From positions 5,582 through 69,581 of the forward strand of contig CADAFS010000004.1 in NCBI GenBank assembly GCA_902787305.1: 64,000 nucleotides of DNA, in the 5' to 3' direction. The notes under the pieces are model-generated. The model had not been told where the DNA came from. It searched no databases and saw only the letters and a list, made by a program, of their open reading frames with translations. This document shows positions 1-64,000 of this stretch, piece by piece (position 1 is the stretch's first letter; the number at the start of each line of letters is the position of its first letter). The translations under genes and the position numbers were made by a program. This DNA is from an uncultured Pseudomonadota bacterium (lineage in GTDB: Bacteria; Pseudomonadota; Alphaproteobacteria; Rs-D84).

Positions 1-24
1 TGATAAAACATATAGCGGTTTCAT
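1..24 (-). CDS. 5' end (8 codons) of an unidentified gene running off the left edge
   Basis: ATG at 24-22 on the minus strand, preceded by AGGAG (complement of 30-34) with a 5-nt spacer. The rest of the gene lies outside the window. Confidence 0.3.
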
Positions 25-83
25 TTTTTCTCCTTTTTTATAGCATTATAATTTTATTATAAATTGCGGTGTTTGACAACATT

Positions 84-761
84 TTATTCCCCCAACTTTG
101 CCATGAATTCGTCGTGGATTTTTTGTTCGGCATCTGGCACTGGGAATTGACGGTATGGAAAATTCGCACCAATTTTTGGGTGTTTCAAAAATGCCTCGTG
201 CTGTTTCGCGACAATTTCCGAAATTTCCGGCGCGGGCGCGGTGTTTTCAAGTTCCAAATAAACCTTGGCCAAAATTTCAGAGTCAATCAATGCCCCGTGC
301 GCATCGGCACGCGCGGTCAGTGATATTCCAAACCATTTTGCAAGTGCGTCCAGTGTATAACTTTTTGGCCCAAACACACGATTGCGCGCGATGACCAATG
401 TGTCCGCCATTTGCGAACGCGGAATCGGCGGCAAGTGCAACATTTCCAATTCGTGATTCACAAACGGAAAGTCAAAGTCCAATCCGTTATGCGCGACAAT
501 TGTTGAATCGCCAATAAATTCCAAGAACTTTGGCGCGACGACGGACATTTTCGGTTTGTCATCCAAAAACGCGTTTGAAATTTTATGAACCATATATGTT
601 TCCGGTGGAATAATTTTACCTTCGGGATTTATGTATTCGTGAAAAGTTTTATCGGTGATTTTTCCGTCTACGATTTCCACCGCGCCGATTTCGATGCAAC
701 GGTCGCCGCGCAAGTATTCGAATCCGGTCGTTTCAATATCAAAACAAATTACCCTTGCCAT
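84..761 (-). CDS. dnaQ: DNA polymerase III epsilon-type 3'-5' exonuclease
   Basis: 225-aa ORF with Exo I FDIETTG, Exo II HNGLDFDFPF and Exo III HGALIDSEILAKVY motifs. Confidence 0.85.
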   Translation of the reverse strand: MARVICFDIETTGFEYLRGDRCIEIGAVEIVDGKITDKTFHEYINPEGKIIPPETYMVHKISNAFLDDKPKMSVVAPKFLEFIGDSTIVAHNGLDFDFPFVNHELEMLHLPPIPRSQMADTLVIARNRVFGPKSYTLDALAKWFGISLTARADAHGALIDSEILAKVYLELENTAPAPEISEIVAKQHEAFLKHPKIGANFPYRQFPVPDAEQKIHDEFMAKLGE

Positions 762-807
762 AATTCCACCATAGTTTTATTATCCATAGGCCAATTATAA
801 TAAAACA

Positions 808-2889
808 ATGAATGTAAATCTAGAAAATCTTAACCCCGAACAAAAGAAAGCGGTCGAAACGACCGAAGGGCCGGTTTTGGTGCTGTCTGGGGCGGGCACG
901 GGAAAAACGCGCGTGCTGGTTATGCGGGTTGCGCACATATTAAATATGAATTTGGCGTTGCCGTGGCAAATTTTGGCGCTGACCTTTACGAACAAGGCCG
1001 CAAACGAAATGAAAAATCGCATCGCGGAAATTTTGAACGCGGGCGGCGGCAATTTTTATGCGCGCGATTTATGGTGCGGAACATTTCATTCAATATGTCT
1101 GCGTATTTTGCGGGCGAACGCCGCACGTGCGGGGTTAAGGCCGGATTTTATAATCTTTGGCGAAGATGACCAAAAGGCGGTTTTGAAAAACGTCTTTGCC
1201 GCGATGGGCGCGGACGCCAAGGAATACGATGCCGGCGATTGGGTCGAAAAAATTTCAAATATCAAAGACCGCGGAAATATCGAAAGTCCCGACATCGGTG
1301 CGCGCACGAAAAAAATCCTAAGTGATTACAATGCGGAATTGCGGCGCCAAGGTGCGGTCGATTTCGGCGATATTATTTTGCTGGTGCTGAAACTGTTTGA
1401 ATCTGCGCCGGATGTGCGCGAAAAATACGCGCGGCAATTCAAATACATTATGGTCGATGAATTCCAAGATACAAATAATGCGCAAATGCAGTTTATAAAA
1501 TTGCTAACGCGTGATGTGGAAAAACCTAATGTGTGTTGCGTGGGCGATGATGACCAATCGATTTATTCTTGGCGCGGGGCGGAAATAAAAAACATTTTGG
1601 AATTTGAAAAAAATTTCCCGGGCGCGCAAATCATACGCCTTGAAACAAATTACCGCAGTACCGGAAACATACTGGGGGCGGCGAATTCGTTGATACGGCA
1701 TAACAACGGGCGATTGGGCAAAGACCTGCGCCCGGCGGATGAAAAAAGTGTTGGTGAACCGGTCTATGTCCTAACGGTGCCATCAAATTATGACGAAGCA
1801 AAACTTATTGCCGACACAATTTTGCGGTATGCGAATGGCAATTATTCGAATTTTGCGGTTTTGATTCGCACGGGTTCGCTTTCGCGCGGATTCGAAGAAG
1901 AATTCGCAAATGCGCGTATTCCGTATCGGTTGATTGGAACAACCAAGTTCTATGACCGTATGGAAATTCGCGATGTTATCGCATATGTGCGTTTGTTGGT
2001 TCATGCGGAAGATGATGTTTCGTTCGCCCGCGTGATTGCGCGCCCGCGCCGCGGATTTGGTCCAACGGCGATTGCAAAAATGCGCGCGGCGGGCGGTTCA
2101 TTGATGGCCGGATTGCGCGCGGCAAATTTTGGGGGCAAGCAAGGAATCGCCGCCAATGAATTTTTATCTGTGTTTGATTTTGAATGGCAATCTATGCGGC
2201 CGGCGGACGCGGTGAAAAAATTACTTGAAGATGCAAAATATATGCAATACTGGCGCGAATCCAAAGACCCCGACGCCGAAGAAAGAATTTCAAACATTCG
2301 TGATTTAATTACAAATGTTATTTCAACATACGACAGTTTGCCGGATTTCTTGGAACACGCGGCATTGATGACAACCGATGATAACGATAATGAAATCGCC
2401 GATAATACCCAGGCGGTAAATATAATGACGATTCACGCCGCCAAAGGTTTGGAATTTGATACGGTGTTTTTGCCCGCATGGGAAGATGGAATTTTCCCAA
2501 ATGATAAATCAATCAAAGAAGGCGGAATGGAGGAAGAACGCCGCCTGGCCTATGTCGCGTTAACGCGGGCGCGGCGGCGTGCGATTATCACAAACACCAT
2601 GTCGCGTGTTATTTTCGGTGCGCGTCAATACTATTCGCCGGCGCGATTCATAACCGAAATGGATAATCGATATTTGGACTTTGGCGGACGCACGCCGCGC
2701 TATGAAACGCCGGCGCGGACAATGCAACCGAAAACGCATACGGTTAAAAGTATTGTTGGAAAATTGGTTGAACACGGCGAACTTGGGCGTGGTGTTGTTA
2801 TCGAATCAAACGGCGGAATTTTGACGGTTGCATTTAATCGCACAGGAATTAAAAAAGTTGCCGAAAGTTTTGTAAAAATTATCGATTAA
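808..2889 (+). CDS. UvrD/Rep/PcrA-family ATP-dependent DNA helicase
   Basis: 693-aa ORF with Walker A GAGTGKT, DEFQDT, TIHAAKGLEFD and YVALTRA helicase motifs. Confidence 0.9.
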   Translation: MNVNLENLNPEQKKAVETTEGPVLVLSGAGTGKTRVLVMRVAHILNMNLALPWQILALTFTNKAANEMKNRIAEILNAGGGNFYARDLWCGTFHSICLRILRANAARAGLRPDFIIFGEDDQKAVLKNVFAAMGADAKEYDAGDWVEKISNIKDRGNIESPDIGARTKKILSDYNAELRRQGAVDFGDIILLVLKLFESAPDVREKYARQFKYIMVDEFQDTNNAQMQFIKLLTRDVEKPNVCCVGDDDQSIYSWRGAEIKNILEFEKNFPGAQIIRLETNYRSTGNILGAANSLIRHNNGRLGKDLRPADEKSVGEPVYVLTVPSNYDEAKLIADTILRYANGNYSNFAVLIRTGSLSRGFEEEFANARIPYRLIGTTKFYDRMEIRDVIAYVRLLVHAEDDVSFARVIARPRRGFGPTAIAKMRAAGGSLMAGLRAANFGGKQGIAANEFLSVFDFEWQSMRPADAVKKLLEDAKYMQYWRESKDPDAEERISNIRDLITNVISTYDSLPDFLEHAALMTTDDNDNEIADNTQAVNIMTIHAAKGLEFDTVFLPAWEDGIFPNDKSIKEGGMEEERRLAYVALTRARRRAIITNTMSRVIFGARQYYSPARFITEMDNRYLDFGGRTPRYETPARTMQPKTHTVKSIVGKLVEHGELGRGVVIESNGGILTVAFNRTGIKKVAESFVKIID

Positions 2890-2894
2890 ATTTT

Positions 2895-4175
2895 TTATTT
2901 CTTTAACGCCTTGATAAATTCTTCGGCCTTTTTCTTGGTGTCGTTATACAGCGTTTTCAAATCTTTTTGCAGGTTTGTCCCGATTCCCGCATCAATTCCA
3001 CCACCAATTGATTTTGCAATTTCATCCGCATGCGTTGCGATATACGCAACCAACGCACCGGTCATAAGTAATGTGATAACATTGCCGTCCAATATAGAAA
3101 TAATATGCGTTTGCGTGTTTAATTGAACCGCACCACCAAGCAACGCGCCACCAATCGAAACAACAATCGCAAGTGCGACAAAATAAATCGCCGCATCAAT
3201 GAACTTTTTAACCTGGGACGAAAGACTCGATGTTTTGAATATGCCAAGGAACCCATTATATATATCGCCGGCGATACCTTTATACGATGTCTTTTGAACC
3301 GTTTCCGCAATCGCCGTAAATGGCAACAGTATGATAACAAGGAATAAATCCGCAATCACACCAAACGCAACAAATGCAAACTTAAATGCGGTATATATGA
3401 ACAAGACAACAAACACCAATCCCATTAAAAATGTAAATGTGCTGGTCCCCAATCCCGCGCCCATCATTTTCCAACCGAACTTTATCGCACCATAATAAAA
3501 CCCGGACATCCGCGTTGGCACACACATAATATCTGCGGCGGTTTTTGCATCAACAATCGATGTGTCTGTCATATGTGCCGCGGCATAATTTTGAATTGCG
3601 GCGCATGTGTCAGAAAGTTCAAAATTACCAATTTTCGCAACCGTATCCAAAATCAGATTCGCAACATACGAACCAAACGCAACAATTGGCCCCATAATCA
3701 TTCCAAACAATCGTGGCAATCCGATTCCCAAAATTATCAACCATATCGCAAGTGTGATACCTTTTTTTATTATATCTTCGACCGTTGGCATCGCTTTGAC
3801 TTTGGAATCTTTAATCATCCGGTACGCTTCGAACATAACCCAAAAAATGAAAGCAACAATTAAAAATATATTCACAAACCGTACCAACGAATCATCCAAA
3901 ATATGTGCCGTGTATGTCAATGCACTCATAAAAGATATCCCAAGTTTTGCCTCTATCGGAACACCGGTTTCAACATATTCGCGTTCGAATCCTGACTCAA
4001 AACCATCCAAATCATTTTGCACGGTTTGAATAAGTTCTTCGCGATTGTGTTCGGTTGTCCATGCACCGAAATCGCCAATGTCGCCGGTCACCAAATTAGA
4101 TTCCGCCGCCACCGCCACACCGCAAAAAGCGATACAAACAACAAACAATAAAAATTTTTTAATTATGTTTTTCAT
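2895..4175 (-). CDS. virB6: VirB6/TrbL-like polytopic membrane protein, paralogue 1
   Basis: Signal peptide, several long hydrophobic helices and the segment LLPFTAIAETVQKTSYKG, which resembles the TrbL/VirB6 core. ATGA overlap with the upstream paralogue. Family call is from pattern recall only. Confidence 0.55.
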   Translation of the reverse strand: MKNIIKKFLLFVVCIAFCGVAVAAESNLVTGDIGDFGAWTTEHNREELIQTVQNDLDGFESGFEREYVETGVPIEAKLGISFMSALTYTAHILDDSLVRFVNIFLIVAFIFWVMFEAYRMIKDSKVKAMPTVEDIIKKGITLAIWLIILGIGLPRLFGMIMGPIVAFGSYVANLILDTVAKIGNFELSDTCAAIQNYAAAHMTDTSIVDAKTAADIMCVPTRMSGFYYGAIKFGWKMMGAGLGTSTFTFLMGLVFVVLFIYTAFKFAFVAFGVIADLFLVIILLPFTAIAETVQKTSYKGIAGDIYNGFLGIFKTSSLSSQVKKFIDAAIYFVALAIVVSIGGALLGGAVQLNTQTHIISILDGNVITLLMTGALVAYIATHADEIAKSIGGGIDAGIGTNLQKDLKTLYNDTKKKAEEFIKALKK

Positions 4176-5629
4176 TTTTCCTTTATCAATTTATCCGCAA
4201 ATTCTTGTGGTTTTTTCCATGTCATTTTGACCAATTTTTTCAAATCTGTGCCAAAATTATCAACACCGCCGCCACTATCATCGGATTTTCCAAACGGTTC
4301 AAAAGACGGCACACTTGCAATAAGTTTATCAACACGTGGCGCCAAAACATAGAAATATATAAATATCAACCCCGCCATTAAAAGCAAAAATCCAAAACCG
4401 TCACGCATAAAATCAAATGCCCCCGGGTATCGTGATTCGATTTGTGCCTGATGCAAATTAAAGCAATTTTTGAATGCGTCTTTATCCACCGTGCCGTTTA
4501 TCGTTGCCGCCGATTCACATGTTGCGAAAACATTTCTTATGGACAACGCGGTGGTATCGGTTGGCATTACTTCACCAACCAACAATGGCGGGAATATCGC
4601 ACTATATTTATCCACCGGCCCGGGGAAAAATTCGTCGGCGGCAAAGAACACCATCGCGTAAACAATTACAACCTTTAATGATATTGCGACGACTTTTATC
4701 GCTGCTTCAATTAAAATGTCCACGGATTTCTTTACAACACCCGATGCCTTTTTCCATGTTTTTTCAAATGCCGCCGCCGCCGCAAGTAATGGTAAAAATA
4801 TCACAAGGAAAACAAGTTTGAATATCACCGACAAAATTTCAAAGAACAAATTGAATCCAATTACAACGAACATAATCACAACCAACAATCCCGCAATCCA
4901 TGTGAACGCGCCACCACCCAATCCCATCCACGCGTAATTCATCAGTGCGAATCCGCCCGCCGCGCCCGCAAGCATGACACTGTTGATATTTCCAACAATA
5001 CACATAAATGAATTTGAAACCGATGACATCGGATTATCAGCACCGATTTCCGCCGGCACGCATTGTGCGGAACTTGATATGCCCGTTGCCGCCATGGACA
5101 GTTCCGTTCCGACATACATCACCGGTTGAATCGTTATGTTTGATAATGCCTTTATTGATGATATACCACCCGTACCAAACGCACCGATAATTGCACCGAC
5201 AATCATAATGCGCACGCCGTTTTTCCAAACATCATCGAACCACGGACCGAACGCAAGTTTCTTTTCGCCCGTGTCCAATTTTGTTGTTTCCATCATCGCC
5301 TTGTAAATATATTTCGCACTGTGTATAAACAGGAAAACACCAAACCCAATCACCATTAAAATCCAAAGGTGCGAAACAATTGCATGCCAAAAAGATTCCG
5401 ACGCATCGCCCAGGACAAAGAACAAATCATTCACATATTTGCAAAGGAAACATCCATTTGTTGACGCAACATTTCCGTCCCCCGCACCAATTGAACGCAG
5501 GAATCCATCCATACTGGTGTACGTCAATGATGCCCCCGATAGCGATGAACTTACATACCAAATGCCAACACCCAACGCGATTGCGCCAAACAAGAAACGA
5601 ACAAGATACCCAAGGAATAATTTTTTCAT
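4172..5629 (-). CDS. virB6: VirB6/TrbL-like polytopic membrane protein, paralogue 2
   Basis: Polytopic protein with N-terminal CFLC motif and the segment FLPLLAAAAAFEKTWKK. Abuts paralogue 3 (stop 5630) and overlaps paralogue 1 by 4 nt. Confidence 0.55.
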   Translation of the reverse strand: MKKLFLGYLVRFLFGAIALGVGIWYVSSSLSGASLTYTSMDGFLRSIGAGDGNVASTNGCFLCKYVNDLFFVLGDASESFWHAIVSHLWILMVIGFGVFLFIHSAKYIYKAMMETTKLDTGEKKLAFGPWFDDVWKNGVRIMIVGAIIGAFGTGGISSIKALSNITIQPVMYVGTELSMAATGISSSAQCVPAEIGADNPMSSVSNSFMCIVGNINSVMLAGAAGGFALMNYAWMGLGGGAFTWIAGLLVVIMFVVIGFNLFFEILSVIFKLVFLVIFLPLLAAAAAFEKTWKKASGVVKKSVDILIEAAIKVVAISLKVVIVYAMVFFAADEFFPGPVDKYSAIFPPLLVGEVMPTDTTALSIRNVFATCESAATINGTVDKDAFKNCFNLHQAQIESRYPGAFDFMRDGFGFLLLMAGLIFIYFYVLAPRVDKLIASVPSFEPFGKSDDSGGGVDNFGTDLKKLVKMTWKKPQEFADKLIKEK

Positions 5630-6847
5630 CTACTTTTTCCCGTCGTCCTTTTTTTCGTCTTTATTTTCGCCACCATTTATAATTTTGTTGCCGACATTTT
5701 TTATTCCATTTGTGACCAATGCAACCAATTTTTCCGCATCATTTGCCATTTGTTCACTTAGTTTATTTTCGCCGTCACTTGCACCAAACGCCCCAAGAAC
5801 CATTTTTGAAACATTTGGAATTTGCTTGTATATATAATTCAAAACATACACCAATATAATTGCACCAATCAATGTAATACTTGCCAAATTTTCTTCCGAT
5901 AAATCAGATGCGAAAACTTCGCCCGATAAAATTGCATTCATCAATTCGTTGGTATCCATACCGGCGTCAGAAAAATATCGTGATATAATCGCAAGGATTA
6001 CCATATATGTTATCACCGCCGATGCAAGTGTTATAATCGCACTAATAAGTTTTTTTAGTTGGTTTGTGCCAAGACCTTTGCCCAATGACGACATCCAATC
6101 CGGCATTTCACCGCCACGAAATGACATCATCATAAGTCCAATCGGAAACAGAAACGCAAACATCGCCATATCTACAATCACATCTACGAAATAAAAACAA
6201 AATTTTATAAACAACTTGAAAAATCCATAGAACAAATAAAGCCCCACAAAAAACATAATAATATGTCGGAATATATCACCAAGGTTATGAATATGTTTCC
6301 ATGAAAATGCGCCGTCCATAACCGCAATCCCAAGTTTCATATAATCTTGAAACATTGTCACGGTTGTTTTCATTATCGATATAATTGTGTTGCGCAGCGC
6401 GGGTCTAAAAAAACCATCATCGTTCATTTTTGTCGGTTGATAATGTACGCGTTCATCGACCGCCGCCGGGGTCGTTTGCAACATCGCCTGGCTGTATATC
6501 AACGTCACATCGGCAACCGGTTCAAAAGTGACACGTGTTATAAAACGTGGGAATCCAACACCAACGCCAAGTAATGTTAGTGCAAACAGTGAATTTATAA
6601 CAACGCGCACAACCGATTTCATATAAAACGGGTCGCCTGTTTCCGGCTTTTTCGGGTTCACATGTTTCCACACCGCCCACACAACAAAGAACACAAACAG
6701 CACCGCAAACAGTATAAAACATATGTCGGCGATTTTATTGTAAACGGCGGCACCCGCATTCGATACAACGCGGAACAGGTTGTCAAACACGGCGCACCCC
6801 CAACACTGCACCGCGGTATCAACAAAACCGTTTAATATCCCGTTCAT
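5630..6847 (-). CDS. virB6: VirB6/TrbL-like polytopic membrane protein, paralogue 3
   Basis: Polytopic protein with N-terminal CWGCAVF motif (compare CWTCEMF in paralogue 5). Translationally coupled within the array. Confidence 0.5.
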   Translation of the reverse strand: MNGILNGFVDTAVQCWGCAVFDNLFRVVSNAGAAVYNKIADICFILFAVLFVFFVVWAVWKHVNPKKPETGDPFYMKSVVRVVINSLFALTLLGVGVGFPRFITRVTFEPVADVTLIYSQAMLQTTPAAVDERVHYQPTKMNDDGFFRPALRNTIISIMKTTVTMFQDYMKLGIAVMDGAFSWKHIHNLGDIFRHIIMFFVGLYLFYGFFKLFIKFCFYFVDVIVDMAMFAFLFPIGLMMMSFRGGEMPDWMSSLGKGLGTNQLKKLISAIITLASAVITYMVILAIISRYFSDAGMDTNELMNAILSGEVFASDLSEENLASITLIGAIILVYVLNYIYKQIPNVSKMVLGAFGASDGENKLSEQMANDAEKLVALVTNGIKNVGNKIINGGENKDEKKDDGKK

Positions 6848-8130
6848 TTTTTAATAAGCCCCAATATCTTTTTTATTGATTCATATGTTCCCTTGGCCTT
6901 TGCCGTTGTCGCGTTAAAATCACCTTTGACCTGTTCGTACATGCCTGTCATGCCCGGCGCATAAACTTCTTCCAACTGCTTTTTCGTCATATCAAATATC
7001 GCATTCATTAAAAAGAACGTAAGTATCGCCGATAGCCAAAGCATGGCGTGCCCACCAAATCCAATCGCACTGTTCGTGACCAAATTACTTGTCGCGGTTC
7101 CGCCCGCCGCAACATTGAATACACTGTTATTCAAACCAAACATCGCATGCACAATCGCAACATTTATAATCATAATAAACGCGCACGCAATCATTGTGAT
7201 AACCAGTTTGCGCAGTGCCGTAATAATTCCATCAAACGCCGGCCAGATATCAAGCCACTTGTCACTTTTCTTTGCAACCCATGCCAAAACATTAAACGGA
7301 TAAAGAATAAGTGCAACGCCAAAATCAAATATACCTTGGATAATTAGCAACGCCATAAACAAATTACATCCAACAAAGGTAAATATCAACAATACGCCCG
7401 TTATCATATCCATTATGTTTTGACCGCCGTGTGAAAATATAGTGAATAACCCACGAATTCCACGCGACACAAATTCAAACCCGCGTTTAACAACCGCATT
7501 ATTCACCGCCGACAAATCAGATATTGGCTGGATTAAAAAGTTGCAACTTTTTTTACTTATCCAATCATTTGATAAAATACTTTCAGGACATTCGATGTTT
7601 TGTTTTTTTACGCCGGTGATATTTGCCTGGTCACTAATCGCCGATGTATAAATTGCACCAAATTCCAAGAACGGATTCACCAACCATTGTGTGACATAAA
7701 TCGGCCTGACCTGCAACAGCAACACCGCGGCAACAATTGCGCGCACACCACTTTTAAGGACCGTTTCAACCATCGTGAAACCTTTAACATTGCCGTCCCA
7801 CATTTCGCCACCACCGGACATTCCGAAAAATTCCAACCACCGTTTTGGAAAATACATTTTGAACGCGTACATAAAAATAGATATCGCCAAAAACGCCCAA
7901 ACAAAAATGTAAATGATTCCGTCACCCGAACCCACAAAGTATTCATAACCGCCACGCGCAACCATCATAAACGCATCCAACACACGTGGCACAAACGGCG
8001 CAAGATTTAATTTATCAACAATTTCCCACTTTGCAAATGCCGCGCCCGGCGTGACAAAGGCCGCAACCAATAACGCCGGCACAATAATCCGCCTTAAAAA
8101 TTTTGCAAAAAGCAAACGATGTAAAAACAT
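6844..8130 (-). CDS. virB6: VirB6/TrbL-like polytopic membrane protein, paralogue 4
   Basis: Start set at the internal ATG 8130 (MFLHRLLFAKFLRR... with signal-like AAFVTPGAAFA), because the longer ORF to 8415 overlaps the divergent paralogue 5. Polytopic; contains the segment LILYPFNVLAWVAKKSDKW. Confidence 0.5.
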   Translation of the reverse strand: MFLHRLLFAKFLRRIIVPALLVAAFVTPGAAFAKWEIVDKLNLAPFVPRVLDAFMMVARGGYEYFVGSGDGIIYIFVWAFLAISIFMYAFKMYFPKRWLEFFGMSGGGEMWDGNVKGFTMVETVLKSGVRAIVAAVLLLQVRPIYVTQWLVNPFLEFGAIYTSAISDQANITGVKKQNIECPESILSNDWISKKSCNFLIQPISDLSAVNNAVVKRGFEFVSRGIRGLFTIFSHGGQNIMDMITGVLLIFTFVGCNLFMALLIIQGIFDFGVALILYPFNVLAWVAKKSDKWLDIWPAFDGIITALRKLVITMIACAFIMIINVAIVHAMFGLNNSVFNVAAGGTATSNLVTNSAIGFGGHAMLWLSAILTFFLMNAIFDMTKKQLEEVYAPGMTGMYEQVKGDFNATTAKAKGTYESIKKILGLIKK

Positions 8131-8194
8131 ACTTCCTACATTTATAATTTGATTTATATCACATCTTGGCAAAATTGTGGTATAATTAAATGAA

Positions 8195-9490
8195 ATGAGC
8201 AAGTTAAAAAAATTTTTTATTGTATTTTTATCGTTCTTTCCATTATCGGCGGGCGCGATATTGCCATGGCTGCTTGCGGCGGGTGCGGCAACGATTGCGG
8301 GATTTTCAATCTGGCGCAGTACGGCACCGGTTGATATGCAAGACGCACTTAGTTTTTTTTCTTCGTGTTGGACATGCGAAATGTTTTCTTCCATCATGGC
8401 GAAACTTTCAAACATTTTGCCACCGATTTATTACGGCATCGGCGAAGTCATAATTCCAATTGCGGCGATGCTTACGGCGGTGTATTTCACATGGACACTT
8501 GCATCAAACTTTATGAACGGCAAGGTTGAAAGTGGTTGGACAACGGCATCGAATTTTGGAACGCATTTAATCCGATTGGCGATAGTAAGTGCGTTGTTGG
8601 TATTTCCGTTACCGCGTTTAATAAGTGGCGTTGTTATCGAACCGATTTTCAATCTTGGTTTATCGGTGAATCATATAATCGGTGACACAGAAAAGTTTTC
8701 CGAATGTATGGTGGCGACGGCGCTTTTGGATGAAAACGCGAATCGCACATCATTGGCAAACGGAAATATGCCGGCGGGGGCGTTCCCGGTAAAATTGCGC
8801 AGTGGCCTGACCTGTGAACTGGCCAATGTGCACCAAGTGACCGGTCTTGGGATGACGGTTGGGTGGACAATGTTGAATATGGCATTCAACGTCGAATATA
8901 TGCATAAAATTATGTGGGATATTCCGGTTTTCCCAAATGTTCCGATATTTTTTGCAGGGCTTCTTGTTTTGGCGTTGTATTTTATGGCACTTTTGCCGAT
9001 ACCGCTTTATTTTCTTGAAATATTCGTGACGCTTGCGCTGGATATGGTTATGTTGCCGCTTATGCTGCTGTCGTGGCTGTTCAAAGGTTGGGATAAAATC
9101 TTTCCAAAGGGCGGGAAAAGTATCCAAGGCATGATAGATGATGTTATAACCGGAACGGTCGGAATCGCCATGACGGTCGTGTTTTTGGTGTTTGGCCTGT
9201 CGTTTTTAGACGCGATTGTGGGACACATTGGGGGAATATCCCGAATCGCGGCGGCAATTTCCAGTGGCGATTCGCAAATTCTTATGGATGGGCTTATGTT
9301 GCGGGACGGGGGGCTGTTGTCCATCATAATGCTTGGGGCGTTTTTTGCGGTGTTTATGACATCGATACCGAATCTGATAAAGACATTATTCAATGTCAAA
9401 ATATCCGATAAATTCTATGTGGCGGCGAAAAAAGATTTCGATTTAACCCGCGCAACACTTGGGAAATGGTGGAAAAACCTAAAAAAATAA
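8195..9490 (+). CDS. virB6: VirB6/TrbL-like polytopic membrane protein, paralogue 5 (divergent)
   Basis: Signal peptide, CWTCEMF motif, multiple TM helices and the segment MLPLMLLSWLFKGWDK. Divergent from paralogue 4 across a 64-bp spacer. Confidence 0.5.
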   Translation: MSKLKKFFIVFLSFFPLSAGAILPWLLAAGAATIAGFSIWRSTAPVDMQDALSFFSSCWTCEMFSSIMAKLSNILPPIYYGIGEVIIPIAAMLTAVYFTWTLASNFMNGKVESGWTTASNFGTHLIRLAIVSALLVFPLPRLISGVVIEPIFNLGLSVNHIIGDTEKFSECMVATALLDENANRTSLANGNMPAGAFPVKLRSGLTCELANVHQVTGLGMTVGWTMLNMAFNVEYMHKIMWDIPVFPNVPIFFAGLLVLALYFMALLPIPLYFLEIFVTLALDMVMLPLMLLSWLFKGWDKIFPKGGKSIQGMIDDVITGTVGIAMTVVFLVFGLSFLDAIVGHIGGISRIAAAISSGDSQILMDGLMLRDGGLLSIIMLGAFFAVFMTSIPNLIKTLFNVKISDKFYVAAKKDFDLTRATLGKWWKNLKK

Positions 9491-9559
9491 AAAAATCAAG
9501 AAATTTATTTTTTTATCCCCCCTTTTTTATTCGCACCGAATCTGATATAATTCTTAGCA

Positions 9560-10075
9560 ATGAGTAGATTTCCGATTCTTTATTGGCCACACAGCACGAA
9601 GTCCGATACCACATATCAGACGGCGCGCAAAGTTATAAATGCGGCAATTGGCGCAATGCCAGAAGTTATCACAGGCGATTTAAATGTCGCCGATATTTTT
9701 GCCACGCACCCCGATGCGGTTATCTATTACCCTGTATTTTGCGGTTCAACCGGTTGGTGGGGCGAATTGCTGGGTGGGGACGCGGCCATAACGGACAAGG
9801 TTATTGTTTCCCCCGAATGCCAATTGATGGTAATTGAAAACGCGCCCGCAACGCATCATGGCCGGCGTGCGGCACACCAACTGTTCGCGGCGGAAATATA
9901 CCCAACAAGCGGATTTTTCAAGAAAATGAGTTCCGAAATCGCAACCGTTGCGGATATGTTGGCGACGGATACGGGAACGATACTTGCGTTGTTTGCCGGG
10001 CACGATAAGAACAAGTTTGTAAATATCCTTGAATCGACCGGAAATTCATATTTGGGCTGTATCGGCCAGTATTAA
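9560..10075 (+). CDS. hypothetical protein
   Basis: 171-aa ORF with no motif I recognise. Confidence 0.4.
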   Translation: MSRFPILYWPHSTKSDTTYQTARKVINAAIGAMPEVITGDLNVADIFATHPDAVIYYPVFCGSTGWWGELLGGDAAITDKVIVSPECQLMVIENAPATHHGRRAAHQLFAAEIYPTSGFFKKMSSEIATVADMLATDTGTILALFAGHDKNKFVNILESTGNSYLGCIGQY

Positions 10076-10082
10076 TATCAAT

Positions 10083-10134
10083 CACTAACCACTTACACTA
10101 ACACTAACCACTTACACTAACACTTCTCACTAAT
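10083..10134. repeat. CACTAAC/CACTTAC heptamer array (copy H1)
   Basis: cactaaccacttacactaacactaaccacttacactaacacttctcactaat. The same motif recurs at 11141, 11378, 31201, 44626, 54945 and 59288. Confidence 0.85.
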
Positions 10135-10201
10135 TCCCTTGCTTTTTCAAAAAAAGGCGGTATAATCCCCTGACAAATAAAAAACAAAAAGGGTAAAAGC
10201 G

Positions 10202-10414
10202 ATGAAAAAAGGCATTCATCCAGAATATCATGAAATCAATGTCACAATGACTGATGGCGAAACGGTTAAAATGTATTCTTCGGTTAAGAAAGATTTGGTT
10301 CTTTCAACCGACAATTTGAACCATTCTGCGTGGACCGGTCAACGTTCGAACACCGGTGAAAAGGGCCGCAGAACGGAAAGTTTCAAAAAGAAATACGCCG
10401 GATTCGGTTTCTAA
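10202..10414 (+). CDS. rpmE: 50S ribosomal protein L31
   Basis: MKKGIHPEYHEI... N-terminus typical of L31; 70 aa; -35/-10 (cttgct/tataat) upstream. Confidence 0.9.
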   Translation: MKKGIHPEYHEINVTMTDGETVKMYSSVKKDLVLSTDNLNHSAWTGQRSNTGEKGRRTESFKKKYAGFGF

Positions 10415-10441
10415 AATTTTTATGCAATTGGGGGGCGCATT

Positions 10442-11149
10442 ATGGATTTGCTGATTAAGGGTTCGCCGGAACTGAATAAAATGTTTATGGCGTTGCAGCG
10501 AACGGCAACCGGCCTGCGTCACGATTTTGGCGAAGTTGAAAATTTGCAACAATCCCTGCGCGGGGCGCGGGATTTTGTGCATCGTGCCGCCACACGAATC
10601 GAAGAAGAAATTTTATCAGATTTATCACTTGTTCGCCCGTCGGCGGGACTTTTGACACCGAATTTAACGCGTGACGGTGACGGACGCGATGAATTTGTTT
10701 TGGCGTTGTCGGGGGCGGAAAATTTTGTGCGTGCAAATCCACGCTTTGCAATATCACTTGCACTGCGCACGGGTTATGAAACGAAAATCGCACTTATATA
10801 TTCCCCAATTGATGAATATCTGTATTATGCGGAATCGGGCGCGGGCGCATTTGCGTATTCGGCATTTCATTCGGCACGCATTCGCGTTTCTAATATCAAA
10901 GACCCGGCGGATATGACGGCGGCATACAACGGTATTGCTGGAAATCCGCTTGGCGTTGGTGCGGTCCGTGAAACCGGTTGCCCGGCGATGGATTTGGCAT
11001 GGGTTGCCGCGGGAAAATTTGATGCATTTATGTCCGGCACAATTGATTTTGCGGAAATATGCGCCGGTGAATTGATTGTGCGTGAATCGGGCGGTAAAAT
11101 CGAAATCGGCGCCGACATCACCGCCACAAATGGAAAAATTAGTGGTTAG
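10442..11149 (+). CDS. SuhB/inositol monophosphatase-family protein, probably catalytically inactive
   Basis: C-terminal LAWVAAGKFDAF...AGELIVRESGG matches the IMPase fold. LALSGAENF stands where the DPxDGTxNF metal-binding motif is expected. Confidence 0.65.
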   Translation: MDLLIKGSPELNKMFMALQRTATGLRHDFGEVENLQQSLRGARDFVHRAATRIEEEILSDLSLVRPSAGLLTPNLTRDGDGRDEFVLALSGAENFVRANPRFAISLALRTGYETKIALIYSPIDEYLYYAESGAGAFAYSAFHSARIRVSNIKDPADMTAAYNGIAGNPLGVGAVRETGCPAMDLAWVAAGKFDAFMSGTIDFAEICAGELIVRESGGKIEIGADITATNGKISG

Positions 11150-11172
11150 TGTAAGTGTAAGTGATTAGTGTG
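11141..11172. repeat. heptamer array (copy H2, inverted orientation)
   Basis: agtggttagtgtaagtgtaagtgattagtgtg; overlaps the stop codon of the SuhB-like gene. Confidence 0.8.
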
Positions 11173-11195
11173 CGGGGCAATGCCCCGCGTTTTTT
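11172..11195 (+). terminator. intrinsic terminator after the suhB-like gene
   Basis: Hairpin gcggggc-aat-gccccgc followed by a T-run. Confidence 0.7.
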
Positions 11196-11201
11196 GCAAA
11201 A

Positions 11202-11348
11202 ATTCCAGAGTGCGAAGTTCCCCTCCATTGGAGGGGTGCCGGGTAGCACCCGGCGGGGTGGTTAGAGTGTTCTTAATAATTTCGTATTCTCTAACCACCT
11301 CCCCCTTTGGGTACTCCTCCAAGGGAGGAGAACTTTGTTTTCTGGAAT
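11202..11348. repeat. hairpin-mosaic element E1 (MITE/REP-like) with 8-bp inverted termini
   Basis: Bounded by attccaga ... tctggaat. Contains hairpins cccctcc-att-ggagggg, gccgggt-agc-acccggc and ctcctcc-aag-ggaggag. Modules are shared with elements at 31074 and 59153. Confidence 0.8.
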
Positions 11349-11377
11349 AAGTTCGTAATTACGAATAAATTCCAGAT

Positions 11378-11410
11378 ACTACTAACCACTAGCCACCAAC
11401 ACTAACCACT
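11378..11410. repeat. heptamer array (copy H3)
   Basis: actactaaccactagccaccaacactaaccact. Confidence 0.75.
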
Positions 11411-11412
11411 AT

Positions 11413-11437
11413 AAAAAATCGCCGTGGCGATTTTTTT
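11413..11437. terminator. bidirectional hairpin terminator (left bracket of gene A cassette)
   Basis: aaaaaatcgcc-gt-ggcgattttttt; near-identical to the hairpin at 12911-12938. Confidence 0.65.
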
Positions 11438-11441
11438 ACCC

Positions 11442-11471
11442 TTGACCCGATTCGGTGATTTTTGATATAAT
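11442..11471 (+). promoter_or_regulatory. sigma-70-like promoter of fibre gene A
   Basis: TTGACC (11442-47), 18-nt spacer, TATAAT (11466-71). The CTTGACCCGATTCG block is shared with the upstream region of gene B (44693-44706). Confidence 0.55.
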
Positions 11472-11732
11472 AAATTTGAATCAGATGGGAATCTGGTTCG
11501 GGGCATTAGCGTGCCTTTACACGGTCGGTGCAAAGCATCGTAATCCATTGAAAGAATTCCAGATGTTTTTGCACCGTTATTGTATTTCCCCGATTTTGGT
11601 CGGGGTGTGTCGGTTATAAAACAGGCCTTGCCAAAATCCGACAGATCATTACTGTGTATGATACGCTAACCCCCGACCGCTTGTTTTCCAACGCGGTTTT
11701 TTCATAACAACAAACAAAATGGAGAGGACACA
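11472..11732 (+). promoter_or_regulatory. long structured 5' leader with terminator-like hairpin (possible attenuator or riboswitch)
   Basis: About 260 nt between the -10 box and the ATG. Long-range stem cggtgcaaa/tttgcaccg and hairpin ccccga..tcgggg. Terminator-like accgcttg..caacgcggt plus T6 lies about 30 nt before the SD. An upstream ggtcgggg can pair instead with ccccgacc. Confidence 0.4.
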
Positions 11733-12905
11733 ATGAAAAAGATAAATTTATTCAACCGTAATACAAATTCACCGTCATACCGGCGCAGGCCGGTATCCCG
11801 TGGTATTGTAGAGAATCGTCACACCGCGGAAGCGCGGTGCCCAGGCATCGCGATAGCGATGACTTGCCCCGCAGGGGATTTTTCATCGCAAGGCGATGAA
11901 AAACATAATGTCTGCGACGCAAGTTTTTGCATTCGCAAAAACTGGATCCCGGCCTTCGCCGGGATGACGATGATTGCGATTGCGGCGTTATTTGCCACGC
12001 CATCATTTGCGGAACCAACGGAATTGGATAAAAAAACCGTGGCATCTAAGGCATATGTCGATACGAAACAGGATAAAATCACAACTGGGTTGGTGGAGTT
12101 TAATGACGATCCTGACTATATGTTGCCGGCGATTACGACATATGATTCAACAAGTGGATTGGTTGCAAATAAAATCGGTATTTTGGATTGGCAAACCGCA
12201 GATGATGTGGGTGGATTTCTCGAGAATTTTTCCTACGAGGGTGGTGGTTACGGTTCCGAAATGGATAATTATGTTCCAACCGTTCGTGCCGTAGCGGAAA
12301 GTTTGTCGGATTTACTTAACGTCAAACAAGATAAACTTTCTTTGTTATGGACAAGCACAACAAATCCGTATAATATGGCATCCATGGGTGGGGAAACGAT
12401 TGATTTGACAACGACCCCGGGGATCGTTGATCATCGTTATATCACCGCGGGTGGGTCGCAACCACTTACCAAAAAATCCGGTGCGGATAATGTTATATTG
12501 TATATCAACGGAACAAAAACATTGGCGCAGTATCAAACATCAAACTTTGGTGGAACCGGTGATGGCGCAACCACAAATCAAAACTATATCAAGGGTGCGT
12601 TGGTGTCGTTGGAACTGCTGAAAGATGTGTATAGTGCGTTGCATAATGAAATTCAAAATGCAACCCCAACCGGCACACCGGGTAATGTCGCGATGTATGA
12701 CGCAAGCACCGGTGCGTTGGGCGATGGGGTTGCAACTTATTCCGGTGCAACGGCACAAAATCCGTATAATGCGACAAATGATGCCGCCAAAATCGCCACC
12801 GCCGCCGCGGTTGAAACGAAACAAACCAAACGTGTGTGCGCCGGATACGAACCCGGCCATGAAAATGCCCCCGATTATTGTTGGCTTTGGGATTTTCCGG
12901 ATTAA
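11733..12905 (+). CDS. KAYVD-family exported tail-fibre-like protein A (signal peptide interrupted by an in-frame mosaic element)
   Basis: Strong SD ggagagg before ATG 11733. Contains KTVASKAYVDTKQDKI, ALVSLELLKDVYS and C-terminal CAGYEPGHENAPDYCWLWDFPD. Residues ~13-78 are encoded by palindromic repeat DNA. Confidence 0.7.
   Translation: MKKINLFNRNTNSPSYRRRPVSRGIVENRHTAEARCPGIAIAMTCPAGDFSSQGDEKHNVCDASFCIRKNWIPAFAGMTMIAIAALFATPSFAEPTELDKKTVASKAYVDTKQDKITTGLVEFNDDPDYMLPAITTYDSTSGLVANKIGILDWQTADDVGGFLENFSYEGGGYGSEMDNYVPTVRAVAESLSDLLNVKQDKLSLLWTSTTNPYNMASMGGETIDLTTTPGIVDHRYITAGGSQPLTKKSGADNVILYINGTKTLAQYQTSNFGGTGDGATTNQNYIKGALVSLELLKDVYSALHNEIQNATPTGTPGNVAMYDASTGALGDGVATYSGATAQNPYNATNDAAKIATAAAVETKQTKRVCAGYEPGHENAPDYCWLWDFPD
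11769..11967. repeat. hairpin-mosaic element E2 inside the 5' end of gene A
   Basis: About 150 bp aligns with 13364-13515, including identical 44-nt (11861-11904 = 13406-13449) and 38-nt (11909-11946 = 13455-13492) blocks. Confidence 0.85.
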
Positions 12906-12910
12906 ACCAT

Positions 12911-12938
12911 AAAAAAATCGCCATTTGGCGATTTTTTT
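12911..12938. terminator. bidirectional hairpin terminator (right bracket of gene A cassette)
   Basis: aaaaaaatcgcc-attt-ggcgattttttt between convergent gene A and rpmH. Confidence 0.65.
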
Positions 12939-13089
12939 AATTTGCCGCCGTAACCGCGATTCTTTTGCGGCCCGTCGCACGGCGACGATTTAATACATCG
13001 CGACCACCCTTGGTTGCCATGCGCGCACGGAACCCGTGTGTGCGAATGCGACGTGTTTTTGACGGTTGATATGTTCTTTTAGTTGCCAT
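12937..13089 (-). CDS. rpmH: 50S ribosomal protein L34
   Basis: [24 protein letters not shown]... from the internal ATG at 13089. Confidence 0.9.
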
Positions 13090-13350
13090 TTCAAATCCTT
13101 TTGTGCGTATATTTAACCATACCTTTTGCAAAAAAGCAAATATTTTATTTACTTTTTATCAATCCCAATTTTTGCAACGCCAACACAACAAGGTGCCACG
13201 CGAACAACGCCGCAAATAAATTATAAAAAGGTAAAAATAATTCCATAAGTTTTCCTTTTTGTTCTGTTTTACTCTATTACAAACAAATCGCTTTGTCAAT
13301 CTGAATTTTGGTGCGTGTTAATGCGCAAATAAAACGGGGCAGGGGGTATT

Positions 13351-13527
13351 ATTCCAGAACCGCGTCACGCCGCCGAAGGGCGGTGCCCAGGCCGAACGTA
13401 GTGAGGACTTGCCCCGCAGGGGATTTTTCATCGCAAGGCGATGAAAAACTTGGATGTCTGCGACGCAAGTTTTTGCATTCGCAAAAACTGGACCCCGCGC
13501 TTCCGCGGGGTGACGCCTTTCTGGAAT
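13351..13527. repeat. hairpin-mosaic element E2' with attccaga/tctggaat termini
   Basis: Intergenic copy of the element found inside gene A. Consists of a chain of short hairpins with GCA, GAAG/CTTC and AAG loops. Confidence 0.85.
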
Positions 13528-13634
13528 TTTTGCATTCCTTTTTAACCGTGTAATAAAAAATTGCTTTATTTCTTGACCCGCGCGGTAAAAATTTGCTATG
13601 TTTTATATGCGAAAAACATAAGGAAAGTTTTATC

Positions 13635-16361
13635 ATGTCAGAAATTGAAAATACAAATGAAATAAACACAATCAAAATTCCACAATCTTCGATTGAACAT
13701 GAAATGCGGACATCGTTTTTGGACTATGCGATGTCGGTTATTGTTGACCGCGCGTTGCCTGATGTGCGCGACGGTTGCAAACCGGTGCATCGCCGTATTT
13801 TATATGTTATGAACGATGTCGCACCGGCGACCAAGCCAACGGTGAAATCTGCGCGTATTGTCGGTGATGTTATGGGTAAATATCACCCCCATGGCGATAG
13901 TTCGATATACGAAGCCATGGTCCGTATGGGCCAGGATTTTTCCATGGGCGAAATGCTGGTCCAGGGGCAGGGTAATTTCGGTTCGCGCGACGGGGACAAG
14001 GCCGCCGCCATGCGTTACACCGAAGCGCGCCTTTCAAAACTTGGTGCGTCACTCATGGAAGATATGGACAAAGACACCGTTGATTGGCAACCGAACTTTG
14101 ACGGAACACTCCAAGAACCGGTTGTTTTGCCGACCAAGTTTCCAAATTTCCTTGTCAACGGTGGTTCGGGTATTGCGGTTGGTATGGCGACAAATGTGCC
14201 GACATATAATTTGGGTGAAATTTGTAATGGAATTTTGGCGATTTTGGATAATCGGGAAATTTCCGATGATGAATTGTTTGAAATTATCCCCGGTCCGGAC
14301 TTTCCGACGGGCGCGGTTATCATGGGGCGCACCGGCGCGTACAAGGCACATACGACCGGACGCGGTTCGATAATTGTTCGCGCAAAAACACATACTGAAA
14401 AATTCCATGATCACGAGGCGATTGTTGTCGACGAAATCCCGTACCAGGTAAACAAGGCGCAAATGATTATCAAAATTGCCGAACTGACCAAGGATAAAAA
14501 GATAGAGGGTATTTCTGAAATTCGCGATGAATCGTCCAAGGAAGGTCTGCGCATTGTGATTGAACTGAAACGCGATGCGATTGCGGATGTGGTTTTGAAT
14601 CATTTATTCCAATACACGGAAATGCAAACGAATTTCCCGGTGAATATGATGGCACTGAACCGCGGGCGGCCAATGTTGTTTAATGTTCGTGGTGTGTTGG
14701 ATGCGTTTATCGAATTCCGCGAAGAAGTTATTCGTCGCAGAACGATTTTCGATTTGAACAAGGCGCGTAATCGTGCACACACATTGTTGGGACTTTCGGT
14801 TGCGGTTGGCAATTTGGACGAAGTTATTGAACTTATCAAATCGTCCGCCAACCCAGAAGAGGCGCGTATTGCACTTGTATCGCGCGGGTGGCGGGCATCG
14901 GATATCGAAAATTATATTCAACTGATTGATGACCCGAACACGGAATATAAGGACGGTATGTTCTATATGTCCGAAGACCAGGCCAAGGCGATTTTGGAAT
15001 TGCAATTACATCGGCTAACGGGGCTTGAACGCGACAAATTGCACGCGGATTTGGTGGAATTAGGTGCGCAGATTCGCGATTTGTTGGACATACTTGCGTC
15101 GCACGAACGCATTGTGCAAATTATTCGTGAAGAAACCGCGGCGGTGCGCGACAATTGGGCTTCGCCGCGCCGGACGGAAATTTCTGATGCGGAAATCGAC
15201 ATCGATATCGAAGATTTAATCGCCCGCGAAGATATGGTCGTGACGGTTTCGAATACGGGCTATATCAAACGCGTTTCACTGGATACATACCGTGCGCAAA
15301 AGCGCGGTGGCAAGGGCCGCAACGCAATGACGACCAAGGACGACGACTATGTGGTTCAGGTTTTTGTTGCAAATACGCATACGCCGCTGTTGTTCTTCTC
15401 TTCCCGCGGGCTCTGCTATAAATTGAAAACATATAAATTGCCCGAAGCGGCGGCTGCGGCCAAGGGACGGCCACTGGTGAATTTATTGCCACTGGCCGAA
15501 AACGAAACGATTACTGCTATTTTGCCGGTGTCCGAAGAGGACGCGGCGGCGATACAGGAATCAGGCAAAGAACACTTCCTTATGTTCGTGACGGCATCGG
15601 GAACTGTGCGGCGCAATCGTATGGCGGACTTTGATTCAATCCGCGCGAACGGGAAAATCGCGATGAAGTTGGACGACGGCGACAGTTTGGTTTCTGTTCT
15701 GCCGTGCACCGAAGACCAAGATGTGTTTTTGGCGACCTATCGCGGGCGTTGCATTCGTTTTCCGGTTCCGGAAATTCGTGTCTTTGCCGGCCGCAATTCA
15801 ACCGGCGTGCGCGGAATCACACTTGGCAAAGATGACCGCATTATCGGTATGTCGATGCTGAATCGTGGCGAATCTGATTCCGCGGTGCGTGCGGCGTATG
15901 TAAAGCAAAGCCGTGCCGCGCGGCGTGCCGCAACCGGTATAGAAGAAGAGGCCGACAACGAAGAAGAAACAACAACGCTTGTGCTGGACGACGCGAAAAT
16001 GGCAGAAATGGCGGCAAAAGAAGAGTTTATACTTACAATTTCTGAAAATGGATTTGGAAAGCGCACCAGTTCGTATGAATATCGTCTTACGCATCGTGGC
16101 GGTGGCGGATTTACAAACATCAAACTTGGCGGGAAAAATACCGCGGTCGCGGGCTCGTTCCCGGTCACGGCGGACAACGATGTTATCATGGTGACGGACG
16201 GCGGCAAAATCATCCGCACGCCCGCATCGGATATCAGGATAGCCGGACGCAGCACTGCGGGCGTGACACTGTTCCGCACGGCGGAAAATGAAAAGGTTAT
16301 GTCGGCAATATCTATTGAATCGGACGGCGCGGACGAAATCGAAACAGAAGAAGACATATAG
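13635..16361 (+). CDS. gyrA: DNA gyrase subunit A
   Basis: SD aaggaaag before ATG 13635. [12 protein letters not shown] and [10 protein letters not shown] (active-site Tyr region). C-terminal beta-pinwheel repeats. Confidence 0.95.
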
Positions 16362-16364
16362 GAG

Positions 16365-16985
16365 ATGGCAATGCAACAAACAGATAAAATAAAAAAAATG
16401 ACTTTGGCGGGTGTGGAAATACAATTAAAAGATCGATATAGATATTTGAAAAAAGAACCGATGTCAGAAACAAAGGATGGTTATGAATATTCTGGATACA
16501 CAATATTTGTAGGTCGGGTTCCGGTGTTTGTTGTGGGCGACCGAAAATCATTGGATCATGCAATTAAAGACCATTTTATAAAAATAGACGGTAAGTATTT
16601 TTATTATGATGCAGATGAGTTTCTCGATATTAAAAAGGATTTGATGTCAATCCCAGAAAACGAGAACTATTCCAAGCTTATTATTGCATCAAGTAAACTC
16701 GGTCCCAAGGTAACAGAATTTTTGAACAAGATAAATAAAGCGCAATCGGTGTATAGGTCAGAATCATACAAAAAAAACAGCAATGCTCTCAAATGGTTAT
16801 GGCATGTTGGAAAATATACTGTTGATACAGAAACAGGTGAAGTTTATATTCCACACAAAGAAGGACCTGAAGTAGTATATAATTTTACGGGGGTAGAAAT
16901 CCCCCAGGTCGTTAGCGCATGTAAACGTCGTAAAGCGGTATTGGATTGGCAGGCAAAACAAAACAGTGCCGAAGTTAAACACTAA
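16365..16985 (+). CDS. hypothetical protein (AT-rich ORFan)
   Basis: 206-aa ORF immediately after gyrA, visibly more AT-rich than its neighbours; no recognised motif. Confidence 0.45.
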   Translation: MAMQQTDKIKKMTLAGVEIQLKDRYRYLKKEPMSETKDGYEYSGYTIFVGRVPVFVVGDRKSLDHAIKDHFIKIDGKYFYYDADEFLDIKKDLMSIPENENYSKLIIASSKLGPKVTEFLNKINKAQSVYRSESYKKNSNALKWLWHVGKYTVDTETGEVYIPHKEGPEVVYNFTGVEIPQVVSACKRRKAVLDWQAKQNSAEVKH

Positions 16986-17056
16986 ATCATAAAGATTGCA
17001 TAACCTGATGTGTTTGTCGGTTGGCAAATAGATAAACAAATCACAATAATGGCATT

Positions 17057-17521
17057 ATGATGGAAAATAACGAATACTTTGCATCGATAAATTCTGTATC
17101 CCAAGACCTTGGGATACCGGCATACACGCTGCGCTATTGGGAAAAGCAGTTCCCAACCGTGGTGCGGCCTGTGGCGGGCGCGGGCGGCCGGCGTTACTAT
17201 CGGCCGGAAATGGTTGCGCGTCTGCGCACGATAAAGGATTTGTTGTATAACCGCGGGCTTACCATCGCGGGGGTCAAGAAAATGATACGCAGTGGTGAAT
17301 TTTCCGCGCTTGATTCGCACACATCTTGGGCACCGGCGCCACGCCCACGGCCTGCGCTGCGCCCCGAACCACGCCCGCAAAATTTTGACCCGGAATCGCG
17401 ATTGCAAAGTGTGTATGATGACTTTATGAACGAACGCCCCACGGGTGCCATATCAATTGATTTAACAAAGTTGGATATCGCGGTCGATTTACTGCACCAG
17501 GCGCGCGAACTGTTGAACTGA
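17057..17521 (+). CDS. MerR-family transcriptional regulator
   Basis: N-terminal HTH ...LGIPAYTLRYWEKQFP...GRRYY... Confidence 0.75.
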   Translation: MMENNEYFASINSVSQDLGIPAYTLRYWEKQFPTVVRPVAGAGGRRYYRPEMVARLRTIKDLLYNRGLTIAGVKKMIRSGEFSALDSHTSWAPAPRPRPALRPEPRPQNFDPESRLQSVYDDFMNERPTGAISIDLTKLDIAVDLLHQARELLN

Positions 17522-17537
17522 ACAAAAAGGAATTAAA

Positions 17538-17933
17538 ATGGCGGGAAAAATTGAAATGAACGGCATGACATATATGACAGAGGCCGAAAGACAACTTTTG
17601 CCGGAGATTGCGGGATGCCCGGCGGCATTTTTGCGCGCGAAAAATCCGTCCGAAGAATTTATGCGCGCGGCGGCTTTTCTAAATCCGCGCGTTCTTCGTT
17701 TTGTTGAAAACCAAAGTCACATGGTGCGTATGATTGCGGCAAAATTGGATTGTGCGACCGAACCGTTGATTCGCGGAATCACGCCGGAAATTCGCGTGGC
17801 ACTAAATAAAAAGAACACGCGCGGCGTAATGGGCGCGGACCTGAATCGTCGTGAAATCGAAGAATACGCGAACGCGATGAATGTTATGAAATTTGGCTTT
17901 GCCGCCGAACACCTGTACCCGCGAAAAAGGTAA
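17538..17933 (+). CDS. hypothetical protein
   Basis: 131-aa ORF 16 nt after the MerR gene. Confidence 0.45.
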   Translation: MAGKIEMNGMTYMTEAERQLLPEIAGCPAAFLRAKNPSEEFMRAAAFLNPRVLRFVENQSHMVRMIAAKLDCATEPLIRGITPEIRVALNKKNTRGVMGADLNRREIEEYANAMNVMKFGFAAEHLYPRKR

Positions 17934-18086
17934 AATGTACAGTGGCGAAAGACGGACCTGTCTCGCTGTAGCGTAAGCGAAAGCGGATGGCATCCGCCTG
18001 CGCTGGTGCTTAATCGCGTTAAAATAATAATCGGCTTGTGTGAATTCTTTTCGAAAAACGAGTCGGCTACGGCGTGATGCTCAAAT

Positions 18087-18120
18087 TTCTTAATTGTGTG
18101 CGTTGCGCACAATAACGAAA
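18087..18120. repeat. conserved tRNA-trailing hairpin (copy 1)
   Basis: ttcttaattgtgtgcgttgcgcacaataacgaaa lies directly 3' of tRNA-Glu. A 34-nt near-copy lies 3' of tRNA-Gly (28993-29026). Confidence 0.75.
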
Positions 18121-18122
18121 TT

Positions 18123-18197
18123 TGGCAGTCCCAACGGGAATCGAACCCGTGTTACCGGAATGAGAATCCGATGTCCTAACCGCTAGACGATGGGACC
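18123..18197 (-). tRNA. tRNA-Glu (anticodon read as CTC)
   Basis: Manual cloverleaf: acceptor GGTCCCA/TGGGACT, D-arm GTCT-AGCGGTTA-GGAC, anticodon loop TTCTCAT, T-arm ACGGG-TTCGATT-CCCGT, encoded CCA. Confidence 0.8.
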
Positions 18198-18349
18198 GAC
18201 AAAACAAGGTCCCATTGTCGTTTTGTCATTCTGGCGCAGGCCAGAACGATGGGACCGGCGAAACAGAACAATTTTAACCAATTTATTTTATTTTTCAATA
18301 AGTTTCACAATATATTTGACGGCCCCTTTTTTCGGCACTATACTTGGTG

Positions 18350-19411
18350 ATGATGAAGACCATAAATGGGTATTTTATACGGCAACTAACCATGATATTT
18401 ACGTTGTTGCTGCTTATTCTTACTGGACTTGCGTGGATGGTCCAGATTGTCGCCATGATGAAATTCTTGGTCAATTATGGTGTGGAACTTAGCAGTTTTT
18501 TAGGCCTTACCGCCATGATGATTCCGTTTATTGTTTCCATAATTTTGCCATTTGTGACATTTATTACGGTGCTGTTTGTATATAACAAAATGATTGGCGA
18601 TAACGAGGTTGTAGTTATGGCATCGTCGGGTTGTTCCCCAGCGCAAATCGCGCGACCGGCATTATTTTTGGCGGGGATTTTGGTTGCGGTGCATTTTGTT
18701 TTAAACCTTTGGGTTGTCCCAATTACCCAGGCAAAGTTTTACGACACACAATGGAATTTGCGATATGGACTTGCGCATATGAAATTACAAGAAGGCGCGT
18801 TTACGGAACTTTCCCGCGGGTTGGTTGTTTATGTGGATAAAGTTTCCGGACATGATTTAAGCCAGGTTATGTTGTCCGACATGCGCGATGCAAAATCCCA
18901 GGTCACAATTTTTGCAAAAACCGGTAAATTGGTTGCAACGATGCGCGGACTTTCCATTGTAATGATCGACGGTTCGTTGCATGCCGTAAATAATGGCAGT
19001 GTGATTGGAACATTTGATACATTTGATATGGATTTAAGTATCGCAGAAAAAAATAATGATACCGCGTTCAAGGCACGACGTATGTCAACGGGGACACTCT
19101 TTAAAAGTTTGCAAACGGAACTTGCGCCAAAGCAATATAAAACCGTTATGTCCGAACTTTGCAATCGGTTGTTTGGCCCAACAATGAATTTTATTTTGGT
19201 GGCGATTTGTTTGGCGGTGCTGTTGCGTTCTTCGCTGTTGCGGCGACGGACAAGCTTTGCACCCGCGATATCCGTCCTTTGCATGGGGGGCGTTATGGCG
19301 GCATTTATGTCGTTGTCGAATATGCTGGCGGGCGCTTTCGACCTTTGGTTGATGGGTGGCGGAATCGCATTGGTTTTATGTATAACAATGGTGATATTGT
19401 TGCGGAAATGA
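18350..19411 (+). CDS. LptF/LptG-family LPS export permease (synteny suggests LptG)
   Basis: YjgP/YjgQ-like N-terminus MKTINGYFIRQL and 6 TM-like segments. ATGA overlap with lptD. Confidence 0.75.
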   Translation: MMKTINGYFIRQLTMIFTLLLLILTGLAWMVQIVAMMKFLVNYGVELSSFLGLTAMMIPFIVSIILPFVTFITVLFVYNKMIGDNEVVVMASSGCSPAQIARPALFLAGILVAVHFVLNLWVVPITQAKFYDTQWNLRYGLAHMKLQEGAFTELSRGLVVYVDKVSGHDLSQVMLSDMRDAKSQVTIFAKTGKLVATMRGLSIVMIDGSLHAVNNGSVIGTFDTFDMDLSIAEKNNDTAFKARRMSTGTLFKSLQTELAPKQYKTVMSELCNRLFGPTMNFILVAICLAVLLRSSLLRRRTSFAPAISVLCMGGVMAAFMSLSNMLAGAFDLWLMGGGIALVLCITMVILLRK

Positions 19412-21420
19412 GACGGTTTATTATTGCCTTTTTATCGATTTTATGCACGCGCACCGCATTTCCAATAACGGTGAATCAAAATGAACCTACAACAATCAAG
19501 GCGGATAAAATTGAATACAATCTTAAATCCGGCACTTTGAAAACCGTTGGAAAAACCGAAATTACCAACAAATCTGGGCAAAAAATGACACTGCGCGATT
19601 CATACATTACAAATAATGGGAAAAATTTATCGGGCAATGATATTGAAATATGGTTGGGACCACATGTTTATCTTGAATCTGAAAATGTTTCGCGCGATGG
19701 CGATATAACGGTCGCAAAGTCCGCGACATTTACCGCGTGCAAAAATTGCGACAGTTATGGCGAAGCGTGGGAAATAACCGCAAAAAATGTTAGACACAAT
19801 CTTGATTCGCGAATGCTTTATTTCAAAAACATGGTGTTTTGGATTTATGATTTGCCGGTTATGTGGTTGCCTTATTTCAGTATGCCCGATCCCGGTGTTA
19901 AACATAAAACTGGTTTTTTAACGCCTAATTTGGAATCAACCAACAAAATGGGAACGCAAATAAATATCCCGGTGTATTTTTATATATCGGACACACATGA
20001 TTTGACAACAACATTTTCTTATTTAACCAAAGAAAACCCGCTGTTTCAATTGGAACATCGGTTGAATTTGTCGCATGCGGAATTTAGAACCCAAGGTTCA
20101 TTCACACACAATCGCGAAGGCGAAAATCGTTGGCATATATTTAATGATGATGTTATTGAATTGGGCGAAAATGCGCGCGCAAACATATTCTTGGACCGCG
20201 CGTCCGATAAAACATATTTGCAAAAATATGGATTCTATGAAGAGCAACCGTATTTGGATTCTGGGGCGCGTGTGGAATTATTCGGTCAATCGGGCTATGT
20301 AATTGCGGATGCACATATATTCCAAGAATTGCGTAATGACATGTATAACTATTCCGTGCCAAACGGAAATATATTGCCAAACGTTCGTGGCGTGTATCAA
20401 ACGAGTCCACTGTTTGCCGCGACATATGCGACATTTATGGGCGATATACTTGGGATATCGGGCGACGGAATTTCTTCACAACGTGTAATTGGCGAAGCGC
20501 GCATTACATCGCCATGGACACTTTTGGGTGGTAATCGCATAATCGCAAGTGTCGCCGCACGATATGATGTTTATAATTTCAACAATACGCCAATGGTTGA
20601 TGGCGATATTTACTCGGGTGTTCGCGACAGGTTTTTACCAAGTGGATATTTGGAATGGGGATTGCCATTATTTAGGCCCGGTGAAAAATGGACAAATGTG
20701 GTTGAACCGCGCGCGCGCCTAACCGTAATGCGGCACACACATGAAAATCAATTTGCGGTTGATAATGATTCCGCCGGTGCATTGTTATCAGATGCAACCT
20801 TGTTTTCGGCCAATCGTTTTTCGGGACTTGATTTATGGGAAAACGGAACATTCGCGGATTATGGGCTGCGTTGGGCGGCGTTTAACCCAGATGGCGAAAC
20901 AATTGAAACATTTTTTGGTCAAAGTTATGATTTTACACGGCGCGAAGCAACCGACCCCAATAGTGGTTTCCGCAACGGACAATCGGACTATGTTGGGCGC
21001 ATCGGGTATAATAATATGAAGTGGATGGATATATATTCGCGTTTTCGTTTTTCCCAGGAAAATTTTGGTCTGCGCCATATTGAAACAAATGCGGTTATCG
21101 GAACGCCAAGAAATTTTGTAAATGTTGGGCATATTTGGTCAAAGCAATTTGTCGATGTGCAAACCGTTGCGGAATCAATTCATGAATTCGCGGGCGGTGT
21201 TGGATTTGCAATAACCGACCGGTGGTCTGTACGGTGGACGGGAATATATAACGCGACCAATGACCGTTTTCAACAACACAGTGGTGCGGTATACTATGAA
21301 CATCCGTGTTATTATTTAAGTGTTGGATATCGGCGCGATAATGCGTACAAGGAAGATTATGTCGGAAACACGACTTTTCAATTTAGATTTGGAATAAGTA
21401 TGGACGGGAAACATTATTAA
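19408..21420 (+). CDS. lptD: LPS-assembly outer-membrane protein LptD
   Basis: Start at ATG 19408, overlapping the lptF/G stop. Signal-like N-terminus, OstA-like N domain, large aromatic-rich beta-barrel region; position lptG-lptD-surA. Confidence 0.75.
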   Translation: MRRFIIAFLSILCTRTAFPITVNQNEPTTIKADKIEYNLKSGTLKTVGKTEITNKSGQKMTLRDSYITNNGKNLSGNDIEIWLGPHVYLESENVSRDGDITVAKSATFTACKNCDSYGEAWEITAKNVRHNLDSRMLYFKNMVFWIYDLPVMWLPYFSMPDPGVKHKTGFLTPNLESTNKMGTQINIPVYFYISDTHDLTTTFSYLTKENPLFQLEHRLNLSHAEFRTQGSFTHNREGENRWHIFNDDVIELGENARANIFLDRASDKTYLQKYGFYEEQPYLDSGARVELFGQSGYVIADAHIFQELRNDMYNYSVPNGNILPNVRGVYQTSPLFAATYATFMGDILGISGDGISSQRVIGEARITSPWTLLGGNRIIASVAARYDVYNFNNTPMVDGDIYSGVRDRFLPSGYLEWGLPLFRPGEKWTNVVEPRARLTVMRHTHENQFAVDNDSAGALLSDATLFSANRFSGLDLWENGTFADYGLRWAAFNPDGETIETFFGQSYDFTRREATDPNSGFRNGQSDYVGRIGYNNMKWMDIYSRFRFSQENFGLRHIETNAVIGTPRNFVNVGHIWSKQFVDVQTVAESIHEFAGGVGFAITDRWSVRWTGIYNATNDRFQQHSGAVYYEHPCYYLSVGYRRDNAYKEDYVGNTTFQFRFGISMDGKHY

Positions 21421-21432
21421 AAAGGAGAAGAA

Positions 21433-22257
21433 ATGAAAAAATTTGTTTTGTTTATAATGTTGGCTTTTGTTGGATTTTATGCAAATGCGGCGACGGTTAT
21501 TGCAACGGTTGACGGCAAACCGGTGACCGATACCGATATTACCGCGCGAACAAAACTTATGGCGCGTCAAGGCAACACATCAACCGACAATCGGCGCCAG
21601 GCATTACAGAACATAATCGACGACAGTGTGAAATTAAACTATGCCGCAAAATTTAATGCGGTTCCGTCCGACAAAGATGTAGATAGCGAATTAAAACGTA
21701 TGGATTTGGGTGATTTAAGTGCGTCTGAACGCGAAATGGCACGCAGCGCCGTCCGCGCAAACATCGCATGGCAGGTAATAGTTGCCCGAACAATTATGCC
21801 GACGGTTGACGTTTCTGATGAAGATATAAAAAACGAAAAAACAACACTTGAACGCGAACATGGATTGCCAATTGAAATGACTATGGTGCGTTTGCTTTCC
21901 GTGCCGGACGATGTTGTAAAAAAACTAAGCACACCTAAAAGTTGCGATGATGCAATAAATATCGCGACGCGTCTTGGCGGGGCGCCACAAAAATTCACCG
22001 CGGCCCAGTATGAATTGGCATCTGATATTCGTGAACGCATTGCGGGGCTGAAAAAACTAACCTGGTCAAAGCCAACCGCGGATGGTTCGGTGTTTCTGAT
22101 TTGCGACACAAAAAAGACCAAGGAATATGGAAAACTTGATAACATAATAAAACAAAATGCGATATATAAACAATCTATGTTTATCGCGGACCAGCAACTT
22201 AAACAACTACGCCGGCGTGCGGTTGTGATTATAAATGACGACAGGTATAAAATATAA
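21433..22257 (+). CDS. SurA-like periplasmic chaperone (short form)
   Basis: Signal peptide MKKFVLFIMLAFVGFYANA and its position after lptD. No clear parvulin signature seen. Confidence 0.5.
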   Translation: MKKFVLFIMLAFVGFYANAATVIATVDGKPVTDTDITARTKLMARQGNTSTDNRRQALQNIIDDSVKLNYAAKFNAVPSDKDVDSELKRMDLGDLSASEREMARSAVRANIAWQVIVARTIMPTVDVSDEDIKNEKTTLEREHGLPIEMTMVRLLSVPDDVVKKLSTPKSCDDAINIATRLGGAPQKFTAAQYELASDIRERIAGLKKLTWSKPTADGSVFLICDTKKTKEYGKLDNIIKQNAIYKQSMFIADQQLKQLRRRAVVIINDDRYKI

Positions 22258-23342
22258 TGAAAACCGTATTATTTAATTTAACCGGCGCGGAATTGGAAAA
22301 GTTTGTCACCGACATGGGGCAACCGCGTTTTCGCGCAAAACAGATTTCAGAATGGCTGTCGCGCGGGGCACCTGATTTTTCGGCGATGAAAAATTTGCCC
22401 GAAAAATTGCGTAATGATTTGGACGCGTGTGCGGAAACTTTGCCGGTAAAAATTGTGAAAAAACTGCAATCGTCCGACGGACAAACAACCAAGTTTTTAT
22501 TGGAACTGTGCGATGCGGAACAAATCGAATGCGTTTTAATGCGCACAAGTTATGGCAATAGTGTTTGTGTCAGTTCCCAGGCCGGATGCGCAATGGGGTG
22601 CAAATTTTGTGCAAGTACGTTGCTTGGGCTTAAACGCAATTTAACGGTGAACGAAATTTTTGCACAAATACTTGTCGCACAATGGGAACTGCGCAATGAC
22701 AAGTTTTCTGAAAAATCCATACGCGCGAACGGCGATGCAAACAATGATGATGTGTCGCACATTGTGATTATGGGCACGGGCGAACCGTTGCAAAATGTGC
22801 AAAATGTTATTGGGTTTATGGAACGCGCAAATGGCGAAATGGGAATCGGGTGGCGACGTATTACGGTTTCAACCTGTGGAATTGTGCCGGGGATATATGA
22901 ATTGATTGATTGGGGGCGACCGATAAATTTGGCGATATCGCTGCATGCGCCGAACGATGAATTGCGCCGGAAATTGATGCCGATTGCGAACAAATATAGT
23001 ATTGCGGAAATAATGGATGCGGCACTTCAGTTTACCGACTTGCATAATCGGCAATTGATGATAGAATACTTGCTGGTTGCGGACAAAGACGGCAATTTAT
23101 TGAACGCAACAAATGAATGCGCGGAACAATTGTCGGACCTGGTACGTGGGAAAAATTGCATGGTAAATTTAATTCCATGGAACACGGTCGCGGAACGTGA
23201 ATTTACCGCGCCATCGGGCAATGCGGTACATCGATTCCAAGATGTGCTAATTAAAAACGGAATTCATGCACGCATACGACGCGAACGTGGAACGGATATT
23301 GGCTCTGCGTGCGGACAGTTACGAATTAAAGGAAAAAATTAA
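22257..23342 (+). CDS. rlmN: 23S rRNA/tRNA m2A methyltransferase, radical SAM
   Basis: CxxxCxxC (GCAMGCKFCAST), MGTGEPL, and C-terminal GSACGQL with the second catalytic Cys. Confidence 0.9.
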   Translation: MKTVLFNLTGAELEKFVTDMGQPRFRAKQISEWLSRGAPDFSAMKNLPEKLRNDLDACAETLPVKIVKKLQSSDGQTTKFLLELCDAEQIECVLMRTSYGNSVCVSSQAGCAMGCKFCASTLLGLKRNLTVNEIFAQILVAQWELRNDKFSEKSIRANGDANNDDVSHIVIMGTGEPLQNVQNVIGFMERANGEMGIGWRRITVSTCGIVPGIYELIDWGRPINLAISLHAPNDELRRKLMPIANKYSIAEIMDAALQFTDLHNRQLMIEYLLVADKDGNLLNATNECAEQLSDLVRGKNCMVNLIPWNTVAEREFTAPSGNAVHRFQDVLIKNGIHARIRRERGTDIGSACGQLRIKGKN

Positions 23343-23387
23343 AGGGGGGCATATCGGGGAGAGAGCAGGATTAAAAAAGGAGAAAAC

Positions 23388-24164
23388 ATGAACATAGAAT
23401 ATATAACCTGCAGCGGTATCGGTCCACATAACGATATATCAGAAATTATCAATCTTGGCAAAAATTATGAAAATGCAGAATTTGCGGTTCAGGTAAGTCG
23501 TGAAAAATTTTTCCCATATAATGATAGGTATAATTTCTTTCGAACATTGGTTGCCACATGCACCGTGAATGACGTGAATCTTGCAATGCATGTGAATCTT
23601 GAATATAGGACAGATTTGTGTCGCGGAATTGTCCCGGAATTTTTTCAAGATTTATGGACTATCAAGCGTCAAAAAGGAACACAGAATGCGGACAAACCTG
23701 TTATCGGTCGTGTCCAGATAAATATAAACGGCGGAAATGATAAATTTAAGTTTTATGCCGATAAAGTCGCAGACATAATTCGCGCATACCCGGATATTAA
23801 ATTTATTTTTCAATATGCGCCGGCACAGCATGAACGCGTTTCGAAACTTGATAAAAAACATGTATCATTTGCGCTATTGTATGATGCATCAGGTGGGCGC
23901 GGTATTTCCCCAGAAACGTGGGACGCACCGGTTTTTCAAAGTCATCAAATGGGGTACAGCGGGGGTATATCGCCGGATAATGTTGTTAATAACCTAAATG
24001 ATATAAACGAAATTTTACCCATGGATTATTCGACATGGATTGATGCCGAAGGAAAATTAAAAAGCCCCGATAATAATGGCAAAAAACTGTTCGATATCGC
24101 GTTGGCCGAAAAATATATAGAACGCGCATATCAATGGCAAGTGAAAAACGGGTACAATCGGTAA
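23388..24164 (+). CDS. hypothetical protein with weak TrpF (phosphoribosylanthranilate isomerase)-like C-terminal motifs
   Basis: LLYDASGGRGISPETWD...GYSGGISPDNV resembles LLDxxGGTGxxFDW...LAGGLxPxNV of TrpF; recalled similarity only. Confidence 0.35.
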   Translation: MNIEYITCSGIGPHNDISEIINLGKNYENAEFAVQVSREKFFPYNDRYNFFRTLVATCTVNDVNLAMHVNLEYRTDLCRGIVPEFFQDLWTIKRQKGTQNADKPVIGRVQININGGNDKFKFYADKVADIIRAYPDIKFIFQYAPAQHERVSKLDKKHVSFALLYDASGGRGISPETWDAPVFQSHQMGYSGGISPDNVVNNLNDINEILPMDYSTWIDAEGKLKSPDNNGKKLFDIALAEKYIERAYQWQVKNGYNR

Positions 24165-24257
24165 AAAAATTTCAAATTGCCATTATTACCCTATTGACTT
24201 TTTTTTATAAAAGGTGCTAGGATTCAGGCGGATTAGTAAAATCAAAGGAGAAAACAC

Positions 24258-24635
24258 ATGAAAAAAATACTTATCTATGGTGTCGCGGTCGCCGCTATTG
24301 CGGGATGTTCGGCAAAGGAAGAAACAAAAGAAGTCAAGGTTTTTGATGCATCTTGTGAAAAGGTCGCCGTTTTCGAACAGGGCGATATGATTGTGAAATG
24401 CCCGACCAATGAAACATTGTCTTCGTTGCAAGACCAAACCCCAACTGGTATGTTTGTTCAAGGCGAAGGTTTCGATTTTGCCAGCGCGGCCGCGGATGCG
24501 GAACATGTCTATGTGAACGTTATTCCGGCGGGCGCGTATGAATGGGCGACATATAAAGAATACCGCATAATGGTGAAAAATCCGGTTATGGATGAAAATT
24601 CCCTTTATACCGTTAGCGTTGTGGTTCAAGAATAA
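24258..24635 (+). CDS. small lipoprotein
   Basis: SD aaaggaga; lipobox AIAGC at residues 15-19. Confidence 0.6.
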   Translation: MKKILIYGVAVAAIAGCSAKEETKEVKVFDASCEKVAVFEQGDMIVKCPTNETLSSLQDQTPTGMFVQGEGFDFASAAADAEHVYVNVIPAGAYEWATYKEYRIMVKNPVMDENSLYTVSVVVQE

Positions 24636-24653
24636 TTGAATTTTTGTGTAATG

Positions 24654-24682
24654 AAAAACCATCGGTTTTCCGATGGTTTTTT
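24654..24682. terminator. bidirectional intrinsic terminator
   Basis: aaaaaccatcgg-ttttc-cgatggtttttt between convergent genes. Confidence 0.7.
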
Positions 24683-24696
24683 ATTGTGTAAAAATT

Positions 24697-25230
24697 TTAT
24701 TTTCCCAACAATTCAACACATTCCTTGGTCAACACTTTTAATTGGTCTTCTATTTCCCGACCGTGGTTATAGTATTCGGTTATTTGTTCGATACTAAGGT
24801 TTTCAAACATTTTGTTTGCCGCGCATTTGCAATACTCTGACGCTATACCCAACCCAGCCCCAGATTCCATCGCGCTTTCGACACATTGTTCTGTTATTGC
24901 CGATATAATTTGTTCTTTGGTATCAGAATCTGGCGAATCTAATAATATACCGACACATTCTTTGGCCGAAAGTTCCATCAACTGTTCAATCGTACGCCCA
25001 TGTTTATAGTATTCGGTTATTTGTTCCACAGATAATTCAGATACAACCTTTAACAAAACACAATTACAGTAATCCGAAGCCATTCCAAGTCCGGCACCAT
25101 CTTCCACCATACTATCAACGCATTCTTCCATCGCAGAATCAACAAATTCACGTCCAATTTCAGAATCTGGGCTTACCGCAAATGCCCCGGTACAAGCCAT
25201 CATAATAAATAAAGCAAAGATTTTTTTCAT
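24697..25230 (-). CDS. secreted Cys-containing protein made of two tandem ~75-aa repeats
   Basis: Signal peptide MKKIFALFIMMACTGAFA. Repeats share ...GAGLG[MI]AS[DE]YC.C....LS[VI]EQITEYY.HGR.IE...KECV. Confidence 0.6.
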   Translation of the reverse strand: MKKIFALFIMMACTGAFAVSPDSEIGREFVDSAMEECVDSMVEDGAGLGMASDYCNCVLLKVVSELSVEQITEYYKHGRTIEQLMELSAKECVGILLDSPDSDTKEQIISAITEQCVESAMESGAGLGIASEYCKCAANKMFENLSIEQITEYYNHGREIEDQLKVLTKECVELLGK

Positions 25231-25525
25231 AATTCCCCCCTTTATGTGCCAAGTGTATTATTTTTAATTATGTTTGGTCAATATAAAGTTGCAAAAAATT
25301 CGAAATTGGAATATAATCACAATGTGTCAGAAAGGAGTAAAAAATGCTAACCCTTATATTTGTGATATTAAAACTAACAAACGTGTTAAATTGTTCTTGG
25401 TGGTGGATTGTTTTAACATTGTTATTGGATTTTGGTGTTATACGGATTTTGTAATTGCCACAATAAAACCACAGGGCCCGCGCACGACGGGTCTTTTTTC
25501 AGCATAGATTTAAAAGGGGAATTTT

Positions 25526-25804
25526 ATGAATAATTTTTTAGGCGAAATCGTGGGTTATTTATCTGGTGTTTGCACGACACTGGCATTTTTACCCCAGGCA
25601 ATAAAGTCCATTACCACAAAAAACGTGTCGGGCCTTTCCCTGTATATGTATATCATATATTGCATGGGGTTGGTGTTTTGGATTCTTTACGGTGTGTATT
25701 TGCATTCATTTCAAATAATGTTGTTCAACAGCATTACACTGGTGTTCAATGGAATAATACTATACATGATAATTAAATCCAATTCGAAGAATAAGAAAAA
25801 ATAG
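25526..25804 (+). CDS. SemiSWEET / PQ-loop family transporter
   Basis: 92 aa, three TM helices, LPQ motif in TM1 (TLAFLPQAIKS). Confidence 0.7.
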   Translation: MNNFLGEIVGYLSGVCTTLAFLPQAIKSITTKNVSGLSLYMYIIYCMGLVFWILYGVYLHSFQIMLFNSITLVFNGIILYMIIKSNSKNKKK

Positions 25805-25870
25805 AGAAAATAGGATGTTGATTTTTTAATATATTGTTTTTACAATAAGAACACATCAAGGAGAAATTGT

Positions 25871-26677
25871 ATGAAAAAACTTATTGCCTTAATCTCGGCA
25901 TTATTTTTATCAGCATGTAATGAAAATGACAATGTTGCAATCAACCAAATGAACATAACTACTCGACCACTAACGGCAGAAGAATCATGGGAAAATATTT
26001 TACACAATCATGATATGTATTACAGCGAACTTAAACAATTTTATCCAGAGGTTGATACTTTTATTCCTTTCCCTGGCAATAAAGATATGGAATCTATGTA
26101 CAATAAAGAGGTGTTAACAACCAAAGAAATTGAAAAATATCGTAATATTGTTATAAATGAACTTTATGATATTAAAACATTAAATCGTTTAGACAATGTG
26201 TTTCAACAATATGTAATACCCGAATTACAAAATAAAACAAATGAATATTTAGTGTCGTTATTATCATCATGGAATACACAATTACCAGAAAAATTAGAAA
26301 TATTTTATTTTTACGACTATGGCAGTTATTATAATTATCCAATAAATGGTGTTGCATCAATATATTTTGGTGTAAACAACCCTTCGTTTAGCGCAGACAA
26401 TCCGTTTGATGATAAAGATAAAATATTTAGTTTGGTATTTCATGAATTCATACATACTTTAATAGAAATACCAATAATTCGTGAATACGGTGTTCCGCAA
26501 GATTTAAAAGAACGCATAGTTGATTTGATTTGTTATGAATTTATAAAACGGCCAGTTCAAAAAGATTTTGAAAATTCTTTTGCAAATGCATATATAACCC
26601 CAGATGTGATAAGAACCGATTTGCCCGGTGCAGTTAAAAAAATGATGAAAGATTACAAGGCAGCACAGAAAAAATGA
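25871..26677 (+). CDS. lipoprotein with HExxH (putative zinc metallopeptidase)
   Basis: Lipobox LSAC; VFHEFIHTLIE motif; AT-rich. Confidence 0.5.
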   Translation: MKKLIALISALFLSACNENDNVAINQMNITTRPLTAEESWENILHNHDMYYSELKQFYPEVDTFIPFPGNKDMESMYNKEVLTTKEIEKYRNIVINELYDIKTLNRLDNVFQQYVIPELQNKTNEYLVSLLSSWNTQLPEKLEIFYFYDYGSYYNYPINGVASIYFGVNNPSFSADNPFDDKDKIFSLVFHEFIHTLIEIPIIREYGVPQDLKERIVDLICYEFIKRPVQKDFENSFANAYITPDVIRTDLPGAVKKMMKDYKAAQKK

Positions 26678-26772
26678 TAATAAACTGTTCGAAAATTGGT
26701 AAAAATTAACATGTTTCAGACATGTTATTTTCGAACTGCTCGAATAATATAAAATCCAACAAAAAACCGCAC

Positions 26773-26814
26773 TGTTAAAGTGCGGTGTATCTTTTGGTGG
26801 GAGTATGCTTGCAC
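26773..26814. repeat. 42-bp direct repeat, distal copy (includes a 10-nt pseudo-3' end of tRNA-Tyr)
   Basis: aaaaccgcactgttaaagtgcggtgtatcttttggtgggagt; one mismatch versus 28818-28859. Confidence 0.85.
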
Positions 26815-26961
26815 TAATCGAGCAGAAAACAAACAAGAATTTTCTGATTTAATGCAAGAAGTGAAGCTGTTTAAAGAAAAGTGGTTATGATTTCACCCAT
26901 GGGTGAAATTTGACTGACTTTTTATTTCATGGTACAATAGTAGACAGTAAAAGGATAAACG

Positions 26962-27390
26962 ATGAGAAAACTTTTCGTATTATTTACATTTGTTGTACTT
27001 TGTGGTTGTGTAGGAAGTCAAGATTCGGCAACAAAAAAACAAACTCAGTTGTGTCAGGAGGCCGGTTTAGAATTTAATACTGAAGAATGTTCAAAATATA
27101 TAATAGAACTAGAGAAACGTTTATTAGAAGAACAACAAAAACAGATACAGGAAAGAAATAAAAATTGGTGTGCGGAAGTTGGACTAAAGTTTAATACATC
27201 AGAGTGTGCTCAATATATAATCAATAAAGAAAATCAAATAATGCAAAACGAGAATCAACGCGAACAAATAGATGTATTGAAACAATCTAACAAAATTCAA
27301 GAAAGAGCAATAAAATGTAGAGGCATAAAAGGCAATTCAGGATATGGTGATTGGGGTAATTCTTTTATGCGTGGATTCTATGGATGTTAA
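26962..27390 (+). CDS. small lipoprotein with internal duplication
   Basis: Lipobox LCGC; repeats CQEAGLEFNTEECSKYII / CAEVGLKFNTSECAQYII. Confidence 0.55.
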   Translation: MRKLFVLFTFVVLCGCVGSQDSATKKQTQLCQEAGLEFNTEECSKYIIELEKRLLEEQQKQIQERNKNWCAEVGLKFNTSECAQYIINKENQIMQNENQREQIDVLKQSNKIQERAIKCRGIKGNSGYGDWGNSFMRGFYGC

Positions 27391-27443
27391 TATAAAATAC
27401 TTGATAAACTTGAATAAACAAAAAGGTTAGATTTCTAACCTTT

Positions 27444-28562
27444 TTATAATCCCATCTCAATAATATCTATATATTCTTTGTAAGCATATATTCGATAACG
27501 TTGTTTATTATTTATTTGAACCAAAATCCCTTCAGATTCTAATTTTTTTACCAAAGTGTTTGCTGTTGCATTTGTTACACCAAGTTCTTCTTGTAATTCT
27601 TTAATTGTAATAACAGGATTATTCAATAAAATATCAAAAGCTTTGATAGCTGTTCCTGTTTGTAATCGAGCTCTGTCTCTGTTTTCTAAAGCAATAATTC
27701 TTTTTGTGGTTGTCATTGTTTGTTCTGAAACAGCAATAACCCCCTCTAAGAAGAAGCGTATCCACTGAATATAATCACCTGTATCCCGAACTTTTGTTAA
27801 TGAAGAATAATACTCATTTTGTTTCTTCTTTAAATACAAACTTATGTATAAAGTTGGCGAATAAAGAATTTCTTTATCTATTAAAAATAACAATATCAAT
27901 AACCTACCTATACGACCATTACCATCTTGGAAAGGGTGTAATGTTTCAAACTGATAATGAATCAATGCTGCTTTTATCAAATTAGGATGAATGCCTTGAT
28001 GAATATAATTTTCAATATCATTCATATAAACATCAATATCGGTTGCAACAGGTGGTACATATACAGCATCAGATGGACCTGTGCCACCAATCCAATTTTG
28101 TGATGTTCTAAATTCGCCAGGAGTTTTAAACTGTTCGCCTCCACGAACACCAGACATTAAAACCCTGTGACACATACGTAATAATCGTCCAGACAAAGGA
28201 AGCCCTTTGGGGTTTTGTAAACTATCAACCCCAAAAGTTAATGCTTTAAAATAATTTCTTACTTCCATAACATCTACATTGGAAGGTTTTGAACCTTCTT
28301 TTTCTAAAATCTCAACCAATGTAGATTGGGTGCCTTCTATTTGAGAAGACAATAAAGATTCTTTTAAAGCATACCTTTCTGTTAATAATTTAGGATTTGG
28401 CAACATTTTTTCCAAAGCTCTTAATTCTCCGACAGCTAAATTTGCACGATCAACCAGAGCTTGTATATCAGATAAGTCCAAATCTTTTTCAATAACATTT
28501 AACTTTTCTGGCACAAAAGCTTTGTAGCCTTTCCCTGTTTCTATATAATTTCCACTGTTCAT
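27444..28562 (-). CDS. Fic-family protein (AMPylase-type) with intramolecular inhibitory motif
   Basis: Fic motif HPFQDGNGRIGRLL. N-terminal SSQIEGT matches the [ST]xxxE[GN] inhibitory helix. C-terminal wHTH-like tail. Confidence 0.85.
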   Translation of the reverse strand: MNSGNYIETGKGYKAFVPEKLNVIEKDLDLSDIQALVDRANLAVGELRALEKMLPNPKLLTERYALKESLLSSQIEGTQSTLVEILEKEGSKPSNVDVMEVRNYFKALTFGVDSLQNPKGLPLSGRLLRMCHRVLMSGVRGGEQFKTPGEFRTSQNWIGGTGPSDAVYVPPVATDIDVYMNDIENYIHQGIHPNLIKAALIHYQFETLHPFQDGNGRIGRLLILLFLIDKEILYSPTLYISLYLKKKQNEYYSSLTKVRDTGDYIQWIRFFLEGVIAVSEQTMTTTKRIIALENRDRARLQTGTAIKAFDILLNNPVITIKELQEELGVTNATANTLVKKLESEGILVQINNKQRYRIYAYKEYIDIIEMGL

Positions 28563-28817
28563 AACAACCTCTTTTTTATCATGTTTTATTATAATTACGA
28601 GTACAACATAACAAAATAATTATAAAAAATCAACAAAAATTATAATTAAAAAGTTTTTGTTGTAAGTAATTATACCAATCTATAATTATGCAAACAAACA
28701 GTCAAAAAAGTGTTGGATTTCTAACATTTTTTTACAACACTGTTCGAAGATTGGTGAAAAACGGTGTTTTTTGGATATGCTTTCTTCGAACCATTAAAAG
28801 TATTGTAAATCTAAAAG

Positions 28818-28859
28818 AAAACCGCACTTTTAAAGTGCGGTGTATCTTTTGGTGGGAGT
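28818..28859. repeat. 42-bp direct repeat, tRNA-proximal copy
   Basis: aaaaccgcacttttaaagtgcggtgtatcttttggtgggagt; 28850-28859 is the real 3' end of tRNA-Tyr. Confidence 0.85.
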
Positions 28860-28936
28860 GGGTGGATTCGAACCACCTCAGGCTTAAGCCAACAGATTTA
28901 CAGTCTGCCCCGGCTCTCCAACTCCGGCGCACGCCC
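28850..28936 (-). tRNA. tRNA-Tyr (GTA), long variable arm
   Basis: Anticodon arm GCAGA-CTGTAAA-TCTGT, variable stem GGCTT/AAGCC, T-arm GGTGG-TTCGAAT-CCACC, encoded CCA. A C4:U69 mismatch and C at position 8 are atypical. Confidence 0.7.
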
Positions 28937-28992
28937 GATCTCTAACCTGCCCGTCTCTGTGTGCTTCGCACACTCCGCCGCGGCACAGGATT

Positions 28993-29026
28993 TTCTTAAT
29001 TGTGCGCGCTGCGCGCAATAACGAAA
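28993..29026. repeat. conserved tRNA-trailing hairpin (copy 2)
   Basis: ttcttaattgtgcgcgctgcgcgcaataacgaaa directly 3' of tRNA-Gly. Confidence 0.75.
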
Positions 29027-29031
29027 ATCCG

Positions 29032-29106
29032 TGGTGCGGGCAGCGGGACTCGAACCCGCATATCAAGCTTGGAAGGCTTGCGTACTAGCCCTTGTACTAT
29101 GCCCGC
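29032..29106 (-). tRNA. tRNA-Gly (TCC)
   Basis: Acceptor GCGGGCA/TGCCCGC, D-stem GTAC/GTAC, anticodon loop CTTCCAA, T-arm GCGGG-TTCGAGT-CCCGC, encoded CCA. Confidence 0.85.
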
Positions 29107-29288
29107 AACGAGTTCACAGTACGCAGATTATATAATATATTTGATAAAAATCAAGTGGTAAATTGCGGCCATTATTCGTTTTTGTCCGTCGCCGCAAAGT
29201 GGGGCGGGGCGTATCAAAAAATAACCCTTGCGTTTTTTGTGGCGTTGCACCACAATAAGGACACTTGTCATTTGGGGGAAATGTTTCA

Positions 29289-31073
29289 ATGAAAAAGTCC
29301 GATACATATATACATACAATGCCACGGACCGTCATGGGGTTCTATTTTCGGCATGTTTATAACAAGTATTCCAAACGTATTATCCTATTCCTTGTTGTTC
29401 AACTTATCGCTGGGTGCAGTGCGGTTTTATGGCCATACATAGAACGATGGATTGTGGCAATGTTTGAAAATGCGCCCGTTGGTGTTGATATAATGCACCA
29501 CGTTATGCCGACCATCGTGCTCATCGTTATTCTTAATATGGCGATAAGCAGTGCCGCCATAATAAACAACCACATTTTTTCTGTTGTTATGCCGACTTTG
29601 CGGCGTCATATATCGGAAATTTTAACTGACTATGTTCATACACAATCAATGTCTTTTTGGGTCAATCGCATGGCGGGCTCAATCAATACAAATATCGGTT
29701 TTTGCGTGACCGGCGCCAAGGTTTTAATCCAAGACGTTTGGGGAATGGTGGTGCGATTATTTATTATTCTGGCGAATTCGGCATTGTTGTTCACGGTCAA
29801 TAAATACATTGCGCTGACGTTTATTGCGGTGTTTATTTTGCGTGCCGCGTTTATGTGGGCTTTGCGAAAGCCAATCAAAAATTCTGCGGAAAAACGCGCA
29901 AAGACGGCTTCGGTGCTAAGTGGCAAGATTTTAGATGGTTTTGCCAATCAAATGGTTGTTCGGTCTTTTGCCGGTGCGACACGCGAACACAATTATCTTG
30001 ATGTGCCACGTTCGGAAAACGTTAGCGCGATTCGTTACGCAATGTTTATACAGCGTTTGTCTTGGGCAATTCCATCTTATCTGTGGGATATTATGTTGGG
30101 GCTGACGGTAGTATTTTGTGCATATTTATATAGTCAAGGTTTAATGAATATCGCCGATATAGTTTACAGCATGTCCGTATATTACACCGTAATGGGGTCT
30201 ATATCAATGCTGATAAATCAAATACCGTCCGTTATTGATGATTTGGCATCCGCCGCCAAGGGCTATTCCGAATTGGTTGTTCCGATCACGGTCACCGATA
30301 CCCCGAATGCGCCAGATTTGGTTGTTAAACGTGGCAAAATTGAATTCAAAAATGTTTCGTTCAAATATAAAAATAAATATGTCTTGCGCGATTTAACACT
30401 TACAATCCGGCCCGGTGAACGCGTTGGAATCGTTGGGCCGTCGGGCGCGGGGAAAACGACACTTGTAAATTTACTGATGCGTTTTTACGATGTTGCACAT
30501 GGTGAAATTTTAATTGATGGTACCGATATTCGCACGATAACCCAGCAATCTTTGCGTGAAAATATATCCTTTATTCCCCAAGACCCCGCGATGTTCAATC
30601 GGACGATTCGTGAAAATATCGCGTATGGTCGCCCCGACGCGACATTGTCCGAAATCAAAAATGCGGCGCGTTTCGCATCGGCGGATAAATTCATCAGTGG
30701 CACGGAAAAGAAATATGACACATTGGTCGGCGACCGCGGAATAAAAATGTCTGGCGGCCAACGGCAACGCATCGCAATCGCACGCGCGTTTTTGAAAGAT
30801 GCACCAATTTTGATACTGGACGAGGCGACATCCGCCCTGGATAGTGAAACCGAGGTTGCAATTCAACATTCGTTTGAAAAACTTTCGCACGACCGAACAA
30901 CAATCGCGATTGCACATCGACTTTCGACATTGCGAAATATGGATAGAATTGTTGTTTTGGACAACGGCAAAATTGTTGAATCCGGCACACATAATGCACT
31001 GTTGCGACGCGGTGGCGAATACGCACGACTTTGGAAAATGCAATCTGGCGGATTTTTACAGGAAGAAAAATAA
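29289..31073 (+). CDS. ABC exporter, fused permease/ATPase (MsbA/multidrug-like)
   Basis: Six-TM N-terminal half; Walker A GPSGAGKTT, signature MSGGQRQR, Walker B ILILDEATS. Confidence 0.85.
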   Translation: MKKSDTYIHTMPRTVMGFYFRHVYNKYSKRIILFLVVQLIAGCSAVLWPYIERWIVAMFENAPVGVDIMHHVMPTIVLIVILNMAISSAAIINNHIFSVVMPTLRRHISEILTDYVHTQSMSFWVNRMAGSINTNIGFCVTGAKVLIQDVWGMVVRLFIILANSALLFTVNKYIALTFIAVFILRAAFMWALRKPIKNSAEKRAKTASVLSGKILDGFANQMVVRSFAGATREHNYLDVPRSENVSAIRYAMFIQRLSWAIPSYLWDIMLGLTVVFCAYLYSQGLMNIADIVYSMSVYYTVMGSISMLINQIPSVIDDLASAAKGYSELVVPITVTDTPNAPDLVVKRGKIEFKNVSFKYKNKYVLRDLTLTIRPGERVGIVGPSGAGKTTLVNLLMRFYDVAHGEILIDGTDIRTITQQSLRENISFIPQDPAMFNRTIRENIAYGRPDATLSEIKNAARFASADKFISGTEKKYDTLVGDRGIKMSGGQRQRIAIARAFLKDAPILILDEATSALDSETEVAIQHSFEKLSHDRTTIAIAHRLSTLRNMDRIVVLDNGKIVESGTHNALLRRGGEYARLWKMQSGGFLQEEK

Positions 31074-31306
31074 AGTTCCCTCTGTTGCACGCCTTTGCGC
31101 GACGAAGAGAGGGGTGCATGAAGGACGGGGAAAAGACCACCTCCCGGCGTTCCACGCCGTACTCCTCCGCAGGAGGAGAACTTGGCAGTCTGGAATATGC
31201 CAACACTAACCACTTACACCAAGCCAGGGCAAAGCCCTGGCGCAGTCTCGGCGTAGTCCTGTCACCGCTGTGCGGTGACGGACGAAGACGGATAACCACC
31301 AATTAA
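31074..31306. repeat. hairpin-mosaic element E3
   Basis: Starts at the ABC gene stop. Shares aagttccc.., ctcctcc-gca-ggaggag and tctggaat with E1, and about 83 bp (31220-31302) with 59213-59294. Confidence 0.85.
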
Positions 31307-31350
31307 TTTCCTGTTGACCCGCGATACATTTTTTTAATAACATAAAAAGC

Positions 31351-32472
31351 ATGAGGAAAATTTTATCTTTTATTATTGCGGTTTTACTTTGTGGTGGCGC
31401 GTTTGCGGCGGATTATCGTGCGGCACTGGTTGCGGATATGGACACGGGGCGCGTGATTTTTTCCGAACATGCGAACGATGCAAATTATCCCGCAAGTTTG
31501 ACCAAGATTATGACATTGTATTTGACATTTGATGCGTTGGAACACGGGCGTTTGCATTTGGATGATTATTTGATTGTGTCGCAAAGTGCCGCCGCCGCGC
31601 CGTCTGTGAAACTGGGGCTTGCCGCCGGTTCCAAGATTCGTGTCGAAGATGCAATAATCGCACTTGCGGTGTACAGTGCGAACGATGTCGCGCGGGTACT
31701 CGCCGAAAACCTTAAGGGCGGCAAAGAGGGAACATTTGCATCATTGATGACGCGTGTCGCGCGCGAAATCGGCCTATCACACACAAATTTTGAAAATTCA
31801 TCCGGTTTGCCGGACGACGACCATTTATCCACCGCGCGTGATATTGCGTTGCTGTCCATGGCGGTTTATAAGCATTTCCCACAGTATTGGAAGTATTTTG
31901 GAATAAAAACGTGGACCTATAACGGAAAAACATACACGAACGGAAATCGATTGTTGGAAACATATCCGGGTTGCGATGGGATGAAGACGGGATATACAAA
32001 TAAATCGAAATATTCGCTTGTGGCAACGGCGGCGCGTGGGGGGCATCACTTGTTGTCGGTTGTATTGGGCGCTGAAAGCAAAGATGTGCGCACGGCGGTA
32101 TCAACGCGGCTGTTGAATCGTGGTTTTGAAACATATGGTATCGGTGCGGCGGCAAACTATACCGTTGAACCCGCGCCTGTGACATCGCCCATCGTCCAAA
32201 AATACGCGGACGATGCACCAAGGGTTGCGCCGGTGAGCACACCGACCTATGCGACCGGCGGTGTTGGTGTTCAATTTGGGGCGTTCGGCAGTACGGATTC
32301 CGCAAACGCGATGATTGCGCGTGTTAAAAATGCGACCGGTGCCACGGCGCATTTGGAACCGAACGGCGCGGGGCTTTATCGTGTGCGTGTGACGGGACTT
32401 TCCGAATCCGCGGCCCAAAACTTAAAAAATCGCGCATCGTCCGCGGGAATTGATTGCTATGTGTTTCATTGA
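31351..32472 (+). CDS. D-alanyl-D-alanine carboxypeptidase (PBP5/6 class) with C-terminal SPOR domain
   Basis: SxxK (ASLTK), SxN (SAND), KTG (KTGYT). C-terminal VQFGAFGS...LYRVRVTGL...GIDCYVF is SPOR-like. Confidence 0.85.
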   Translation: MRKILSFIIAVLLCGGAFAADYRAALVADMDTGRVIFSEHANDANYPASLTKIMTLYLTFDALEHGRLHLDDYLIVSQSAAAAPSVKLGLAAGSKIRVEDAIIALAVYSANDVARVLAENLKGGKEGTFASLMTRVAREIGLSHTNFENSSGLPDDDHLSTARDIALLSMAVYKHFPQYWKYFGIKTWTYNGKTYTNGNRLLETYPGCDGMKTGYTNKSKYSLVATAARGGHHLLSVVLGAESKDVRTAVSTRLLNRGFETYGIGAAANYTVEPAPVTSPIVQKYADDAPRVAPVSTPTYATGGVGVQFGAFGSTDSANAMIARVKNATGATAHLEPNGAGLYRVRVTGLSESAAQNLKNRASSAGIDCYVFH

Positions 32473-32482
32473 TTGATATTAT

Positions 32483-33085
32483 ATGGTTATGAATTCAAAG
32501 ATTGAAAAACTTATTAAACAATTTGCAAAACTGCCACGTGTGGGAAATCGGGCGGCGCAACGCATTGTGTTGGCGCTTTTGCAAGATAAAACCGGTCGCA
32601 TTGAAAAATTGGTCGAAGCATTGGTTGATACAAATGAAAACATACATGCGTGCCCGATTTGCGGCGTTCTGACCGACCGTGCGATGGAAAAATGCGAATA
32701 CTGTCGCGATATGCGGCGTGCGAATAATATGCTGTGCGTGGTTCGTGATTTATCAGATGTTTGGACACTTGAAAAATCGGGCGTGTTTGGCGGACGTTAT
32801 CATATAATTGGTGGGTTGCTTTCGGGTGTGGCGGGAATTACACCCGAAGATTTGAATTTGGCGAATTTATCGGCGCGAATTGCGGACGAAAAAATCACGG
32901 AAATTATTTTTGCGTTACCAAACACTATCGAAGGCAAAACGACCCAGCAATATATTATGTCGATAATTGATAAAGAAAATATAAAGTTTTCCGAACTTGC
33001 GTCGGGTGTGCCATTGGGTGGCGAACTGGATTACATCGATGACGGTACATTATCGTTGGCGTTTGGGGGGCGGCGCACAATATGA
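32483..33085 (+). CDS. recR: recombination protein RecR
   Basis: LPRVGNRAAQRI HhH, C4 zinc finger CPICG...CEYC, Toprim region. Confidence 0.9.
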   Translation: MVMNSKIEKLIKQFAKLPRVGNRAAQRIVLALLQDKTGRIEKLVEALVDTNENIHACPICGVLTDRAMEKCEYCRDMRRANNMLCVVRDLSDVWTLEKSGVFGGRYHIIGGLLSGVAGITPEDLNLANLSARIADEKITEIIFALPNTIEGKTTQQYIMSIIDKENIKFSELASGVPLGGELDYIDDGTLSLAFGGRRTI

Positions 33086-33909
33086 TGGATAAAATTTCAT
33101 CTTTGCCGCCGGTGTCGGAAATGATGCGTGACGCGGGGTTGGAACCGAAAAAGCAATTCGGCCAAAATTTTTTGTTTGACCTAAATTTAACCGGCCGTAT
33201 CGCACGCGCCGTGCCAGATTTAGAACACACAACAATTATCGAAATTGGTCCCGGACCGGGCGGCCTTACACGGGCATTATTGTTGGCGGGTGCGCGACGC
33301 GTAATTGCAATTGAAAAAGATAAAACCACTGAACCAATTTTGTCGCAAATTGAATCCGCCGCAAATGGTCGGTTGTGTGTTATCTATGATGATGCATTGC
33401 ATGTCGATATGAAAAAAATTGCGGGCGGTGAATTTTCTATTTGTGCAAATTTGCCTTATAATGTCGGCACGGAATTATTGGTAAATTGGTTGCAAGATAT
33501 CGCGAACGGCGTACCAATAAAATCAATGACACTAATGTTTCAACGCGAAGTTGCGGAAAGAATTGTTGCAAAAATGGGTGATAATGCGTATGGCCGTTTG
33601 GCGGTTTTAACGTCGACCGTTTCGAATGCGAAAATTTTGTTCGGCGTGCCATCAACCGCGTTTGTGCCACGGCCACGGGTGGAAAGCGCGGTTGTGCAAA
33701 TAATTCCGAACACCGCAAAGATAAAGAAAATTGAAAACATTTCGGCACTTGAAAATTTAACCGCAAAACTTTTTGGAATGCGGCGAAAAATGATTCGCGG
33801 AATTATGCGCGATGTTGATTGGGAAAGTTTTGGTTTATCGGGAACGGAACGCGCCGAAGATTTAACGGCGGAAAAATTTCTTGAACTTTCAAAAAAACTT
33901 GTTGCATAA
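33082..33909 (+). CDS. rsmA: 16S rRNA (adenine1518/1519-N6) dimethyltransferase
   Basis: KKQFGQNFL, EIGPGPGGLT and NLPYNV motifs; 4-nt overlap with recR. Confidence 0.9.
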   Translation: MMDKISSLPPVSEMMRDAGLEPKKQFGQNFLFDLNLTGRIARAVPDLEHTTIIEIGPGPGGLTRALLLAGARRVIAIEKDKTTEPILSQIESAANGRLCVIYDDALHVDMKKIAGGEFSICANLPYNVGTELLVNWLQDIANGVPIKSMTLMFQREVAERIVAKMGDNAYGRLAVLTSTVSNAKILFGVPSTAFVPRPRVESAVVQIIPNTAKIKKIENISALENLTAKLFGMRRKMIRGIMRDVDWESFGLSGTERAEDLTAEKFLELSKKLVA

Positions 33910-33958
33910 ACACCGCAAATTTTTGCTATAATAAATCGCGAGTCGTACGGAGAGAGAA

Positions 33959-35668
33959 TTGTCTTTATCGGTCCTGATATTTTTTGCGATGATTTTTGTG
34001 CTGGTGTTCTTGCTGCGCACGTTGCGTGTTGGGGCATTGGTTGCATTTTTGGTCGCCGGTATGATATCAGGACCATATATTTTGAATTTGTTTCAACTGA
34101 ATTCTACATGGACATTTCTTGGCGACCTTGGGATTTTATTTTTGTGGTTCACCATCGGTTTGGAAATAAATATAAAACGCCTTTGGAACATGCGTCGAAC
34201 AATTTTTGGTTTCGGTGCAACCCAGGTTTTAATGGTTGCAATGATGTTGTTTCCAATTCTGTTTGGAATGACAACATGGTCGGTGATTGGTACAATCACG
34301 ATTTCACTTTTGTTCGCAATGTCCAGTACGTCCGAAGACCTGCAATTACTAACCGACCGTAATCAGTTAAACACGACCATGGGACATCAAACTTTTTCGA
34401 TTTTGTTGTTCCAAGATTTATTGTCGATTCCACTTCTTGCCATGTTGCCGGTGTTTGCCGGGCGTTCTTTCAACCTTGGGGCAACATTGATTGATGTCGT
34501 GGTGACTTCGGTCACATTGATTTTTGGTGTTGTTGTAATTGGTCGGTTTGTTTTGAATCCGGTGTTAAAACGCGTGGCAAAATTAAAATCCAAAGAGGCA
34601 TTTTTACTTGCCATCATGTTAAACATCGCACTTTGGGCGGTGTTGATGAACCTTTTGGGATTGCCGACGGGACTTGGCGCGTTTTTGGCGGGTATGCTAA
34701 TGTCTGAGACAATATACAGTCACCAGGTCCGCGCAGAAATCGACCCATATGCATTATTGTTTTTGTCGTTGTTCTTTATATCGCTTGGGATGGGATTGAA
34801 TCTTGAAGTGCTGATGCGGAATTGGTATTTGGTTATTGGCGGTATGGTTGGATTGGTTTTTATAAAATTCTTTGCGCTGTTTATGGTGTCGCGCGTGCGT
34901 GGCATTCCGGTTTTTGATGCGCGCCTTATCGCATTGGTGTTAAGCCAGGGCGGCGAATTCGCGTTGCTGATGTTTCAGACAATGAAAACCAGTGGCATTT
35001 CCGCCGTGCCCGCCGCGGACCAAGAAATTTTGACCGCGATAATAATCTTATCTATGGTGTCAACGCCGTTCTTATTGGCGTTGCACGATAAAATTTTTCG
35101 TTCGAAAAAAATGTTTGCGCGTTCGCGTATGCGCCAATTAAATGCAAACGACAACGAAACAAAACCCGAAGTTTTAATATGTGGTTTTGGTCGTGTGGGG
35201 CAAATAATTGCGCATGTTTTGCGTGCGCGAAAAATACCATACATTGCGCTTGATTTGGATGTAAACGCGGTCATGCTTGGGCGTGAACATGGGTACAATG
35301 TATTTTATGGCGACAGCACGAATCACACGGTTTTGCGTGAATTTGGTTTGGCATCGCGTCACGTGCGTGCGGTTGTTGTTGCACTTGATAATGCGGCGAC
35401 CGCGCGTAATGCGGTTTTGACAATAAGGGGCATCGCACCAAAGGTGAAAATTTTTGCACGTGCGCGCAATTTGTGTGAATCACGCGCGCTGACCAACGAA
35501 GGCGTCGAAGAAGCATGGCCGGAAACAGTGGAATCTTCGTTGATGTTGGCGCACGGGGTTTTGGAAAAACTTGGTGTGTCCGATGAAATAATTTCCCGCA
35601 CATTGCAAGAAATGCGCAGTGAAAATTATTCGAAACTTGATAACGCAATCGCGGATAAAAACAATTAA
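33959..35668 (+). CDS. CPA2-family monovalent cation:proton antiporter with TrkA-N domain (KefB/KefC-like)
   Basis: Many TM helices followed by Rossmann ICGFGRVGQ. TTG start at 33959 is uncertain. Confidence 0.8.
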   Translation: MSLSVLIFFAMIFVLVFLLRTLRVGALVAFLVAGMISGPYILNLFQLNSTWTFLGDLGILFLWFTIGLEINIKRLWNMRRTIFGFGATQVLMVAMMLFPILFGMTTWSVIGTITISLLFAMSSTSEDLQLLTDRNQLNTTMGHQTFSILLFQDLLSIPLLAMLPVFAGRSFNLGATLIDVVVTSVTLIFGVVVIGRFVLNPVLKRVAKLKSKEAFLLAIMLNIALWAVLMNLLGLPTGLGAFLAGMLMSETIYSHQVRAEIDPYALLFLSLFFISLGMGLNLEVLMRNWYLVIGGMVGLVFIKFFALFMVSRVRGIPVFDARLIALVLSQGGEFALLMFQTMKTSGISAVPAADQEILTAIIILSMVSTPFLLALHDKIFRSKKMFARSRMRQLNANDNETKPEVLICGFGRVGQIIAHVLRARKIPYIALDLDVNAVMLGREHGYNVFYGDSTNHTVLREFGLASRHVRAVVVALDNAATARNAVLTIRGIAPKVKIFARARNLCESRALTNEGVEEAWPETVESSLMLAHGVLEKLGVSDEIISRTLQEMRSENYSKLDNAIADKNN

Positions 35669-35671
35669 AAA

Positions 35672-35695
35672 ACCGACCAAACGGTCGGTATAGTT
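35672..35695. terminator. bidirectional intrinsic terminator
   Basis: accgacc-aaac-ggtcggt flanked by an A-run and a T-rich tail. Confidence 0.6.
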
Positions 35696-36277
35696 TTATC
35701 GTGCCTGGCGGTTTAATAGATTTGTCACGCATTGTGGCGACAAAGGTATATGATACGGATGCACGGGAGTTATTTTTGGCCTATCTAAACGCCAGTTGCC
35801 ATACTTATCCTTTGATATGCAAAATTTCCATTTTTGCCTATAATAAACATCAATAGAATTGCCGAACTGTTTCACTTCATATTGTCCGATATGTTTGAAA
35901 GTTAAATCATCCAAAGCATGAAGGTGTTTGTCCATTAGTTTATCCATTTCTGCCATGGCGATGGCACAATTTTTTGCCACCGGACAGGCTGGACCAAATA
36001 ATTCGCCATTCACATATACATTATAGTATTCTTTTGTGCGTTCATTCTGGGTCCCGGTAATAATGAACTTTTCCTCACCAATTGGTTCGATAAAGTGGTT
36101 TATTACATTGCGCGGGTTTTCATAAATAGCGAACTCGCTGAATGGGTGACCAAGATAATCTTTGTTGGGACGACGTATAAAACTGTATCTAAAATAAGGT
36201 GACGTAGCCATGTGCAATATAATATCCCCAATGGTGATGTTTTGTCCGTTCATTGTGATGATTTTTTCTAGTTCCAT
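35696..36277 (-). CDS. hypothetical protein (ORFan)
   Basis: 193-aa ORF, no recognised motif, convergent with the kefB-like gene. Confidence 0.45.
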   Translation of the reverse strand: MELEKIITMNGQNITIGDIILHMATSPYFRYSFIRRPNKDYLGHPFSEFAIYENPRNVINHFIEPIGEEKFIITGTQNERTKEYYNVYVNGELFGPACPVAKNCAIAMAEMDKLMDKHLHALDDLTFKHIGQYEVKQFGNSIDVYYRQKWKFCISKDKYGNWRLDRPKITPVHPYHIPLSPQCVTNLLNRQAR

Positions 36278-36422
36278 ATTCTACTATTCCTTTTATATTG
36301 TCTCTCGCGCACCCGCTACTCTGGGCATACTAACACACAAAATAGAAAAATCAAACATTTTGCGTTTGCTTTTATTTATCTATCTTGCTATATTGTGCAA
36401 AACCTTTACAAAGGAAAGAAAA

Positions 36423-36953
36423 ATGAAAAAATCACTGTGGGCAATTGTTGCGATAATCGCAATCGTTCTGGTTGACCAAATTACCAAGGGCACGCTGCTG
36501 TATTTAATAACTGGTTCGGCATTTGTTTGGGGCGCGGCGTGGACCGTTGTGCCGGTGCCATATTTAATGCGGCACGTGACAAACTTTTTTAATGTTGTGT
36601 TCACGTGGAATCCGGGCACGGCGTTTTCGCTGTTTCGGAATTTCGGTGATAATTTACCGATGATAATGACAATTGCAACGGGTGCGATAATTGCATTGAT
36701 TTTATATTACCTGTTTGCGCGTGCGAAAAATTATGAACGCATACCGCTTGTTCTGATTGCGGGTGGCGCACTTGGTAATTTCGTGGACAGGTTGCGTTTC
36801 GGCGCGGTAATCGATTTTTTGGACTTTCATATTGGTGGCGCGCATTGGCCGGCGTTTAATGTCGCGGACAGCTTTATTACCGTTGGTGTTTTGCTTTACA
36901 TTTTGAATTGGTGGTTGGCGCGCCGTCGTTGTATGCGTAATTTAAAAGGATAA
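36423..36953 (+). CDS. lspA: lipoprotein signal peptidase II
   Basis: Start at ATG 36423 (MKKSLWAIVAII); NPGTAFS and FNVADS motifs. Confidence 0.9.
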   Translation: MKKSLWAIVAIIAIVLVDQITKGTLLYLITGSAFVWGAAWTVVPVPYLMRHVTNFFNVVFTWNPGTAFSLFRNFGDNLPMIMTIATGAIIALILYYLFARAKNYERIPLVLIAGGALGNFVDRLRFGAVIDFLDFHIGGAHWPAFNVADSFITVGVLLYILNWWLARRRCMRNLKG

Positions 36954-36956
36954 AAA

Positions 36957-38537
36957 ATGGTAAAATTTCTTGATAACAATAATTCGGGGTTTGCGGCATG
37001 GAACGCAAATCGTAATGCAACCACAAAACCAAAATCGAAACTTGGGTCTTTTTTGTGGTGGCTTATTTTGTTCATCGGGTCATGGTGGCTGATTAGTATG
37101 TGGACCGCGCCAAAGAACGCGCCCACGCCAACCGATGCGGATGTTGCGATTATTTCGGCAACCGCAACCGATATGCCGGCGCGCGAAATTTCTTCGGATA
37201 AAATTGTTGCAAATGTTCGTGGACTGCGCATTTCAAATGTTGCATTGATGGACTTTGCGGCGACATCGGGTGCGGAATCCGACCGCGTAAAACTGCTTGG
37301 GGCGGAAAATGATTTCTTGGAAATCGGGTTAAACGCGACCGGCACAACCGCGCCAGATGTGAATACGGTTTGGCAAGATAGTGCGGGTAAAATGACCTGG
37401 CGCAATTCGGACGGTGTTGTATTCACGCGCGACATAACCGTCGATGGATACTTGGTCACGATTACCGACAGTGTCGAAAACAATACCGCGCGCGATATTT
37501 CCTTTGCGCCGTATGCGCGCATTGTGCGTGGACCTGCGCCTTCTTCGTCGGGCGTTGCAACGGGCGCGGTGACGAATACGAATTCGCGCGTGCGCTATGT
37601 TGATTGGGGAAAAATGGCCAAGAAATCTTATGTATATTCGACAACAAACGGCTTTGTTGGATTTGCAGACCAATACTGGCAAACAATTGCTAACATAAAA
37701 TCGCCCGACCAAACAATGCGTGTAAAGTCGGTGGCAGACAAATATATTGCGGATTCCACTGCGGCGCCGATTGTTGTAAAACCAAATGATACTGGTGTTT
37801 TCACAACAACTGTTTTTGCCGGGCCGCGTGAACAGCGCGTTTTGGATACTGCGGAAACAACGATTCCTGGAATTGGTCAAACCATAGATTATGGGTGGTT
37901 CTGGTTCTTTGCGCGGCCACTGCTTTGGGCATTGAACATTTTGAATTCGTTCGTGATGAATTATGGTGTTGCAATAATCTTGCTAACGATATTATTGCGA
38001 TTACTGATGTGGCCGCTTACGCGCAAGTCATATGTGTCGTCGATAAAGATGCAACAGATGCAGCCGGAATTAAAACGCATACAAAAACTTTACGCGAACG
38101 ACAAAGTCCGCCTGCAAATGGAAATGATGAATTTATATCGCACGCATAAAACTTCGCCGATGTCCGGTTGCTTGCCGATGCTGATTCAGATTCCGATTTT
38201 CTTTGCACTTTACAAGGCACTGCTTGTTTCGGTAAATATGCGGAACGCGCACTTTTTGTGGATAAGCGATTTGGCGGCGATGGACCCGTACTTTATCTTG
38301 CCGATACTTATGGGCGCGACAATGTGGTTGCAACAATACATGCAAACCGGTCGCGCAAAGGCCGCGGATGCAAACGATGTTGCGGCACAAACGGGACGCA
38401 TGATGAAATGGTTGCCAATTATATTTACGATAATGTTCGCATGGATGCCGGCGGGATTGGTTTTGTATTGGACGGTATCAAACATTTTTGGCATAGTCCA
38501 AACATACATCATCAAACGCAGGTTGAATACGAAGTAA
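36957..38537 (+). CDS. yidC: membrane protein insertase YidC
   Basis: N-terminal TM, large periplasmic domain, and a conserved C-terminal 5-TM core (ILLTILLRLLMWPLT.KSY...MQ..QPE). Confidence 0.9.
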   Translation: MVKFLDNNNSGFAAWNANRNATTKPKSKLGSFLWWLILFIGSWWLISMWTAPKNAPTPTDADVAIISATATDMPAREISSDKIVANVRGLRISNVALMDFAATSGAESDRVKLLGAENDFLEIGLNATGTTAPDVNTVWQDSAGKMTWRNSDGVVFTRDITVDGYLVTITDSVENNTARDISFAPYARIVRGPAPSSSGVATGAVTNTNSRVRYVDWGKMAKKSYVYSTTNGFVGFADQYWQTIANIKSPDQTMRVKSVADKYIADSTAAPIVVKPNDTGVFTTTVFAGPREQRVLDTAETTIPGIGQTIDYGWFWFFARPLLWALNILNSFVMNYGVAIILLTILLRLLMWPLTRKSYVSSIKMQQMQPELKRIQKLYANDKVRLQMEMMNLYRTHKTSPMSGCLPMLIQIPIFFALYKALLVSVNMRNAHFLWISDLAAMDPYFILPILMGATMWLQQYMQTGRAKAADANDVAAQTGRMMKWLPIIFTIMFAWMPAGLVLYWTVSNIFGIVQTYIIKRRLNTK

Positions 38538-38541
38538 AAAA

Positions 38542-38566
38542 AGCCCGTCGTTATGACGGGCTTTTT
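38542..38566 (+). terminator. intrinsic terminator of yidC
   Basis: agcccgtc-gttat-gacgggct plus T5. Confidence 0.8.
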
Positions 38567-38777
38567 CATTCCGAATAAACCCCGCCCTTGCGGCGGGGTC
38601 GATGCGACCAAAGCGATAGCGATGGTCAAATCGGGGGCGGGTAAAAATATCCATCCGTCTCGCCTACTTTTTTTTGCGAAACAAGGGAACAACCCGCCCC
38701 CGCATCGCGCGAAATTTTTATTCGCGCTCTGCGGCCCCGCCGCAAGGGCGGGGCGATATTTTTTTCATTCCGATAAC
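38565..38777. repeat. hairpin-mosaic element E4 bounded by direct repeats
   Basis: ttcattccgaataa ... ttcattccgataa direct repeats. Mirror-image hairpins ccccgcccttgcggcgggg (38580-98) and ccccgccgcaagggcgggg (38735-53). Inner inverted repeat gggggcggg/cccgccccc. Confidence 0.75.
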
Positions 38778-39100
38778 GCACGATAAAGCGCATCGGGCGT
38801 TTGTATAAACGGTGCGCACATTTTAATTGCATCTTTGGCCATATTGACACAGGTCCAATTTTTTCGCGGGAAATTTCGTGGCAAATCACACGGCACATAA
38901 ACAAAGCACCAACCGTATTTGCGAAGCATTTTCATATCCCGCGCCCGCAGAACAATTTTTTCAATATGTCCATGCGATATGAATTGATATAGTGTAAATT
39001 TCGCGCGCCCACGCACGATAACCGCACAGTGCCGAAATTTTTTACAAAATATATTTGGTAAAATTTTTGAAGATTTTTGTGCAAACCCAATAATAACCAT
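38765..39100 (-). CDS. hypothetical protein
   Basis: 111-aa ORF, co-directional with and downstream of virB10; Cys/His-containing, no family recognised. Confidence 0.4.
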   Translation of the reverse strand: MVIIGFAQKSSKILPNIFCKKFRHCAVIVRGRAKFTLYQFISHGHIEKIVLRARDMKMLRKYGWCFVYVPCDLPRNFPRKNWTCVNMAKDAIKMCAPFIQTPDALYRALSE

Positions 39101-39117
39101 ATTAAAATCCTTTTCGT

Positions 39118-39462
39118 TTATTCAATCCAACCCTTGGCGCGGGCGGCCGCATCAATAACGCGCATCGCCGAATCCCACACGGCGGCGGCATGATTTTCAC
39201 GCCAAATATATTGGTGTGGTGCGCGCCGGCGATCGCCAAATTCTTTGATAACCGACAATTGTTCATCATTTAATTTTCCCGCCAAATAAAGTTTTGTAAT
39301 CATTGTTTCAACATCAACCAATTCGCACACGCGCCGTGTCGCCACATTACCGCGATATTGCCCAATATCATTACGCACAGATTTAGAATACAAAAACCAA
39401 AACCATATTTGTTCTGCGCTTTGAAATTTTTCCGGTGTTATATTGACTTGTGAATTATTCAT
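39118..39462 (-). CDS. hypothetical protein
   Basis: 114-aa ORF, co-directional with virB10 but separated from it by about 285 nt. Confidence 0.4.
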   Translation of the reverse strand: MNNSQVNITPEKFQSAEQIWFWFLYSKSVRNDIGQYRGNVATRRVCELVDVETMITKLYLAGKLNDEQLSVIKEFGDRRRAPHQYIWRENHAAAVWDSAMRVIDAAARAKGWIE

Positions 39463-39748
39463 TATAATTTCTCCTTTTTTTCTAATTCCTTTTAATATAT
39501 AAAGACACGATTGAGTTCAGTAAATAACTACAACCATAAATTGAAACAAAGTGTGAATTAGCGATTCGTTCAGTGTTTATGAAAAAAATTCCTGCGAATC
39601 GATAAACATTTGTTTTTTTATAAAAGGCGATGCATATGCATCGCCTCTCTCACTTATGGCATAATATATATGTTTGCTATGTCATGTTAAAATCCTTTGG
39701 TTAAAAAAACCGCCATGCGGCGGTTTAGTTGTTTTTATAATCTGTGCA

Positions 39749-42175
39749 CTAAAACACAATCGGCGGGAAACAATCACCACCCGTATTCGGACAGCAATTA
39801 AACCCTTGGTCACCCATGTCGGTGTATGTTTCACCCGGACAGCATCCATTGACATCCGGATTCGCGCCACCATCACATGTGATAACAGATGTGTTTTGCT
39901 GTTGCGCCGGCGCGGCGGGCGTTTCCTTTTTGAACGGATTCTTTATAGTGCCATCCGCATTATATTCAAGTCCAAGAACCTGGGTATTATAGTCAACGGT
40001 ATTCGCACCTGTGGTATAATCTGTTTTCTGCACACCCATTTGTTGCTGGTTTTGGAACACCGCTTCTTGCCGTGCATTATTGATTGCGGTATATGTCCCA
40101 AATGAACGACAATAGAAATCAAGCGTCGCAAAACTATAATTTCTACAAATCTCCACATCATTCCAATTGCTTACAGGCACAGATGCTTTTTGTCCTGTTG
40201 GGGCGGTGCAACATCTTTCCTGTAATGAAGCCTGCATCATGGAACGAACCTGACCAATAAGTTCTTCCATATCTGTACTTGGGGTTATGTTATTGGCGGC
40301 CGTTCTCCAATTCGCGCGGTTCTCACCACCTGTACCATCCGCTGCCTTGGTTTGGTATGGTCTTATTGCACACGCCTTACCCGGTTGATCACCACACGTC
40401 ACAAATAAATCAACCGGCGAAAATACGGTAATACGTGTGCCCGCGGCAATTGAAAAAGGCGGTGTTGTATTATTCATAACATCAACCAATAATTTTGTCG
40501 CAACATTATTCCATGCGGTGATAATTTCATTCTTGGCCAGTTCGGATGAACGCACCGTTCCGCTTTGAACAACGGTATTATTATCCAAATCAATCTGATT
40601 CACAAATGCATCGGACACCGGTGCAATCAAATTTACCGCCGCCGGCACAATAGCGGTCAGCATTGGCATAATAAATTGTTGCAAATAATCCGTACTGCCG
40701 TGCCCGGGGACACCCTTGCGTCCTTGGGAATCCGCCGAAAACGGACGTTGGTTATCTTTTGTAAAATTAAACTCAACCCCATCGGGACGAATAAATTGAT
40801 ACCATTCTATTTGCATACGACCAACGGCCTTGTATGGCCCTGGCAAATTCCCCGTCACATACCCCAGCATCAATGTCCCAGTTGGAATAATCACTGTGCG
40901 ACCGTTATCGGAATAAACATTCCTATCCACCGTTGCACGCACCGGAAGACCATTCGTTAACATCTCTGCATCCGCTTGAACATCCGAAACAATTGTCGCC
41001 GGAATTGGTTTATATTGACGCAACACAAATGTCCGGTCATATGGCATAGATGAAAATACACCGTCACTTGCACCAGACCCAAGATACGTTTCTTCTTTGA
41101 CCTTGTTCGGTGTCAACTCCAGTTTTTTCATTCCGCCCATGCCGCTCGATTGCCGCTCGGCAACCAAGGCGTTCAGTTCCGCATCCGTCAATTGCCGTGC
41201 CCGATTCCCGCGTTTCTTTACCGAACGCGCGCCCAATGCGGGTAATTGGTCCGTAATGGTCAAACGAATATGTTCCGCATCCGACCCAATACGCCGCGCC
41301 GGATTATTTATATCCATAATATAACCCGTATCCGGATTATAAATTCCGGTCGGCGTTTTACAATTCACATCGGAAAACGGGTGATAGTAATACGCACCGC
41401 CGTCGGGCCTTATCCAACCCGCATGTACGCCGGATATATTGTATCCCGGAAAAGAAAATTCCGAACAACCCGCGCCCGACGTCGAACCCGTGGGCGTTGC
41501 GGCAACCGTTGGATCCGGCCAATCATATGTCGGCATTTGCGTATTATTAAAATCAAATTCCGGCGAAATATCGTCCACATCTTTTTCAAAATCATACGTC
41601 GGTTCCGGTTCAAAAATCGGGTCCGGTTCATATGTCGGTTCGGGTTCCGGCGCGGGTTGTATCTTTAACGGTTCACGCGCACCAATAACAATAGTAATTG
41701 CGTTTGGTTCGTCACGTTCCACGCCCGTGGCAAAGTCTGTCCATTTAATCGCAACATCAACATTGGTAATGGTAATTGGATGTTCGGGTTCGTATTTCAA
41801 CCGTATTTTGCACGGCATATCCGCATCGATAATAGTATTTTCATTTGTGCATGTTTCGGTTGCCGAAATTCCCGCGGCATCGGTCGTATCACCATCAACC
41901 ACAACATTTACATCCGTCACCTGGACACGGGTATTTGCCGACACAGTATATTCAATTTCGCGCGATTCACCAACATCCGTATCAACCCAGTCAATCGGTT
42001 CATTCGGCGACACAATCAGTTCCGGCGTGACCGCCACCGGTGAATCAACGATCTCAACCTTTTTTGTATCCTTGCCCCGCGTTAGCATCACGAACAACGC
42101 AACCACAACAATGATTGCCACAATAAGCAAGAACCATTGCAACCCACGCGGCGAAGAATCATTTTCCATACTCAT
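39749..42175 (-). CDS. virB10: T4SS core component VirB10/TrbI, extended form
   Basis: N-terminal TM (WFLLIVAIIVVVALFVML), Pro-rich PAPEPEPTYEPDPIFEPEP, and TrbI/VirB10 beta-barrel region (IPATIVSD...VIIPTGTLMLGYV...RMQIEWYQFIRPDGVEF...). ATG 42175 has SD aagggga. Confidence 0.8.
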   Translation of the reverse strand: MSMENDSSPRGLQWFLLIVAIIVVVALFVMLTRGKDTKKVEIVDSPVAVTPELIVSPNEPIDWVDTDVGESREIEYTVSANTRVQVTDVNVVVDGDTTDAAGISATETCTNENTIIDADMPCKIRLKYEPEHPITITNVDVAIKWTDFATGVERDEPNAITIVIGAREPLKIQPAPEPEPTYEPDPIFEPEPTYDFEKDVDDISPEFDFNNTQMPTYDWPDPTVAATPTGSTSGAGCSEFSFPGYNISGVHAGWIRPDGGAYYYHPFSDVNCKTPTGIYNPDTGYIMDINNPARRIGSDAEHIRLTITDQLPALGARSVKKRGNRARQLTDAELNALVAERQSSGMGGMKKLELTPNKVKEETYLGSGASDGVFSSMPYDRTFVLRQYKPIPATIVSDVQADAEMLTNGLPVRATVDRNVYSDNGRTVIIPTGTLMLGYVTGNLPGPYKAVGRMQIEWYQFIRPDGVEFNFTKDNQRPFSADSQGRKGVPGHGSTDYLQQFIMPMLTAIVPAAVNLIAPVSDAFVNQIDLDNNTVVQSGTVRSSELAKNEIITAWNNVATKLLVDVMNNTTPPFSIAAGTRITVFSPVDLFVTCGDQPGKACAIRPYQTKAADGTGGENRANWRTAANNITPSTDMEELIGQVRSMMQASLQERCCTAPTGQKASVPVSNWNDVEICRNYSFATLDFYCRSFGTYTAINNARQEAVFQNQQQMGVQKTDYTTGANTVDYNTQVLGLEYNADGTIKNPFKKETPAAPAQQQNTSVITCDGGANPDVNGCCPGETYTDMGDQGFNCCPNTGGDCFPPIVF

Positions 42176-42197
42176 TACCAATTCCCCTTAAAAAACA

Positions 42198-43748
42198 TTA
42201 CTGTATGCGAACCACCTGGCAACTGGCGCCACTAAACTTTAACAATTGGTCACACAATTGCTGCGCGGTATCAATATCCGGCATCGGCCCGATACGCAAC
42301 CGATACAGCCGCGCCGCCGAAGATGTCGCCCCAAGTTCGCCAACGCCTTCTTCGTCAACGGCATAAAACACGCTGTCTTTATATTTATTCAATAATCCTT
42401 TGCCGTCATTACCACTGAATCGTGCAACCAATCCGGCCCAGTATTCATCCAATGCCTTGACACTGCTGTCCGACCGCAATTCAACGGCGACACCACCTTG
42501 GTTGCTGGTAATAAGTGGTATATTCGAATTCGGCAAATAAGACCCCGCGGTCACGCGTTCGGTTGGCATCATACTTATGCCACGCGTGCCATTGCCCAGG
42601 GCGGGCGCATCATACGTGCCATACATCATCGTGCCCGTATTCATCGGCATCGCCGGCATGGTCGGCAACACCGCGGCATTTGGCACATTGCTAATATACG
42701 TCGGACTTGCGGTAAGGTTTCCGTACCCCGCATTTATCGCGGTCATATTGTCGGCATAAATCATATTATTTAATGAATTGCCCGACATCATACTTTGCGC
42801 AACATTCGCCTCGGCCAATGCCATCACACTTGCGGTGTCGGCAATCAAGAACGGCTTTGCGCGCTTTTTAATACATACAATGCGTTGTCCACTGCGCAGA
42901 ACCATATCGCCCACGGCCTCTACAATAAGCAACCGACCATCTTGACCATCGGTGCGGAACCCGACCGGCGATTCGCCGCCTTCGACCAACAACGACACCA
43001 CGGGACGTTGCGTCATTGAAATAACCTTGTCGCCAAAGTCAATATACGTGAACACACGGTCACGCCATACGCGTTCCGGCGCAATTACATAGTCGTCCGG
43101 ATTTGGAACAAAAATATCCAAATCGAAACGGAATTCCGACGGGTCAATCTTCATTGTTTTAATCCAATCGTAATCTTCGCCATCGACACCGATGCTGGTG
43201 CTTTTCGTATTTGTGTTTTTAAATATGGAATTCATCGACCCGCCACTTGGTGCGGTTGCCGCGCCCGCCATGGGCAAACGGGCATTGCCATCCAAAACAA
43301 CATCAACCTGGGAATAGGTAATTTCGGACGCGTTCGACGGTTCACTGCGCAGATAGAAAGTATAAACATTTCCCGACTTTCCCGTCACAATCAAATTTGT
43401 ATCCGACCCCATATTGTCCGGCGCGGGTGTAATGTAAAGCGTCCGCCCGCCTTGATTTCCATTGATTTGAAAGAACCCTTCGTTTCCGACAACCGCGTCT
43501 TCAATCTGTTCGCCCTTTGGCAAGTTTACCATCGTCACCATACCATTACGCAATTTCACCGGCAACACAGTCCCCGGTTCCCACGCAAGTTGTGCGTATC
43601 CGGGTTTCAAACTGCCACTTGCCATATTGGCGTTTGGATTATCCCACGCGGCCTGAACACCCCAGTTTCCGTCCAACGGCGCCGCCCACGCACCAGATGC
43701 GACAACACATGCGCAAATTGCAAATCTAAAAATCCAAAGTGCTTTCAT
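42198..43748 (-). CDS. virB9: T4SS core component VirB9/TrbG fused to a C-terminal SPOR domain
   Basis: Signal peptide and a VirB9-like N and C domain (NLIVTGKSGNVYTFYLRS...). C-terminal ...LYRLRIGPMPDIDTAQQLCDQLLKFSGASCQVVRIQ is SPOR-like. Confidence 0.75.
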   Translation of the reverse strand: MKALWIFRFAICACVVASGAWAAPLDGNWGVQAAWDNPNANMASGSLKPGYAQLAWEPGTVLPVKLRNGMVTMVNLPKGEQIEDAVVGNEGFFQINGNQGGRTLYITPAPDNMGSDTNLIVTGKSGNVYTFYLRSEPSNASEITYSQVDVVLDGNARLPMAGAATAPSGGSMNSIFKNTNTKSTSIGVDGEDYDWIKTMKIDPSEFRFDLDIFVPNPDDYVIAPERVWRDRVFTYIDFGDKVISMTQRPVVSLLVEGGESPVGFRTDGQDGRLLIVEAVGDMVLRSGQRIVCIKKRAKPFLIADTASVMALAEANVAQSMMSGNSLNNMIYADNMTAINAGYGNLTASPTYISNVPNAAVLPTMPAMPMNTGTMMYGTYDAPALGNGTRGISMMPTERVTAGSYLPNSNIPLITSNQGGVAVELRSDSSVKALDEYWAGLVARFSGNDGKGLLNKYKDSVFYAVDEEGVGELGATSSAARLYRLRIGPMPDIDTAQQLCDQLLKFSGASCQVVRIQ

Positions 43749-43773
43749 TTTTCCCTTCCTTTTCTTTGCGTAT

Positions 43774-44430
43774 TTATTTTGATATCCAATTCAACGGGTC
43801 GTTCCCATTCAACACCGTGTATTCCATGACTTTCAGTCCCAACGGATTGTTTAGCCGCTCCACCCAATCAATAATCCTGTCGTTATCCTTGGCCAAAACA
43901 ACACGAATCTTATAGTCCTTTTTATTTGTCGGCCCACTGTTTGATTCACAGTAATATCGTATCGTCACGGTATATGTGTCTTCCTTTAATACCAACGGCG
44001 CACCAATAAATGTGACGGGGCATGTAAACGCAAAGTCCGGATAGTCACCAATAATTGCGTTATACATATCGGTCTGTGTGAATGCCTTGTAAACCGCGGG
44101 CGTGGACCACATTGCAACAACGCCACCTTCGTTACCCCACTTGCGCCGCATAATGGAAGTATTGCGTTCCACTTCGTTCCGGGCGCGGACATATTCCATA
44201 ACGAACGCCTTTTTATATTCGTCCACGTTTTCATCACTTGCCGGCAATTCAGTAATTTGAATACTTGATGAATTTGCGGGCTTGGTCGTGATAAAGAAAA
44301 TTTCGGGTCGATTTAGTGGAAACATTTTCCCCAGTGTCATAAACAATACAAACAGCACCACCGCCATTCCGGCGAATACAAACACAACCAATCTGGACAG
44401 CAAAACAGGCGGTTCTATGCGGTGTTGCAA
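43774..44430 (-). CDS. virB8: T4SS component VirB8
   Basis: Single N-terminal TM, NTF2-like periplasmic domain, C-terminal NNPLGLKVMEYTV motif. Start taken as TTG 44430, preceded by taggagagg; the maximal ORF extends to TTG 44481. Confidence 0.75.
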   Translation of the reverse strand: MQHRIEPPVLLSRLVVFVFAGMAVVLFVLFMTLGKMFPLNRPEIFFITTKPANSSSIQITELPASDENVDEYKKAFVMEYVRARNEVERNTSIMRRKWGNEGGVVAMWSTPAVYKAFTQTDMYNAIIGDYPDFAFTCPVTFIGAPLVLKEDTYTVTIRYYCESNSGPTNKKDYKIRVVLAKDNDRIIDWVERLNNPLGLKVMEYTVLNGNDPLNWISK

Positions 44431-44543
44431 GGTTCCTCTCCTAAACGTTTTTTTTGATTGTAGAAAAAATCTTGCAACCAATGCAAGTAAAAAATAGTGG
44501 TCAGTGCAAATGGAAAGTGTCGGTGTAGTCAGTCATATAGATG

Positions 44544-44585
44544 TTACCAATTTTGATGACAAGATTACCAATTTTGATGACAAGA
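44544..44585. promoter_or_regulatory. perfect 21-nt tandem direct repeat in the virB8 / gene B divergent control region
   Basis: ttaccaattttgatgacaaga occurs twice, at 44544-44564 and 44565-44585. Confidence 0.6.
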
Positions 44586-44610
44586 TTATCGGAATAATAC
44601 AACAATTTCC

Positions 44611-44660
44611 AGAACGGCGTCACCCCCACTAACCACTTACACTACCACTTCACACTAACA
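44611..44660. repeat. truncated mosaic-element end plus heptamer array (H5)
   Basis: tttccagaacggcgtcac (compare 13351 attccagaaccgcgtcac) followed by cactaaccacttacactaccacttcacactaaca. Confidence 0.7.
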
Positions 44661-44802
44661 TAAAAATTTTTTCCAAAAAAATGAAAAAAGCACTTGACCC
44701 GATTCGACGAAATTTAGTAGCCTGGTATTAAAGAAATAGTTGTGTTTGTGTGCAAACGCACGGAAACCGGGCTTTTCGGGGCGAAAGGAAGGGAACGAAA
44801 AC

Positions 44803-47322
44803 ATGAAGTTTTTAACGTCGAGAGTTGTTGTATCTGCGATAGCGTCGTTTATTGCGTTTGCAATTGTGCCCGCGATTGCCACCACGCCAGAGGCCGATTT
44901 CAAAACTGTGACGTCCAAGGCATATGTTGATTCATTGATATCCAATAATGATATTTCGGGTCACAAGGTTAATGGCGCGCCATTATCAAATGCGGCATCA
45001 TACTTTTATGGCGAAGGTGTTGGTGCGGCGGACACGGCAACCAAGACGGTTAGCATACCGTCAATAACCGGCACGCCCGCGGTTGGTCAGGTCATTGTTG
45101 TCAAGCCGGCAACAACGAATACCGCATCAACGATGAAGATAAATTTAAACAACACGACGGCATACAGCGTTTTGTATAGGGGCAGTTCTAGCAATATCCC
45201 AAAGGATGTTTGGACGGCATATGTTCCGTCGATATTCGTTTTGGATGTGTCCAGTGGAACAAAATATTGGCGTTATGTCGGGACATCACCGGTGGCGATG
45301 ACATGGTCTGCAACCGAAACTGCCGCGGCCAATGCGTACAGTACTACATTTGACGGCACGACCGGAAATTGGCCGGTGGCGGATGAAAATAAATACGTCA
45401 AGGGTGATTCATTTGCCCAAGGTCTTGCATTGAAACAAAATAAGTTGCCTGCAAAATCCACCGGGAATGCGGCCCCAAAAGGAAATCAGGCCGTTGTATT
45501 GAATACCGCTGGGAATCCATCAAATGTTTACACGACCGCGGGTAAAGATTTGGCGTTAACCGCAAAATCCGGTGCGCAAAAAGTTATGAACTATATTGAT
45601 GGGACAACGGCATCCGCCACGTTTGCAACCAGTCAAGGCCTTACCGAAGCACTGGTTAAATCCGCACTTGTTTCATTGGAACTGCTGAAAGATGTGTATA
45701 GTGAACTGAATTCTAAAATTACGAACAATGCCCTGCCGACGGGGACGGCCGGTACGGTTGTGACATATAACGGAACCAATCCACAAACCGGTGTCCAACA
45801 ATTTACCGAAACCGCTATTGTGGATGCACCGGTATATACAAACGGGGATTTAACAAATGGGGATTCTTTGCCGTCGGTTGAATATGTCGAAGATGCGCTT
45901 GCCACAAAGCAGCCGATAATTCAACCGTCAACCGTTAATGGCAAAACACAAATTGTGGTAAAACCGGCATATGGTGGAACCGCCGGCAATATTGGGTATT
46001 TAACATTGGATACGGCAAGTTTGACAAGTAATAATAGTTATGTTCCGTCTTCAAAATTGGTTGCGGATAGTTTGTTGTCGAAAATGGATAAAAGGGACGC
46101 GTGGTCCGTGGACCAGGCTACAGGTGAGCTTTATAATGATTCAAATGGTGCGCTAACATCTGTATCGTATTTATACCAGGTCCCTGGAATGGCGGATTCT
46201 GGGACGCGGTGGGCAAAAGATGCGATGATCTATTGGGGCGACGAAAAAATTGTTCCGACGATGGATACGTTGGCGGTGTCGCTTACTGGGGTTTTTGACG
46301 CGCTTGATAAACGTATCCAAAATTACCCAGAGGCCAGTGATTATATTAGAGGCCAATCTGTCAAAAGTCCAAGCCAAATTGAATATACCTATGCGCCAAC
46401 ACTTACCGATGGGGCACAGTTGTTTTGGTTGCCATCTCTTGCAAAGGCGGGGGATGAAAAAGCGGATTTTTTACTGGGTGTGTACCAAAAAGAAAAAATC
46501 GTTCCGACCATGGATGAATTGGCGCATGCATTGGATGGTGTTTTGCAAACCCATGAAACCACCAGAGAATGGCAAGCTGTCTTACCTTATTACGGTCTTC
46601 GTGAAATGTCTCTTTTTGAACTTGCAGATATGATTAATATCTCTAACGCTAATGCTATATTACTTAATAGAAGTGGTTATTTGCAAACATTTGCCCCAAC
46701 ATTAGAGGCATTGATGAACGAATCATATGGGTTATACCGATTGATAGATACAAAACAAAATAAATTATCCGGTACCAATGGCGCCCTGGTCACGTATGGT
46801 GCGACCGCGGGTCAAACCGGTTCCAAAGCGATTGCAACCAGTATAAGTAATAATGCCAATACGATACCAAATACGGCGGCGGTTTACAATGCTGTAAATG
46901 CGCGACAAAATGTAATCCCGGTTGCCGGTAAATATCGTTCATCAAACACTATAACAACCGACACAGACATATCTGATTGGACCGCTACAAATATCAAGGG
47001 AACTGCACTGGTGACCAAACCAACGTCGGCAAACGGTGTTGTTGGCGAACGCAAGATTTTCGAAGCCGGCGATACATATACAAACGATGCCGCAACAAAT
47101 ATACAAATCGCGACGATAGGCGCGGTTATGGAAAACATAGAAAACACGGTCACAAAAAGATGCGTCGGATATAAACCCGGTACAAGTGTTCAAAATGCCG
47201 AAAATTGTTGGCTTTGGGAATTTGTAGGCAATTCTGCAAGTTGCATCGCTACAGGTGGATCGTGTACGAATAATAGCGAATGTTGTTCGGGAACCTGTGG
47301 TGTCGGGGGGCAATGTAATTAA
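44803..47322 (+). CDS. KAYVD-family exported tail-fibre-like protein B with C-terminal six-Cys knot
   Basis: SD aaaggaaggg before ATG 44803. Signal peptide ...IVPAIATTPEA and KTVTSKAYVDS. Repeated xPxxxxVxxxL...KQ(D/N)K units, ALVSLELLKDVYS, neck CVGYKPGTSVQNAENCWLWEF and terminal CIATGGSCTNNSECCSGTCGVGGQCN. Confidence 0.8.
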   Translation: MKFLTSRVVVSAIASFIAFAIVPAIATTPEADFKTVTSKAYVDSLISNNDISGHKVNGAPLSNAASYFYGEGVGAADTATKTVSIPSITGTPAVGQVIVVKPATTNTASTMKINLNNTTAYSVLYRGSSSNIPKDVWTAYVPSIFVLDVSSGTKYWRYVGTSPVAMTWSATETAAANAYSTTFDGTTGNWPVADENKYVKGDSFAQGLALKQNKLPAKSTGNAAPKGNQAVVLNTAGNPSNVYTTAGKDLALTAKSGAQKVMNYIDGTTASATFATSQGLTEALVKSALVSLELLKDVYSELNSKITNNALPTGTAGTVVTYNGTNPQTGVQQFTETAIVDAPVYTNGDLTNGDSLPSVEYVEDALATKQPIIQPSTVNGKTQIVVKPAYGGTAGNIGYLTLDTASLTSNNSYVPSSKLVADSLLSKMDKRDAWSVDQATGELYNDSNGALTSVSYLYQVPGMADSGTRWAKDAMIYWGDEKIVPTMDTLAVSLTGVFDALDKRIQNYPEASDYIRGQSVKSPSQIEYTYAPTLTDGAQLFWLPSLAKAGDEKADFLLGVYQKEKIVPTMDELAHALDGVLQTHETTREWQAVLPYYGLREMSLFELADMINISNANAILLNRSGYLQTFAPTLEALMNESYGLYRLIDTKQNKLSGTNGALVTYGATAGQTGSKAIATSISNNANTIPNTAAVYNAVNARQNVIPVAGKYRSSNTITTDTDISDWTATNIKGTALVTKPTSANGVVGERKIFEAGDTYTNDAATNIQIATIGAVMENIENTVTKRCVGYKPGTSVQNAENCWLWEFVGNSASCIATGGSCTNNSECCSGTCGVGGQCN

Positions 47323-47499
47323 AGATATATTGGTTGCAAGTTCAAAAAAATTAGATTAGGGGTATTGACCCGATTTTCCGCTTGCAAAAATGTGCTAAAA
47401 AAATTATAATATTTGCGCTTGATTTTTCGTGATTTTGTTGCTAACCTATCGCGGAATATCGGAATGCTTTCGGACCAAAGTGGCGTATTTCGGGCACAA

Positions 47500-47573
47500 A
47501 GGGGCATGGTTCAATGGTAGAACATCGGTCTCCAAAACCGCGGATGAGGGTTCGATTCCTTCTGCCCCTGCCA
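47500..47573 (+). tRNA. tRNA-Trp (CCA)
   Basis: Acceptor AGGGGCA/TGCCCCT, anticodon loop CTCCAAA, T-loop TTCGATT; classic position upstream of secE-nusG. Confidence 0.9.
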
Positions 47574-47624
47574 TAAAAAATGTGGGTGGACATTGCGATA
47601 AAACAAAGGGTACTGGTGCGTCTT

Positions 47625-47804
47625 ATGAAAAAAATAATGGAATTTATACGTGGGGTGCGGGCCGAATGGTTCAAAATTACATGGCCAACCCGGGCGGATG
47701 TCGTGCGTGCAACAATCATGATTATTGTGTTTTCTGCACTTGCGGCGTTATTCTTTTTTGTGGTGGACAGTATCTTAAACGCACTGGTTGGGTGGATTTT
47801 CTAA
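47625..47804 (+). CDS. secE: preprotein translocase subunit SecE
   Basis: MKKIMEFIRGVRAEWFKITWPTR... followed by a single TM; position tRNA-Trp-secE-nusG. Confidence 0.85.
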   Translation: MKKIMEFIRGVRAEWFKITWPTRADVVRATIMIIVFSALAALFFFVVDSILNALVGWIF

Positions 47805-47829
47805 AACGATTTGCCAAGGGGAATGCATA

Positions 47830-48363
47830 ATGGATGATAAAATGCAATGGTTTGTTGTAAATGTTCATACGGGCTGTGAAGACAAGGTCGCACGCAGTAT
47901 GCGCGAACAGATTGATAAACGCCGCCTTAATGCGTATTTTGGCGAAATTATGGTACCAACGCGCGAAATTACCGAAATCAAGGGCGGTAAACGGGTCAAG
48001 GTTGATAAAAAATTCTTTCCGGGCTATATCGTTGTGCAAATGATTATGAACAACGAAACCTTTTCGTTGGTGAAGTTGTTGCCACATGTAATTATGTTTC
48101 TGGGGGCGCGGCAAAAACCAATCGCGGTTAGTGAAGAAGAGGCGCGTCGCCTTATTAAACAGGTAGAAGAGGGCAGCACCGTTCCCGATGACATCACATA
48201 CGATGTCGGCCAAGAAGTCCATGTTATCGATGGGCCTTTTGCGAACTTTAACGGTGTTATATCCGAAGTTGACAATGTAAAACAAAAAATGACCGTGAAC
48301 ATTTTGGTCTTTGGCCGCGAAACAAGTGTTGCGCTTGATTTCGAACAGGTCGAACGGGTTTAA
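47830..48363 (+). CDS. nusG: transcription termination/antitermination factor NusG
   Basis: NGN domain WFVVNVHTGCE and KOW motif GQEVHVIDGPFANFNGVISEV. Confidence 0.9.
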   Translation: MDDKMQWFVVNVHTGCEDKVARSMREQIDKRRLNAYFGEIMVPTREITEIKGGKRVKVDKKFFPGYIVVQMIMNNETFSLVKLLPHVIMFLGARQKPIAVSEEEARRLIKQVEEGSTVPDDITYDVGQEVHVIDGPFANFNGVISEVDNVKQKMTVNILVFGRETSVALDFEQVERV

Positions 48364-48466
48364 CCGATTTTGTAAAATCGGCGGGCGTGTGCAAGGCGCG
48401 CAAAAAAACAAATCGTGGTGGATGCGCCACATCGAACCACGAATCCAAAAACAAAAAGGATGAAAA

Positions 48467-48898
48467 ATGGCAAAAAAAGAACTAAAGGGGATTGTTAAAC
48501 TGGTTGTCCCCGCAAAACAGGCAAATCCTGCGCCACCAATCGGGCCGGCGTTGGGTGCGGCGGGTGTGAATATCGCCGAATTCTGCAAACAATTTAACGA
48601 CAAAACGTCTGACAAAGAACCGGGTATGCCGATTCCGTGCATTATTACCGTCTATACGGACCGCAGTTTCGAATTCATTATGAAATTGCCGCCGGTTTCG
48701 TATTATATTAAAAAGGCGTTGAAATTGAAAATCGGTTCTCATAAACCGGGTCGTGATTTCGTTGGCACCATTACCAAGGCGCAAATCAAAGAAATCGCGG
48801 AAAACAAAATGCCGGATTTGAATTGCTCTACCATTGAATCTGCGATGAATATCGTTGCGGGTCAGTGCCGTTCAATGGGCGTCAAGGTGGAGGATTAA
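48467..48898 (+). CDS. rplK: 50S ribosomal protein L11
   Basis: [20 protein letters not shown] signature. Confidence 0.95.
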
Positions 48899-48901
48899 AC
48901 C

Positions 48902-49576
48902 ATGAGAATTACAAAAAGACAAAAAACGTGGGCTGAATTGGATACTGCAAAGGCGTATTCTTTTGCCGATGCAATTGAAGCGTTGCGTCCATATTGTTCG
49001 AAAAAGTTCGATGAAAGTTTGGAAATCGCCGTGCGTTTGGCCATTGATGTGACCAAGGCCGACCAAAATATCCGTGGTATGTTGTCATTGCCAAATGGTA
49101 CGGGTAAAAAGGTGCGTGTTGCTGTTTTCACAAATGATAAGCAAGATGATGCGAAAAAGGCGGGTGCCGATGTCATTGGTGGCGAAGATTTGATTGAAAA
49201 AGTTGCCGCCGGTGAAATCAATTTCGATCGTGTTATCGCAACACCGGAAATGATGCCGAAAATGTCAAAGGTCGCGCGTGTCTTGGGTCCCAAGGGTTTG
49301 ATGCCCAATCCTAAACTTGGAACGGTGACGAATGATGTCGCAACGGCGGTGGCGAATGCCAAGGCCGGGCAAATCGAATATCGTGCCGAAAAGAATGGCA
49401 TTATCCACGCTGGGCTTGGCAAAATGTCGTTTGCAACCGATAAATTGGTCGAAAACGCAAATGCGTTGGTTGAACAATTGAAAAAGGTTAAACCGGCATC
49501 GGTCAAGGGTCAATATATTGTTGGAATTGCGGTTTCAACAACCCAAGGTCCGGGCCTGCATATCGATGCAAAGTAA
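48902..49576 (+). CDS. rplA: 50S ribosomal protein L1
   Basis: Position and conserved DVTKADQNIRG...LPNGTGK. Confidence 0.95.
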   Translation: MRITKRQKTWAELDTAKAYSFADAIEALRPYCSKKFDESLEIAVRLAIDVTKADQNIRGMLSLPNGTGKKVRVAVFTNDKQDDAKKAGADVIGGEDLIEKVAAGEINFDRVIATPEMMPKMSKVARVLGPKGLMPNPKLGTVTNDVATAVANAKAGQIEYRAEKNGIIHAGLGKMSFATDKLVENANALVEQLKKVKPASVKGQYIVGIAVSTTQGPGLHIDAK

Positions 49577-49776
49577 TTATTGCGGTTTGGTGCGAATGCA
49601 TCATGCCGCAAACAAAGATTTCTGTCCAAGACTGATGGTGCGGTGACGCTTAATTCCCATCATAGACAAAGAAAATTTCTTTGGGACAGGAAGTGGTCCC
49701 ATCCCGGGGAAACCCGGATGGAAAGTTGAATTGGTTCGTGCGATTTTCAATCGAACCAGAAGTAAGGGTAAGAAAG
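49577..49776 (+). promoter_or_regulatory. rplJL leader (expected L10-L12 autoregulatory region)
   Basis: 200-nt untranslated gap before rplJ. Its role is inferred from the conserved operon architecture; the structure was not folded. Confidence 0.35.
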
Positions 49777-50256
49777 ATGAAACGCGAAGAAAAGTCAAAC
49801 TTGATTTCTGCGTTGCAATCGTCCTTAGGGCAGGCGAACGGCGTTTTCGTCGTCGAAAATCATGGCCTTAGTGTTCGGGAATTCGAAGGGTTGCGTAATG
49901 AATTACGTCCACTTGTTTCCGTGTTCAAGGTTGTGAAAAATCGCCTTATGAAATTGGCGTTGAAAGATACCGATTTCGAACCCGTATCCGAACTTATGAA
50001 ACGTCCGACCGCCGTTGCCGTTGCAACCGACGGATTGGCCGTGACCAAGGTTTTGGTTAAATTCGCCGAAGAACATCCAAACCTTACCATCGTTGGTGGT
50101 AAAATGGATGCCGGCGTTTTGGGTGTGGACGATATTGTGCAATTATCCAAGCTTCCGTCGCTGCTTGAAATTCGTGGCACGATTGCGCGTATCTTGGTTG
50201 AACCGGGGTCGCGCCTTGCACGCGTTTCCGCAGAGTATGGAAAAAAGAATCAATAA
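49777..50256 (+). CDS. rplJ: 50S ribosomal protein L10
   Basis: Start at ATG 49777 (MKREEKSNLISAL); position. Confidence 0.9.
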   Translation: MKREEKSNLISALQSSLGQANGVFVVENHGLSVREFEGLRNELRPLVSVFKVVKNRLMKLALKDTDFEPVSELMKRPTAVAVATDGLAVTKVLVKFAEEHPNLTIVGGKMDAGVLGVDDIVQLSKLPSLLEIRGTIARILVEPGSRLARVSAEYGKKNQ

Positions 50257-50300
50257 TTATTGGAATAACTTTCCAGTAAGAAATCTTAAGGAGCAAAAAA

Positions 50301-50669
50301 ATGGCAGACATTCAAAAATTAGTTGAAGAATTGTCAAAATTGACCGTTTTGGAAGCCGTAGAACTTTCCAAAGCGTTGGAAGAAACATGGGGCGTTAGTG
50401 CCGCCGCCGCGGTCGCAGTTGCCGCAGGTCCGGCCGCCGGCCCAGCCGCCGAAGAAAAATCTGAATTCGACGTTGTTTTGACCGATGTCGGTGCAAACAA
50501 ATTGGCGGTTATCAAGGCCGTGAAAGAAATCACGGGTCTTGGACTTGGCGATGCCAAGGCATTGGTTGAATCTGCACCAAAGACGGTGAAAGAAGCCGTT
50601 GCCAAAGACGAAGCCGAAAAGATGAAAGCTTCGATAGAGGCCGCAGGTGCCAAGGTTGAATTGAAATAA
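50301..50669 (+). CDS. rplL: 50S ribosomal protein L7/L12
   Basis: Ala/Pro hinge and the C-terminal block [20 protein letters not shown]...[10 protein letters not shown]. Confidence 0.95.
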
Positions 50670-50806
50670 TTTGACCCCGAACCAAATGGTTCAAAAAAAC
50701 AGTGTCCATGCCCGCACGGATAAAAATGTCTGTGCGGGCGATGGGCGAAAAAAGGTATATGTAATAGTTTCGTTTGCAAGATGCACAAAAAAAAGGATTG
50801 AAACCC

Positions 50807-53800
50807 ATGGCAGTTATCCAAAAATTAAGAAAATCTTTTGGTAAAAGTTTTTTGCAAACTCCGCTTCCTGATTTGATAGAAATTCAATACAATTCCTATA
50901 AAGAGTTTTTGCAGGGCGATGTCGCACCCCAAAATCGCAAGAACAAAGGGTTGCAAAGTGTATTTACTTCTATGTTCCCAATCAAGGATTATGCGGGGGC
51001 CGCCGAATTGGAATTCGTGGAATACAATTTGGAAAAACCGGCATATAACGTCAAAGAATGCCTTGCGCGGAAAATGACGTATTCAAGCAAGTTAAAACTG
51101 AAATTAAAACTGATTTTGTGGGATGTCGCCGAAGACGGAAAAAAGTCTTTGCGTGATATCAAAGAACAAGAAATATTCATGGGCGAAGTGCCACTTATGA
51201 CCGAACGGGGCAGTTTTATTGCGTCCGGTGTCGAACGTGTCATCGTTTCGCAAATGCATCGCGCCCAAGGTGTCGTTTTTGCCACCACCAAAGAGGCCAA
51301 AGTCGCGGGCAATCCTATTACATATACCGCGCGCATAATTCCGGAACACGGGTCTTGGATTGATTTCGAAGAATCCAAGGGCATAATTTATGTTCGTATC
51401 GACCGTCGTCGTAAAGTTCCGGCAACGGTTTTGTTGCGTTGCCTGCCGTGTGCCGAAGACGAAAAGAAATGGATTGCCGAACCGCGCAAACCAACAATTC
51501 GTGGAATGTCGGATACCGAAATTTTGTCGGTGTTCTATAAACGTATCGCACTTAAAAACAATGGTAAATTGTGGGTTGGTGACACATCCGTGTTCGAAGG
51601 TTTGGATAAATATCGTTTAAATTACGATTTGATAAACCCCAAGGATAAAAAAGAATTGGCGGCCAAGGGTGATCGTTTGAACGCAAAGCGCCTAGGCAAG
51701 ATTATGACCGCATCAAAACAATTCGGTATTTTGCCGGATGCGTTGGTGGGCGAATATTTGTTTGACCCGATTACATCGGCGGGCGAAGTGATTTACCCGT
51801 CGGGTACCGAAATCACCGAAGAAGTTTTGGCAGATATTGAAAAATTGGGTGTCAAAGAAATATCGCTTATTTCGATTGATAACACGACAATAACCGCGCA
51901 TATGCGCAATACACTTGTTGCGGATAAAACCGCAAATCGTGAAGATGCGTTGATTGAAATTTATAACATCATCCGTCCGGGCGAACGCCCAACGTTAGAG
52001 GCGGCAATCAACCTGTTCATGCGCCAAGGTTTCGAACCGGCATACTATGACCTTTCGGCGGTTGGTCGTTTCAAAATGAACAAACGTTTGAAAATCGATT
52101 CCGGCAAAAAGCCCGAAGATGAACGTTTGCTTACCAAGAACGACTTCCTTGCGGTGTTGAAAACATTGACCAACATCATCGACCACAAAGATACAATTGA
52201 CGATATTGATAACCTTTCAAATCGTCGTGTTCGCACGGTTGGCGAATTGTTGGAACAAAATTTCCGTACCGGTATGGTTCGTATTGAACGCCTTGTCCGC
52301 GAAGCGTTATCTTCGCCGAACATTGCAACAATGCAACCCCAAGATGTCGTGAATGTCAATCCATTGATGTCATTGGTTGCAGAATTCCTTGGAACCAGCC
52401 AGTTGTCGCAATTTATGGATGCGTACAACCCACTTTCGGAATTGGAACACAAACGTCGTATATCGGCATTGGGGCCGGGCGGATTAAATCGTGAACGTGC
52501 AGGTATCGATGTCCGCGACGTCCATCCAACACACTATGGTCGTCTGTGTCCAATTAACACACCCGAAGGTGCAAACATTGGTTTGATAAACCACCTTGCG
52601 TCTTATGCACGGGTGAATCCATACGGATTTATCGAAACGCCGTATTATGTTGTCGAAAACAGCAAAATTACCGATAAAATGGTTTACCTTACCGCGGACG
52701 AAGAGTTGGGTCACAAAATCGCCCAGGGTAATACCCCAACAAATGACAAGGGCGTTTTAACCGAAGAAATGGTGACGGCGCGTGTTGATGGCGAATTTAC
52801 CCGTGTTCCACGTGATGAAATTGACCTGATTGACGTTGAACCGCGCCAGGTTGTGTCCATTTCAACCGGACTTATTCCGTTCGTTGAAAACGACGACGCA
52901 AACCGCGCGTTGATGGGTTCAAACATGCAGCGCCAGGCCGTACCATTGATGCGGGTGCAAACACCACTTGTTGGAACGGGCATTGAACGTGAGGTTGCAC
53001 GTGATTCCCGTACGGGCAAGGTTGCAAAACACAGTGGTATCGTTGAATCTGCGGACGCGAATCGTATCGTTGTGAAATGTATGAACAGCCGTAATGTTGT
53101 GACGGGTGTGGACATTTACAACCTTGAAAAATACGAACGTTCGAACAACGACACAATTTTACATCAAAAACCGTTGGTGCATGCGGGCGACCGTATATCT
53201 GCGGGCGACATCATCGCGGATGGTTCGTCAATGAACTATGGCGAATTGGCGTTGGGTCGCAACGTCTTGGTTGCATTTGTGCCATGGCGCGGATATAACT
53301 ATGAAGATTCTATTGTGATTTCGGAACGTATATCGCGTGATGACGTTTTCACATCTGTCAAAATTGTGGAAAAAGAAATCAAGGTTCGCGATACACAATT
53401 GGGACCTGAAAGTTTGACGCGTGATATTCCAAATGTTAGCGAAGAAGCGTTAAAGAATTTGGATGAATCCGGTATTATCTATATCGGTGCGCGCGTAAAA
53501 CAGGGTGATATTTTGGTTGGCCATGTGTCGCCGAAATCTGAAACATTGCTTACCCCCGAAGAAGCGTTGCTGCGCAACATCTTTGGTGAAAAGGCGTTAA
53601 ATGTCAAAGATACATCGCTGCGCGTTGGTCCGAACGAAGAAGGAACCGTTATCGGTGTGAATATCCTTACGCGTCACGGTGTTAAGAAAGACGAACGCAC
53701 CCAAATGATTGAATTGGAAAAAATCGCGAAAATTAATAAAGACCGCGATGAAGAAGTTCAAATCATGGAAAAAGGTTTCGCCGATCAAATCTTCCAAATT

Positions 53801-54943
53801 GCCGAAGGTCATACGATTGAATCAGGTACGGGCAGTTTGAAACCGTTTATCGGTAAAAAATTGAATCAGGAAGTATTCGATGCAATTAAACCGTCGGACT
53901 TTAAAAAGATGGTTATTTCTGATAAAGAGGCCCAGGCAAAAATCGAAGAAATTCGTGATGTGCACATATTGACACTGAAACAATTGAACGAAAATGCCGA
54001 TCGCGAAATCGAAAAGGCAACGGAAAGCAATTCACTGAATGCCGGTGTTTTGAAAGAGGTTAAGGTTTACATCGCGCACAAAATGAAATTGCAACCGGGC
54101 GATAAAATGGCGGGACGTCACGGGAACAAGGGTATCGTTTCACGCGTTGTTCCAATCGAAGATATGCCACATATGGAAGACGGAACACCGGTTGACCTTG
54201 TGTTGAATCCGCTTGGGGTGCCAAGTCGTATGAACTTTGGCCAGATTTTGGAAACACACCTTGGTATGGCGGCGCGTACACTTGGCGAACAAATCGGTGC
54301 TGTTTTGGATGCGGTTAAACAAAAACGTGCGGTGACGGACGATTTGCGCGCGGTCATGGGCAAGATTTACGGCAAAGACATGGCGGAAAAATTGGCCAAG
54401 ATGACCGATACTGATGTTCGTGCCAACGCCGCGTTGTTGCGTGACGGTGTGCCAATGGCAACCCCGACATTCGATGGTGCGAACGCCGAAGATATTCGTC
54501 GCATGTTGAAATTGGCGAATTTACCTGAAACAGGTCAGTTCACATTGTATGACGGTGTGACCGGTGAAAAGTTTGCACGTCCAGTGACCGTTGGTGTGAT
54601 GTATATGTTGAAATTGCACCACTTTGTGGACGAAAAGATTCACGCGCGTTCAACCGCAAGTTATTCACTTGTCACGCAACAGCCATTGTCCGGTAAGGCA
54701 CACATGGGTGGTCAGCGTTTGGGTGAAATGGAGGTTTGGGCACTTGAGGCACATGGTGCCGCGCACTTGCTGCGTGAAATGCTTACGGTAAAGTCGGACG
54801 ATATTGTTGGACGTAACAAGATGTATGAATCCATCATTTCCGGCAGTGACGATATCCAAGTCGGCACCCCAGAGGCATTTAACGTGTTCGTTCGCGAATT
54901 GCGTGGATTGGGTCTGGCAATGACGCCAAAGAAAATCGATTAA
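50807..54943 (+). CDS. rpoB: DNA-directed RNA polymerase subunit beta
   Basis: ATG 50807 with SD aagga. Conserved blocks include MAGRHGNKGIVSRV and GGQRLGEMEVWALEAHGAA. Confidence 0.97.
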   Translation: MAVIQKLRKSFGKSFLQTPLPDLIEIQYNSYKEFLQGDVAPQNRKNKGLQSVFTSMFPIKDYAGAAELEFVEYNLEKPAYNVKECLARKMTYSSKLKLKLKLILWDVAEDGKKSLRDIKEQEIFMGEVPLMTERGSFIASGVERVIVSQMHRAQGVVFATTKEAKVAGNPITYTARIIPEHGSWIDFEESKGIIYVRIDRRRKVPATVLLRCLPCAEDEKKWIAEPRKPTIRGMSDTEILSVFYKRIALKNNGKLWVGDTSVFEGLDKYRLNYDLINPKDKKELAAKGDRLNAKRLGKIMTASKQFGILPDALVGEYLFDPITSAGEVIYPSGTEITEEVLADIEKLGVKEISLISIDNTTITAHMRNTLVADKTANREDALIEIYNIIRPGERPTLEAAINLFMRQGFEPAYYDLSAVGRFKMNKRLKIDSGKKPEDERLLTKNDFLAVLKTLTNIIDHKDTIDDIDNLSNRRVRTVGELLEQNFRTGMVRIERLVREALSSPNIATMQPQDVVNVNPLMSLVAEFLGTSQLSQFMDAYNPLSELEHKRRISALGPGGLNRERAGIDVRDVHPTHYGRLCPINTPEGANIGLINHLASYARVNPYGFIETPYYVVENSKITDKMVYLTADEELGHKIAQGNTPTNDKGVLTEEMVTARVDGEFTRVPRDEIDLIDVEPRQVVSISTGLIPFVENDDANRALMGSNMQRQAVPLMRVQTPLVGTGIEREVARDSRTGKVAKHSGIVESADANRIVVKCMNSRNVVTGVDIYNLEKYERSNNDTILHQKPLVHAGDRISAGDIIADGSSMNYGELALGRNVLVAFVPWRGYNYEDSIVISERISRDDVFTSVKIVEKEIKVRDTQLGPESLTRDIPNVSEEALKNLDESGIIYIGARVKQGDILVGHVSPKSETLLTPEEALLRNIFGEKALNVKDTSLRVGPNEEGTVIGVNILTRHGVKKDERTQMIELEKIAKINKDRDEEVQIMEKGFADQIFQIAEGHTIESGTGSLKPFIGKKLNQEVFDAIKPSDFKKMVISDKEAQAKIEEIRDVHILTLKQLNENADREIEKATESNSLNAGVLKEVKVYIAHKMKLQPGDKMAGRHGNKGIVSRVVPIEDMPHMEDGTPVDLVLNPLGVPSRMNFGQILETHLGMAARTLGEQIGAVLDAVKQKRAVTDDLRAVMGKIYGKDMAEKLAKMTDTDVRANAALLRDGVPMATPTFDGANAEDIRRMLKLANLPETGQFTLYDGVTGEKFARPVTVGVMYMLKLHHFVDEKIHARSTASYSLVTQQPLSGKAHMGGQRLGEMEVWALEAHGAAHLLREMLTVKSDDIVGRNKMYESIISGSDDIQVGTPEAFNVFVRELRGLGLAMTPKKID

Positions 54944-54944
54944 A

Positions 54945-55022
54945 GTGTTAGTGCAAGTGGTTAGTGGTTAGTAAAAAAATACTAACCATCACTAACCACT
55001 AACACTAACCACTAACACTAAA
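54945..55022. repeat. imperfect inverted repeat built from heptamer units (H6) in the rpoB-rpoC spacer
   Basis: gtgttagtgcaagtggttagtggttagt - aaaaaaat - actaaccatcactaaccactaacactaaccactaacactaaac. Confidence 0.8.
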
Positions 55023-55038
55023 CAAGGAGTTTAGAAAA

Positions 55039-58000
55039 ATGGCAAATATGTTGCAAAAGATATTTGGACAAATTGAAACAAGGGAACAATTTGATGCGTT
55101 GCGCGTGACAATTGCATCGCCAGAAGAAATTCTTTCTTGGTCACATGGCGAAGTCACAAAGCCCGAAACCATCAATTATCATTCGTTGAAACCGGAACCG
55201 GATGGATTGTTCTGTCAAAAGATTTTCGGACCCGTCAAAGATTACGAATGTGCGTGTGGAAAGTATAAAAGAATCAAATTCCGCGGTGTTATCTGCGAAC
55301 GTTGCGGGGTCGAAGTTGGTTCTTCGTCTGTTCGTCGTGAACGTATGGGCCATATCAAATTGGCGATGCCGGTCGCACACACATGGTTCTTGCGTGAAGG
55401 TAAAATTGCAACATTGTTAAATAACCTGTCACAAAAGAAATTGGAACAGGTTGTATCATATGATGCATACATTGTTATTGAACCGGGTCTTACGAACCTT
55501 AAACAATACGATGTTATTAGTGAAGATGAATATCGTGCCGCGGTCGAAGAATATGGCCCGGATGCGTTCCGCGTTGGTATCGGTGCCGAAGGCGTGCGCA
55601 GTATTATTGCAAACCTTGACATGGGTGACGAAAGAACACGTCTGCGTGCGGAATTGGCGGAAACTAAATCCGAAGCGAAACGCAAATCTATTATGAAACA
55701 ATTAAAGTTGGTCGAAGCGTTCTTGGATTCCAAAACCGAACCGCAATGGATGTTGCCGGATATTATTCCGGTTATTCCGCCGGATATGCGACCGCTTGTC
55801 ACATTGGATGCGGGACATGTTGCGGCATCTGACTTGAATGATTTGTATCGTCGTGTGATTATCCGCAATAACCGTTTGAAACGGTTTATGGAAATGCATG
55901 CGCCTGAAATCATCGTTCGTAATGAAAAGCGTATGTTGCAAGAAGCGGTCGATTCATTGTTTGACAATGAACACAAGGCGCGTCCGATGGTTTCACAGAA
56001 TCGCCGCCCGCTTAAATCATTGTCGGGTGCTTTGCACGGTAAATCCGGTCGTTTCCGTATGCATATGCTTGGTAAACGTGTGGATTATTCTGGACGCAGT
56101 GTGATTGTGTCCGGCCCATCGTTAAAGATGCATCAGGTTGGCTTGCCCAAGGCGATGGCGTTGGAATTATTCAAACCATTTGTGTTTGCGCGCCTTATGG
56201 CGGGTGATTTCGCCAATACTTTAAAGACCGCACGTAAAATGGTTGAAAACGGCGAACCGGTCGTATGGGATATTTTGGAAAAGGTTATCCACGAACATCC
56301 AGTTTTGTTGAACCGTGCACCGACGTTGCACCGTTTGTCACTTTTGGCATTTGAACCCGTTTTAATCGAAGGCAAGGCAATTCGTTTGCACCCGTTGGTC
56401 TGTGCGGGATTTAACGCCGACTTTGACGGTGACCAAATGGCTGTGCACGTTCCAATTTCATTAGAGGCACAATTAGAAGCACGCACATTGATGCTTTCGA
56501 CCAATAACATTTTGTCGCCGGCAAATGGTCAACCAATGACCGTTCCGTCACAAGACATGGTGTTGGGTATTTACTATATTTCGTTGATTGACGGCGAACA
56601 TACCGATAAATCACCACGGTTTAGCAACATGGACGAAGTCGAAATGGCGTTGGAAAACAAGAGTATCACATTGCATACGCCGATTGTCGCACGTATCAAT
56701 GGTAAAATATACAAAACAACCGCGGGTCGTATGATTATTGGTCAATTGCTGCCGAAATCCGACAATATGCCGTTCGATTTGGTAAACAAGGTTATGGGCC
56801 AACCGGATATCAAGGCGTTGTTGTCAACGACATATGAACGCTGTGGCGACAAGGCGATGATTTTGCTTGCCGATGCGTTAAAGAATACCGGATTTGAACA
56901 GGCGGCACGCAGTGGTATTTCCATTGGATACGAAGATGTCGTCATTCCCGAAGAAAAAGAACAAATGATTGCTGATACCGAAGAGGCCGCAAAAGATATC
57001 GAAGATCAATATCAAAACGGTTTGCTGTCGGCGGGCGAACGTTATAACAAATTGATTGACCTTTGGTCGAAAACGACCGACCGTCTTGGCGATTTGTCGT
57101 TTGCGGCACTTGGTAAATCCGAAGGTGACAATTGGAATTCCATCTATATGATGGCTGATTCCAAGGCGCGTGGTTCCAAACGTCAGATTCAACAGCTTGC
57201 CGGTATGCGTGGTATGATGTCAAAGCCCGACGGTTCGATTATCGAAGTTCCGATTATTTCGAACTTTAAGGAAGGTTTGACCATGGCGGAATACTTTACA
57301 TCAACCCACGGTGCGCGCAAGGGTCTGTCGGACACCGCGTTGAAAACGGCCCAGGCGGGTTATTTGACACGTCGTTTGGTTGATTTGGCATTGAATACCG
57401 TTATTACCGAACACGATTGCGGAACAACTGAATATATTACCGCAAAACCTGTGTACCAGGGCAGTACACTGTCCGTGCCGCTTGGTGATGTTGTTTTGGG
57501 ACGCACCGTGGCGCATGACGTTATTCACCCGATTACCAAGGAAGTTATCGTTCCGGCCGGTGAATTGGTGACCAAGGCCGCCGCACGCAAGATAAACGAA
57601 TCTGGTCTGCCCAGTGTCGATGTGCGCAGTGTCCTTACCTGTTGCAGTGACGGTCTGTGTGCAAAATGCTATGGTATGGATTTGTCGCGTCAATCATTGG
57701 TCCATGTGGGCGAAGCCGTCGGTGTTGTCGCGGGTCAATCCATTGGTGAACCGGGGACACAGTTGACACTTCGTACCTTCCACATCGGTGGTATTGCGTC
57801 GGGCGGAACCGAAAGTCACTATATCGAAGTTCCGGTCGCCGGCAAGATTAAATTGATTGGCGTGAACACAATTAAAAATTCTGCGGGTCGTGTGGTTGTT
57901 CTTTCGCGTAATGGAAAAATCGCGGTTGAATCACCGTCTGGCGAAGAATTGTTTAGTTGCGGTTTGCCGTACGCATCTATGTTGATTGTGAACGAAGGCG

Positions 58001-59148
58001 ACAGTGTTGAAAAGGGTGCCAAGGTTGCCGAATGGGATCCATATTCCAACACAATCATTGCGGAAAAGGATGGTATTGTGAACTTTAACGATTTGGTCGA
58101 AAATGTTTCGTTCCAAGAAGAAGTTGACGCAACAACCGGTATCGTTTCGCGCAAGGTTATAAATTGGAAACTGAACACGAAAAAGGCAATGCAACCCGCA
58201 ATCCGTTTGGTAAATGACAAGGGTGATGTCCTTTCGCTTGGCGGGAAAAAGGTTGCGGAATACTTGTTGCCCATTCATTCGGTTTTGAACGTTGCAAACG
58301 GCGCAACGGTTGCGGCGGGTGATATTTTGGCACGCATCCCGGTTCAGGCAAAGCGTACGGGCGATATTACCGGTGGTTTGCCGCGCGTCGAAGAATTGTT
58401 AGAGGTTCGTCGTCCATCCAACCCGGCATTGCTTGCGGAAATCGATGGGACGGTCGAATTGGAAGATGCAAAATCAAAAATCATTATCCGTATTGAACCC
58501 GATGACGGAACCGCGCCGGTCGAATATGCGGTGCCAAAGGGAACAAACCTGTTGGTGCGCAGTGGCGATGTCGTCAAAAAGGCGGATAAATTGGTCGATG
58601 GTGACCCGGTCCCGCAAGATATCTTGCGTATTTTGGGGCAAAAGGCACTTGCGACATTTATGGTTGAACAAATTCAACAGGTTTACCGGCTTCAGGGTGT
58701 GTCCATCAACGATAAACATATCGAAATTTTGATTCGTGAAATGACGCGTCGTGTGGAAATCACCGACCCCGGCGACACAAGTTTCCTGACCGGACACGTT
58801 GTTGACCGCGTTGATTTCGAAGAAGAAAACGCGCGTGTTGTCCACGATGGTGGTCGCCCGGCAACCGCGTCCCAGGTTCTGGTTGGTCTTACCCGTGCGT
58901 CGCTTACCACACGGTCGTTCATATCGAATGCGTCGTTCCAACAAACGACCAAGGTTTTGGTGGATGCGGCAATCAATGGTTCAACCGATAAATTGGTTGG
59001 TATAAATGAAAACGTGATTGTCGGTCGTCTTATTCCGATTGGAACGGGCGCATACGTCCGTCGCGTTCGCGAAATTGCGCGGGCCGAAGAAAAGGCCGAA
59101 CGCATCGCACGTGAAGGTGGCGAAAACCAACAATTGCTGGACTTATAG
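55039..59148 (+). CDS. rpoC: DNA-directed RNA polymerase subunit beta'
   Basis: Zn finger CACGKYKRIKFRGVICERCGVEV; catalytic NADFDGDQMAVH. Confidence 0.97.
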   Translation: MANMLQKIFGQIETREQFDALRVTIASPEEILSWSHGEVTKPETINYHSLKPEPDGLFCQKIFGPVKDYECACGKYKRIKFRGVICERCGVEVGSSSVRRERMGHIKLAMPVAHTWFLREGKIATLLNNLSQKKLEQVVSYDAYIVIEPGLTNLKQYDVISEDEYRAAVEEYGPDAFRVGIGAEGVRSIIANLDMGDERTRLRAELAETKSEAKRKSIMKQLKLVEAFLDSKTEPQWMLPDIIPVIPPDMRPLVTLDAGHVAASDLNDLYRRVIIRNNRLKRFMEMHAPEIIVRNEKRMLQEAVDSLFDNEHKARPMVSQNRRPLKSLSGALHGKSGRFRMHMLGKRVDYSGRSVIVSGPSLKMHQVGLPKAMALELFKPFVFARLMAGDFANTLKTARKMVENGEPVVWDILEKVIHEHPVLLNRAPTLHRLSLLAFEPVLIEGKAIRLHPLVCAGFNADFDGDQMAVHVPISLEAQLEARTLMLSTNNILSPANGQPMTVPSQDMVLGIYYISLIDGEHTDKSPRFSNMDEVEMALENKSITLHTPIVARINGKIYKTTAGRMIIGQLLPKSDNMPFDLVNKVMGQPDIKALLSTTYERCGDKAMILLADALKNTGFEQAARSGISIGYEDVVIPEEKEQMIADTEEAAKDIEDQYQNGLLSAGERYNKLIDLWSKTTDRLGDLSFAALGKSEGDNWNSIYMMADSKARGSKRQIQQLAGMRGMMSKPDGSIIEVPIISNFKEGLTMAEYFTSTHGARKGLSDTALKTAQAGYLTRRLVDLALNTVITEHDCGTTEYITAKPVYQGSTLSVPLGDVVLGRTVAHDVIHPITKEVIVPAGELVTKAAARKINESGLPSVDVRSVLTCCSDGLCAKCYGMDLSRQSLVHVGEAVGVVAGQSIGEPGTQLTLRTFHIGGIASGGTESHYIEVPVAGKIKLIGVNTIKNSAGRVVVLSRNGKIAVESPSGEELFSCGLPYASMLIVNEGDSVEKGAKVAEWDPYSNTIIAEKDGIVNFNDLVENVSFQEEVDATTGIVSRKVINWKLNTKKAMQPAIRLVNDKGDVLSLGGKKVAEYLLPIHSVLNVANGATVAAGDILARIPVQAKRTGDITGGLPRVEELLEVRRPSNPALLAEIDGTVELEDAKSKIIIRIEPDDGTAPVEYAVPKGTNLLVRSGDVVKKADKLVDGDPVPQDILRILGQKALATFMVEQIQQVYRLQGVSINDKHIEILIREMTRRVEITDPGDTSFLTGHVVDRVDFEEENARVVHDGGRPATASQVLVGLTRASLTTRSFISNASFQQTTKVLVDAAINGSTDKLVGINENVIVGRLIPIGTGAYVRRVREIARAEEKAERIAREGGENQQLLDL

Positions 59149-59152
59149 GGGA

Positions 59153-59316
59153 ATGTGAAAGTTCCCCTCCTGCGGAGGGGTGGACGCGAAGCGGACGGGG
59201 TGGTCTTTTCACCAAGCCTGGGCAAAGCCCTGGCGCAGTCTCGGCGTAGTCGCGTCACCGCCGTGCGGTGACGGACGAAGACGGATAACCACCAACACTT
59301 ACACTAATCACTAACA
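59153..59316. repeat. hairpin-mosaic element E5 plus heptamer array (H7)
   Basis: aagttcccctcc-tgc-ggaggggtg and ccagggc-type hairpins. An 83-bp block is shared with E3. Ends in accaacacttacactaatcactaaca. Confidence 0.85.
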
Positions 59317-59383
59317 ATTTTTTTCCTTGCAAATGGGCAAGAATTGGATAGAATTAACAACTGTCGAATAAAAGGATAGAAAA

Positions 59384-59533
59384 ATGGCAACGCCAAGAAG
59401 TAAAACAAGTAAAGCACGCAGCGCACAACGTCGTTCACATGATGCATTATCTGTGATGCCATGTGGCGTGTGCAAAACATGTGGCGAAAAGAAACGTCCA
59501 CATCACATTTGCCCGGCTTGCGGTGCAAAATAA
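59384..59533 (+). CDS. rpmF: 50S ribosomal protein L32
   Basis: 49-aa ORF, too short for the ORF track: MATPRSKTSKARSAQRRSHDAL...CGVCKTCGEKKRPHHICPACG. Lies upstream of plsX as usual. Confidence 0.85.
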   Translation: MATPRSKTSKARSAQRRSHDALSVMPCGVCKTCGEKKRPHHICPACGAK

Positions 59534-59590
59534 TAAACAAAATATATGCAGATTGGGCGCATTCGTGTGCCCTTCTGTATTTCTAAAACA

Positions 59591-60652
59591 ATGTCCGACA
59601 ACGATAAAAAAATTATTGCGATTGATGCGATGGGCGGCGACCGTGGGCCGGCCGCGGTTCTTGGTGGTATAAATCAGTTTTTATATCAACACGGTGAATC
59701 GCACACTTTTTTTCGTATCTTTGGCGATGAAAAATTGTTGCGCAAATTGCTTGCGAAATATCCGCGTGTTGCGCGTAATTCCACGGTGATTGATGCGCCG
59801 GATGTTATTCGTGGCACGGATAAAATTCGCGATGTAATCCGCCATGCGCAAAACACTTCGATGTATATGGCGATAAAGGACGTGCGCGAAGGGAACGCTG
59901 CCGCGGTGGTCAGTTCCGGGAACACCGGCGTTTTAATGTCGCTTTCGAAACTTGCACTCAAGACCGTTGATGGGATTTCGCGCCCGGCGATTACGACAAT
60001 GTTGCCGTCGGGGGCGGGCGATTCACGTGTGGTCGTGCTTGATTTGGGCGCAAATGTACAATGTGATGCGGAAAACCTGTTTGACTTTGCGGTCTTGGGC
60101 AGTGTTTATGCCGAAATCATCGGTAAAATGTCGCGGCCAAAACTGGGGGTGCTAAATATCGGTGAAGAAGAAACCAAGGGCAACGAAACATTGCAACACA
60201 TAAACAAATTGCTGACCGCGCACCGTGCGGAATTACCGTTCGAATACCTTGGGTTTGTGGAACCGACGGACATCAGTGCCGGCCGGGTCCAGGTTGTAGT
60301 CACCGATGGATTTACCGGCAACATCGTTTTGAAAACTGTCGAAGGCACGGCGAAACTTATCAAACGCGTTATATCTGAAAATATGAAGAAATCGTGGCTT
60401 GCGATAATCGGCGCGTTTTTCCTGGTCCATGTGTTCAAACGGTTAAAACATAAAATCGATCCGCGTTCCTATGCGGGCGCAACATTTTTGGGGTTAAAGG
60501 GTTTTGTTGTTAAAACACACGGAAATTCAGATGCGCTGGCGTTCGCAAACGCGATACAATACGCGTCTGAATTCGCAAAGAAAGATTTGAACGATATAAT
60601 CGGCGGCCGTGTTGCGAACCTGGGCCACATCCGCGCAGAACTTGCGGAATAA
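59591..60652 (+). CDS. plsX: phosphate acyltransferase PlsX
   Basis: ATG 59591; IAIDAMGGD and GFTGNIVLK motifs. Confidence 0.9.
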   Translation: MSDNDKKIIAIDAMGGDRGPAAVLGGINQFLYQHGESHTFFRIFGDEKLLRKLLAKYPRVARNSTVIDAPDVIRGTDKIRDVIRHAQNTSMYMAIKDVREGNAAAVVSSGNTGVLMSLSKLALKTVDGISRPAITTMLPSGAGDSRVVVLDLGANVQCDAENLFDFAVLGSVYAEIIGKMSRPKLGVLNIGEEETKGNETLQHINKLLTAHRAELPFEYLGFVEPTDISAGRVQVVVTDGFTGNIVLKTVEGTAKLIKRVISENMKKSWLAIIGAFFLVHVFKRLKHKIDPRSYAGATFLGLKGFVVKTHGNSDALAFANAIQYASEFAKKDLNDIIGGRVANLGHIRAELAE

Positions 60653-60705
60653 AATTTACTGATTTGGTGGGATATAAACACTTGTGTTATACGTTGTAAC
60701 AACCT

Positions 60706-61656
60706 TTACATATCAGGCCCGGCGGTAAATGTTCCGGTTCCGGCGTTTTCTTTAAATGTTCCGCTTACGGTATCATACATACCTAACACATCGTCGCTGT
60801 TACGACGCGCGGGGACAAGGTTTTGGACCAAGTTCCCATTTTCATTAATGCGCCATGAATATACATAACCTTCAAACCTAAAATATGCGTCGCCACCAAT
60901 CCATAACGGATTAGTGCCAGAAAAATCAGGAACATCACCATTGTATGAATATCCTGTATTATCAAACGTCACACCATTTCTGTTTTGAATAATTTTATGT
61001 TTCGTATTCAAAGAAGTTGTAAAAATGGTGCTTCGCCCGTTCATATTGGCGGTCCCGCCACTACCATTAATATTGTAATACATTCCATTAAAAGACGAAG
61101 TTGACCCCGATGTGCTGTATGCCATTTTACTGCCAGCTTTGGCCAACATTTCCATTTGTAGTTCTGTATTAGAAGACGGAAGAACTTCGGTATTAATCCA
61201 CTGGTTTCCTGTAAATTCAATGTATTCAAGATGTGTATAACCACTTGGTAACATATCCCCATACGCTGTTTGATCGACGATGGTCCACAGGGTGCAGGCC
61301 GGGCTGTTCGCGCATTCCAATTTTGTTGTTGGGGTTGTTGGTAAATTCGTAAATGTCGCATTTAACGCCGATGCGGTAATAAGTTTATCGCCGTCTGTGC
61401 TTGCATCATAATTGCTGATGTCCGAATACAGGCCGCGTTCACCAATTTGGCCATTTCCGGTCGCGGTATACGTCATTACCGTTTCACCCGCACCAACATT
61501 CGGTTGACCCGCCGCGGGGATTTTTAACTGCTTCGTTTCTATCTTCGTATCAACATACGCCTTTGATGCAACGGTTTTCATATCATCTTCGGCATGCGCA
61601 ACATTGGTTATCGCAGTAATCACAAATATCAATGCCAATAATATCTTTTTTAACAT
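60706..61656 (-). CDS. KAYVD-family exported fibre-like protein C with a globular C-terminal domain
   Basis: Signal peptide ...ITNVAHA, KTVASKAYVDTKIETKQLKIPAAG and neck CANSPACTLWTI. These are followed by LEYIEFTGNQWINT...LGMYDTVSGTFKENAGTGTFTAGP. Confidence 0.75.
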   Translation of the reverse strand: MLKKILLALIFVITAITNVAHAEDDMKTVASKAYVDTKIETKQLKIPAAGQPNVGAGETVMTYTATGNGQIGERGLYSDISNYDASTDGDKLITASALNATFTNLPTTPTTKLECANSPACTLWTIVDQTAYGDMLPSGYTHLEYIEFTGNQWINTEVLPSSNTELQMEMLAKAGSKMAYSTSGSTSSFNGMYYNINGSGGTANMNGRSTIFTTSLNTKHKIIQNRNGVTFDNTGYSYNGDVPDFSGTNPLWIGGDAYFRFEGYVYSWRINENGNLVQNLVPARRNSDDVLGMYDTVSGTFKENAGTGTFTAGPDM

Positions 61657-61697
61657 ATCCTTTCCCCCCGTTCACACGTTATGTTTTTTAATTGCCA

Positions 61698-62147
61698 CTA
61701 ATTACTAGTCCCGGTATTACTGTTACTATTATTACCGTTGCTGTTTCTGCCATATACTTGTTGATCTTCAATGGTCCATAAACTGCATGTACCCGGATTC
61801 GCACAGGTCAATTTTGATGTTTCCATTGTGGGCAAGCTTGTGACACTGCCCTTTAATGCCGATGCGGTCACCAATTTATTTCCGTCCGTTCCCGCGGTAT
61901 AACTTGTTGGGTCACTGTATATCCCGCGTTCACCGATTGTTCCGTTTCCAGTTGTTGTATACATCACAACCGCCGTTCCGGCGTTCGCGCTGTTTGTTCC
62001 CGCGGCCGGGATTTTTTCTTGTCGTGTTTCAACCGATGTATCAACGTATGCCTTGGACGATACAGTCTTACGGTCGGTTGATGTCGTTTCCGCATACGCG
62101 GTGCCAATCATAACAATTCCGCACAACAATAAATTTCCGATTCGCAT
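61698..62147 (-). CDS. KAYVD-family exported fibre-like protein D (stalk and neck only, N/S tail)
   Basis: SD aaggagag; signal ...GTAYA, KTVSSKAYVDTSVETRQEKIPAAG, neck CANPGTCSLWTI. Ends in NSNGNNSNSNTGTSN. Confidence 0.7.
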   Translation of the reverse strand: MRIGNLLLCGIVMIGTAYAETTSTDRKTVSSKAYVDTSVETRQEKIPAAGTNSANAGTAVVMYTTTGNGTIGERGIYSDPTSYTAGTDGNKLVTASALKGSVTSLPTMETSKLTCANPGTCSLWTIEDQQVYGRNSNGNNSNSNTGTSN

Positions 62148-62195
62148 GATTTACTCTCCTTTTCCTTTGATTTACTTGCATACAAATTCGCTGAT

Positions 62196-62341
62196 AAAAG
62201 TGTAACAAAAACCAAGGTTTTTTTTATACACTTTTGGTTAAAAAACCAAAATCCGTAAGTCATTGATTTTACAATAAATAAAAATTTTGGATTTTTGAAA
62301 AAAAGTGTTGACTAAAAACCTTGGTTTTTTTCAACACTTTT
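62196..62341. repeat. two related nested palindromes (62196-62235 and 62301-62341)
   Basis: aaaagtgta..aaaaac-caag-gttttt..tacactttt and aaaagtgttga..aaaaac-cttg-gttttt..tcaacactttt, about 105 bp apart, between nrdG and fibre gene D. Confidence 0.7.
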
Positions 62342-62532
62342 CATCCCCAGCAACCCCACGAATTCCGCGGGTTTGCGTAAAATCCACCACCCCAAAAAAG
62401 CACCCCAAAAAATCAATTTTGGATGCCACTTATTCTTGATAAAAATACAAAAGACCGTTACCATAATCGGTGCTATTAAATTTGATAAAAATGTTCATGT
62501 TTTTACAGACCCCTGTGGAAAGGTGATTTGCC

Positions 62533-63234
62533 CTATTCCCGCCAAACTACATTTTCAAACATGGAATTTATTTCGTTGCGGATGGTATCATCGTTAAAAA
62601 ACGCGCCACGCATCGCGGGGGTTGTTTTATGTTCGTCGTCTTCAAAGTGTGGAATATATTTTTGCACCGCAAAGTTTTTAAATCCGCGCGCCGACACATC
62701 GCGCGCAATGTTCAATAAATCGTCCGTTGTCACATATCGTGGGTCACAGGTGATGCGAACCTCCGCATCCTTGCCCGTCTTTGCCCATACGTCCAAACTT
62801 TGCAGCAACCGGTCGTATGCGATATTTATTCCGGTCAATTTTTCGTAATTCGTTTTGGTTGCCTTGTAATCAATACCAATCCAATCAATCAAATCCGCGG
62901 CCGCCGCCAATCTTTCGGGATAAAATCCATTTGTGTGCAGGCCGATTGCAAACCCCAAATCGCGCACGCGTCGCATATAGTCGATTGTCGCGTCGCCCTG
63001 CATCAATGCTTCGCCACCGGAAAAAACAACGCCCTCTAACTTTCCAATGCGGGTACGCAGCCAATCAAAAACCTTGTCCGCATCGTATTCGCCGGGGGCG
63101 ACATCAATCAGATGCGGGTTGGAACAATACGCACAACGCAATGGGCAACCGACCAAGAACAAAACCGCCGCCAATTTACCCGGGAAATCAATCGTTGTGA
63201 ACGATACCAACCCGCCAATCTGAACAGTATTCAT
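62533..63234 (-). CDS. nrdG: anaerobic ribonucleotide reductase activating protein (radical SAM)
   Basis: Start at ATG 63234 (MNTVQIGGL), 3 nt after the preceding stop; CPLRCAYCSNP cluster. Confidence 0.85.
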   Translation of the reverse strand: MNTVQIGGLVSFTTIDFPGKLAAVLFLVGCPLRCAYCSNPHLIDVAPGEYDADKVFDWLRTRIGKLEGVVFSGGEALMQGDATIDYMRRVRDLGFAIGLHTNGFYPERLAAAADLIDWIGIDYKATKTNYEKLTGINIAYDRLLQSLDVWAKTGKDAEVRITCDPRYVTTDDLLNIARDVSARGFKNFAVQKYIPHFEDDEHKTTPAMRGAFFNDDTIRNEINSMFENVVWRE

Positions 63235-63236
63235 TT

Positions 63237-63422
63237 TTACGCGGCCTTTTTCATCAATTCGGCGTGCCGTGCGCCGGTCGTCAAACAGTTGCATTCGGTG
63301 AACGTCTTGCGTTCGCAGAATTCAGAATATTTCCCGATGTTGAAATTTTTTGTCGGGCGAATAAATCCCATGCTGCGTGAAAATACTTCGCAAGGTGTTC
63401 TTTGTTGTTGGTTAGCAATCAT
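63237..63422 (-). CDS. stand-alone glycyl-radical segment of anaerobic ribonucleotide reductase
   Basis: 61-aa ORF with its own SD (aaaggagag). EVFSRSMGFIRPTKNFNIGKYSEFCERK matches the NrdD C-terminal RxxGYxxP..(F/W)NxGKxxExxxR glycyl-radical motif. Confidence 0.7.
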   Translation of the reverse strand: MIANQQQRTPCEVFSRSMGFIRPTKNFNIGKYSEFCERKTFTECNCLTTGARHAELMKKAA

Positions 63423-63467
63423 GTTTCTCTCCTTTCTTTTTTTATATTGCTTTTTTGGTTCTTGTTT

Positions 63468-64000
63468 TTATGCCTTGTTTGACACTTCATCTGGCGTTAT
63501 GCCAAGTTCGGCGTCGCACTTTGGGCAAAATTCATGCCGGCCTGGCAAATACCCGTGCTTTGGACATATTGAAAATGTCGGGGTAAGTGTCATGTACGGA
63601 ATCTTGTAGTTTTCGAATATCGTGCGGACGATTTTCTGGGCCGCTTCACCACTGGATACCGGTTCGCCCATATAAAGGTGCAACATTGTGCCACCGGTAT
63701 ATTTACGTTGCAATTCTTCCTGGTGTTCCAATGCGACAAACGGGTCGTCGGTAAAGTTCACCGGCAATTGCGTTGAATTCGTGTAATACGGTGCATCACG
63801 CGTGCCGGCGGTGATGATATCCGGGAAATTTTTAACATCGGTTTTTGCAAAGCGATACGAACAACCTTCGGCCGGCGTTGCCTCTAAGTTATAAAGGTTG
63901 CCGGTTTCTTCTTGGAACTTTACAAGTTTTTCACGCATAAAGTCCATTAGGTCCAACACAAGTTTTTTGCCGTACGGGGTTGCGATGTTTTCCTTGCCAT
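63468..64000 (-). CDS. nrdD: anaerobic ribonucleoside-triphosphate reductase large chain, C-terminal part (5' end outside the window)
   Basis: YNLEATPAEG..., HLYMGE and the Zn-ribbon-like ICPKHGYLPGRHEFCPKC. The ORF is open to the window edge and stops at 63468, before the glycyl-radical motif. Confidence 0.8.
   Translation of the reverse strand, partial: GKENIATPYGKKLVLDLMDFMREKLVKFQEETGNLYNLEATPAEGCSYRFAKTDVKNFPDIITAGTRDAPYYTNSTQLPVNFTDDPFVALEHQEELQRKYTGGTMLHLYMGEPVSSGEAAQKIVRTIFENYKIPYMTLTPTFSICPKHGYLPGRHEFCPKCDAELGITPDEVSNKA

Follow-up and report, generated by a model that had tools for sequence, protein, structure and literature searches.

The 64,000-nucleotide window analysed here, from contig CADAFS010000004.1 of an uncultured alphaproteobacterium, contains an intact ORF of 390 codons (gene A, 11733-12905), preceded by a promoter-like site that is kept in the syntenic loci L016, L023 and L030 and followed by a terminator-like hairpin (Table 1). 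An earlier note on this DNA had given gene A a strong Shine-Dalgarno (SD) sequence and a start reading MKKINLF; both are there, with an SD duplex of -6.4 kcal/mol. Sec signals that are cut by signal peptidase I have a positive n-region, a hydrophobic core of 10 to 20 residues and small residues at -3 and -1. In gene A, inspection and a simple script point to such features, namely R/K, then NWIPAFAGMTMIAIAALFATP, then S-F-A before E, and the signal peptidase I site is predicted after 12011, between AFA and EP (MIAIAALFATPSFA before EP). The mature part, with a dN/dS of 0.32-0.46 and intact ORFs, is under purifying selection. Sequence searches of Pfam, NCBIfam, PHROG and PDB with the products of gene A and its paralogue gene B gave no match, and "fibre" is used here as a label only. 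An AlphaFold2 model of the gene A product, built from a 47-sequence alignment, was poor (mean pLDDT 50.5). A phage origin found no support, as neither the protein family nor the element described below turned up in scans of IMG/VR.

Table 1. Features of the gene A region and of paralogue gene B (window coordinates)
Feature	Position	Strand	Remarks
Intergenic hairpin mosaic 5' of gene A	11150-11350	.	Modules at 11198-11257 recur in homologues
Promoter-like site, TTGACC-18-TATAAT	11442-11471	+	11/12 match, TG-extended, upstream of gene A
Gene A SD GGAGAGGA and ATG	11721-11735	+	SD 11721-11728, ATG 11733; duplex -6.4 kcal/mol
Putative signal-peptide n-region, codons 1-13, MKKINLFNRNTNS	11733-11771	+	5' of insert
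In-frame palindromic mosaic, 198 nt = 66 codons (PSYRRRPVS...IPAFAGMT)	11772-11969	+	Between n-region and hydrophobic core
Outer left REP-like hairpin, GTCATACCGGC-GCAG-GCCGGTA	11774-11795	+	GTCAT-headed
Second hairpin, CACCGCG-GAAG-CGCGGTG	11818-11839	+	GTCAC-headed; left end of part common to intergenic element
Core of small hairpins: 11843-11864, 11867-11877, 11879-11903, 11922-11943	11843-11943	+	Compensatory changes
Outer right REP-like hairpin, GTCATCCCGGC-GAAG-GCCGGGA	11947-11968	-	GTCAT-headed
Putative h- and c-regions, MIAIAALFATPSFA	11970-12011	+	Aligns with cleavage region of plain paralogues
Predicted mature secreted protein and stop codon	12012-12905	+	Starts EPTELDKKTVASKAYVD, ends C-x13-CWLW motif; no assigned family
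Terminator-like 13-bp hairpin, A and T runs on its flanks	12910-12939	.	3' of gene A
Intergenic element copy, ~239-nt insertion polymorphism	13314-13555	+	Palindromic core 13351-13527
Paralogue gene B, plain 26-residue signal peptide MKFLTSRVVVSAIASFIAFAIVPAIA before TTPEADFKTVTSKAYVD	44803-47322	+	Solo element end at 44607-44626

The n-region, which reads MKKIN(L/I)FNRNTN(S/L) in most mosaic-bearing homologues, is separated from the hydrophobic core by a palindromic mosaic. Repeat DNA had been noticed here before, at 11769-11967; the insert is real, and its limits are corrected to 11772-11969. As had also been claimed, the frame stays open through the repeat, with 3 and 2 stops in frames +1 and +2. 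Two inverted GTCAT-headed hairpins bound the mosaic, and the outer right one reads as IPAFAGMT and is the source of internal ATGs at 11964 and 11970. Other peptides that the extension would encode include HTAEAR and CPGIAIAMTCPAGDFSSQGDEK; in the AlphaFold2 model, the mosaic-encoded region has no secondary structure (pLDDT 31-39). An assembly artefact as the source of the insert is excluded by the presence of identical DNA in two independent metagenome assemblies.

The same palindromic DNA occurs between genes. A 152-nt part of the insert (11818-11969) matches 13364-13515 at 134 of 153 columns (87.6%, 2 gap columns), and blastn of a 92-nt core common to both gives E = 1e-36. The identical blocks measure 44 and 39 nt; the earlier note had the match of about 150 bp and the 44-nt block right and gave the shorter block as 38 nt. 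These are the only two copies in the window, 150-240 nt long and without an ORF of their own, and they hold all five matches to the GTCAY hairpin pattern (0.97 expected), which fall within 1.8 kb around gene A. In the intergenic copy, GTCAC-headed hairpins lie at 13364-13385 (+) and 13493-13514 (-), and terminal inverted repeats at 13351-13383 and 13495-13527. This copy is polymorphic as an insertion: the window and L023 have it, and it is missing, with identical flanks, from L007, L016 and L030; the imperfect direct repeat GTGT..AAAA at its ends is a possible target-site duplication. An exact empty allele was not found for the signal-peptide copy, for which there are plain-signal paralogues only. 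Upstream of gene A, the modules at 11198-11257 are the same as those within signal-peptide ORFs of homologues (FPSREGWRVAPAGVW). Fibre genes at other loci are also flanked by elements. No transposase or RAYT was found among the 30 window ORFs scanned with Pfam, and Rfam at gathering thresholds returned only 4 tRNAs for the whole window.

Perfect GTCAY-headed hairpins number 47 in 207 kb, against approximately 0.5 expected, and come in 24 stem/loop variants. Changes on both sides of the stem occur in 18 of 39 hairpin pairs; paired cells reach 91.7%, compared with 79% in shuffles and at most 49% when slid, and the observed values were reached by 0 of 500 shuffles. The stems covary, and the hairpins are kept by compensatory changes.

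The element is best read as a REPIN/NIME-like mobile mosaic. REPs, BIMEs and REPINs are mobilised by RAYT (Y1) transposases, and REPs are extragenic by definition (PMC3116915, PMC3337134). With this group, the element shares short, multi-copy GC-rich palindromes with a conserved 5' head, mosaic clusters, compensatory change and inverted doublets, the minimal 75-nt form (PSYRRMPVSGGFNRGGGIPLFSGMT) being two inverted hairpins and a short spacer. However, its head is GTCAY and not the GTAG of enterobacterial REPs, no RAYT gene lies among the window ORFs scanned, copy number seems low (five hairpins in 64 kb), and the copy studied is in frame inside an ORF. NIMEs, in which dRS3 inverted repeats flank RS elements, are intergenic by definition and were reported to be Neisseria-specific (PMC1797815). 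Like NIMEs, the element has 20-bp GC-rich inverted repeats of the same shape (ATTCCGCG-GAAA-CGCGGAAT here, ATTCCC-N8-GGGAAT in dRS3) with variable spacer units between them, forms arrays that differ between strains at syntenic sites, and adjoins divergent surface-protein genes. Unlike NIMEs, it is headed by GTCAY, lacks the strict dRS3 consensus (one match to ATTCCCNNNNNNNNGGGAAT with 2 mismatches in the window, outside the element, against 3.9 expected), and lies inside ORFs with the frame kept, the mosaic being part of the coding sequence in gene A and about 20 homologues.

Three further systems invite comparison. RPEs (Ogata et al. 2000), as summarised in PMC3184786, are palindromes of approximately 100-150 bp that lie between genes and in frame in genes, where they are read as an extra peptide, and the gene A-type repeat likewise occupies both kinds of site. 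The likeness is one of kind, and the hosts are rumen alphaproteobacterial MAGs, not Rickettsia; relative to RPEs as that summary describes them, the element has no one fixed unit, being a mosaic in which many small hairpin modules vary, and it occupies one site, in the removable signal peptide of one gene family, instead of being scattered in the mature parts of unrelated proteins. In autotransporters and two-partner secretion proteins, the ESPR forms a conserved protein motif approximately 25 residues long (PMC2805444). As in the present case, a large surface or secreted protein has a long N-terminal extension before a Sec signal that is otherwise normal, but the extension here is 13-130 residues long, non-conserved and repeat-derived, and the full-length gene A product has no Pfam match to the ESPR motif. 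Bacterial MITEs that overlap ORFs include Coxiella QMITE1/2 (PMC5896051) and BOX, BRE and ERIC (PMC3184786). Terminal inverted repeats around a short transposase-free core, filled and empty sites in related genomes (for the intergenic copy), basic peptides if translated, and fusion to gene 5' or 3' ends are common to both; those MITEs are single sporadic fusions, whereas here preservation of the frame recurs at one codon position of a gene family, in no fewer than 14 architectures. A literature search on palindromic elements and signal peptides, or on the peptide IPAFAGMT, found no precedent. With the 66-residue insert as protein query, six small ORFs (61-115 aa, without domains) were the only hits, and the search gave no support for in-frame use of the element by other protein families.

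The mosaic-bearing homologues come from several genomes of uncultured rumen Alphaproteobacteria, each of which also contains plain-signal paralogues. One of the latter, L013, has the same 5'UTR, SD and ATG as gene A, which bears out the earlier placing of the repeat DNA, in frame, between the n- and h-regions; that plain and mosaic-bearing paralogues share these features identifies 11733 as the ancestral start. The reading frame is conserved family-wide. Mosaic-bearing loci with 5' context number 23, all of them retrieved solely by way of the mature N-terminus; of these, 19 have an SD-preceded ATG in phase with the mosaic, and none has a frameshift or stop within it; at the other four, the canonical start is lost by deletion (L007, L020 and L041) or reads ATA (L031), with ORFs still open. 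Over 14 distinct architectures (39-390 nt, 987 codons), stops number 0 in frame 0, 35 in frame +1 and 21 in frame +2, the architectures being interdependent through common modules and exchanged cassettes, with fewer independent frame-preserving events than loci. At least 23 distinct extension lengths occur among the protein matches, always at the same insertion point. The window differs from L029 by two indels, one of -1 and one of +1, at a distance of 53 nt; the frame is restored and the peptide changed, so that the frame, not the peptide, is what selection acts on; this one pair is the frame-restoring evidence that indels provide. Pairwise gap lists were discarded as proof of indels other than multiples of 3, since the gaps proved to be artefacts of the alignment (the net differences between L023 and L030 are +21 and +6 nt), as were indel lengths in intergenic arrays as a control, since the alignment is too uncertain. 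Four of the gene calls that looked intragenic turned out on checking to be two contig truncations, one mis-called start and one 5' deletion.

In an alternative that we consider improbable, translation starts just before the hydrophobic core, at 11964 or 11970; the mosaic would then modulate initiation or the stability of the mRNA, either as 5' leader RNA or as a short upstream ORF, and the long ORF would be a by-product. In many variants the last hairpin indeed creates in-frame ATGs at its GGGATGAC end, PGAP and JGI at times call internal starts (P0091 at L004 and P0109 at L040), the four loci without a canonical ATG keep open ORFs, and the leader is strongly structured, with a folding energy of -119.6 kcal/mol for RNA 11715-12000 (z = -7.0). 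SD pairing, however, is -6.3 to -10.7 kcal/mol at canonical starts and +1.2 to -4.8 kcal/mol at internal candidates, with one at -6.0. In gene A, the ATG at 11964 pairs at -1.7 kcal/mol, in agreement with the earlier view that it has no convincing SD, and that at 11970 at -4.1 kcal/mol; the weak internal SDs lie within hairpin stems. Certain variants have no internal ATG at all, the sole internal candidate at L016, L023, L030 and L001 being a GTG with a poor SD, and products of the type MTMIAIAALF would have no positively charged n-region. An internal start also leaves unexplained the kept phase, the stop-free mosaics and the compensated frameshift, and plain paralogues have the same SD and ATG upstream. 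We infer that the extension is translated, an option that the earlier note had left beside silencing and that is favoured by the open frame in every sampled relative, the compensated frameshift and the better canonical SD.

A 66-residue insert in a signal peptide would be expected to harm targeting, and the start codon is gone from a minority of relatives. Gene A might then be inactivated by the insertion, as a pseudogene or through an export block, its open frame being a transient accident. This seems to us very unlikely: the ORF is intact, the dN/dS of the mature part is that given above, promoter, SD and terminator are intact, and dozens of genes in several genomes retain this design. In 48 of 56 variants, the 10 residues ahead of the uncharged stretch (15-25 residues) and the AxA site have a net charge of at least +1, and nearly all variants have K or R before that stretch and site. 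The suggestion that the insert has silenced the gene or crippled its export signal finds no support in these data, and export and cleavage probably still work.

The insert is also not a single insertion, a point that the earlier note had missed, but one state of a hypervariable mosaic that is exchanged between loci and strains and carried by most paralogues. In the syntenic order IMPase, fibre gene, rpmH and gyrA, four near-identical strains have completely different mosaics, with gyrA approximately 97% identical between strains at the nucleotide level and 99-100% at the amino acid level. Conversely, the same 198-nt mosaic is approximately 99% identical in the non-syntenic paralogues L008 and L015, the flanking codons of which have a pS of 0.31-0.48.

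Such exchange is what one might see if the mosaic were kept because it is useful, either as a NIME-like recombination substrate that would drive cassette exchange and on/off variation of a surface-protein family, or by tuning translation or export through an ESPR-like long signal or mRNA structure. This proposal is compatible with translation, since it asks why the mosaic is kept, and we regard it as rather unlikely, though less so than an internal start. The clustering of the window's GTCAY hairpins around gene A, the elements that flank fibre genes at other loci, and the open-ORF copies with a 5' deletion fit it as well, and neisserial NIME arrays are likewise dynamic at syntenic sites and adjoin divergent surface-protein genes (PMC1797815). 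Yet the association with fibre genes is partly a sampling effect because loci were fetched through those genes, the mosaic is dispensable given that every genome has plain-signal paralogues as well, the peptide is not conserved, and no recombinase was identified among the window ORFs scanned; the exchange could also come from ordinary homologous recombination, as the 5' and 3' ends of the genes are conserved. With the same reserve, one may see in the mosaic a NIME-like variation module, the first to be found outside Neisseria and also the first to lie within an ORF. It would be a translated, frame-constrained hairpin array and a portable recombination handle that swaps 5' cassettes, possibly with on/off switching via 5' deletions, in a hypervariable surface-protein family of rumen Alphaproteobacteria, and it might also tune export kinetics as an ESPR does.

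The explanation that we favour, and think probable, is that a mobile REPIN/NIME-like mosaic is translated and that the resulting N-terminal extension of a Sec signal peptide is disposable. Gene A would be one of many copies in a family of secreted proteins that recombines rapidly in rumen Alphaproteobacteria. A non-autonomous palindromic element would have lodged where these genes encode the signal peptide, exactly between the positive n-region (MKKINLFNRNTNS) and the hydrophobic core. The element, whose mode of movement we infer, consists of 20-26 bp GTCAY-headed hairpins in inverted pairs with spacer hairpins, in the manner of REPINs, BIMEs and NIMEs. Translation would start from the ancestral SD and ATG at 11733 and read through the mosaic, giving a basic, unstructured extension of approximately 66 residues and then an intact K/R, hydrophobic core and AxA; IPAFAGMT, from the last hairpin, would merely extend the uncharged stretch. 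Signal peptidase I would cut after AFA (12011) and leave the mature protein unchanged. The signal peptide would in this way act as a tolerant "safe harbour" in which only frame-breaking or stop-bearing variants are purged, and the mosaic would evolve as nucleic acid, through compensated hairpins, gain and loss of modules, and cassette exchange among paralogues and strains. Counting against this explanation are the interdependence of the architectures and the lack of a transposase among the window ORFs scanned, both noted above. Moreover, it is unusual for a cleavable signal to be preceded by an extension of 70-130 residues; a very stable RNA structure, which starts approximately 40 nt past the ATG, could hinder translation; and the open ORFs at the four start-less loci also fit a downstream start.

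In-frame palindromic elements have so far been mainly scattered curiosities, such as the RPEs of Rickettsia and sporadic MITE-ORF fusions. Here, a single codon position in a cleavable signal has taken up mosaics of at least 23 lengths, across a family and in several genomes, with comparisons that show selection on the reading frame alone and not on the peptide; this is a natural experiment in how much N-terminal "junk" a Sec signal tolerates. There are consequences for annotation as well, given that gene callers disagree on starts and that repeat-derived peptides such as IPAFAGMT occur in many "hypothetical proteins". The finding takes NIME/REPIN-like mosaics into uncultured Alphaproteobacteria of the gut, in which the surface locus that they mark is hypervariable at strain level, and suggests that a removable leader can serve as a safe harbour for selfish DNA.

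Gene A carries, between its N-terminus MKKINLFNRNTNS and an ordinary hydrophobic core with an AxA site (MIAIAALFATPSFA|EP), an insert consisting almost entirely of short hairpins and bounded by two GTCAT-headed palindromes in inverted orientation. The earlier note had placed a repeat in frame within this signal peptide, and the SD (GGAGAGGA), ATG, hairpins, open frame and intergenic match all bear this out; its location of the insert holds, with the exact ends shifted by 2-3 nt. Positions 11818-11969 (152 nt) are 87.6% identical, with two gap columns, to the intergenic element at 13364-13515 (E = 1e-36 for the core, blastn), and the identical blocks are 44 nt, as noted before, and 39 nt rather than 38. 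These are the only two copies of the element in the window, and each of the window's five hits for the GTCAY hairpin pattern, a REP-like palindrome with a GTCAY head, falls within them (0.97 expected). Since two metagenome assemblies, independent of each other, contain identical DNA, the insert is no assembly artefact. As had also been claimed, the frame is open throughout, with no stop in the gene A frame compared to 3 and 2 in the other two forward frames. Of the 69 residues of the extension, 12 are K or R, 6 are D or E and 4 are Cys. The insert RNA has a predicted fold of -119.6 kcal/mol (z = -7.0), in which the two outer hairpin arms pair over long range; so stable an RNA could slow ribosomes, and the fold starts past the initiation footprint. 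One weak 5-bp site is the only terminator-like site inside the insert on the + strand. Directly past the predicted cleavage site, an A8 run (GATAAAAAAAACC, 12030-12037), interrupted in most relatives (GACAAGAAAACC), is a possible slipped-strand site.

Coordinates of gene A, its insert and other window features
Feature	Position	Strand	Remark
Gene A ORF	11733-12905	+	390 codons
Gene A SD	11721-11728	+	five bases 5' of ATG
Gene A promoter-like site	11442-11471		11/12 match
Hairpin insert in gene A	11772-11969	+	66 codons
Outermost left palindrome	11774-11795	+	22 nt, GTCAT-headed
Outermost right palindrome	11947-11968	-	22 nt, GTCAT-headed, inverted relative to left
Gene A terminator hairpin	12910-12939
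Gene B, second family member	44803-47322		plain signal peptide
ORF of 2895-9490 region	2895-4175	-
ORF of 2895-9490 region	4172-5629	-
ORF of 2895-9490 region	5630-6847	-
ORF of 2895-9490 region	6844-8415	-
Last ORF of 2895-9490 region	8195-9490	+	many hydrophobic segments

A protein search with gene A returned 212 relatives, all from uncultured Alphaproteobacteria and mostly from rumen MAGs. About half have plain signal peptides (MKKFIALSVFATLFTMPSFA|EP or MKKIFILSSLIAVTLATPSFA|EP), while the others start with MKKIN(L/I)FNRNTN(S/L), followed by highly diverse strings of repeat-derived peptide (recurring pieces are PSYRRRPVS, IPAFAGMT, IPLFSGMT, PSFRGNAESPRCCRE, ITPSPLSPTKFLKFCGTRFGATPSWKEGE and FPSREGWRVAPAGVW) and then the hydrophobic core. 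Extensions come in 23 distinct lengths, and signal peptides range from 38 to 151 residues. The insert is thus a trait of the whole family rather than a one-off event. The comparison with relatives lacking the insert, proposed in the earlier note, is provided by the plain paralogue L013, which keeps the 5'UTR, SD and ATG of the mosaic-bearing loci L010, L016 and the window; this makes the ATG at 11733 the ancestral start, with the added DNA on its downstream side. The C-terminal part of gene B shows weak similarity (27% over 132 aa) to a 149-residue ORF at 61698-62147 (-), possibly a fragment or else a third, short member of the family. The five consecutive large ORFs at 2895-9490 have no Pfam or NCBIfam match.

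Pairing of SD and anti-SD at the canonical ATG amounts to -6.3 to -10.7 kcal/mol in plain and mosaic-bearing genes alike. It is improbable that translation instead starts internally, with the mosaic serving as leader RNA: in-frame candidates near the hydrophobic core range from +1.2 to -4.8 kcal/mol, with a single case of -6.0 (L004), and in L016, L023, L030 and L001 the sole candidate is a GTG with a poor SD. In the window, the ATG at 11964, rightly said to have no convincing SD, scores -1.7 kcal/mol and that at 11970 scores -4.1; both lie within the stem of the last hairpin, and the resulting product (MTMIAIAALF) would have no positive n-region. By contrast, 48 of 56 long-form variants have a net charge of at least +1 in the 10 residues preceding the uncharged stretch, which spans 15-25 residues compared to 17-18 in the majority of plain paralogues. 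Translated, the last hairpin gives (N)WIPAFAGMT, which adds no charge and lengthens this stretch. Start-codon calls for the family differ among pipelines, and public annotation gives the protein matches of L004 (P0091) and L040 (P0109) an internal Met start, although an SD-preceded ATG opens a longer in-frame ORF.

Whether the element is translated or has silenced the gene had been posed as alternatives. Open frame, phase and SD better support translation, and inactivation of gene A is very unlikely, given that mosaic-bearing genes have ORFs intact over 300 or more codons and that dN/dS of the mature part (the product after predicted cleavage at AFA|EP) is 0.32-0.46 against three relatives; gene A is not dead.

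To avoid bias, loci were fetched by the mature N-terminus only (19 from species-representative genomes, 16 from metagenomes), and four more came from checks of gene calls starting within the mosaic, which revealed contig truncation (L038, L039), a mis-called start (L040) and a 5' deletion (L041). Among the 23 mosaic-bearing loci with 5' context, none has a frameshift or in-frame stop within the mosaic, and 19 have an SD-preceded ATG in phase with the mature protein. The start is lost in the other four, by deletion in L007 (the syntenic locus in RUG774), L020 and L041, and through ATA in L031. In L007, L020 and L041, SD and ATG are both deleted, yet in these three as in L031 the mosaic is kept and the mature ORF is open over its full length; the four start-less copies may represent silent cassettes, phase-off alleles or genes in early decay. 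Across 14 distinct architectures (mosaics of 39-390 nt, 987 codons), which share modules and are thus non-independent, frame 0 has no stop, against 35 in +1, 21 in +2 and approximately 28 expected from their background density. Zero stops and perfect phase are still far from chance, even after a several-fold discount for shared modules. L029 differs from the window by -1 and +1 indels 53 nt apart, which change IAIAMTCPAGDFSSQGDEKH to QAKRGLAPQEIFHCETMKNI and restore the frame, showing that the open frame is conserved and the peptide is not. The AF2 prediction for residues 1-80 of gene A (pLDDT 31-39, no secondary structure) agrees with a conserved frame rather than a conserved peptide.

The mosaic also behaves like DNA that moves or recombines. 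With a structure derived from the first sequence, hairpins of coding and intergenic copies are kept by compensatory change (both-side changes in 18 of 39 pairs), with 91.7% paired cells versus 79% in shuffles and at most 49% with slid partners; none of 500 shuffles reaches the observed values. Perfect GTCAY-headed hairpins number 47 in 207 kb, in 24 stem/loop variants (approximately 0.5 expected). Signal-peptide modules recur in intergenic DNA of many loci, including window 11198-11257, 13363-13497 and 31138-31167. The intergenic copy is an insertion polymorphism: the window and L023 have approximately 239 nt (13314-13555) that L007, L016 and L030 lack, with otherwise identical flanks. At these four syntenic loci (IMPase, gene, rpmH, gyrA), the rpmH product does not differ, gyrA identity is 99-100% for the protein and approximately 97% for the DNA, and the L016 5'UTR is 98.5% identical to that of the window, to about codon 5; their signal-peptide mosaics are nevertheless wholly unlike the window's and one another's. 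Conversely, two paralogues at non-syntenic positions, L008 and L015, carry the 198-nt gene A mosaic with just 2 and 1 substitutions, amid diverged codons (pS 0.31-0.48 for codons 1-13 and 80-125); the 5' cassette is therefore transferred between loci and genomes, or homogenised, more rapidly than the genes themselves diverge. At its smallest in homologues, the mosaic (PSYRRMPVSGGFNRGGGIPLFSGMT, 75 nt) is a REPIN-like doublet of two inverted GTCAT hairpins and a short spacer, from which larger mosaics may have grown by gaining modules between the arms.

Family genes are themselves mosaics of a conserved 5' cassette, a non-alignable centre and a conserved 3' end (C-x13-CWLW). The centre (12080-12376 versus L016) does not align at all between near-identical strains, which suggests that segments recombine or that a surface protein is under diversifying selection. 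Other intergenic GC-rich clusters of hairpin modules lie at 11150-11350, 31138-31302, 38579-38754 and 59164-59295; an 89-nt block is common to 31214-31302 and 59207-59295 (94% identity), and the array at 11150-11420 varies in module content among syntenic strains. C/A-rich runs (ACTAACC or ACTTACACTAAC units; 10064-10144, 11376-11411, 44608-44669, 54979-55026 and 59283-59325), of families D1 and D6, lie directly 3' of genes, often adjoining terminator hairpins, and are a second dispersed repeat class of the source genome.

From the comparative signatures we infer translation, export and cleavage of the mosaic-bearing leader. The explanation we favour, and consider probable, is that a REPIN/NIME-like palindromic mosaic sits at the junction of n-region and h-region, and that ribosomes starting at the ancestral ATG read it into a basic, disordered extension, which would be lost on cleavage by signal peptidase I at AFA|EP. 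A leader that is cut off would need only an open frame and, at its end, a functional unit of K/R, hydrophobic core and AxA; the sequences show exactly this pattern of constraint.

The nearest structural analogues are REP/BIME/REPIN elements and neisserial NIME arrays, in which 20-bp dRS3 inverted repeats surround variable RS units; these arrays are dynamic at syntenic sites, adjoin divergent surface-protein genes and were reported as unseen outside Neisseria (PMC1797815). As the strict dRS3 consensus was not found in the window and the head is GTCAY, the mosaic is an analogue of dRS3 and not a member. ESPR offers a conceptual parallel for long signal peptides (PMC2805444); the gene A product matches neither ESPR nor any other Pfam family. 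A less likely reading, which does not conflict with translation, gives the mosaic an adaptive role like that of NIME or ESPR. No phage link of family or element was found in IMG/VR. Functionally, the nearest analogue is the Rickettsia palindromic element, and in-frame fusions of BOX, BRE and other repeats have been reviewed (PMC3184786); we found no precedent in the literature for repeat mosaics held in frame within a signal peptide. The insert belongs to a known kind, selfish palindromic DNA held in frame, as a variant that goes beyond an isolated RPE-like insertion: the mosaic is restricted to a leader that can be cleaved off, takes many architectures and marks a surface-protein locus that is hypervariable at strain level.

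Follow-up and report, generated by a model that had tools for sequence, protein, structure and literature searches.

The Ptl type IV secretion system (T4SS) of Bordetella exports a Sec-dependent, disulfide-bonded periplasmic substrate by two-step export, and the Trw T4SS of Bartonella employs amplified surface subunits for adhesion. In Bdellovibrio bacteriovorus, 21 genes encode the mosaic adhesive trimer (MAT) fibres, which carry a signal peptide and are displayed on the cell surface (PMC10769870). [quoted passage not shown] Members of Rs-D84/Candidatus Enterousia are widespread in the gut of ruminants, horses and chickens, also occur in termites, and have genomes of <1 Mb (PMC12306168, PMC11257099); they are devoid of respiration, complete glycolysis and most biosynthesis, and an obligately symbiotic or parasitic life has been proposed for them (PMC12306168).

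Here, a 64,000-nt stretch of an Rs-D84 genome (contig CADAFS010000004.1, positions 5,582 to 69,581; hereafter the window) was analyzed, in which the original prediction had recognized four exported, tail-fibre-like proteins, A, B, C and D. The results indicate that A–D probably represent a lineage-specific, expanded family of Sec-exported, disulfide-stapled adhesive surface fibres of Rs-D84/Candidatus Enterousia, whose cells, with genomes <1 Mb, are presumed to depend on a partner. Literature searches with the motif and with the lineage turned up no earlier account of such a fibre family.

Four ORFs share one architecture

All four ORFs were found at the predicted positions with agreeing translations, and their features are as follows.

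11733..12905, + strand: A, A-type fibre protein, ORF of 390 aa
11754-11966, + strand: in-frame repeat insertion in A
~11967-12011, + strand: signal-peptide core and SFA↓E site of A
12033-12062, + strand: motif of A
12837-12890, + strand: neck of A, CAGYEPGHENAPDYCWLW; the protein ends 4 aa later
44803..47322, + strand: B, B-type fibre protein of 839 aa by translation, identical to a database protein (P0001)
44803-44880, + strand: B signal peptide (aa 1-26), by signal-peptide heuristics
44902-44931, + strand: B motif, KTVTSKAYVD
44965-45282, + strand: phage-fibre-like beta domain of B (~aa 55-160), from homology to the phage fibre P0052 and the AF2 model
47161-47217, + strand: Cys neck of B (aa 787-805)
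47242-47316, + strand: six-Cys knottin-like tail of B (aa 814-838)
60706..61656, - strand: C, C-type fibre protein of 316 aa, with a signal peptide at aa 1-22
61549-61578, - strand: C motif
61285-61314, - strand: C neck, CANSPACTLW (aa 115-124)
60709-61254, - strand: LamG/ConA-like jelly-roll tip of C (aa 135-316), from AF2 and Foldseek
61698..62147, - strand: D, D-type protein of 149 aa, with a signal peptide at aa 1-19; layout of one module, the neck CANPGTCSLW and an N/S-rich tail
62040-62069, - strand: D motif

Common to A, B, C and D is the order of signal peptide, K-T-V-x-S-K-A-Y-V-D motif, stalk and two-Cys C..C.LW neck, as predicted. The motif, originally given as K-T-V-[AST]-S-K-A-Y-V-D near the signal-peptide end, was searched across the window with a degenerate DNA pattern that matched exactly these four genes (0 expected from shuffles), and a six-frame scan of the window for the motif together with a C..C.[LIVMF]W neck retrieved the same four and no other ORF. 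Cys residues after the motif always come in pairs. The previously described repeat units, six-Cys tail of B (C814-C838), N/S tail of D and ~190-aa tip of C were all present in the translations.

Homology among the four proteins was supported by significant pairwise alignments of D with C, A with B, and D with B. In detail, D was 56% identical to C over 135 aa (E 1e-46), the two having a module of ~90 aa in common, while the A-B alignment consisted of three blocks in the same order in both proteins: the motif at the N-terminus, ALVSLELLKDVYS (E 6e-18), already noted earlier as common to both, and the neck (E 1e-7). Further, the last module of B (residues 676-807) aligned with D (E 1e-6). The stretch common to all four subtypes was ~10-20 aa at the mature N-terminus, plus the two-Cys neck.

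A signal peptide had been assigned to each protein. By rule-based inspection of the sequences, canonical n-h-c signal peptides were recognized in B (AIA↓T), C (AHA↓E) and D (AYA↓E), but A conforms only in part, as its start is an RBS-preceded ATG at 11733 and its hydrophobic core and SFA↓E site lie ~78 aa downstream. A palindromic repeat of ~210 nt is inserted in frame within the A signal-peptide coding region, and intact A paralogs that have no insertion read MKKIFILSSLIAVTLATPSFA↓EPTELDK. Because the 78-aa insertion lies ahead of the signal-peptide core, A as encoded may be non-exported or inactive.

Sequence and profile searches of A–D against Pfam, PHROGs, NCBIfam and PDB returned nothing meaningful and supported no named function, and a Pfam scan of the four proteins found no YadA-like beta-barrel C-terminal anchor of the trimeric autotransporter adhesins.

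A domain of B and the tip of C are homologous to phage tail proteins

The resemblance to phage tail fibres that had been suggested was borne out for two parts of the family, residues 25-148 of B and the tip of C. The B segment aligned with the C-terminal region of the phage fibre P0052 at 45% identity (E 4e-22), and the contig that encodes P0052 is a phage contig on which holin, integrase and ERF genes are also present. The C tip alone was 28-35% identical to two proteins (P0316 and P0332) encoded in phage tail/lysis modules.

In the AF2 models, residues 60-160 of B reached pLDDT 87-92, and the C tip folded confidently alone with pLDDT >90. Foldseek matched the C tip model to laminin G, agrin, neurexin LNS and pentraxins in PDB (E 7e-5 to 1e-3; TM-scores normalized to the target, 0.5-0.6), for which no similarity to solved structures was detectable by sequence; in BFVD, the matches were proteins of uncultured phages (Siphoviridae sp. 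and Myoviridae sp.) with E 3e-15 to 9e-11. The full-length B model gave a marginal match in PDB, a baseplate/tail-fibre chain of Pseudomonas phage Pa193 (E 0.029), that was too weak to be used. In the AF2 monomers, confidence was only moderate for the B stalk and pLDDT was <50 for the N-terminal module of C and D; such low stalk confidence is compatible with, but not evidence for, an obligate oligomer.

The N-terminal 114 aa of C-type proteins were ~90% identical across proteins that carry at least five unrelated tips, but A-type proteins had no distinct tip domain beyond the neck. Therefore, the "swappable heads" of the original prediction strictly apply to C-type proteins and the small knot of B.

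The family is expanded in Rs-D84/Enterousia and sits among housekeeping genes

The exact motif occurred 77 times in 185,579 species genomes, and 76 of these matches fell in approximately nine rumen or gut Alphaproteobacteria or Enterousia MAGs of the Rs-D84/Enterousia group, so recurrence is almost confined to this lineage. The lone non-alphaproteobacterial match, in an Anaerolineae, was considered a chance match because it had neither signal peptide nor neck. Counted by the exact motif, the four richest MAGs hold 28, 14, 13 and 11 copies, and the repertoire is possibly larger. The combination of signal peptide, motif and neck was family-wide (56 matches to B, 326 to C and 177 clusters matching D, the latter among 1.84 billion representative proteins). 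The family makes up a noticeable share of a reduced genome and resembles a receptor-binding toolkit.

Housekeeping genes surround the family genes, whose positions are kept from species to species. In the window, A is flanked by an IMPase gene and gyrA, B by virB8 and tRNA-secE-nusG, and C/D by plsX and a radical-SAM gene; a fifth copy, 6 kb outside the window, adjoins nusA-infB. The placement of A between the IMPase gene and gyrA is kept at two related loci, and A-type genes also adjoin gyrA at two others. D precedes C by 41 nt, both being on the - strand, and paired motif matches with the motif spacing of this D-C pair (~455-490 bp apart) were found at at least eight related loci, where the ORFs read out were D-type plus C-type. 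Paralogs have near-identical 5′ and 3′ ends. The family genes do not lie in prophages. Their synteny among housekeeping genes across species, together with signal peptides, phage-fibre homology and the tip swapping of C-type proteins, agrees with the earlier view of a host-owned, chromosomal set of exported fibre- or adhesin-like proteins with swappable heads.

A structured leader RNA and a promoter box precede family genes

Upstream of A and B, the following elements were identified.

11442-11471, + strand: A promoter, TTGACC-18-TATAAT, scoring 11/12, with a TG extension
~11478-11715, + strand: structured leader RNA of ~240 nt, 5′ of A
44693..44706, + strand: promoter-associated box CTTGACCCGATTCG upstream of B, with a -35-like TTGACC

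The A leader, with an MFE z-score of -5.4, ends in a hairpin and U-run directly before the RBS and ATG of A. RNAalifold on 10 leaders gave 41 pairs, 14 with compensatory changes, and 95.6% of cells were paired, compared with 33-48% in slid controls; 0 of 500 shuffles reached the observed value. The leader anchor preceded a family gene in 18 of 19 occurrences. Rfam had no family match for the leader, and for the whole window gave four tRNAs and sub-threshold noise only. The leader upstream of A-type genes is a candidate new cis-regulatory element.

The 14-mer box of B has a second copy upstream of A, these being the only two copies in the window. With related loci counted in, the box occurs 17 times, in 16 cases at 200-700 nt 5′ of a family motif that has the same orientation.

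Proximity to virB8-virB9-virB10 does not imply coupling to the T4SS

Divergent from B are three T4SS genes, correctly named in the original prediction according to Pfam.

39749-42181, - strand: virB10 (Pfam TrbI)
42198-43748, - strand: virB9/CagX with SPOR domain (Pfam CagX/SPOR)
43774-44430 or 44481, - strand: virB8 (Pfam VirB8)

The fibres had been suggested as possibly displayed by or working with this T4SS, and a reading was weighed in which they, at minimum B, would be exported by Sec and then cross the outer membrane through the VirB8-9-10 T4SS or be mounted on it, as its adhesin or pilus substitute. The B/virB8-9-10 arrangement recurred at four related loci, i.e., in at least four other genomes, and persisted where B had diverged to 31% identity. 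In agreement with the original prediction, none of the window ORFs tested looked like VirB2/VirB5; further, VirB10 is unusually long (810 aa) with a Cys-rich C-terminal tail, and Ptl export and Trw adhesion provide precedents. However, the conserved block comprises yidC...virB10-9-8, B and secE-nusG-rplKAJL-rpoBC, and since the whole flanking gene order is conserved, the adjacency of B to virB8 is not specific evidence for coupling. A more distant B-like gene adjoins prfA and lon, in a neighborhood free of virB genes, and the other family copies examined on the window contig, and most at the loci checked, lie by housekeeping genes away from virB. Neither do A–D resemble VirB2 or VirB5, to which they had no similarity in Pfam and NCBIfam and which their sizes (149-839 aa) and architecture do not match.

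The divergent control region of ~320 bp proposed for B and the T4SS operon held for its spacing, which comes to 321-372 bp according to the start chosen for virB8. The promoter box of B is common to A-type genes and has no copy ahead of virB8. Most family copies are unlinked to virB, the proposed link to the T4SS consists of conserved gene order only, functional coupling is not supported, and we regard this reading as unlikely.

Two small ORFs downstream of virB10 were considered as pilins and rejected, because both were without hydrophobic segments and family matches. Five polytopic membrane paralogs at 2895-9490, among which paralogy is weak, had no Pfam or NCBIfam support for a VirB6-like identity, even at lenient thresholds.

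Also unlikely is a joint reading, in which an episymbiont or micropredator would combine 10-30 phage-derived, Sec-exported partner-capture fibres with VirB exit, leader gating, and paralog recombination plus phage tip exchange. In such a cell, the fibres may cross the outer membrane in two steps, as in Ptl, by way of the VirB system next to B, which is without pilins; a riboswitch-like, previously undescribed leader RNA may gate the A-type and some D-type genes, and paralogs may diversify when their near-identical 5′/3′ ends recombine and when tips are exchanged with phages.

Secreted effectors and phage-derived particles as improbable alternatives

The proteins could also be non-adhesive and released from the cell in soluble form rather than attached to it, acting as toxins, as bacteriocin-like molecules or as lectin decoys, for instance against phages or competitors. 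The B tail has the cystine framework C-x6-C-x5-CC-x3-C-x5-C, which is conserved in B orthologues; the PDB sequence matches of the last 30 aa of B were ICK knottin venom/conotoxin peptides only, at marginal E values (0.02-0.2), and its Pfam matches were below threshold. No lipobox, beta-barrel, LPXTG or other anchoring domain was found in A–D, and competition with phages for their receptors is conceivable for phage-RBP-like domains. The marginal knottin match, however, concerns B-type proteins only, no catalytic or toxin domain was detected in A–D by Pfam, PHROGs or NCBIfam, and an invariant mature N-terminus with variability at the opposite end is the layout of anchored fibres, as in phage fibres and MAT (PMC10769870), and not that of toxins. 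We therefore consider soluble effectors improbable.

The absence of phage genes nearby, as originally noted, is true of the window, where no capsid, terminase or integrase genes were present among the ORFs scanned, but among relatives one D-C pair is close to a podovirus-like module. In RUG774, the distance between a C-type gene and a T7/HTVC010P-like module is ~1.4 kb. The module encodes scaffold, capsid, tail tubular A and B, an internal virion protein and a large terminase that is split; lipB and dnaB are interspersed, and no portal was detected. The module is kept at 90-93% amino-acid identity in another species beside a D-C pair (L022), and the dnaB-TerL-C junction also occurs in a third species (L014). 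IMG/VR lists the RUG774 contig as viral; this contig, the single IMG/VR match of the motif, was rejected as an independent phage, since it belongs to the RUG774 MAG itself. Pelagibacter phage EXVC031P, the closest with a homologue of the relatives' capsid, had hypothetical proteins only and was uninformative.

That A–D serve as tail fibres or receptor-binding proteins on a particle of phage origin encoded by these genomes (such as a domesticated podovirus, GTA-like element or cryptic prophage) is very improbable despite this module and the phage homology of the fibres, because Sec signal peptides, which cytoplasm-assembled virion proteins do not have, are present in all members examined, the module is interrupted as described, tblastn of B and C against 50,697 GenBank phage genomes found no match, and among ~80 family copies phage genes lie near the RUG774-type locus only, the window's five being by gyrA, virB8/nusG, plsX and nusA.

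A model for the proposed adhesive fibres

For the adhesive surface fibres that we favor, Sec would export the precursor and signal peptidase I would cut at the AxA-type site read in the sequence, the mature N-terminus starting ~0-12 residues from the conserved (K)TVxSKxYVD motif. In the oxidizing periplasm, a disulfide between the two neck Cys would staple the "C..C.LW" collar, a beta-hairpin, and the six further Cys of B would form a knottin-like tip, as suggested by the strictly paired Cys and the AF2 hairpins. The T/G/N/A-rich stalk, apparently built of phage-fibre-like [IV]P..(A)V...L..KQ.K units, would most likely assemble into a long homo-oligomer, which is probably trimeric. Its conserved N-terminal end would be proximal to the cell and the variable end would act as ligand-binding head, i.e., the LamG-like lectin tip in C, the knottin in B and the variable stalk in A. 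Tips may be exchanged with phage receptor-binding proteins, and copy number, tip exchange and near-identical gene ends could together yield many binding specificities, possibly antigenic variation. The fibres would serve attachment to partner or host cells, and the family is the most concrete available lead to what Rs-D84/Enterousia cells attach to.

Comparison with known systems

Similar to the Trw and Ptl systems, amplified variable, putative surface proteins and a T4SS coexist in a presumably host-dependent bacterium, and B adjoins virB8-10; the A–D genes differ in lying outside the virB operon, in having no VirB2/VirB5 homology and in a promoter element that is not that of virB8. With phage tail fibres and receptor-binding proteins, the family shares local homology, repetitive T/G/N/A-rich stalks and modular tip exchange, and it is distinguished from them by Sec signal peptides, paired Cys and syntenic positions among housekeeping genes. 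The C tip model has the same fold as the LamG/ConA-like lectins (laminin G, neurexin LNS and pentraxins), although its closest relatives are uncultured-phage proteins rather than eukaryotic LamG domains.

The closest functional analogue is the Bdellovibrio MAT repertoire, by a comparison made with its published description. Both are chromosomal multi-copy repertoires with a signal peptide and an ancestry in phage tail fibres. Each combines one conserved end with C-terminal tips that vary, fold independently and include lectin-type folds, and dependence on contact with other cells, presumed for Rs-D84/Enterousia, is common to both organisms. They differ in host phylum and in the conserved part, which is a beta-rich N-terminal domain of ~130 aa in MAT and a ~10-20-aa motif plus two-Cys neck in A–D. 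The S74 peptidase/chaperone domain of a MAT subset has no counterpart in A–D (no Pfam match to Peptidase_S74 even at E up to 1), and surface display and trimer are known for MAT, whereas they are predictions for A–D. The family extends the cell-owned, phage-fibre-like adhesin repertoires, characterized for MAT in 2024, to an unrelated phylum, and what is new relative to MAT is a different conserved anchor motif.

Four window ORFs with one architecture

The four fibre-like ORFs of the window were open at the coordinates listed below and translated as originally predicted, and their common architecture was confirmed.

Fibre-like ORFs of the window
11733–12905, plus strand: A
44803–47322, plus strand: B
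60706–61656, minus strand: C
61698–62147, minus strand: D

A degenerate DNA pattern for the motif K-T-V-x-S-K-A-Y-V-D, located near the mature N-terminus, gave exactly four matches in the window, one per ORF, against an expectation of 0 (100 shuffles). A six-frame scan of the window for a relaxed motif plus the two-Cys neck C..C.[LIVMF]W returned A, B, C, D and no other ORF. Further, D aligned with C at 56% identity over 135 residues (E 1e-46), and A aligned with B in three colinear blocks, namely the N-terminal motif, the ALVSLELLKDVYS block (E 6e-18) and the neck (E 1e-7). Residues 676–807 of B, its last module, aligned with D (E 1e-6), so that D in essence consists of a single fibre module with a signal peptide before it and the neck behind it. 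Cys residues after the motif always came in pairs: A, C and D have two each, and B has two plus a further six. A C-terminal knot, C-x6-C-x5-CC-x3-C-x5-C, was conserved in the B orthologues, and its PDB sequence matches were only ICK venom/conotoxin peptides at marginal E-values. Proteins of the A type end directly after the neck; in them it is the stalk that varies.

Signal peptides and an in-frame repeat in A

Each ORF had been assigned a Sec-type signal peptide. The assignment held for B, C and D, whose predicted signal peptides are textbook ones with 1–2 basic residues, a 13–22-residue uncharged core, and cleavage between AIA and T (B), AHA and E (C), and AYA and E (D); it needed correction for A, where the hydrophobic core and the predicted site between SFA and E lie about 78 residues after the RBS-preceded ATG (11733). 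Alignment of the paralogs revealed an in-frame insertion in A between MKKI... and the core. The inserted element is a dispersed palindromic repeat some 210 nt long (11754–11966), translated as ...YRRRPVSR...WIPAFAGMT; paralogs lacking the insertion read MKKIFILSSLIAVTLATPSFA before and EPTELDK after the cleavage site. A second repeat copy with 87% identity was found in the A–gyrA spacer (13363–13512). Among the A-type paralogs of relatives, about half have this repeat or others (FPSREGWRVAPAGVW, PSWKEGER) at the position of the insertion in A. The repeat in A resembles the in-frame Rickettsia palindromic elements.

A short motif, CACTAACCACTA, together with its reverse complement, occurred 13 times in the window vs. 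0.1 expected (10083–10113, 11140–11151, 11380–11411, 31204, 44495, 44627, 54955–55014 and 59302). The copies inspected were intergenic and often formed inverted pairs around spacer elements; they were present on both sides of the virB8–B spacer and upstream of A.

Distribution of the family

A scan of 185,579 genomes, one per species, with the motif pattern gave 77 matches at 67 loci. As 76 of the 77 matches fell in about nine rumen/gut MAGs labelled Alphaproteobacteria bacterium or Candidatus Enterousia, the motif is near-exclusive to Rs-D84/Enterousia-type MAGs, the four richest of which held 28, 14, 13, and 11 exact-motif copies. The single outside match (Anaerolineae) carried neither signal peptide nor neck. 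Housekeeping proteins of the window were 94–99.7% identical to those of the related MAG RUG774 and an Enterousia sp. MAG. Enterousia lies within the GTDB order Rs-D84, whose members have genomes of <1 Mb, are without respiration or a complete glycolytic pathway, and presumably live as obligate symbionts or parasites (PMC12306168); Rs-D84/Enterousia bacteria were also found in flagellate-free termites (PMC11257099).

Protein searches returned 56 relatives for B and 326 for C, and D was matched by only 177 clusters (50% identity) among 1.84 billion representatives. Nearly all relatives begin with a signal peptide, have xV[TA]S[KRQ]xYVD within a few residues of it, and the neck later; of the 131 proteins of the D match list not already found by earlier searches, 108 had the C..C.LW neck. 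Family members comprised four subtypes, corresponding to A, B, C, and D. The D–C spacing of the window, with two motif matches about 455–490 bp apart, was seen again in at least eight loci, and a fifth family copy, of the C type, adjoins nusA-infB about 6 kb past the left end of the window. Literature searches for the motif and the lineage found no description of the family.

The fibre genes are host genes

The window is chromosomal, and carries uvrD, gyrA, lptF/G, lptD, rlmN, yidC, rplKAJL, rpoBC and plsX. Across species, A-type genes were located between an IMPase gene and gyrA (loci L019 and L060) or adjoining gyrA (L009 and L025), and B-type genes between virB8 and tRNA-secE-nusG, even with the fibre down to 31% identity. 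A tblastn search of 50,697 deposited phage genomes gave no match to B or C. These results indicated that the fibre genes belong to the host.

Some other features of the chromosomal surroundings were observed. A low-GC stretch at ~24000–29100 (GC 0.30–0.37 vs. ~0.45 elsewhere) contains a Fic/DOC-HTH gene (27444–28562) and unannotated ORFs, with two tRNA genes (28853–29106) at its right edge, and is possibly a horizontally acquired islet. A tRNA gene (47500–47570) lies directly downstream of B, ahead of secE-nusG, and a 306-aa ORF on the minus strand (47722–48642), which overlaps nusG in antisense, is probably not a gene.

Relationship to the T4SS genes

The genes facing B had been correctly identified as virB8, virB9 and virB10 (virB9 and virB10 at 39749–43748, minus strand). 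The virB9 product carries a peptidoglycan-binding SPOR domain at its C-terminus; VirB10, at 810 aa, is longer than usual and ends in a Cys-rich tail (CDGG...CCPGE...CCPNTGGDC); and the two small ORFs after virB10 had no family match and are not virB11/virD4. The original prediction had linked B to this operon in position, and the fibre set to the T4SS, as a possibility, in function. The position stood, as the B–virB8 adjacency is conserved across relatives, but coupling of the fibres to the T4SS was not supported. In detail, the adjacency belongs to a larger conserved gene block, and a more distant B-like gene is located between prfA and lon. The box upstream of B, CTTGACCCGATTCG, recurs in the window only upstream of A and is absent in front of virB8; in related loci it precedes A-type and B-type genes, with 16 of 17 occurrences 200–700 nt upstream of the motif. 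Two-step export of the Ptl type is an established route, and by analogy the fibres could possibly pass through the T4SS in this way, but such a route is unsupported here. None of A, B, C or D resembles VirB2/VirB5.

Five consecutive polytopic membrane proteins of 405–523 aa with K-rich C-termini are encoded at 2895–9490, four of them on the minus strand and the fifth on the plus strand. They showed weak mutual similarity (E 8e-4) and no Pfam or NCBIfam match; they were suspected to be VirB6-like paralogs, and nothing was found in support.

Phage ancestry and exchangeable tips

Sequence comparison and structure models point to phage ancestry of parts of the fibre proteins. Residues 25–148 of B matched the C-terminal region of P0052 (45% identity, E 4e-22), a 1,235-aa database protein that has a PF12789 domain and lacks a signal peptide. 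This N-proximal domain of B had a pLDDT of 87–92 in the AF2 model. The P0052 contig also encodes a holin, an integrase, ERF and a reverse transcriptase.

At the P0052 locus (L072, 10001–17668), P0052 lies 2.6 kb upstream of the reverse-transcriptase gene (RVT_1), with the integrase in the same phage contig, and the P0052 fibre may be a target of a diversity-generating retroelement.

The tip of C, the part after the neck (residues 135–316), was predicted by AF2 as a beta-sandwich with pLDDT >90. Foldseek matched it in the PDB to LamG, pentraxin and neurexin LNS domains (E ~1e-4, target-normalised TM-score 0.5–0.6), and among viral models to uncultured-phage proteins (Siphoviridae sp., Myoviridae sp.; E 3e-15 to 9e-11), with an rmsd of 2.4–2.6 Å over ~185 residues in three of the four best. 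Searching with the tip alone returned proteins of 200–320 aa without signal peptide and with 28–35% identity to it, and the two matches checked both lay in phage tail modules, with holin and endolysin genes directly after them. Heads had been predicted to be swappable, and the C-type proteins agree with this: their base (residues 1–114) is ~90% identical and is joined after the neck to at least five unrelated sequence classes.

C-type tip classes, by ending sequence
...GMYDTVSGxFFTNxGTGDFxAGP: window C
...ExGSTATPYEPYY
...LAFRAAVFNSVQ
...FDLTEIFGAGNEP
Others beyond these four

A podovirus-like module in relatives

The sole IMG/VR match was a 13.4-kb RUG774 contig, in which a T7/HTVC010P-like structural module lies beside a C-type gene.

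Structural module of the RUG774 contig (L071/L063, scaffold_2008; 537–10955), in order
1: o139 and lipB, then an endolysin-like ORF
2: T7-type scaffold and capsid, the capsid 47% identical to that of Pelagibacter phage EXVC031P
3: tail tubular proteins A and B, internal virion protein
4: large terminase, split by a dnaB-carrying segment

A portal was not detected in the RUG774 module, and the window itself contains no such module. The scaffold, capsid and tubular-A genes were 90–93% identical in amino acids between RUG774 and another Rs-D84 species (L022, 3284–8000), where they are next to a D–C pair; this conservation equals that of RplA or LipB. The dnaB–TerL–C junction was also present in a third species (L014, 226–2608). 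The genes of the module are interspersed with lipB and dnaB, and the module represents a domesticated element or else a remnant that selection has maintained. That the family proteins are fibres of a phage-derived particle, as this conserved neighbour of the C-type gene or D–C pair might suggest, is very improbable given the signal peptides throughout the members examined and the location of the other examined copies among housekeeping genes. Sequence data, predicted structures and genome comparisons support the reading as domesticated exported fibres with swappable heads, put forward in the original prediction.

A conserved leader RNA upstream of A

A near-consensus promoter and a structured leader precede A.

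Features upstream of A
11442–11471, plus strand: near-consensus sigma-70 promoter, TTGACC-18-TATAAT with TG extension
11442–11715, plus strand: promoter plus leader RNA of ~240 nt, with a terminator-like hairpin and U-run directly before the RBS

The consensus of 10 leaders from several genomes contained 41 pairs, and compensatory changes were seen in 14 of these. In the alignment, 95.6% of cells were paired vs. 33–48% in slid controls, the covariation score was 0.383 vs. ≤0.087, and 0 of 500 shuffles reached the observed value. The window copy folds into the same structure (MFE z = -5.4), and no match was found in Rfam. A 16-nt leader anchor occurred 19 times in 0.5 Mb of loci, and 18 of these occurrences had a gene of the family 237–650 nt downstream (16 of the A type, 2 of the D type). 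As a candidate new regulatory RNA specific to the family, the leader may be a riboswitch, an attenuator or an sRNA.

Proposed mechanism and comparison with known systems

In the mechanism proposed, the fibres, which carry the sequence features for Sec export, would be exported and cleaved by signal peptidase I. The paired Cys residues and the AF2 hairpins (C 111–128, B 783–809) suggest that a disulfide would then staple the neck hairpin, and the repeat-rich stalk would putatively oligomerise. The conserved mature N-terminus would be cell-proximal, and the variable distal end would act as a ligand-binding head. In DNA alignment the paralogs are near-identical at both ends, in promoter, leader, signal peptide and motif (5′) and in the neck (3′). 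Such a large repertoire could provide many specificities, and possibly antigenic variation, for partner-cell attachment. The family offers a tangible starting point for studying how this widespread gut lineage with reduced genomes lives.

By analogy, the closest functional counterpart would be the MAT repertoire of Bdellovibrio (PMC10769870). The present family differs in its far shorter conserved N-terminal element and in having no S74 domain, and membership of the MAT family cannot be claimed. Cell-owned, phage-fibre-like adhesin repertoires are known already, and the A–D family would be a further variant of these.

Follow-up and report, generated by a model that had tools for sequence, protein, structure and literature searches.

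Our findings indicate that the last 26 residues of fibre protein B, a fibre-like product of 839 residues encoded on a 64,000-nucleotide stretch of DNA (the window), constitute a genuine domain, judged by comparison with its homologues to be optional and modular, for which structure prediction gives, with good confidence, the inhibitor cystine knot (ICK, or knottin) fold. The fold is already known; the architecture is new. The reading we favor, at a probability of about 0.5, is that this disulfide-locked ICK mini-domain is an optional cassette placed after a conserved neck, where it would act both as an adhesin-type binding end-piece and as a cap. Knottins are valued as binding scaffolds of extreme stability, and nearly all work on them concerns animals, plants and fungi. 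Here, a bacterium apparently uses the scaffold as a plug-in end domain, variable in copy number, on a fast-diversifying surface protein.

Fibre protein B and its conserved neck

The gene for fibre protein B, predicted to be secreted, occupies positions 44803-47322 on the plus strand, within an open reading frame of 44740-47322. The ATG at 44803 (MKFLTSRVV...) is almost certainly the true start because an identical database protein (P0001, 839 aa) begins there, with MKFLTS. The product opens with a predicted Sec signal peptide, MKFLTSRVVVSAIASFIAFAIVPAIA (44803-44880, plus strand), read from the sequence with an inferred cleavage site ahead of TTPE; it has no lipobox Cys, and the same N-terminus occurs in P0002, P0004 and P0007. 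No outer-membrane export or anchor domain of the known types was found in the protein. A PDB sequence search with the whole protein gave no match, PHROGs, NCBIfam and Pfam held no family for it or for its three paralogues in the window, and its only Pfam signals were sub-threshold knottin matches at the C-terminus. The family motif KTVTSKAYVD (44902-44931, plus strand), carried by the four paralogues of the window and by homologues, falls in an N-terminal domain (aa 25-148; 44875-45246, plus strand) that is 45% identical to a region of a PTR (PF12789) protein (BLASTP against P0056, E=4e-22). That region sits near the C-terminus of phage PTR tail-repeat proteins such as P0056, the contig of which is phage-like and carries a holin and an integrase. 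It is the only domain that fibre protein B shares with PTR proteins, and it is present in several repeats in the giant allele L003. Since an N-terminal domain here resembles a near-C-terminal domain there, the argument on fibre orientation is weak. Members of the family are long, mosaic, repetitive and rich in S, T, N and G; their ends are conserved and the part between is hypervariable. Fibre protein B may be displayed at the surface, with its C-terminus as the putative distal end. All eight of its Cys lie within the last 53 residues, the first 786 being free of Cys.

Two of these Cys belong to the conserved neck, CVGYKPGTSVQNAENCWLWEF (47161-47223, plus strand), which ends in the CWLWEF stretch (47206-47223, plus strand) and in which C136, C151, W152, L153 and W154 (numbering of alignment A5) are invariant. 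The two invariant Cys probably close a beta-hairpin, and AlphaFold models the neck as two strands at a pLDDT of 58-74. For most family members the neck is the extreme C-terminus, with most homologues stopping 2-4 residues past CWLWxF. Fibre protein B continues through a linker, VGNSAS (47224-47241, plus strand), the length of which differs between alleles (alignment A6), into the six-Cys module CIATGGSCTNNSECCSGTCGVGGQCN (47242-47319, plus strand). Translation of 47242-47322 gives this module followed by a stop codon, with the spacing C-x6-C-x5-CC-x3-C-x5-C. The initial annotation was thus correct on both the spacing and the position of the module straight after the CWLWEF neck and a short linker.

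The paralogues in the window show other endings. Fibre A (11733-12905, plus strand; orthologous locus L010) carries the KAYVD motif and ends at its neck, CWLWDFPD, with no knottin. A second KAYVD paralogue (60706-61656, minus strand) has a short neck-like C-x5-C-TLWTI, after which comes another type of C-terminal domain, some 190 aa long, and a short one (61698-62147, minus strand) has C-x5-C-SLWTI followed by an N/S-rich tail. Across the family, the post-neck position is empty or filled by one knottin, by knottin arrays or by acidic tails, and among the paralogues by the unrelated 190-aa domain. Such variety tolerated after the neck would support an exposed post-neck position. The 190-aa domain may resemble distal domains of gut-phage fibres, a likeness on which we do not rely; tblastn searches of GenBank phages with this domain, with the N-terminal domain and with the whole of fibre protein B gave no match.

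The six-cysteine module and its predicted fold

The six-Cys pattern by itself is moderately unlikely to arise by chance, at about 2%: a broad regular expression for it found a single match when the window was translated in all six frames, and 300 shuffles of the window gave a mean of 0.023 matches, with at least one match in 7 of the 300. The stronger case comes from the relatives. All 16 of those with a post-neck extension carry 6, 12 or 18 Cys after the CWLW neck, arranged as one, two or three C-C-CC-C-C modules per relative, 23 distinct modules in all. Because the framework is conserved in 16 of 16 relatives and over 23 modules, we reject a chance origin, and the conservation of Cys positions among homologues, on which the initial annotation had made its proposal depend, holds. 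Cys counts that are always multiples of six fit self-contained domains.

An AlphaFold (AF2) model of the module, built on a shallow alignment of 13 rows, has a pLDDT of about 85 over the Cys core. When the C-terminal 188 residues were modeled together, the knottin retained a pLDDT of 75-86 and only this part and the neck hairpin were confident; we leave the fold of the stalk unassigned because the mean pLDDT of 49 is too poor. The best Foldseek matches in the PDB are nearly all ICK peptides, with omega-atracotoxin-Hv1a, U3-scytotoxin-Sth1a and nemertide alpha-1 as the top three (26 of 26 residues aligned, probability 0.92-0.99, rmsd 0.6-1.1 Å), at E-values of 0.2-10 that are not significant, as expected for a 26-residue domain. 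Against BFVD, the top five are baculovirus conotoxin-like peptides and the remainder are mostly giant-virus proteins. Among PDB sequences, the module profile matches Xt3a (E=3.1e-5), DkTx (6.1e-4) and Aca toxin 1 (1.5e-3); the 34 matches listed are all short peptides or domains rich in cysteine. Most of them are ICK toxins of spiders and cone snails, and the others are cysteine-rich domains of Dickkopf, an antifungal peptide and a lectin from a spider. As a single query the 26-mer of the window is borderline (5FZV, E=0.039). Pfam matches at the C-terminus of fibre protein B are exclusively to knottin families; the highest score is that of the isolated 26-mer with Toxin_21, at 20.9 bits where the cut-off is 21 (10.9 bits for the whole protein). 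On fibre protein B none of Toxin_21, Conotoxin_I2, Omega-toxin, Toxin_12 and UPF0506 reached its gathering threshold, and the module is therefore not to be filed under any such toxin family. The assignment to the ICK class made in the initial annotation stands as regards the Cys framework, the compact modeled fold and the profile similarity, while the I-IV, II-V and III-VI connectivity, with the third bond threading the ring, is so far a prediction of the model. The further remark that CCSGxCG is an omega-conotoxin trait is true of SVIB, which reads CCSGSCG in our alignment.

By profile similarity, the module belongs to a large and mostly uncharacterized family of tandem knottin-like modules of bacteria and eukaryotes. 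An exhaustive HMM search with the module profile returned 228 cluster representatives with E-values down to 1e-23, mostly tandem arrays and some of them bacterial (Myxococcota MAGs and Tat-signal proteins). Over 146 profile matches the framework 6,5,0,3,n prevails, predominantly as 6,5,0,3,4-10, and sampled arrays exceed the Pfam thresholds for Conotoxin_I2, Toxin_19, Toxin_12, Omega-toxin or UPF0506. Word-indexed searches were less productive, the module profile (A3) giving five candidates and a single match, the two-module fragment P0067, and the neck-plus-knottin profile (A6) giving three short fragments only. The view that knottins are rare in bacteria is accordingly fair for the studied literature and does not extend to metagenomes, where some of the 228 representatives are clearly bacterial. 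The bacterial knottins listed in the KNOTTIN database paper have no experimental structure (PMC5753296), and apart from this remark our literature search found nothing relevant on bacterial knottins on fibres, adhesins or type IV secretion systems (T4SS). Related modules, common in metagenomic proteins that include Myxococcota and Tat-exported examples, suggest a sizeable unexplored prokaryotic reservoir.

The fibre slot and the proposed role of the end-piece

The window and its relatives come from uncultured rumen Alphaproteobacteria. In at least nine rumen genomes or contigs, the fibre gene occupies a single hypervariable slot with virB8-9-10 on one side and secE-nusG on the other. In the window, a virB8 homologue (43774-44481, minus strand; Pfam VirB8) is divergent from the fibre gene and is accompanied by homologues of virB9 (CagX; 42198-43748, minus strand) and virB10 (TrbI; 39749-42181, minus strand). 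The VirB10 homologue, with Pfam TrbI at residues 387-587, has a long C-terminal extension ending in a six-Cys tail that is conserved in five loci. The virB8-fibre synteny is kept in L001, L002 and L005-L009. Flanking genes are 93-100% identical across the slot and the fibres are 31-68% identical, with alleles carrying 0, 1, 2 or 3 tandem knottin copies: P0001, L002, L003, P0008, P0009 and P0011 have knottins, and L004, P0014 and P0025 do not. For rumen microbiology, such a hypervariable locus beside T4SS core genes probably helps to determine which cells or hosts this uncultured alphaproteobacterial lineage contacts.

What is conserved among the modules is the scaffold only, namely the Cys, a Gly in loop 1, [ST][DE] ahead of the CC doublet and [SD]G behind it. 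The loops are highly variable, small, polar and, as in the rest of the fibre, rich in G, S, T and N, and they share no charged or aromatic pharmacophore. Compared with the L002 allele, the adjoining stalk is 90% identical at a dN/dS of 0.15, and the knottin shares 8 of its 19 non-Cys positions at a dN of 0.59, with dS saturated, these figures covering about 20 codons. The alleles resemble an experiment of nature in which loops diversify while the scaffold stays fixed. In the proposed adhesin-type role, Sec would export the fibre protein, the neck and the knottin would be oxidized in the periplasm, and the knottin would become an exposed end-piece resistant to proteases and to reduction. Variable loops on the fixed scaffold may then offer a strain-specific, putative binding face through which the fibre would engage another cell or a surface of the rumen, and the knottin would also cap the fibre end. 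In the initial annotation the knottin was placed at the distal tip as a receptor-, channel- or protease-binding warhead, a placement and a function that are both putative.

Conservation confined to the scaffold, and polar, fibre-like loops lacking any pharmacophore, also speak for a purely structural cap. Such a hyper-stable plug would have no specific ligand. It would shield the fibre C-terminus against exo- and endoproteases of the rumen, or help fibre folding to come into register or to end, and the variation in its loops would be neutral, antigenic or a means of evading phages. Long tandem arrays of the module in unrelated secreted proteins, as is typical of spacer modules, point in the same direction. 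However, many alleles at the locus and most paralogues are capless, the copy number ranges from 1 to 3, and in many knottin alleles an unstructured tail of 7-20 residues, wholly different between alleles past the last Cys, runs on beyond the knottin and would be left unprotected. We regard this explanation as possible, if doubtful.

The genomic setting would also allow a more elaborate and less probable role, in which the fibre beside virB8-9-10 is a surface appendage that works together with the T4SS and knottin end-pieces choose the partner cell. After Sec export, periplasmic oxidation and display, the 0-3 knottins with their hypervariable loops would provide target recognition, with a protozoan, a fungus, a bacterium or the host epithelium as candidate partners. 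The divergent adjacency of the fibre gene and virB8-9-10 is found in every locus examined, as synteny only; secE-nusG lies on the other side, and the fibre paralogues are located elsewhere. If correct, this would be the first case of a bacterium using a knottin scaffold of the venom type for an adhesin tip that can be diversified, and a way into a large unrecognized family of knottin modules in prokaryotes.

Conditions in the rumen are strongly reducing, and it is conceivable, though quite improbable, that the module is not a knot at all. It would instead be a tail rich in Cys that makes disulfides between chains, either among fibre subunits or from the fibre to a Cys-rich partner, that coordinates metal, or that has no ordered structure. 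The conserved six-Cys tail of VirB10 could be a disulfide partner for such a tail, no Dsb-type oxidoreductase (DsbA/DsbB-like) was found among the 20 further ORFs of the window that were checked, and the connectivity is that of a predicted structure. Yet the CC doublet and the loop lengths match those of ICK peptides, the framework is dominant in hundreds of modules elsewhere, both AF2 models contain a compact and confidently predicted knottin, and the Cys always come in multiples of six. A zinc-ribbon or other metal site was rejected because the module contains neither CxxC nor His. The invariant neck Cys and the conserved VirB10 tail argue, from sequence conservation, that the organism makes extracytoplasmic Cys-rich domains.

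Squash trypsin inhibitors and the potato carboxypeptidase inhibitor are also knottins, and the C-terminal tail of the latter enters the active site of its target. A module that inhibits a host, protozoal or bacterial protease would thus use a classic inhibitor scaffold, in a C-terminal placement that by analogy recalls the carboxypeptidase inhibitor and in a protease-rich environment. We consider this very unlikely, since there is no sequence match to either inhibitor family, the neighbors in Pfam, the PDB and Foldseek are toxin-type ICKs, Dickkopf domains and antifungal peptides, and no reactive-site loop is conserved, loop 1 being free to vary and the tails differing by allele.

Least probable of all is a toxin or antimicrobial that is cleaved from the fibre as its carrier and acts on protozoan, fungal, bacterial or host cells at their ion channels or membranes: the closest solved structures are neurotoxins, nemertide alpha-1 shares 12 of 26 residues as well as the framework, and the best profile matches are bivalent double-knot toxins that parallel the tandem modules, but the VGNSAS linker reads as free of dibasic or other recognizable processing sites, an 800-aa protein and the module form one chain, and linker and loops are unconserved between alleles. 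A venom-type cationic channel blocker, in particular, appears unlikely because the 23 family modules have net charges of -3 to +1 (-1 for that of the window) and 14 lack aromatic residues altogether.

Comparison with known systems

The ICK end-piece proposed here is closest in structure to animal toxins. Omega-atracotoxin-Hv1a (1HVW), U3-scytotoxin-Sth1a (5FZV) and nemertide alpha-1 (6ENA) have backbones within 0.6-1.1 Å of the predicted module, and the framework of the last, C6C5CC3C5C, is identical to that of the module. The C-C-CC-C-C framework and the CCSGxC motif are held in common with the omega-conotoxins SVIB and MVIIC and with other ICK toxins, and the double-knot toxins Xt3a (7RZ3) and DkTx (7L2M) share the tandem arrangement of some fibre modules. 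Animal ICK toxins, however, are small venom-gland peptides released from a prepropeptide, whereas the module is the C-terminal domain of an exported protein of 839 aa. SVIB has a charge of +5 and nemertide alpha-1 a charge of +3 with three aromatics, whereas the fibre modules range from neutral to acidic and contain few aromatics, and none of the channel-binding residues of the animal toxins is conserved in them. Membership of the omega-conotoxins (O-superfamily) was rejected on the charge difference from SVIB and the lack of a Conus prepropeptide, the scaffold and CCSGxC alone being common to both. A six-Cys peptide of the SCIFF/RiPP type was likewise rejected because the module belongs to a long Sec-exported protein and not to a short precursor.

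Outside animals, the fold of the module is carried by baculovirus Ctl-1 and Ctl-2, its best viral structural matches (probability 0.99-1.0, rmsd 0.9-1.7 Å for most), but these are stand-alone small peptides secreted by insect viruses. In architecture, phage tail fibres and receptor-binding proteins are an analogue, as their exchangeable C-terminal tips parallel the swappable post-neck domains found here. Unlike phage fibres, the gene for fibre protein B lies in a chromosomal, non-prophage slot and encodes a Sec signal peptide, and assignment to a phage tail fibre family or a prophage was rejected, with no PHROG match, none in 50,697 GenBank phage records and a housekeeping context in nine loci. 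Trimeric autotransporter adhesins such as YadA and BadA form large surface fibres, repetitive and variable, on Gram-negative bacteria, Alphaproteobacteria among them, and have neck-like conserved connectors. Fibre protein B was not assigned to them, as it has no YadA anchor, head, stalk or Hep_Hag/HIM Pfam domains (E<=1) and its C-terminus is a neck and a knottin, not a beta-barrel.

At the profile level the closest systems are microbial arrays, among them those of a Myxococcota protein (MGM0597221.1, P0069), a Myxococcales protein (MCA9521927.1, P0090) and a Tat-signal protein (P0078), which have in common with the fibre modules the same dominant framework, the [ST]DCCSG core and a place in secreted or exported proteins. 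These arrays exceed Pfam thresholds, contain 2-15 copies and often make up the bulk of the protein, whereas the fibre alleles carry 1-3 copies and the module in the window terminates a long, Cys-free, fibre-like protein.

The cysteine-rich C-terminus of fibre protein B

Translation of 47242-47322 (+) yields CIATGGSCTNNSECCSGTCGVGGQCN followed by a stop, bearing out the six-cysteine, 26-residue C-terminus claimed for fibre protein B in the initial annotation. This sequence is the C-terminal end of an ORF at 44740-47322, within which we place the gene at 44803-47322 because the identical 839-aa database protein P0001 begins MKFLTSRVV. A Sec signal peptide, read from the sequence as ending …FAIVPAIA before TTPE, precedes the family motif KTVTSKAYVD. 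The eight cysteines of the protein are confined to its last 53 residues: the neck (CVGYKPGTSVQNAENCWLWEF) has two and the closing 26 residues have six. A broad six-cysteine regular expression matched once across the six frames of the window versus a mean of 0.023 in 300 shuffles, which makes the pattern by itself suggestive, not conclusive.

Most of the 66 relatives found by full-length homology search stop two to four residues past CWLWxF (…CWLWDFPD and similar), and 11 extend past the neck with one or two C-C-CC-C-C modules. Additional members came from the exhaustive profile search and other look-ups: P0179, P0229 (goat omasum locus L003) and P0230 with two modules, and P0111 with three. 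Cysteines after the neck number 6, 12 or 18 in 16/16 module-bearing tails, and the framework is kept in all 23 distinct modules that these contain; the module is thus found on other KAYVD-family members in related genomes, in one to three copies and with conserved cysteine positions, the first a check that the initial annotation proposed and the second contrary to one of its refuting conditions. Between the cysteines the only signature left is that of the scaffold: Gly in loop 1 and, on either side of CC, a preceding [ST][DE] and a following [SD]G. Relative to the RUG774 orthologue (L002), the stalk adjoining the knottin is 90% identical (dN/dS 0.15), versus 8/19 identical non-cysteine positions in the knottin, where dN is 0.59 and dS is saturated over only ~20 codons. 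Since dN and dS are both raised against the stalk, this short comparison would suggest that the cassette has a deeper or separate history, through recombination, beyond faster evolution in place. In the two-knottin fragment P0230 (160 aa, ENA metagenome) the first cysteine of the neck is missing (…TKTFVEYKPG… versus TKTCVEYKPG) and CWLW and all 12 knottin cysteines are retained, so either the neck disulfide may not be strictly required or the change may be a sequencing error.

A variable gene in a conserved locus

In each of the related genomes and contigs examined, the fibre gene has virB10-virB9-virB8 (divergent) on one side and tRNA-Trp/secE-nusG-rplKAJL-rpoB on the other, a conserved chromosomal context that rules out a prophage location. 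Ruminant gut MAGs are the source of the relatives (RUG774; RGIG MAGs of goat and yak omasum; the Stewart, Xie and Tong assemblies). The conserved adjacency to T4SS core genes is intriguing, as a matter of synteny only. Flanking proteins are 93-100% identical among related loci, versus 68%, 56% or 31% for the fibre, and the virB8/secE slot holds one-knottin alleles (this window, L002, P0008, P0011), two-knottin alleles (L003, P0009) and knottin-free alleles (L004, P0014, P0025). The allele at 1-6531 of L003, from goat omasum MAG RGIG2769, is an ORF of >2,176 aa that extends past the end of the locus covered; in it the PTR-like domain found at the N-terminus of fibre protein B recurs at least five times, and two tandem knottins form its end.

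The fibre-like protein has no family match above threshold in Pfam and none in PHROG, NCBIfam or PDB; it is S/T/N/G/A-rich and mosaic, and has modules in common with three window paralogues that likewise have a signal peptide and a KTV[AS]SKAYVD start. Fibre A (11733-12905, +) ends at the neck CWLWDFPD, and its true start is probably later than listed, near MTMIAIAALFATPSFA. The paralogue at 60706-61656 (-) has a short neck-like C-x5-C-TLWTI and then an unrelated ~190-aa domain with no database match; that at 61698-62147 (-) has the same short neck and an N/S-rich tail. Phage 'PTR' tail-repeat proteins have a domain that matches residues 25-148 of fibre protein B at 45% identity. One of them (P0056) sits in a phage-like contig (L011, 8001-15668), ~2.6 kb upstream of a gene for a reverse transcriptase (RVT_1); a holin and an integrase are close by, and a diversity-generating retroelement may act on a tail fibre there. 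The labels 'fibre' and 'surface-exposed' are inferences drawn from composition, mosaicism, signal peptide and hypervariability.

Elsewhere in the window, the VirB10 homologue (39749-42181, -) extends ~220 aa past its TrbI domain to a six-cysteine tail (39752-39889, -; CDGGANPDVNGCCPGETYTDMGDQGFNCCPNTGGDCFPPIVF, C-x10-CC-x15-CC-x6-C), almost invariant in five related loci versus the hypervariable adjoining fibre; this tail is a different cysteine-rich domain, possibly surface-exposed. A low-GC island at ~24000-28600 (GC 0.30-0.37 versus ~0.45 elsewhere), adjoining tRNA-Tyr and tRNA-Gly (28850-29106), looks horizontally acquired and encodes a Fic/DOC-HTH protein (27444-28562, -) alongside several ORFs without Pfam match. 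At 2895-9490, four consecutive genes (-; 426, 485, 405 and 523 aa) and one 431-aa gene (+) have no Pfam match; the product of 523 aa resembles a multi-pass membrane protein, and the genes may encode VirB6-like or other T4SS-associated proteins. Upstream of the fibre-A orthologue in L010, ORFs of matching lengths (405, 431, 171 and 235 aa) follow one another in this order too, pointing to conservation of the block there.

Wider family and proposed role

When 1.84 billion representatives were searched exhaustively with an HMM of the module, 228 proteins matched at E<=1e-3, 17 of them at E<=1e-10; nearly all are tandem arrays of 2-15 modules with a dominant 6,5,0,3,n framework. Clearly bacterial matches comprise Myxococcota and Myxococcales MAG proteins, twin-arginine-signal proteins and a lipoprotein with a fused cytochrome c domain; others look fungal-like (Kex2-type repeats) or insect-like. 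The module occurs across kingdoms: in P0068 eight copies in tandem precede a large uncharacterised domain, P0087 has copies separated by Kex2 sites, resembling a fungal repeat-peptide precursor, and in the insect-like P0072 and P0073 NRFGG linkers lie between the modules. Sampled arrays score above the gathering thresholds that Pfam sets for knottin toxin families. The module is, by profile similarity, part of a broad, essentially unstudied knottin-like repeat family. The earlier view that knottins are rare in bacteria fits the literature (PMC5753296) better than the sequence databases.

With moderate confidence, we read the module as a self-contained, disulfide-locked knottin-type domain that acts as an optional end-piece and can be exchanged on a diversifying surface protein; the fixed scaffold would confer stability in protease-rich surroundings and the free loops would offer a surface for strain-specific binding. 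The site after the neck accepts nothing, one to three knottins, acidic tails or unrelated domains, a tolerance that argues for solvent exposure over burial in an anchor. The foremost rival reading is a cap with a purely protective or structural function, and a non-knotted, inter-chain disulfide role is possible. A toxin or a protease inhibitor is less likely, since the modules are neutral to acidic, mostly without aromatics and share no conserved loop, and the linker shows no processing site.

Predicted fold and known knottins

On its own, the 26-mer reaches 20.9 bits for Pfam Toxin_21, whose cut-off is 21, with weaker matches to UPF0506, Conotoxin_I2, Toxin_12, Toxin_18 and Omega-toxin; in whole fibre protein B knottin families are the sole Pfam matches, every one sub-threshold. 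As no Pfam family threshold is reached, filing as a conotoxin or spider-toxin family member was rejected, and the protein should be described as knottin-like (ICK superfamily). AlphaFold2 gave pLDDT ~85 over the cysteine core (13-row alignment), and across 188 residues, poorly predicted overall, the module was the best part (pLDDT 75-86). Foldseek of the model against PDB returned nearly all ICK peptides (1HVW, 5FZV, 6ENA, kappa-SrXIA, Dg12a, SGTx1, hanatoxin), the best five ICK matches at rmsd 0.6-1.4 Å over 26-27 residues and the top three at probability 0.92-0.99, with E-values of 0.2-10 limited by small domain size. From such models a I-IV/II-V/III-VI knot is predicted.

A 15-module profile outperformed the single 26-mer against PDB sequences (Xt3a 3.1e-5, DkTx 6.1e-4, Aca toxin 1 1.5e-3), and each of the 34 matches listed is a small cysteine-rich peptide or domain, most being ICK toxins and some Dickkopf domains. 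The fold is an established one and databases contain related microbial modules; the novelty appears to be the architecture and its population behaviour. By phmmer against PDB sequences the single module matched U3-scytotoxin-Sth1a (E=0.039), SVIB, omega-atracotoxin-Hv1a and nemertide alpha-1, which starts CIATG… and has the identical C6C5CC3C5C framework, and among viral structure models the closest, filling the top five matches, are baculovirus conotoxin-like peptides.
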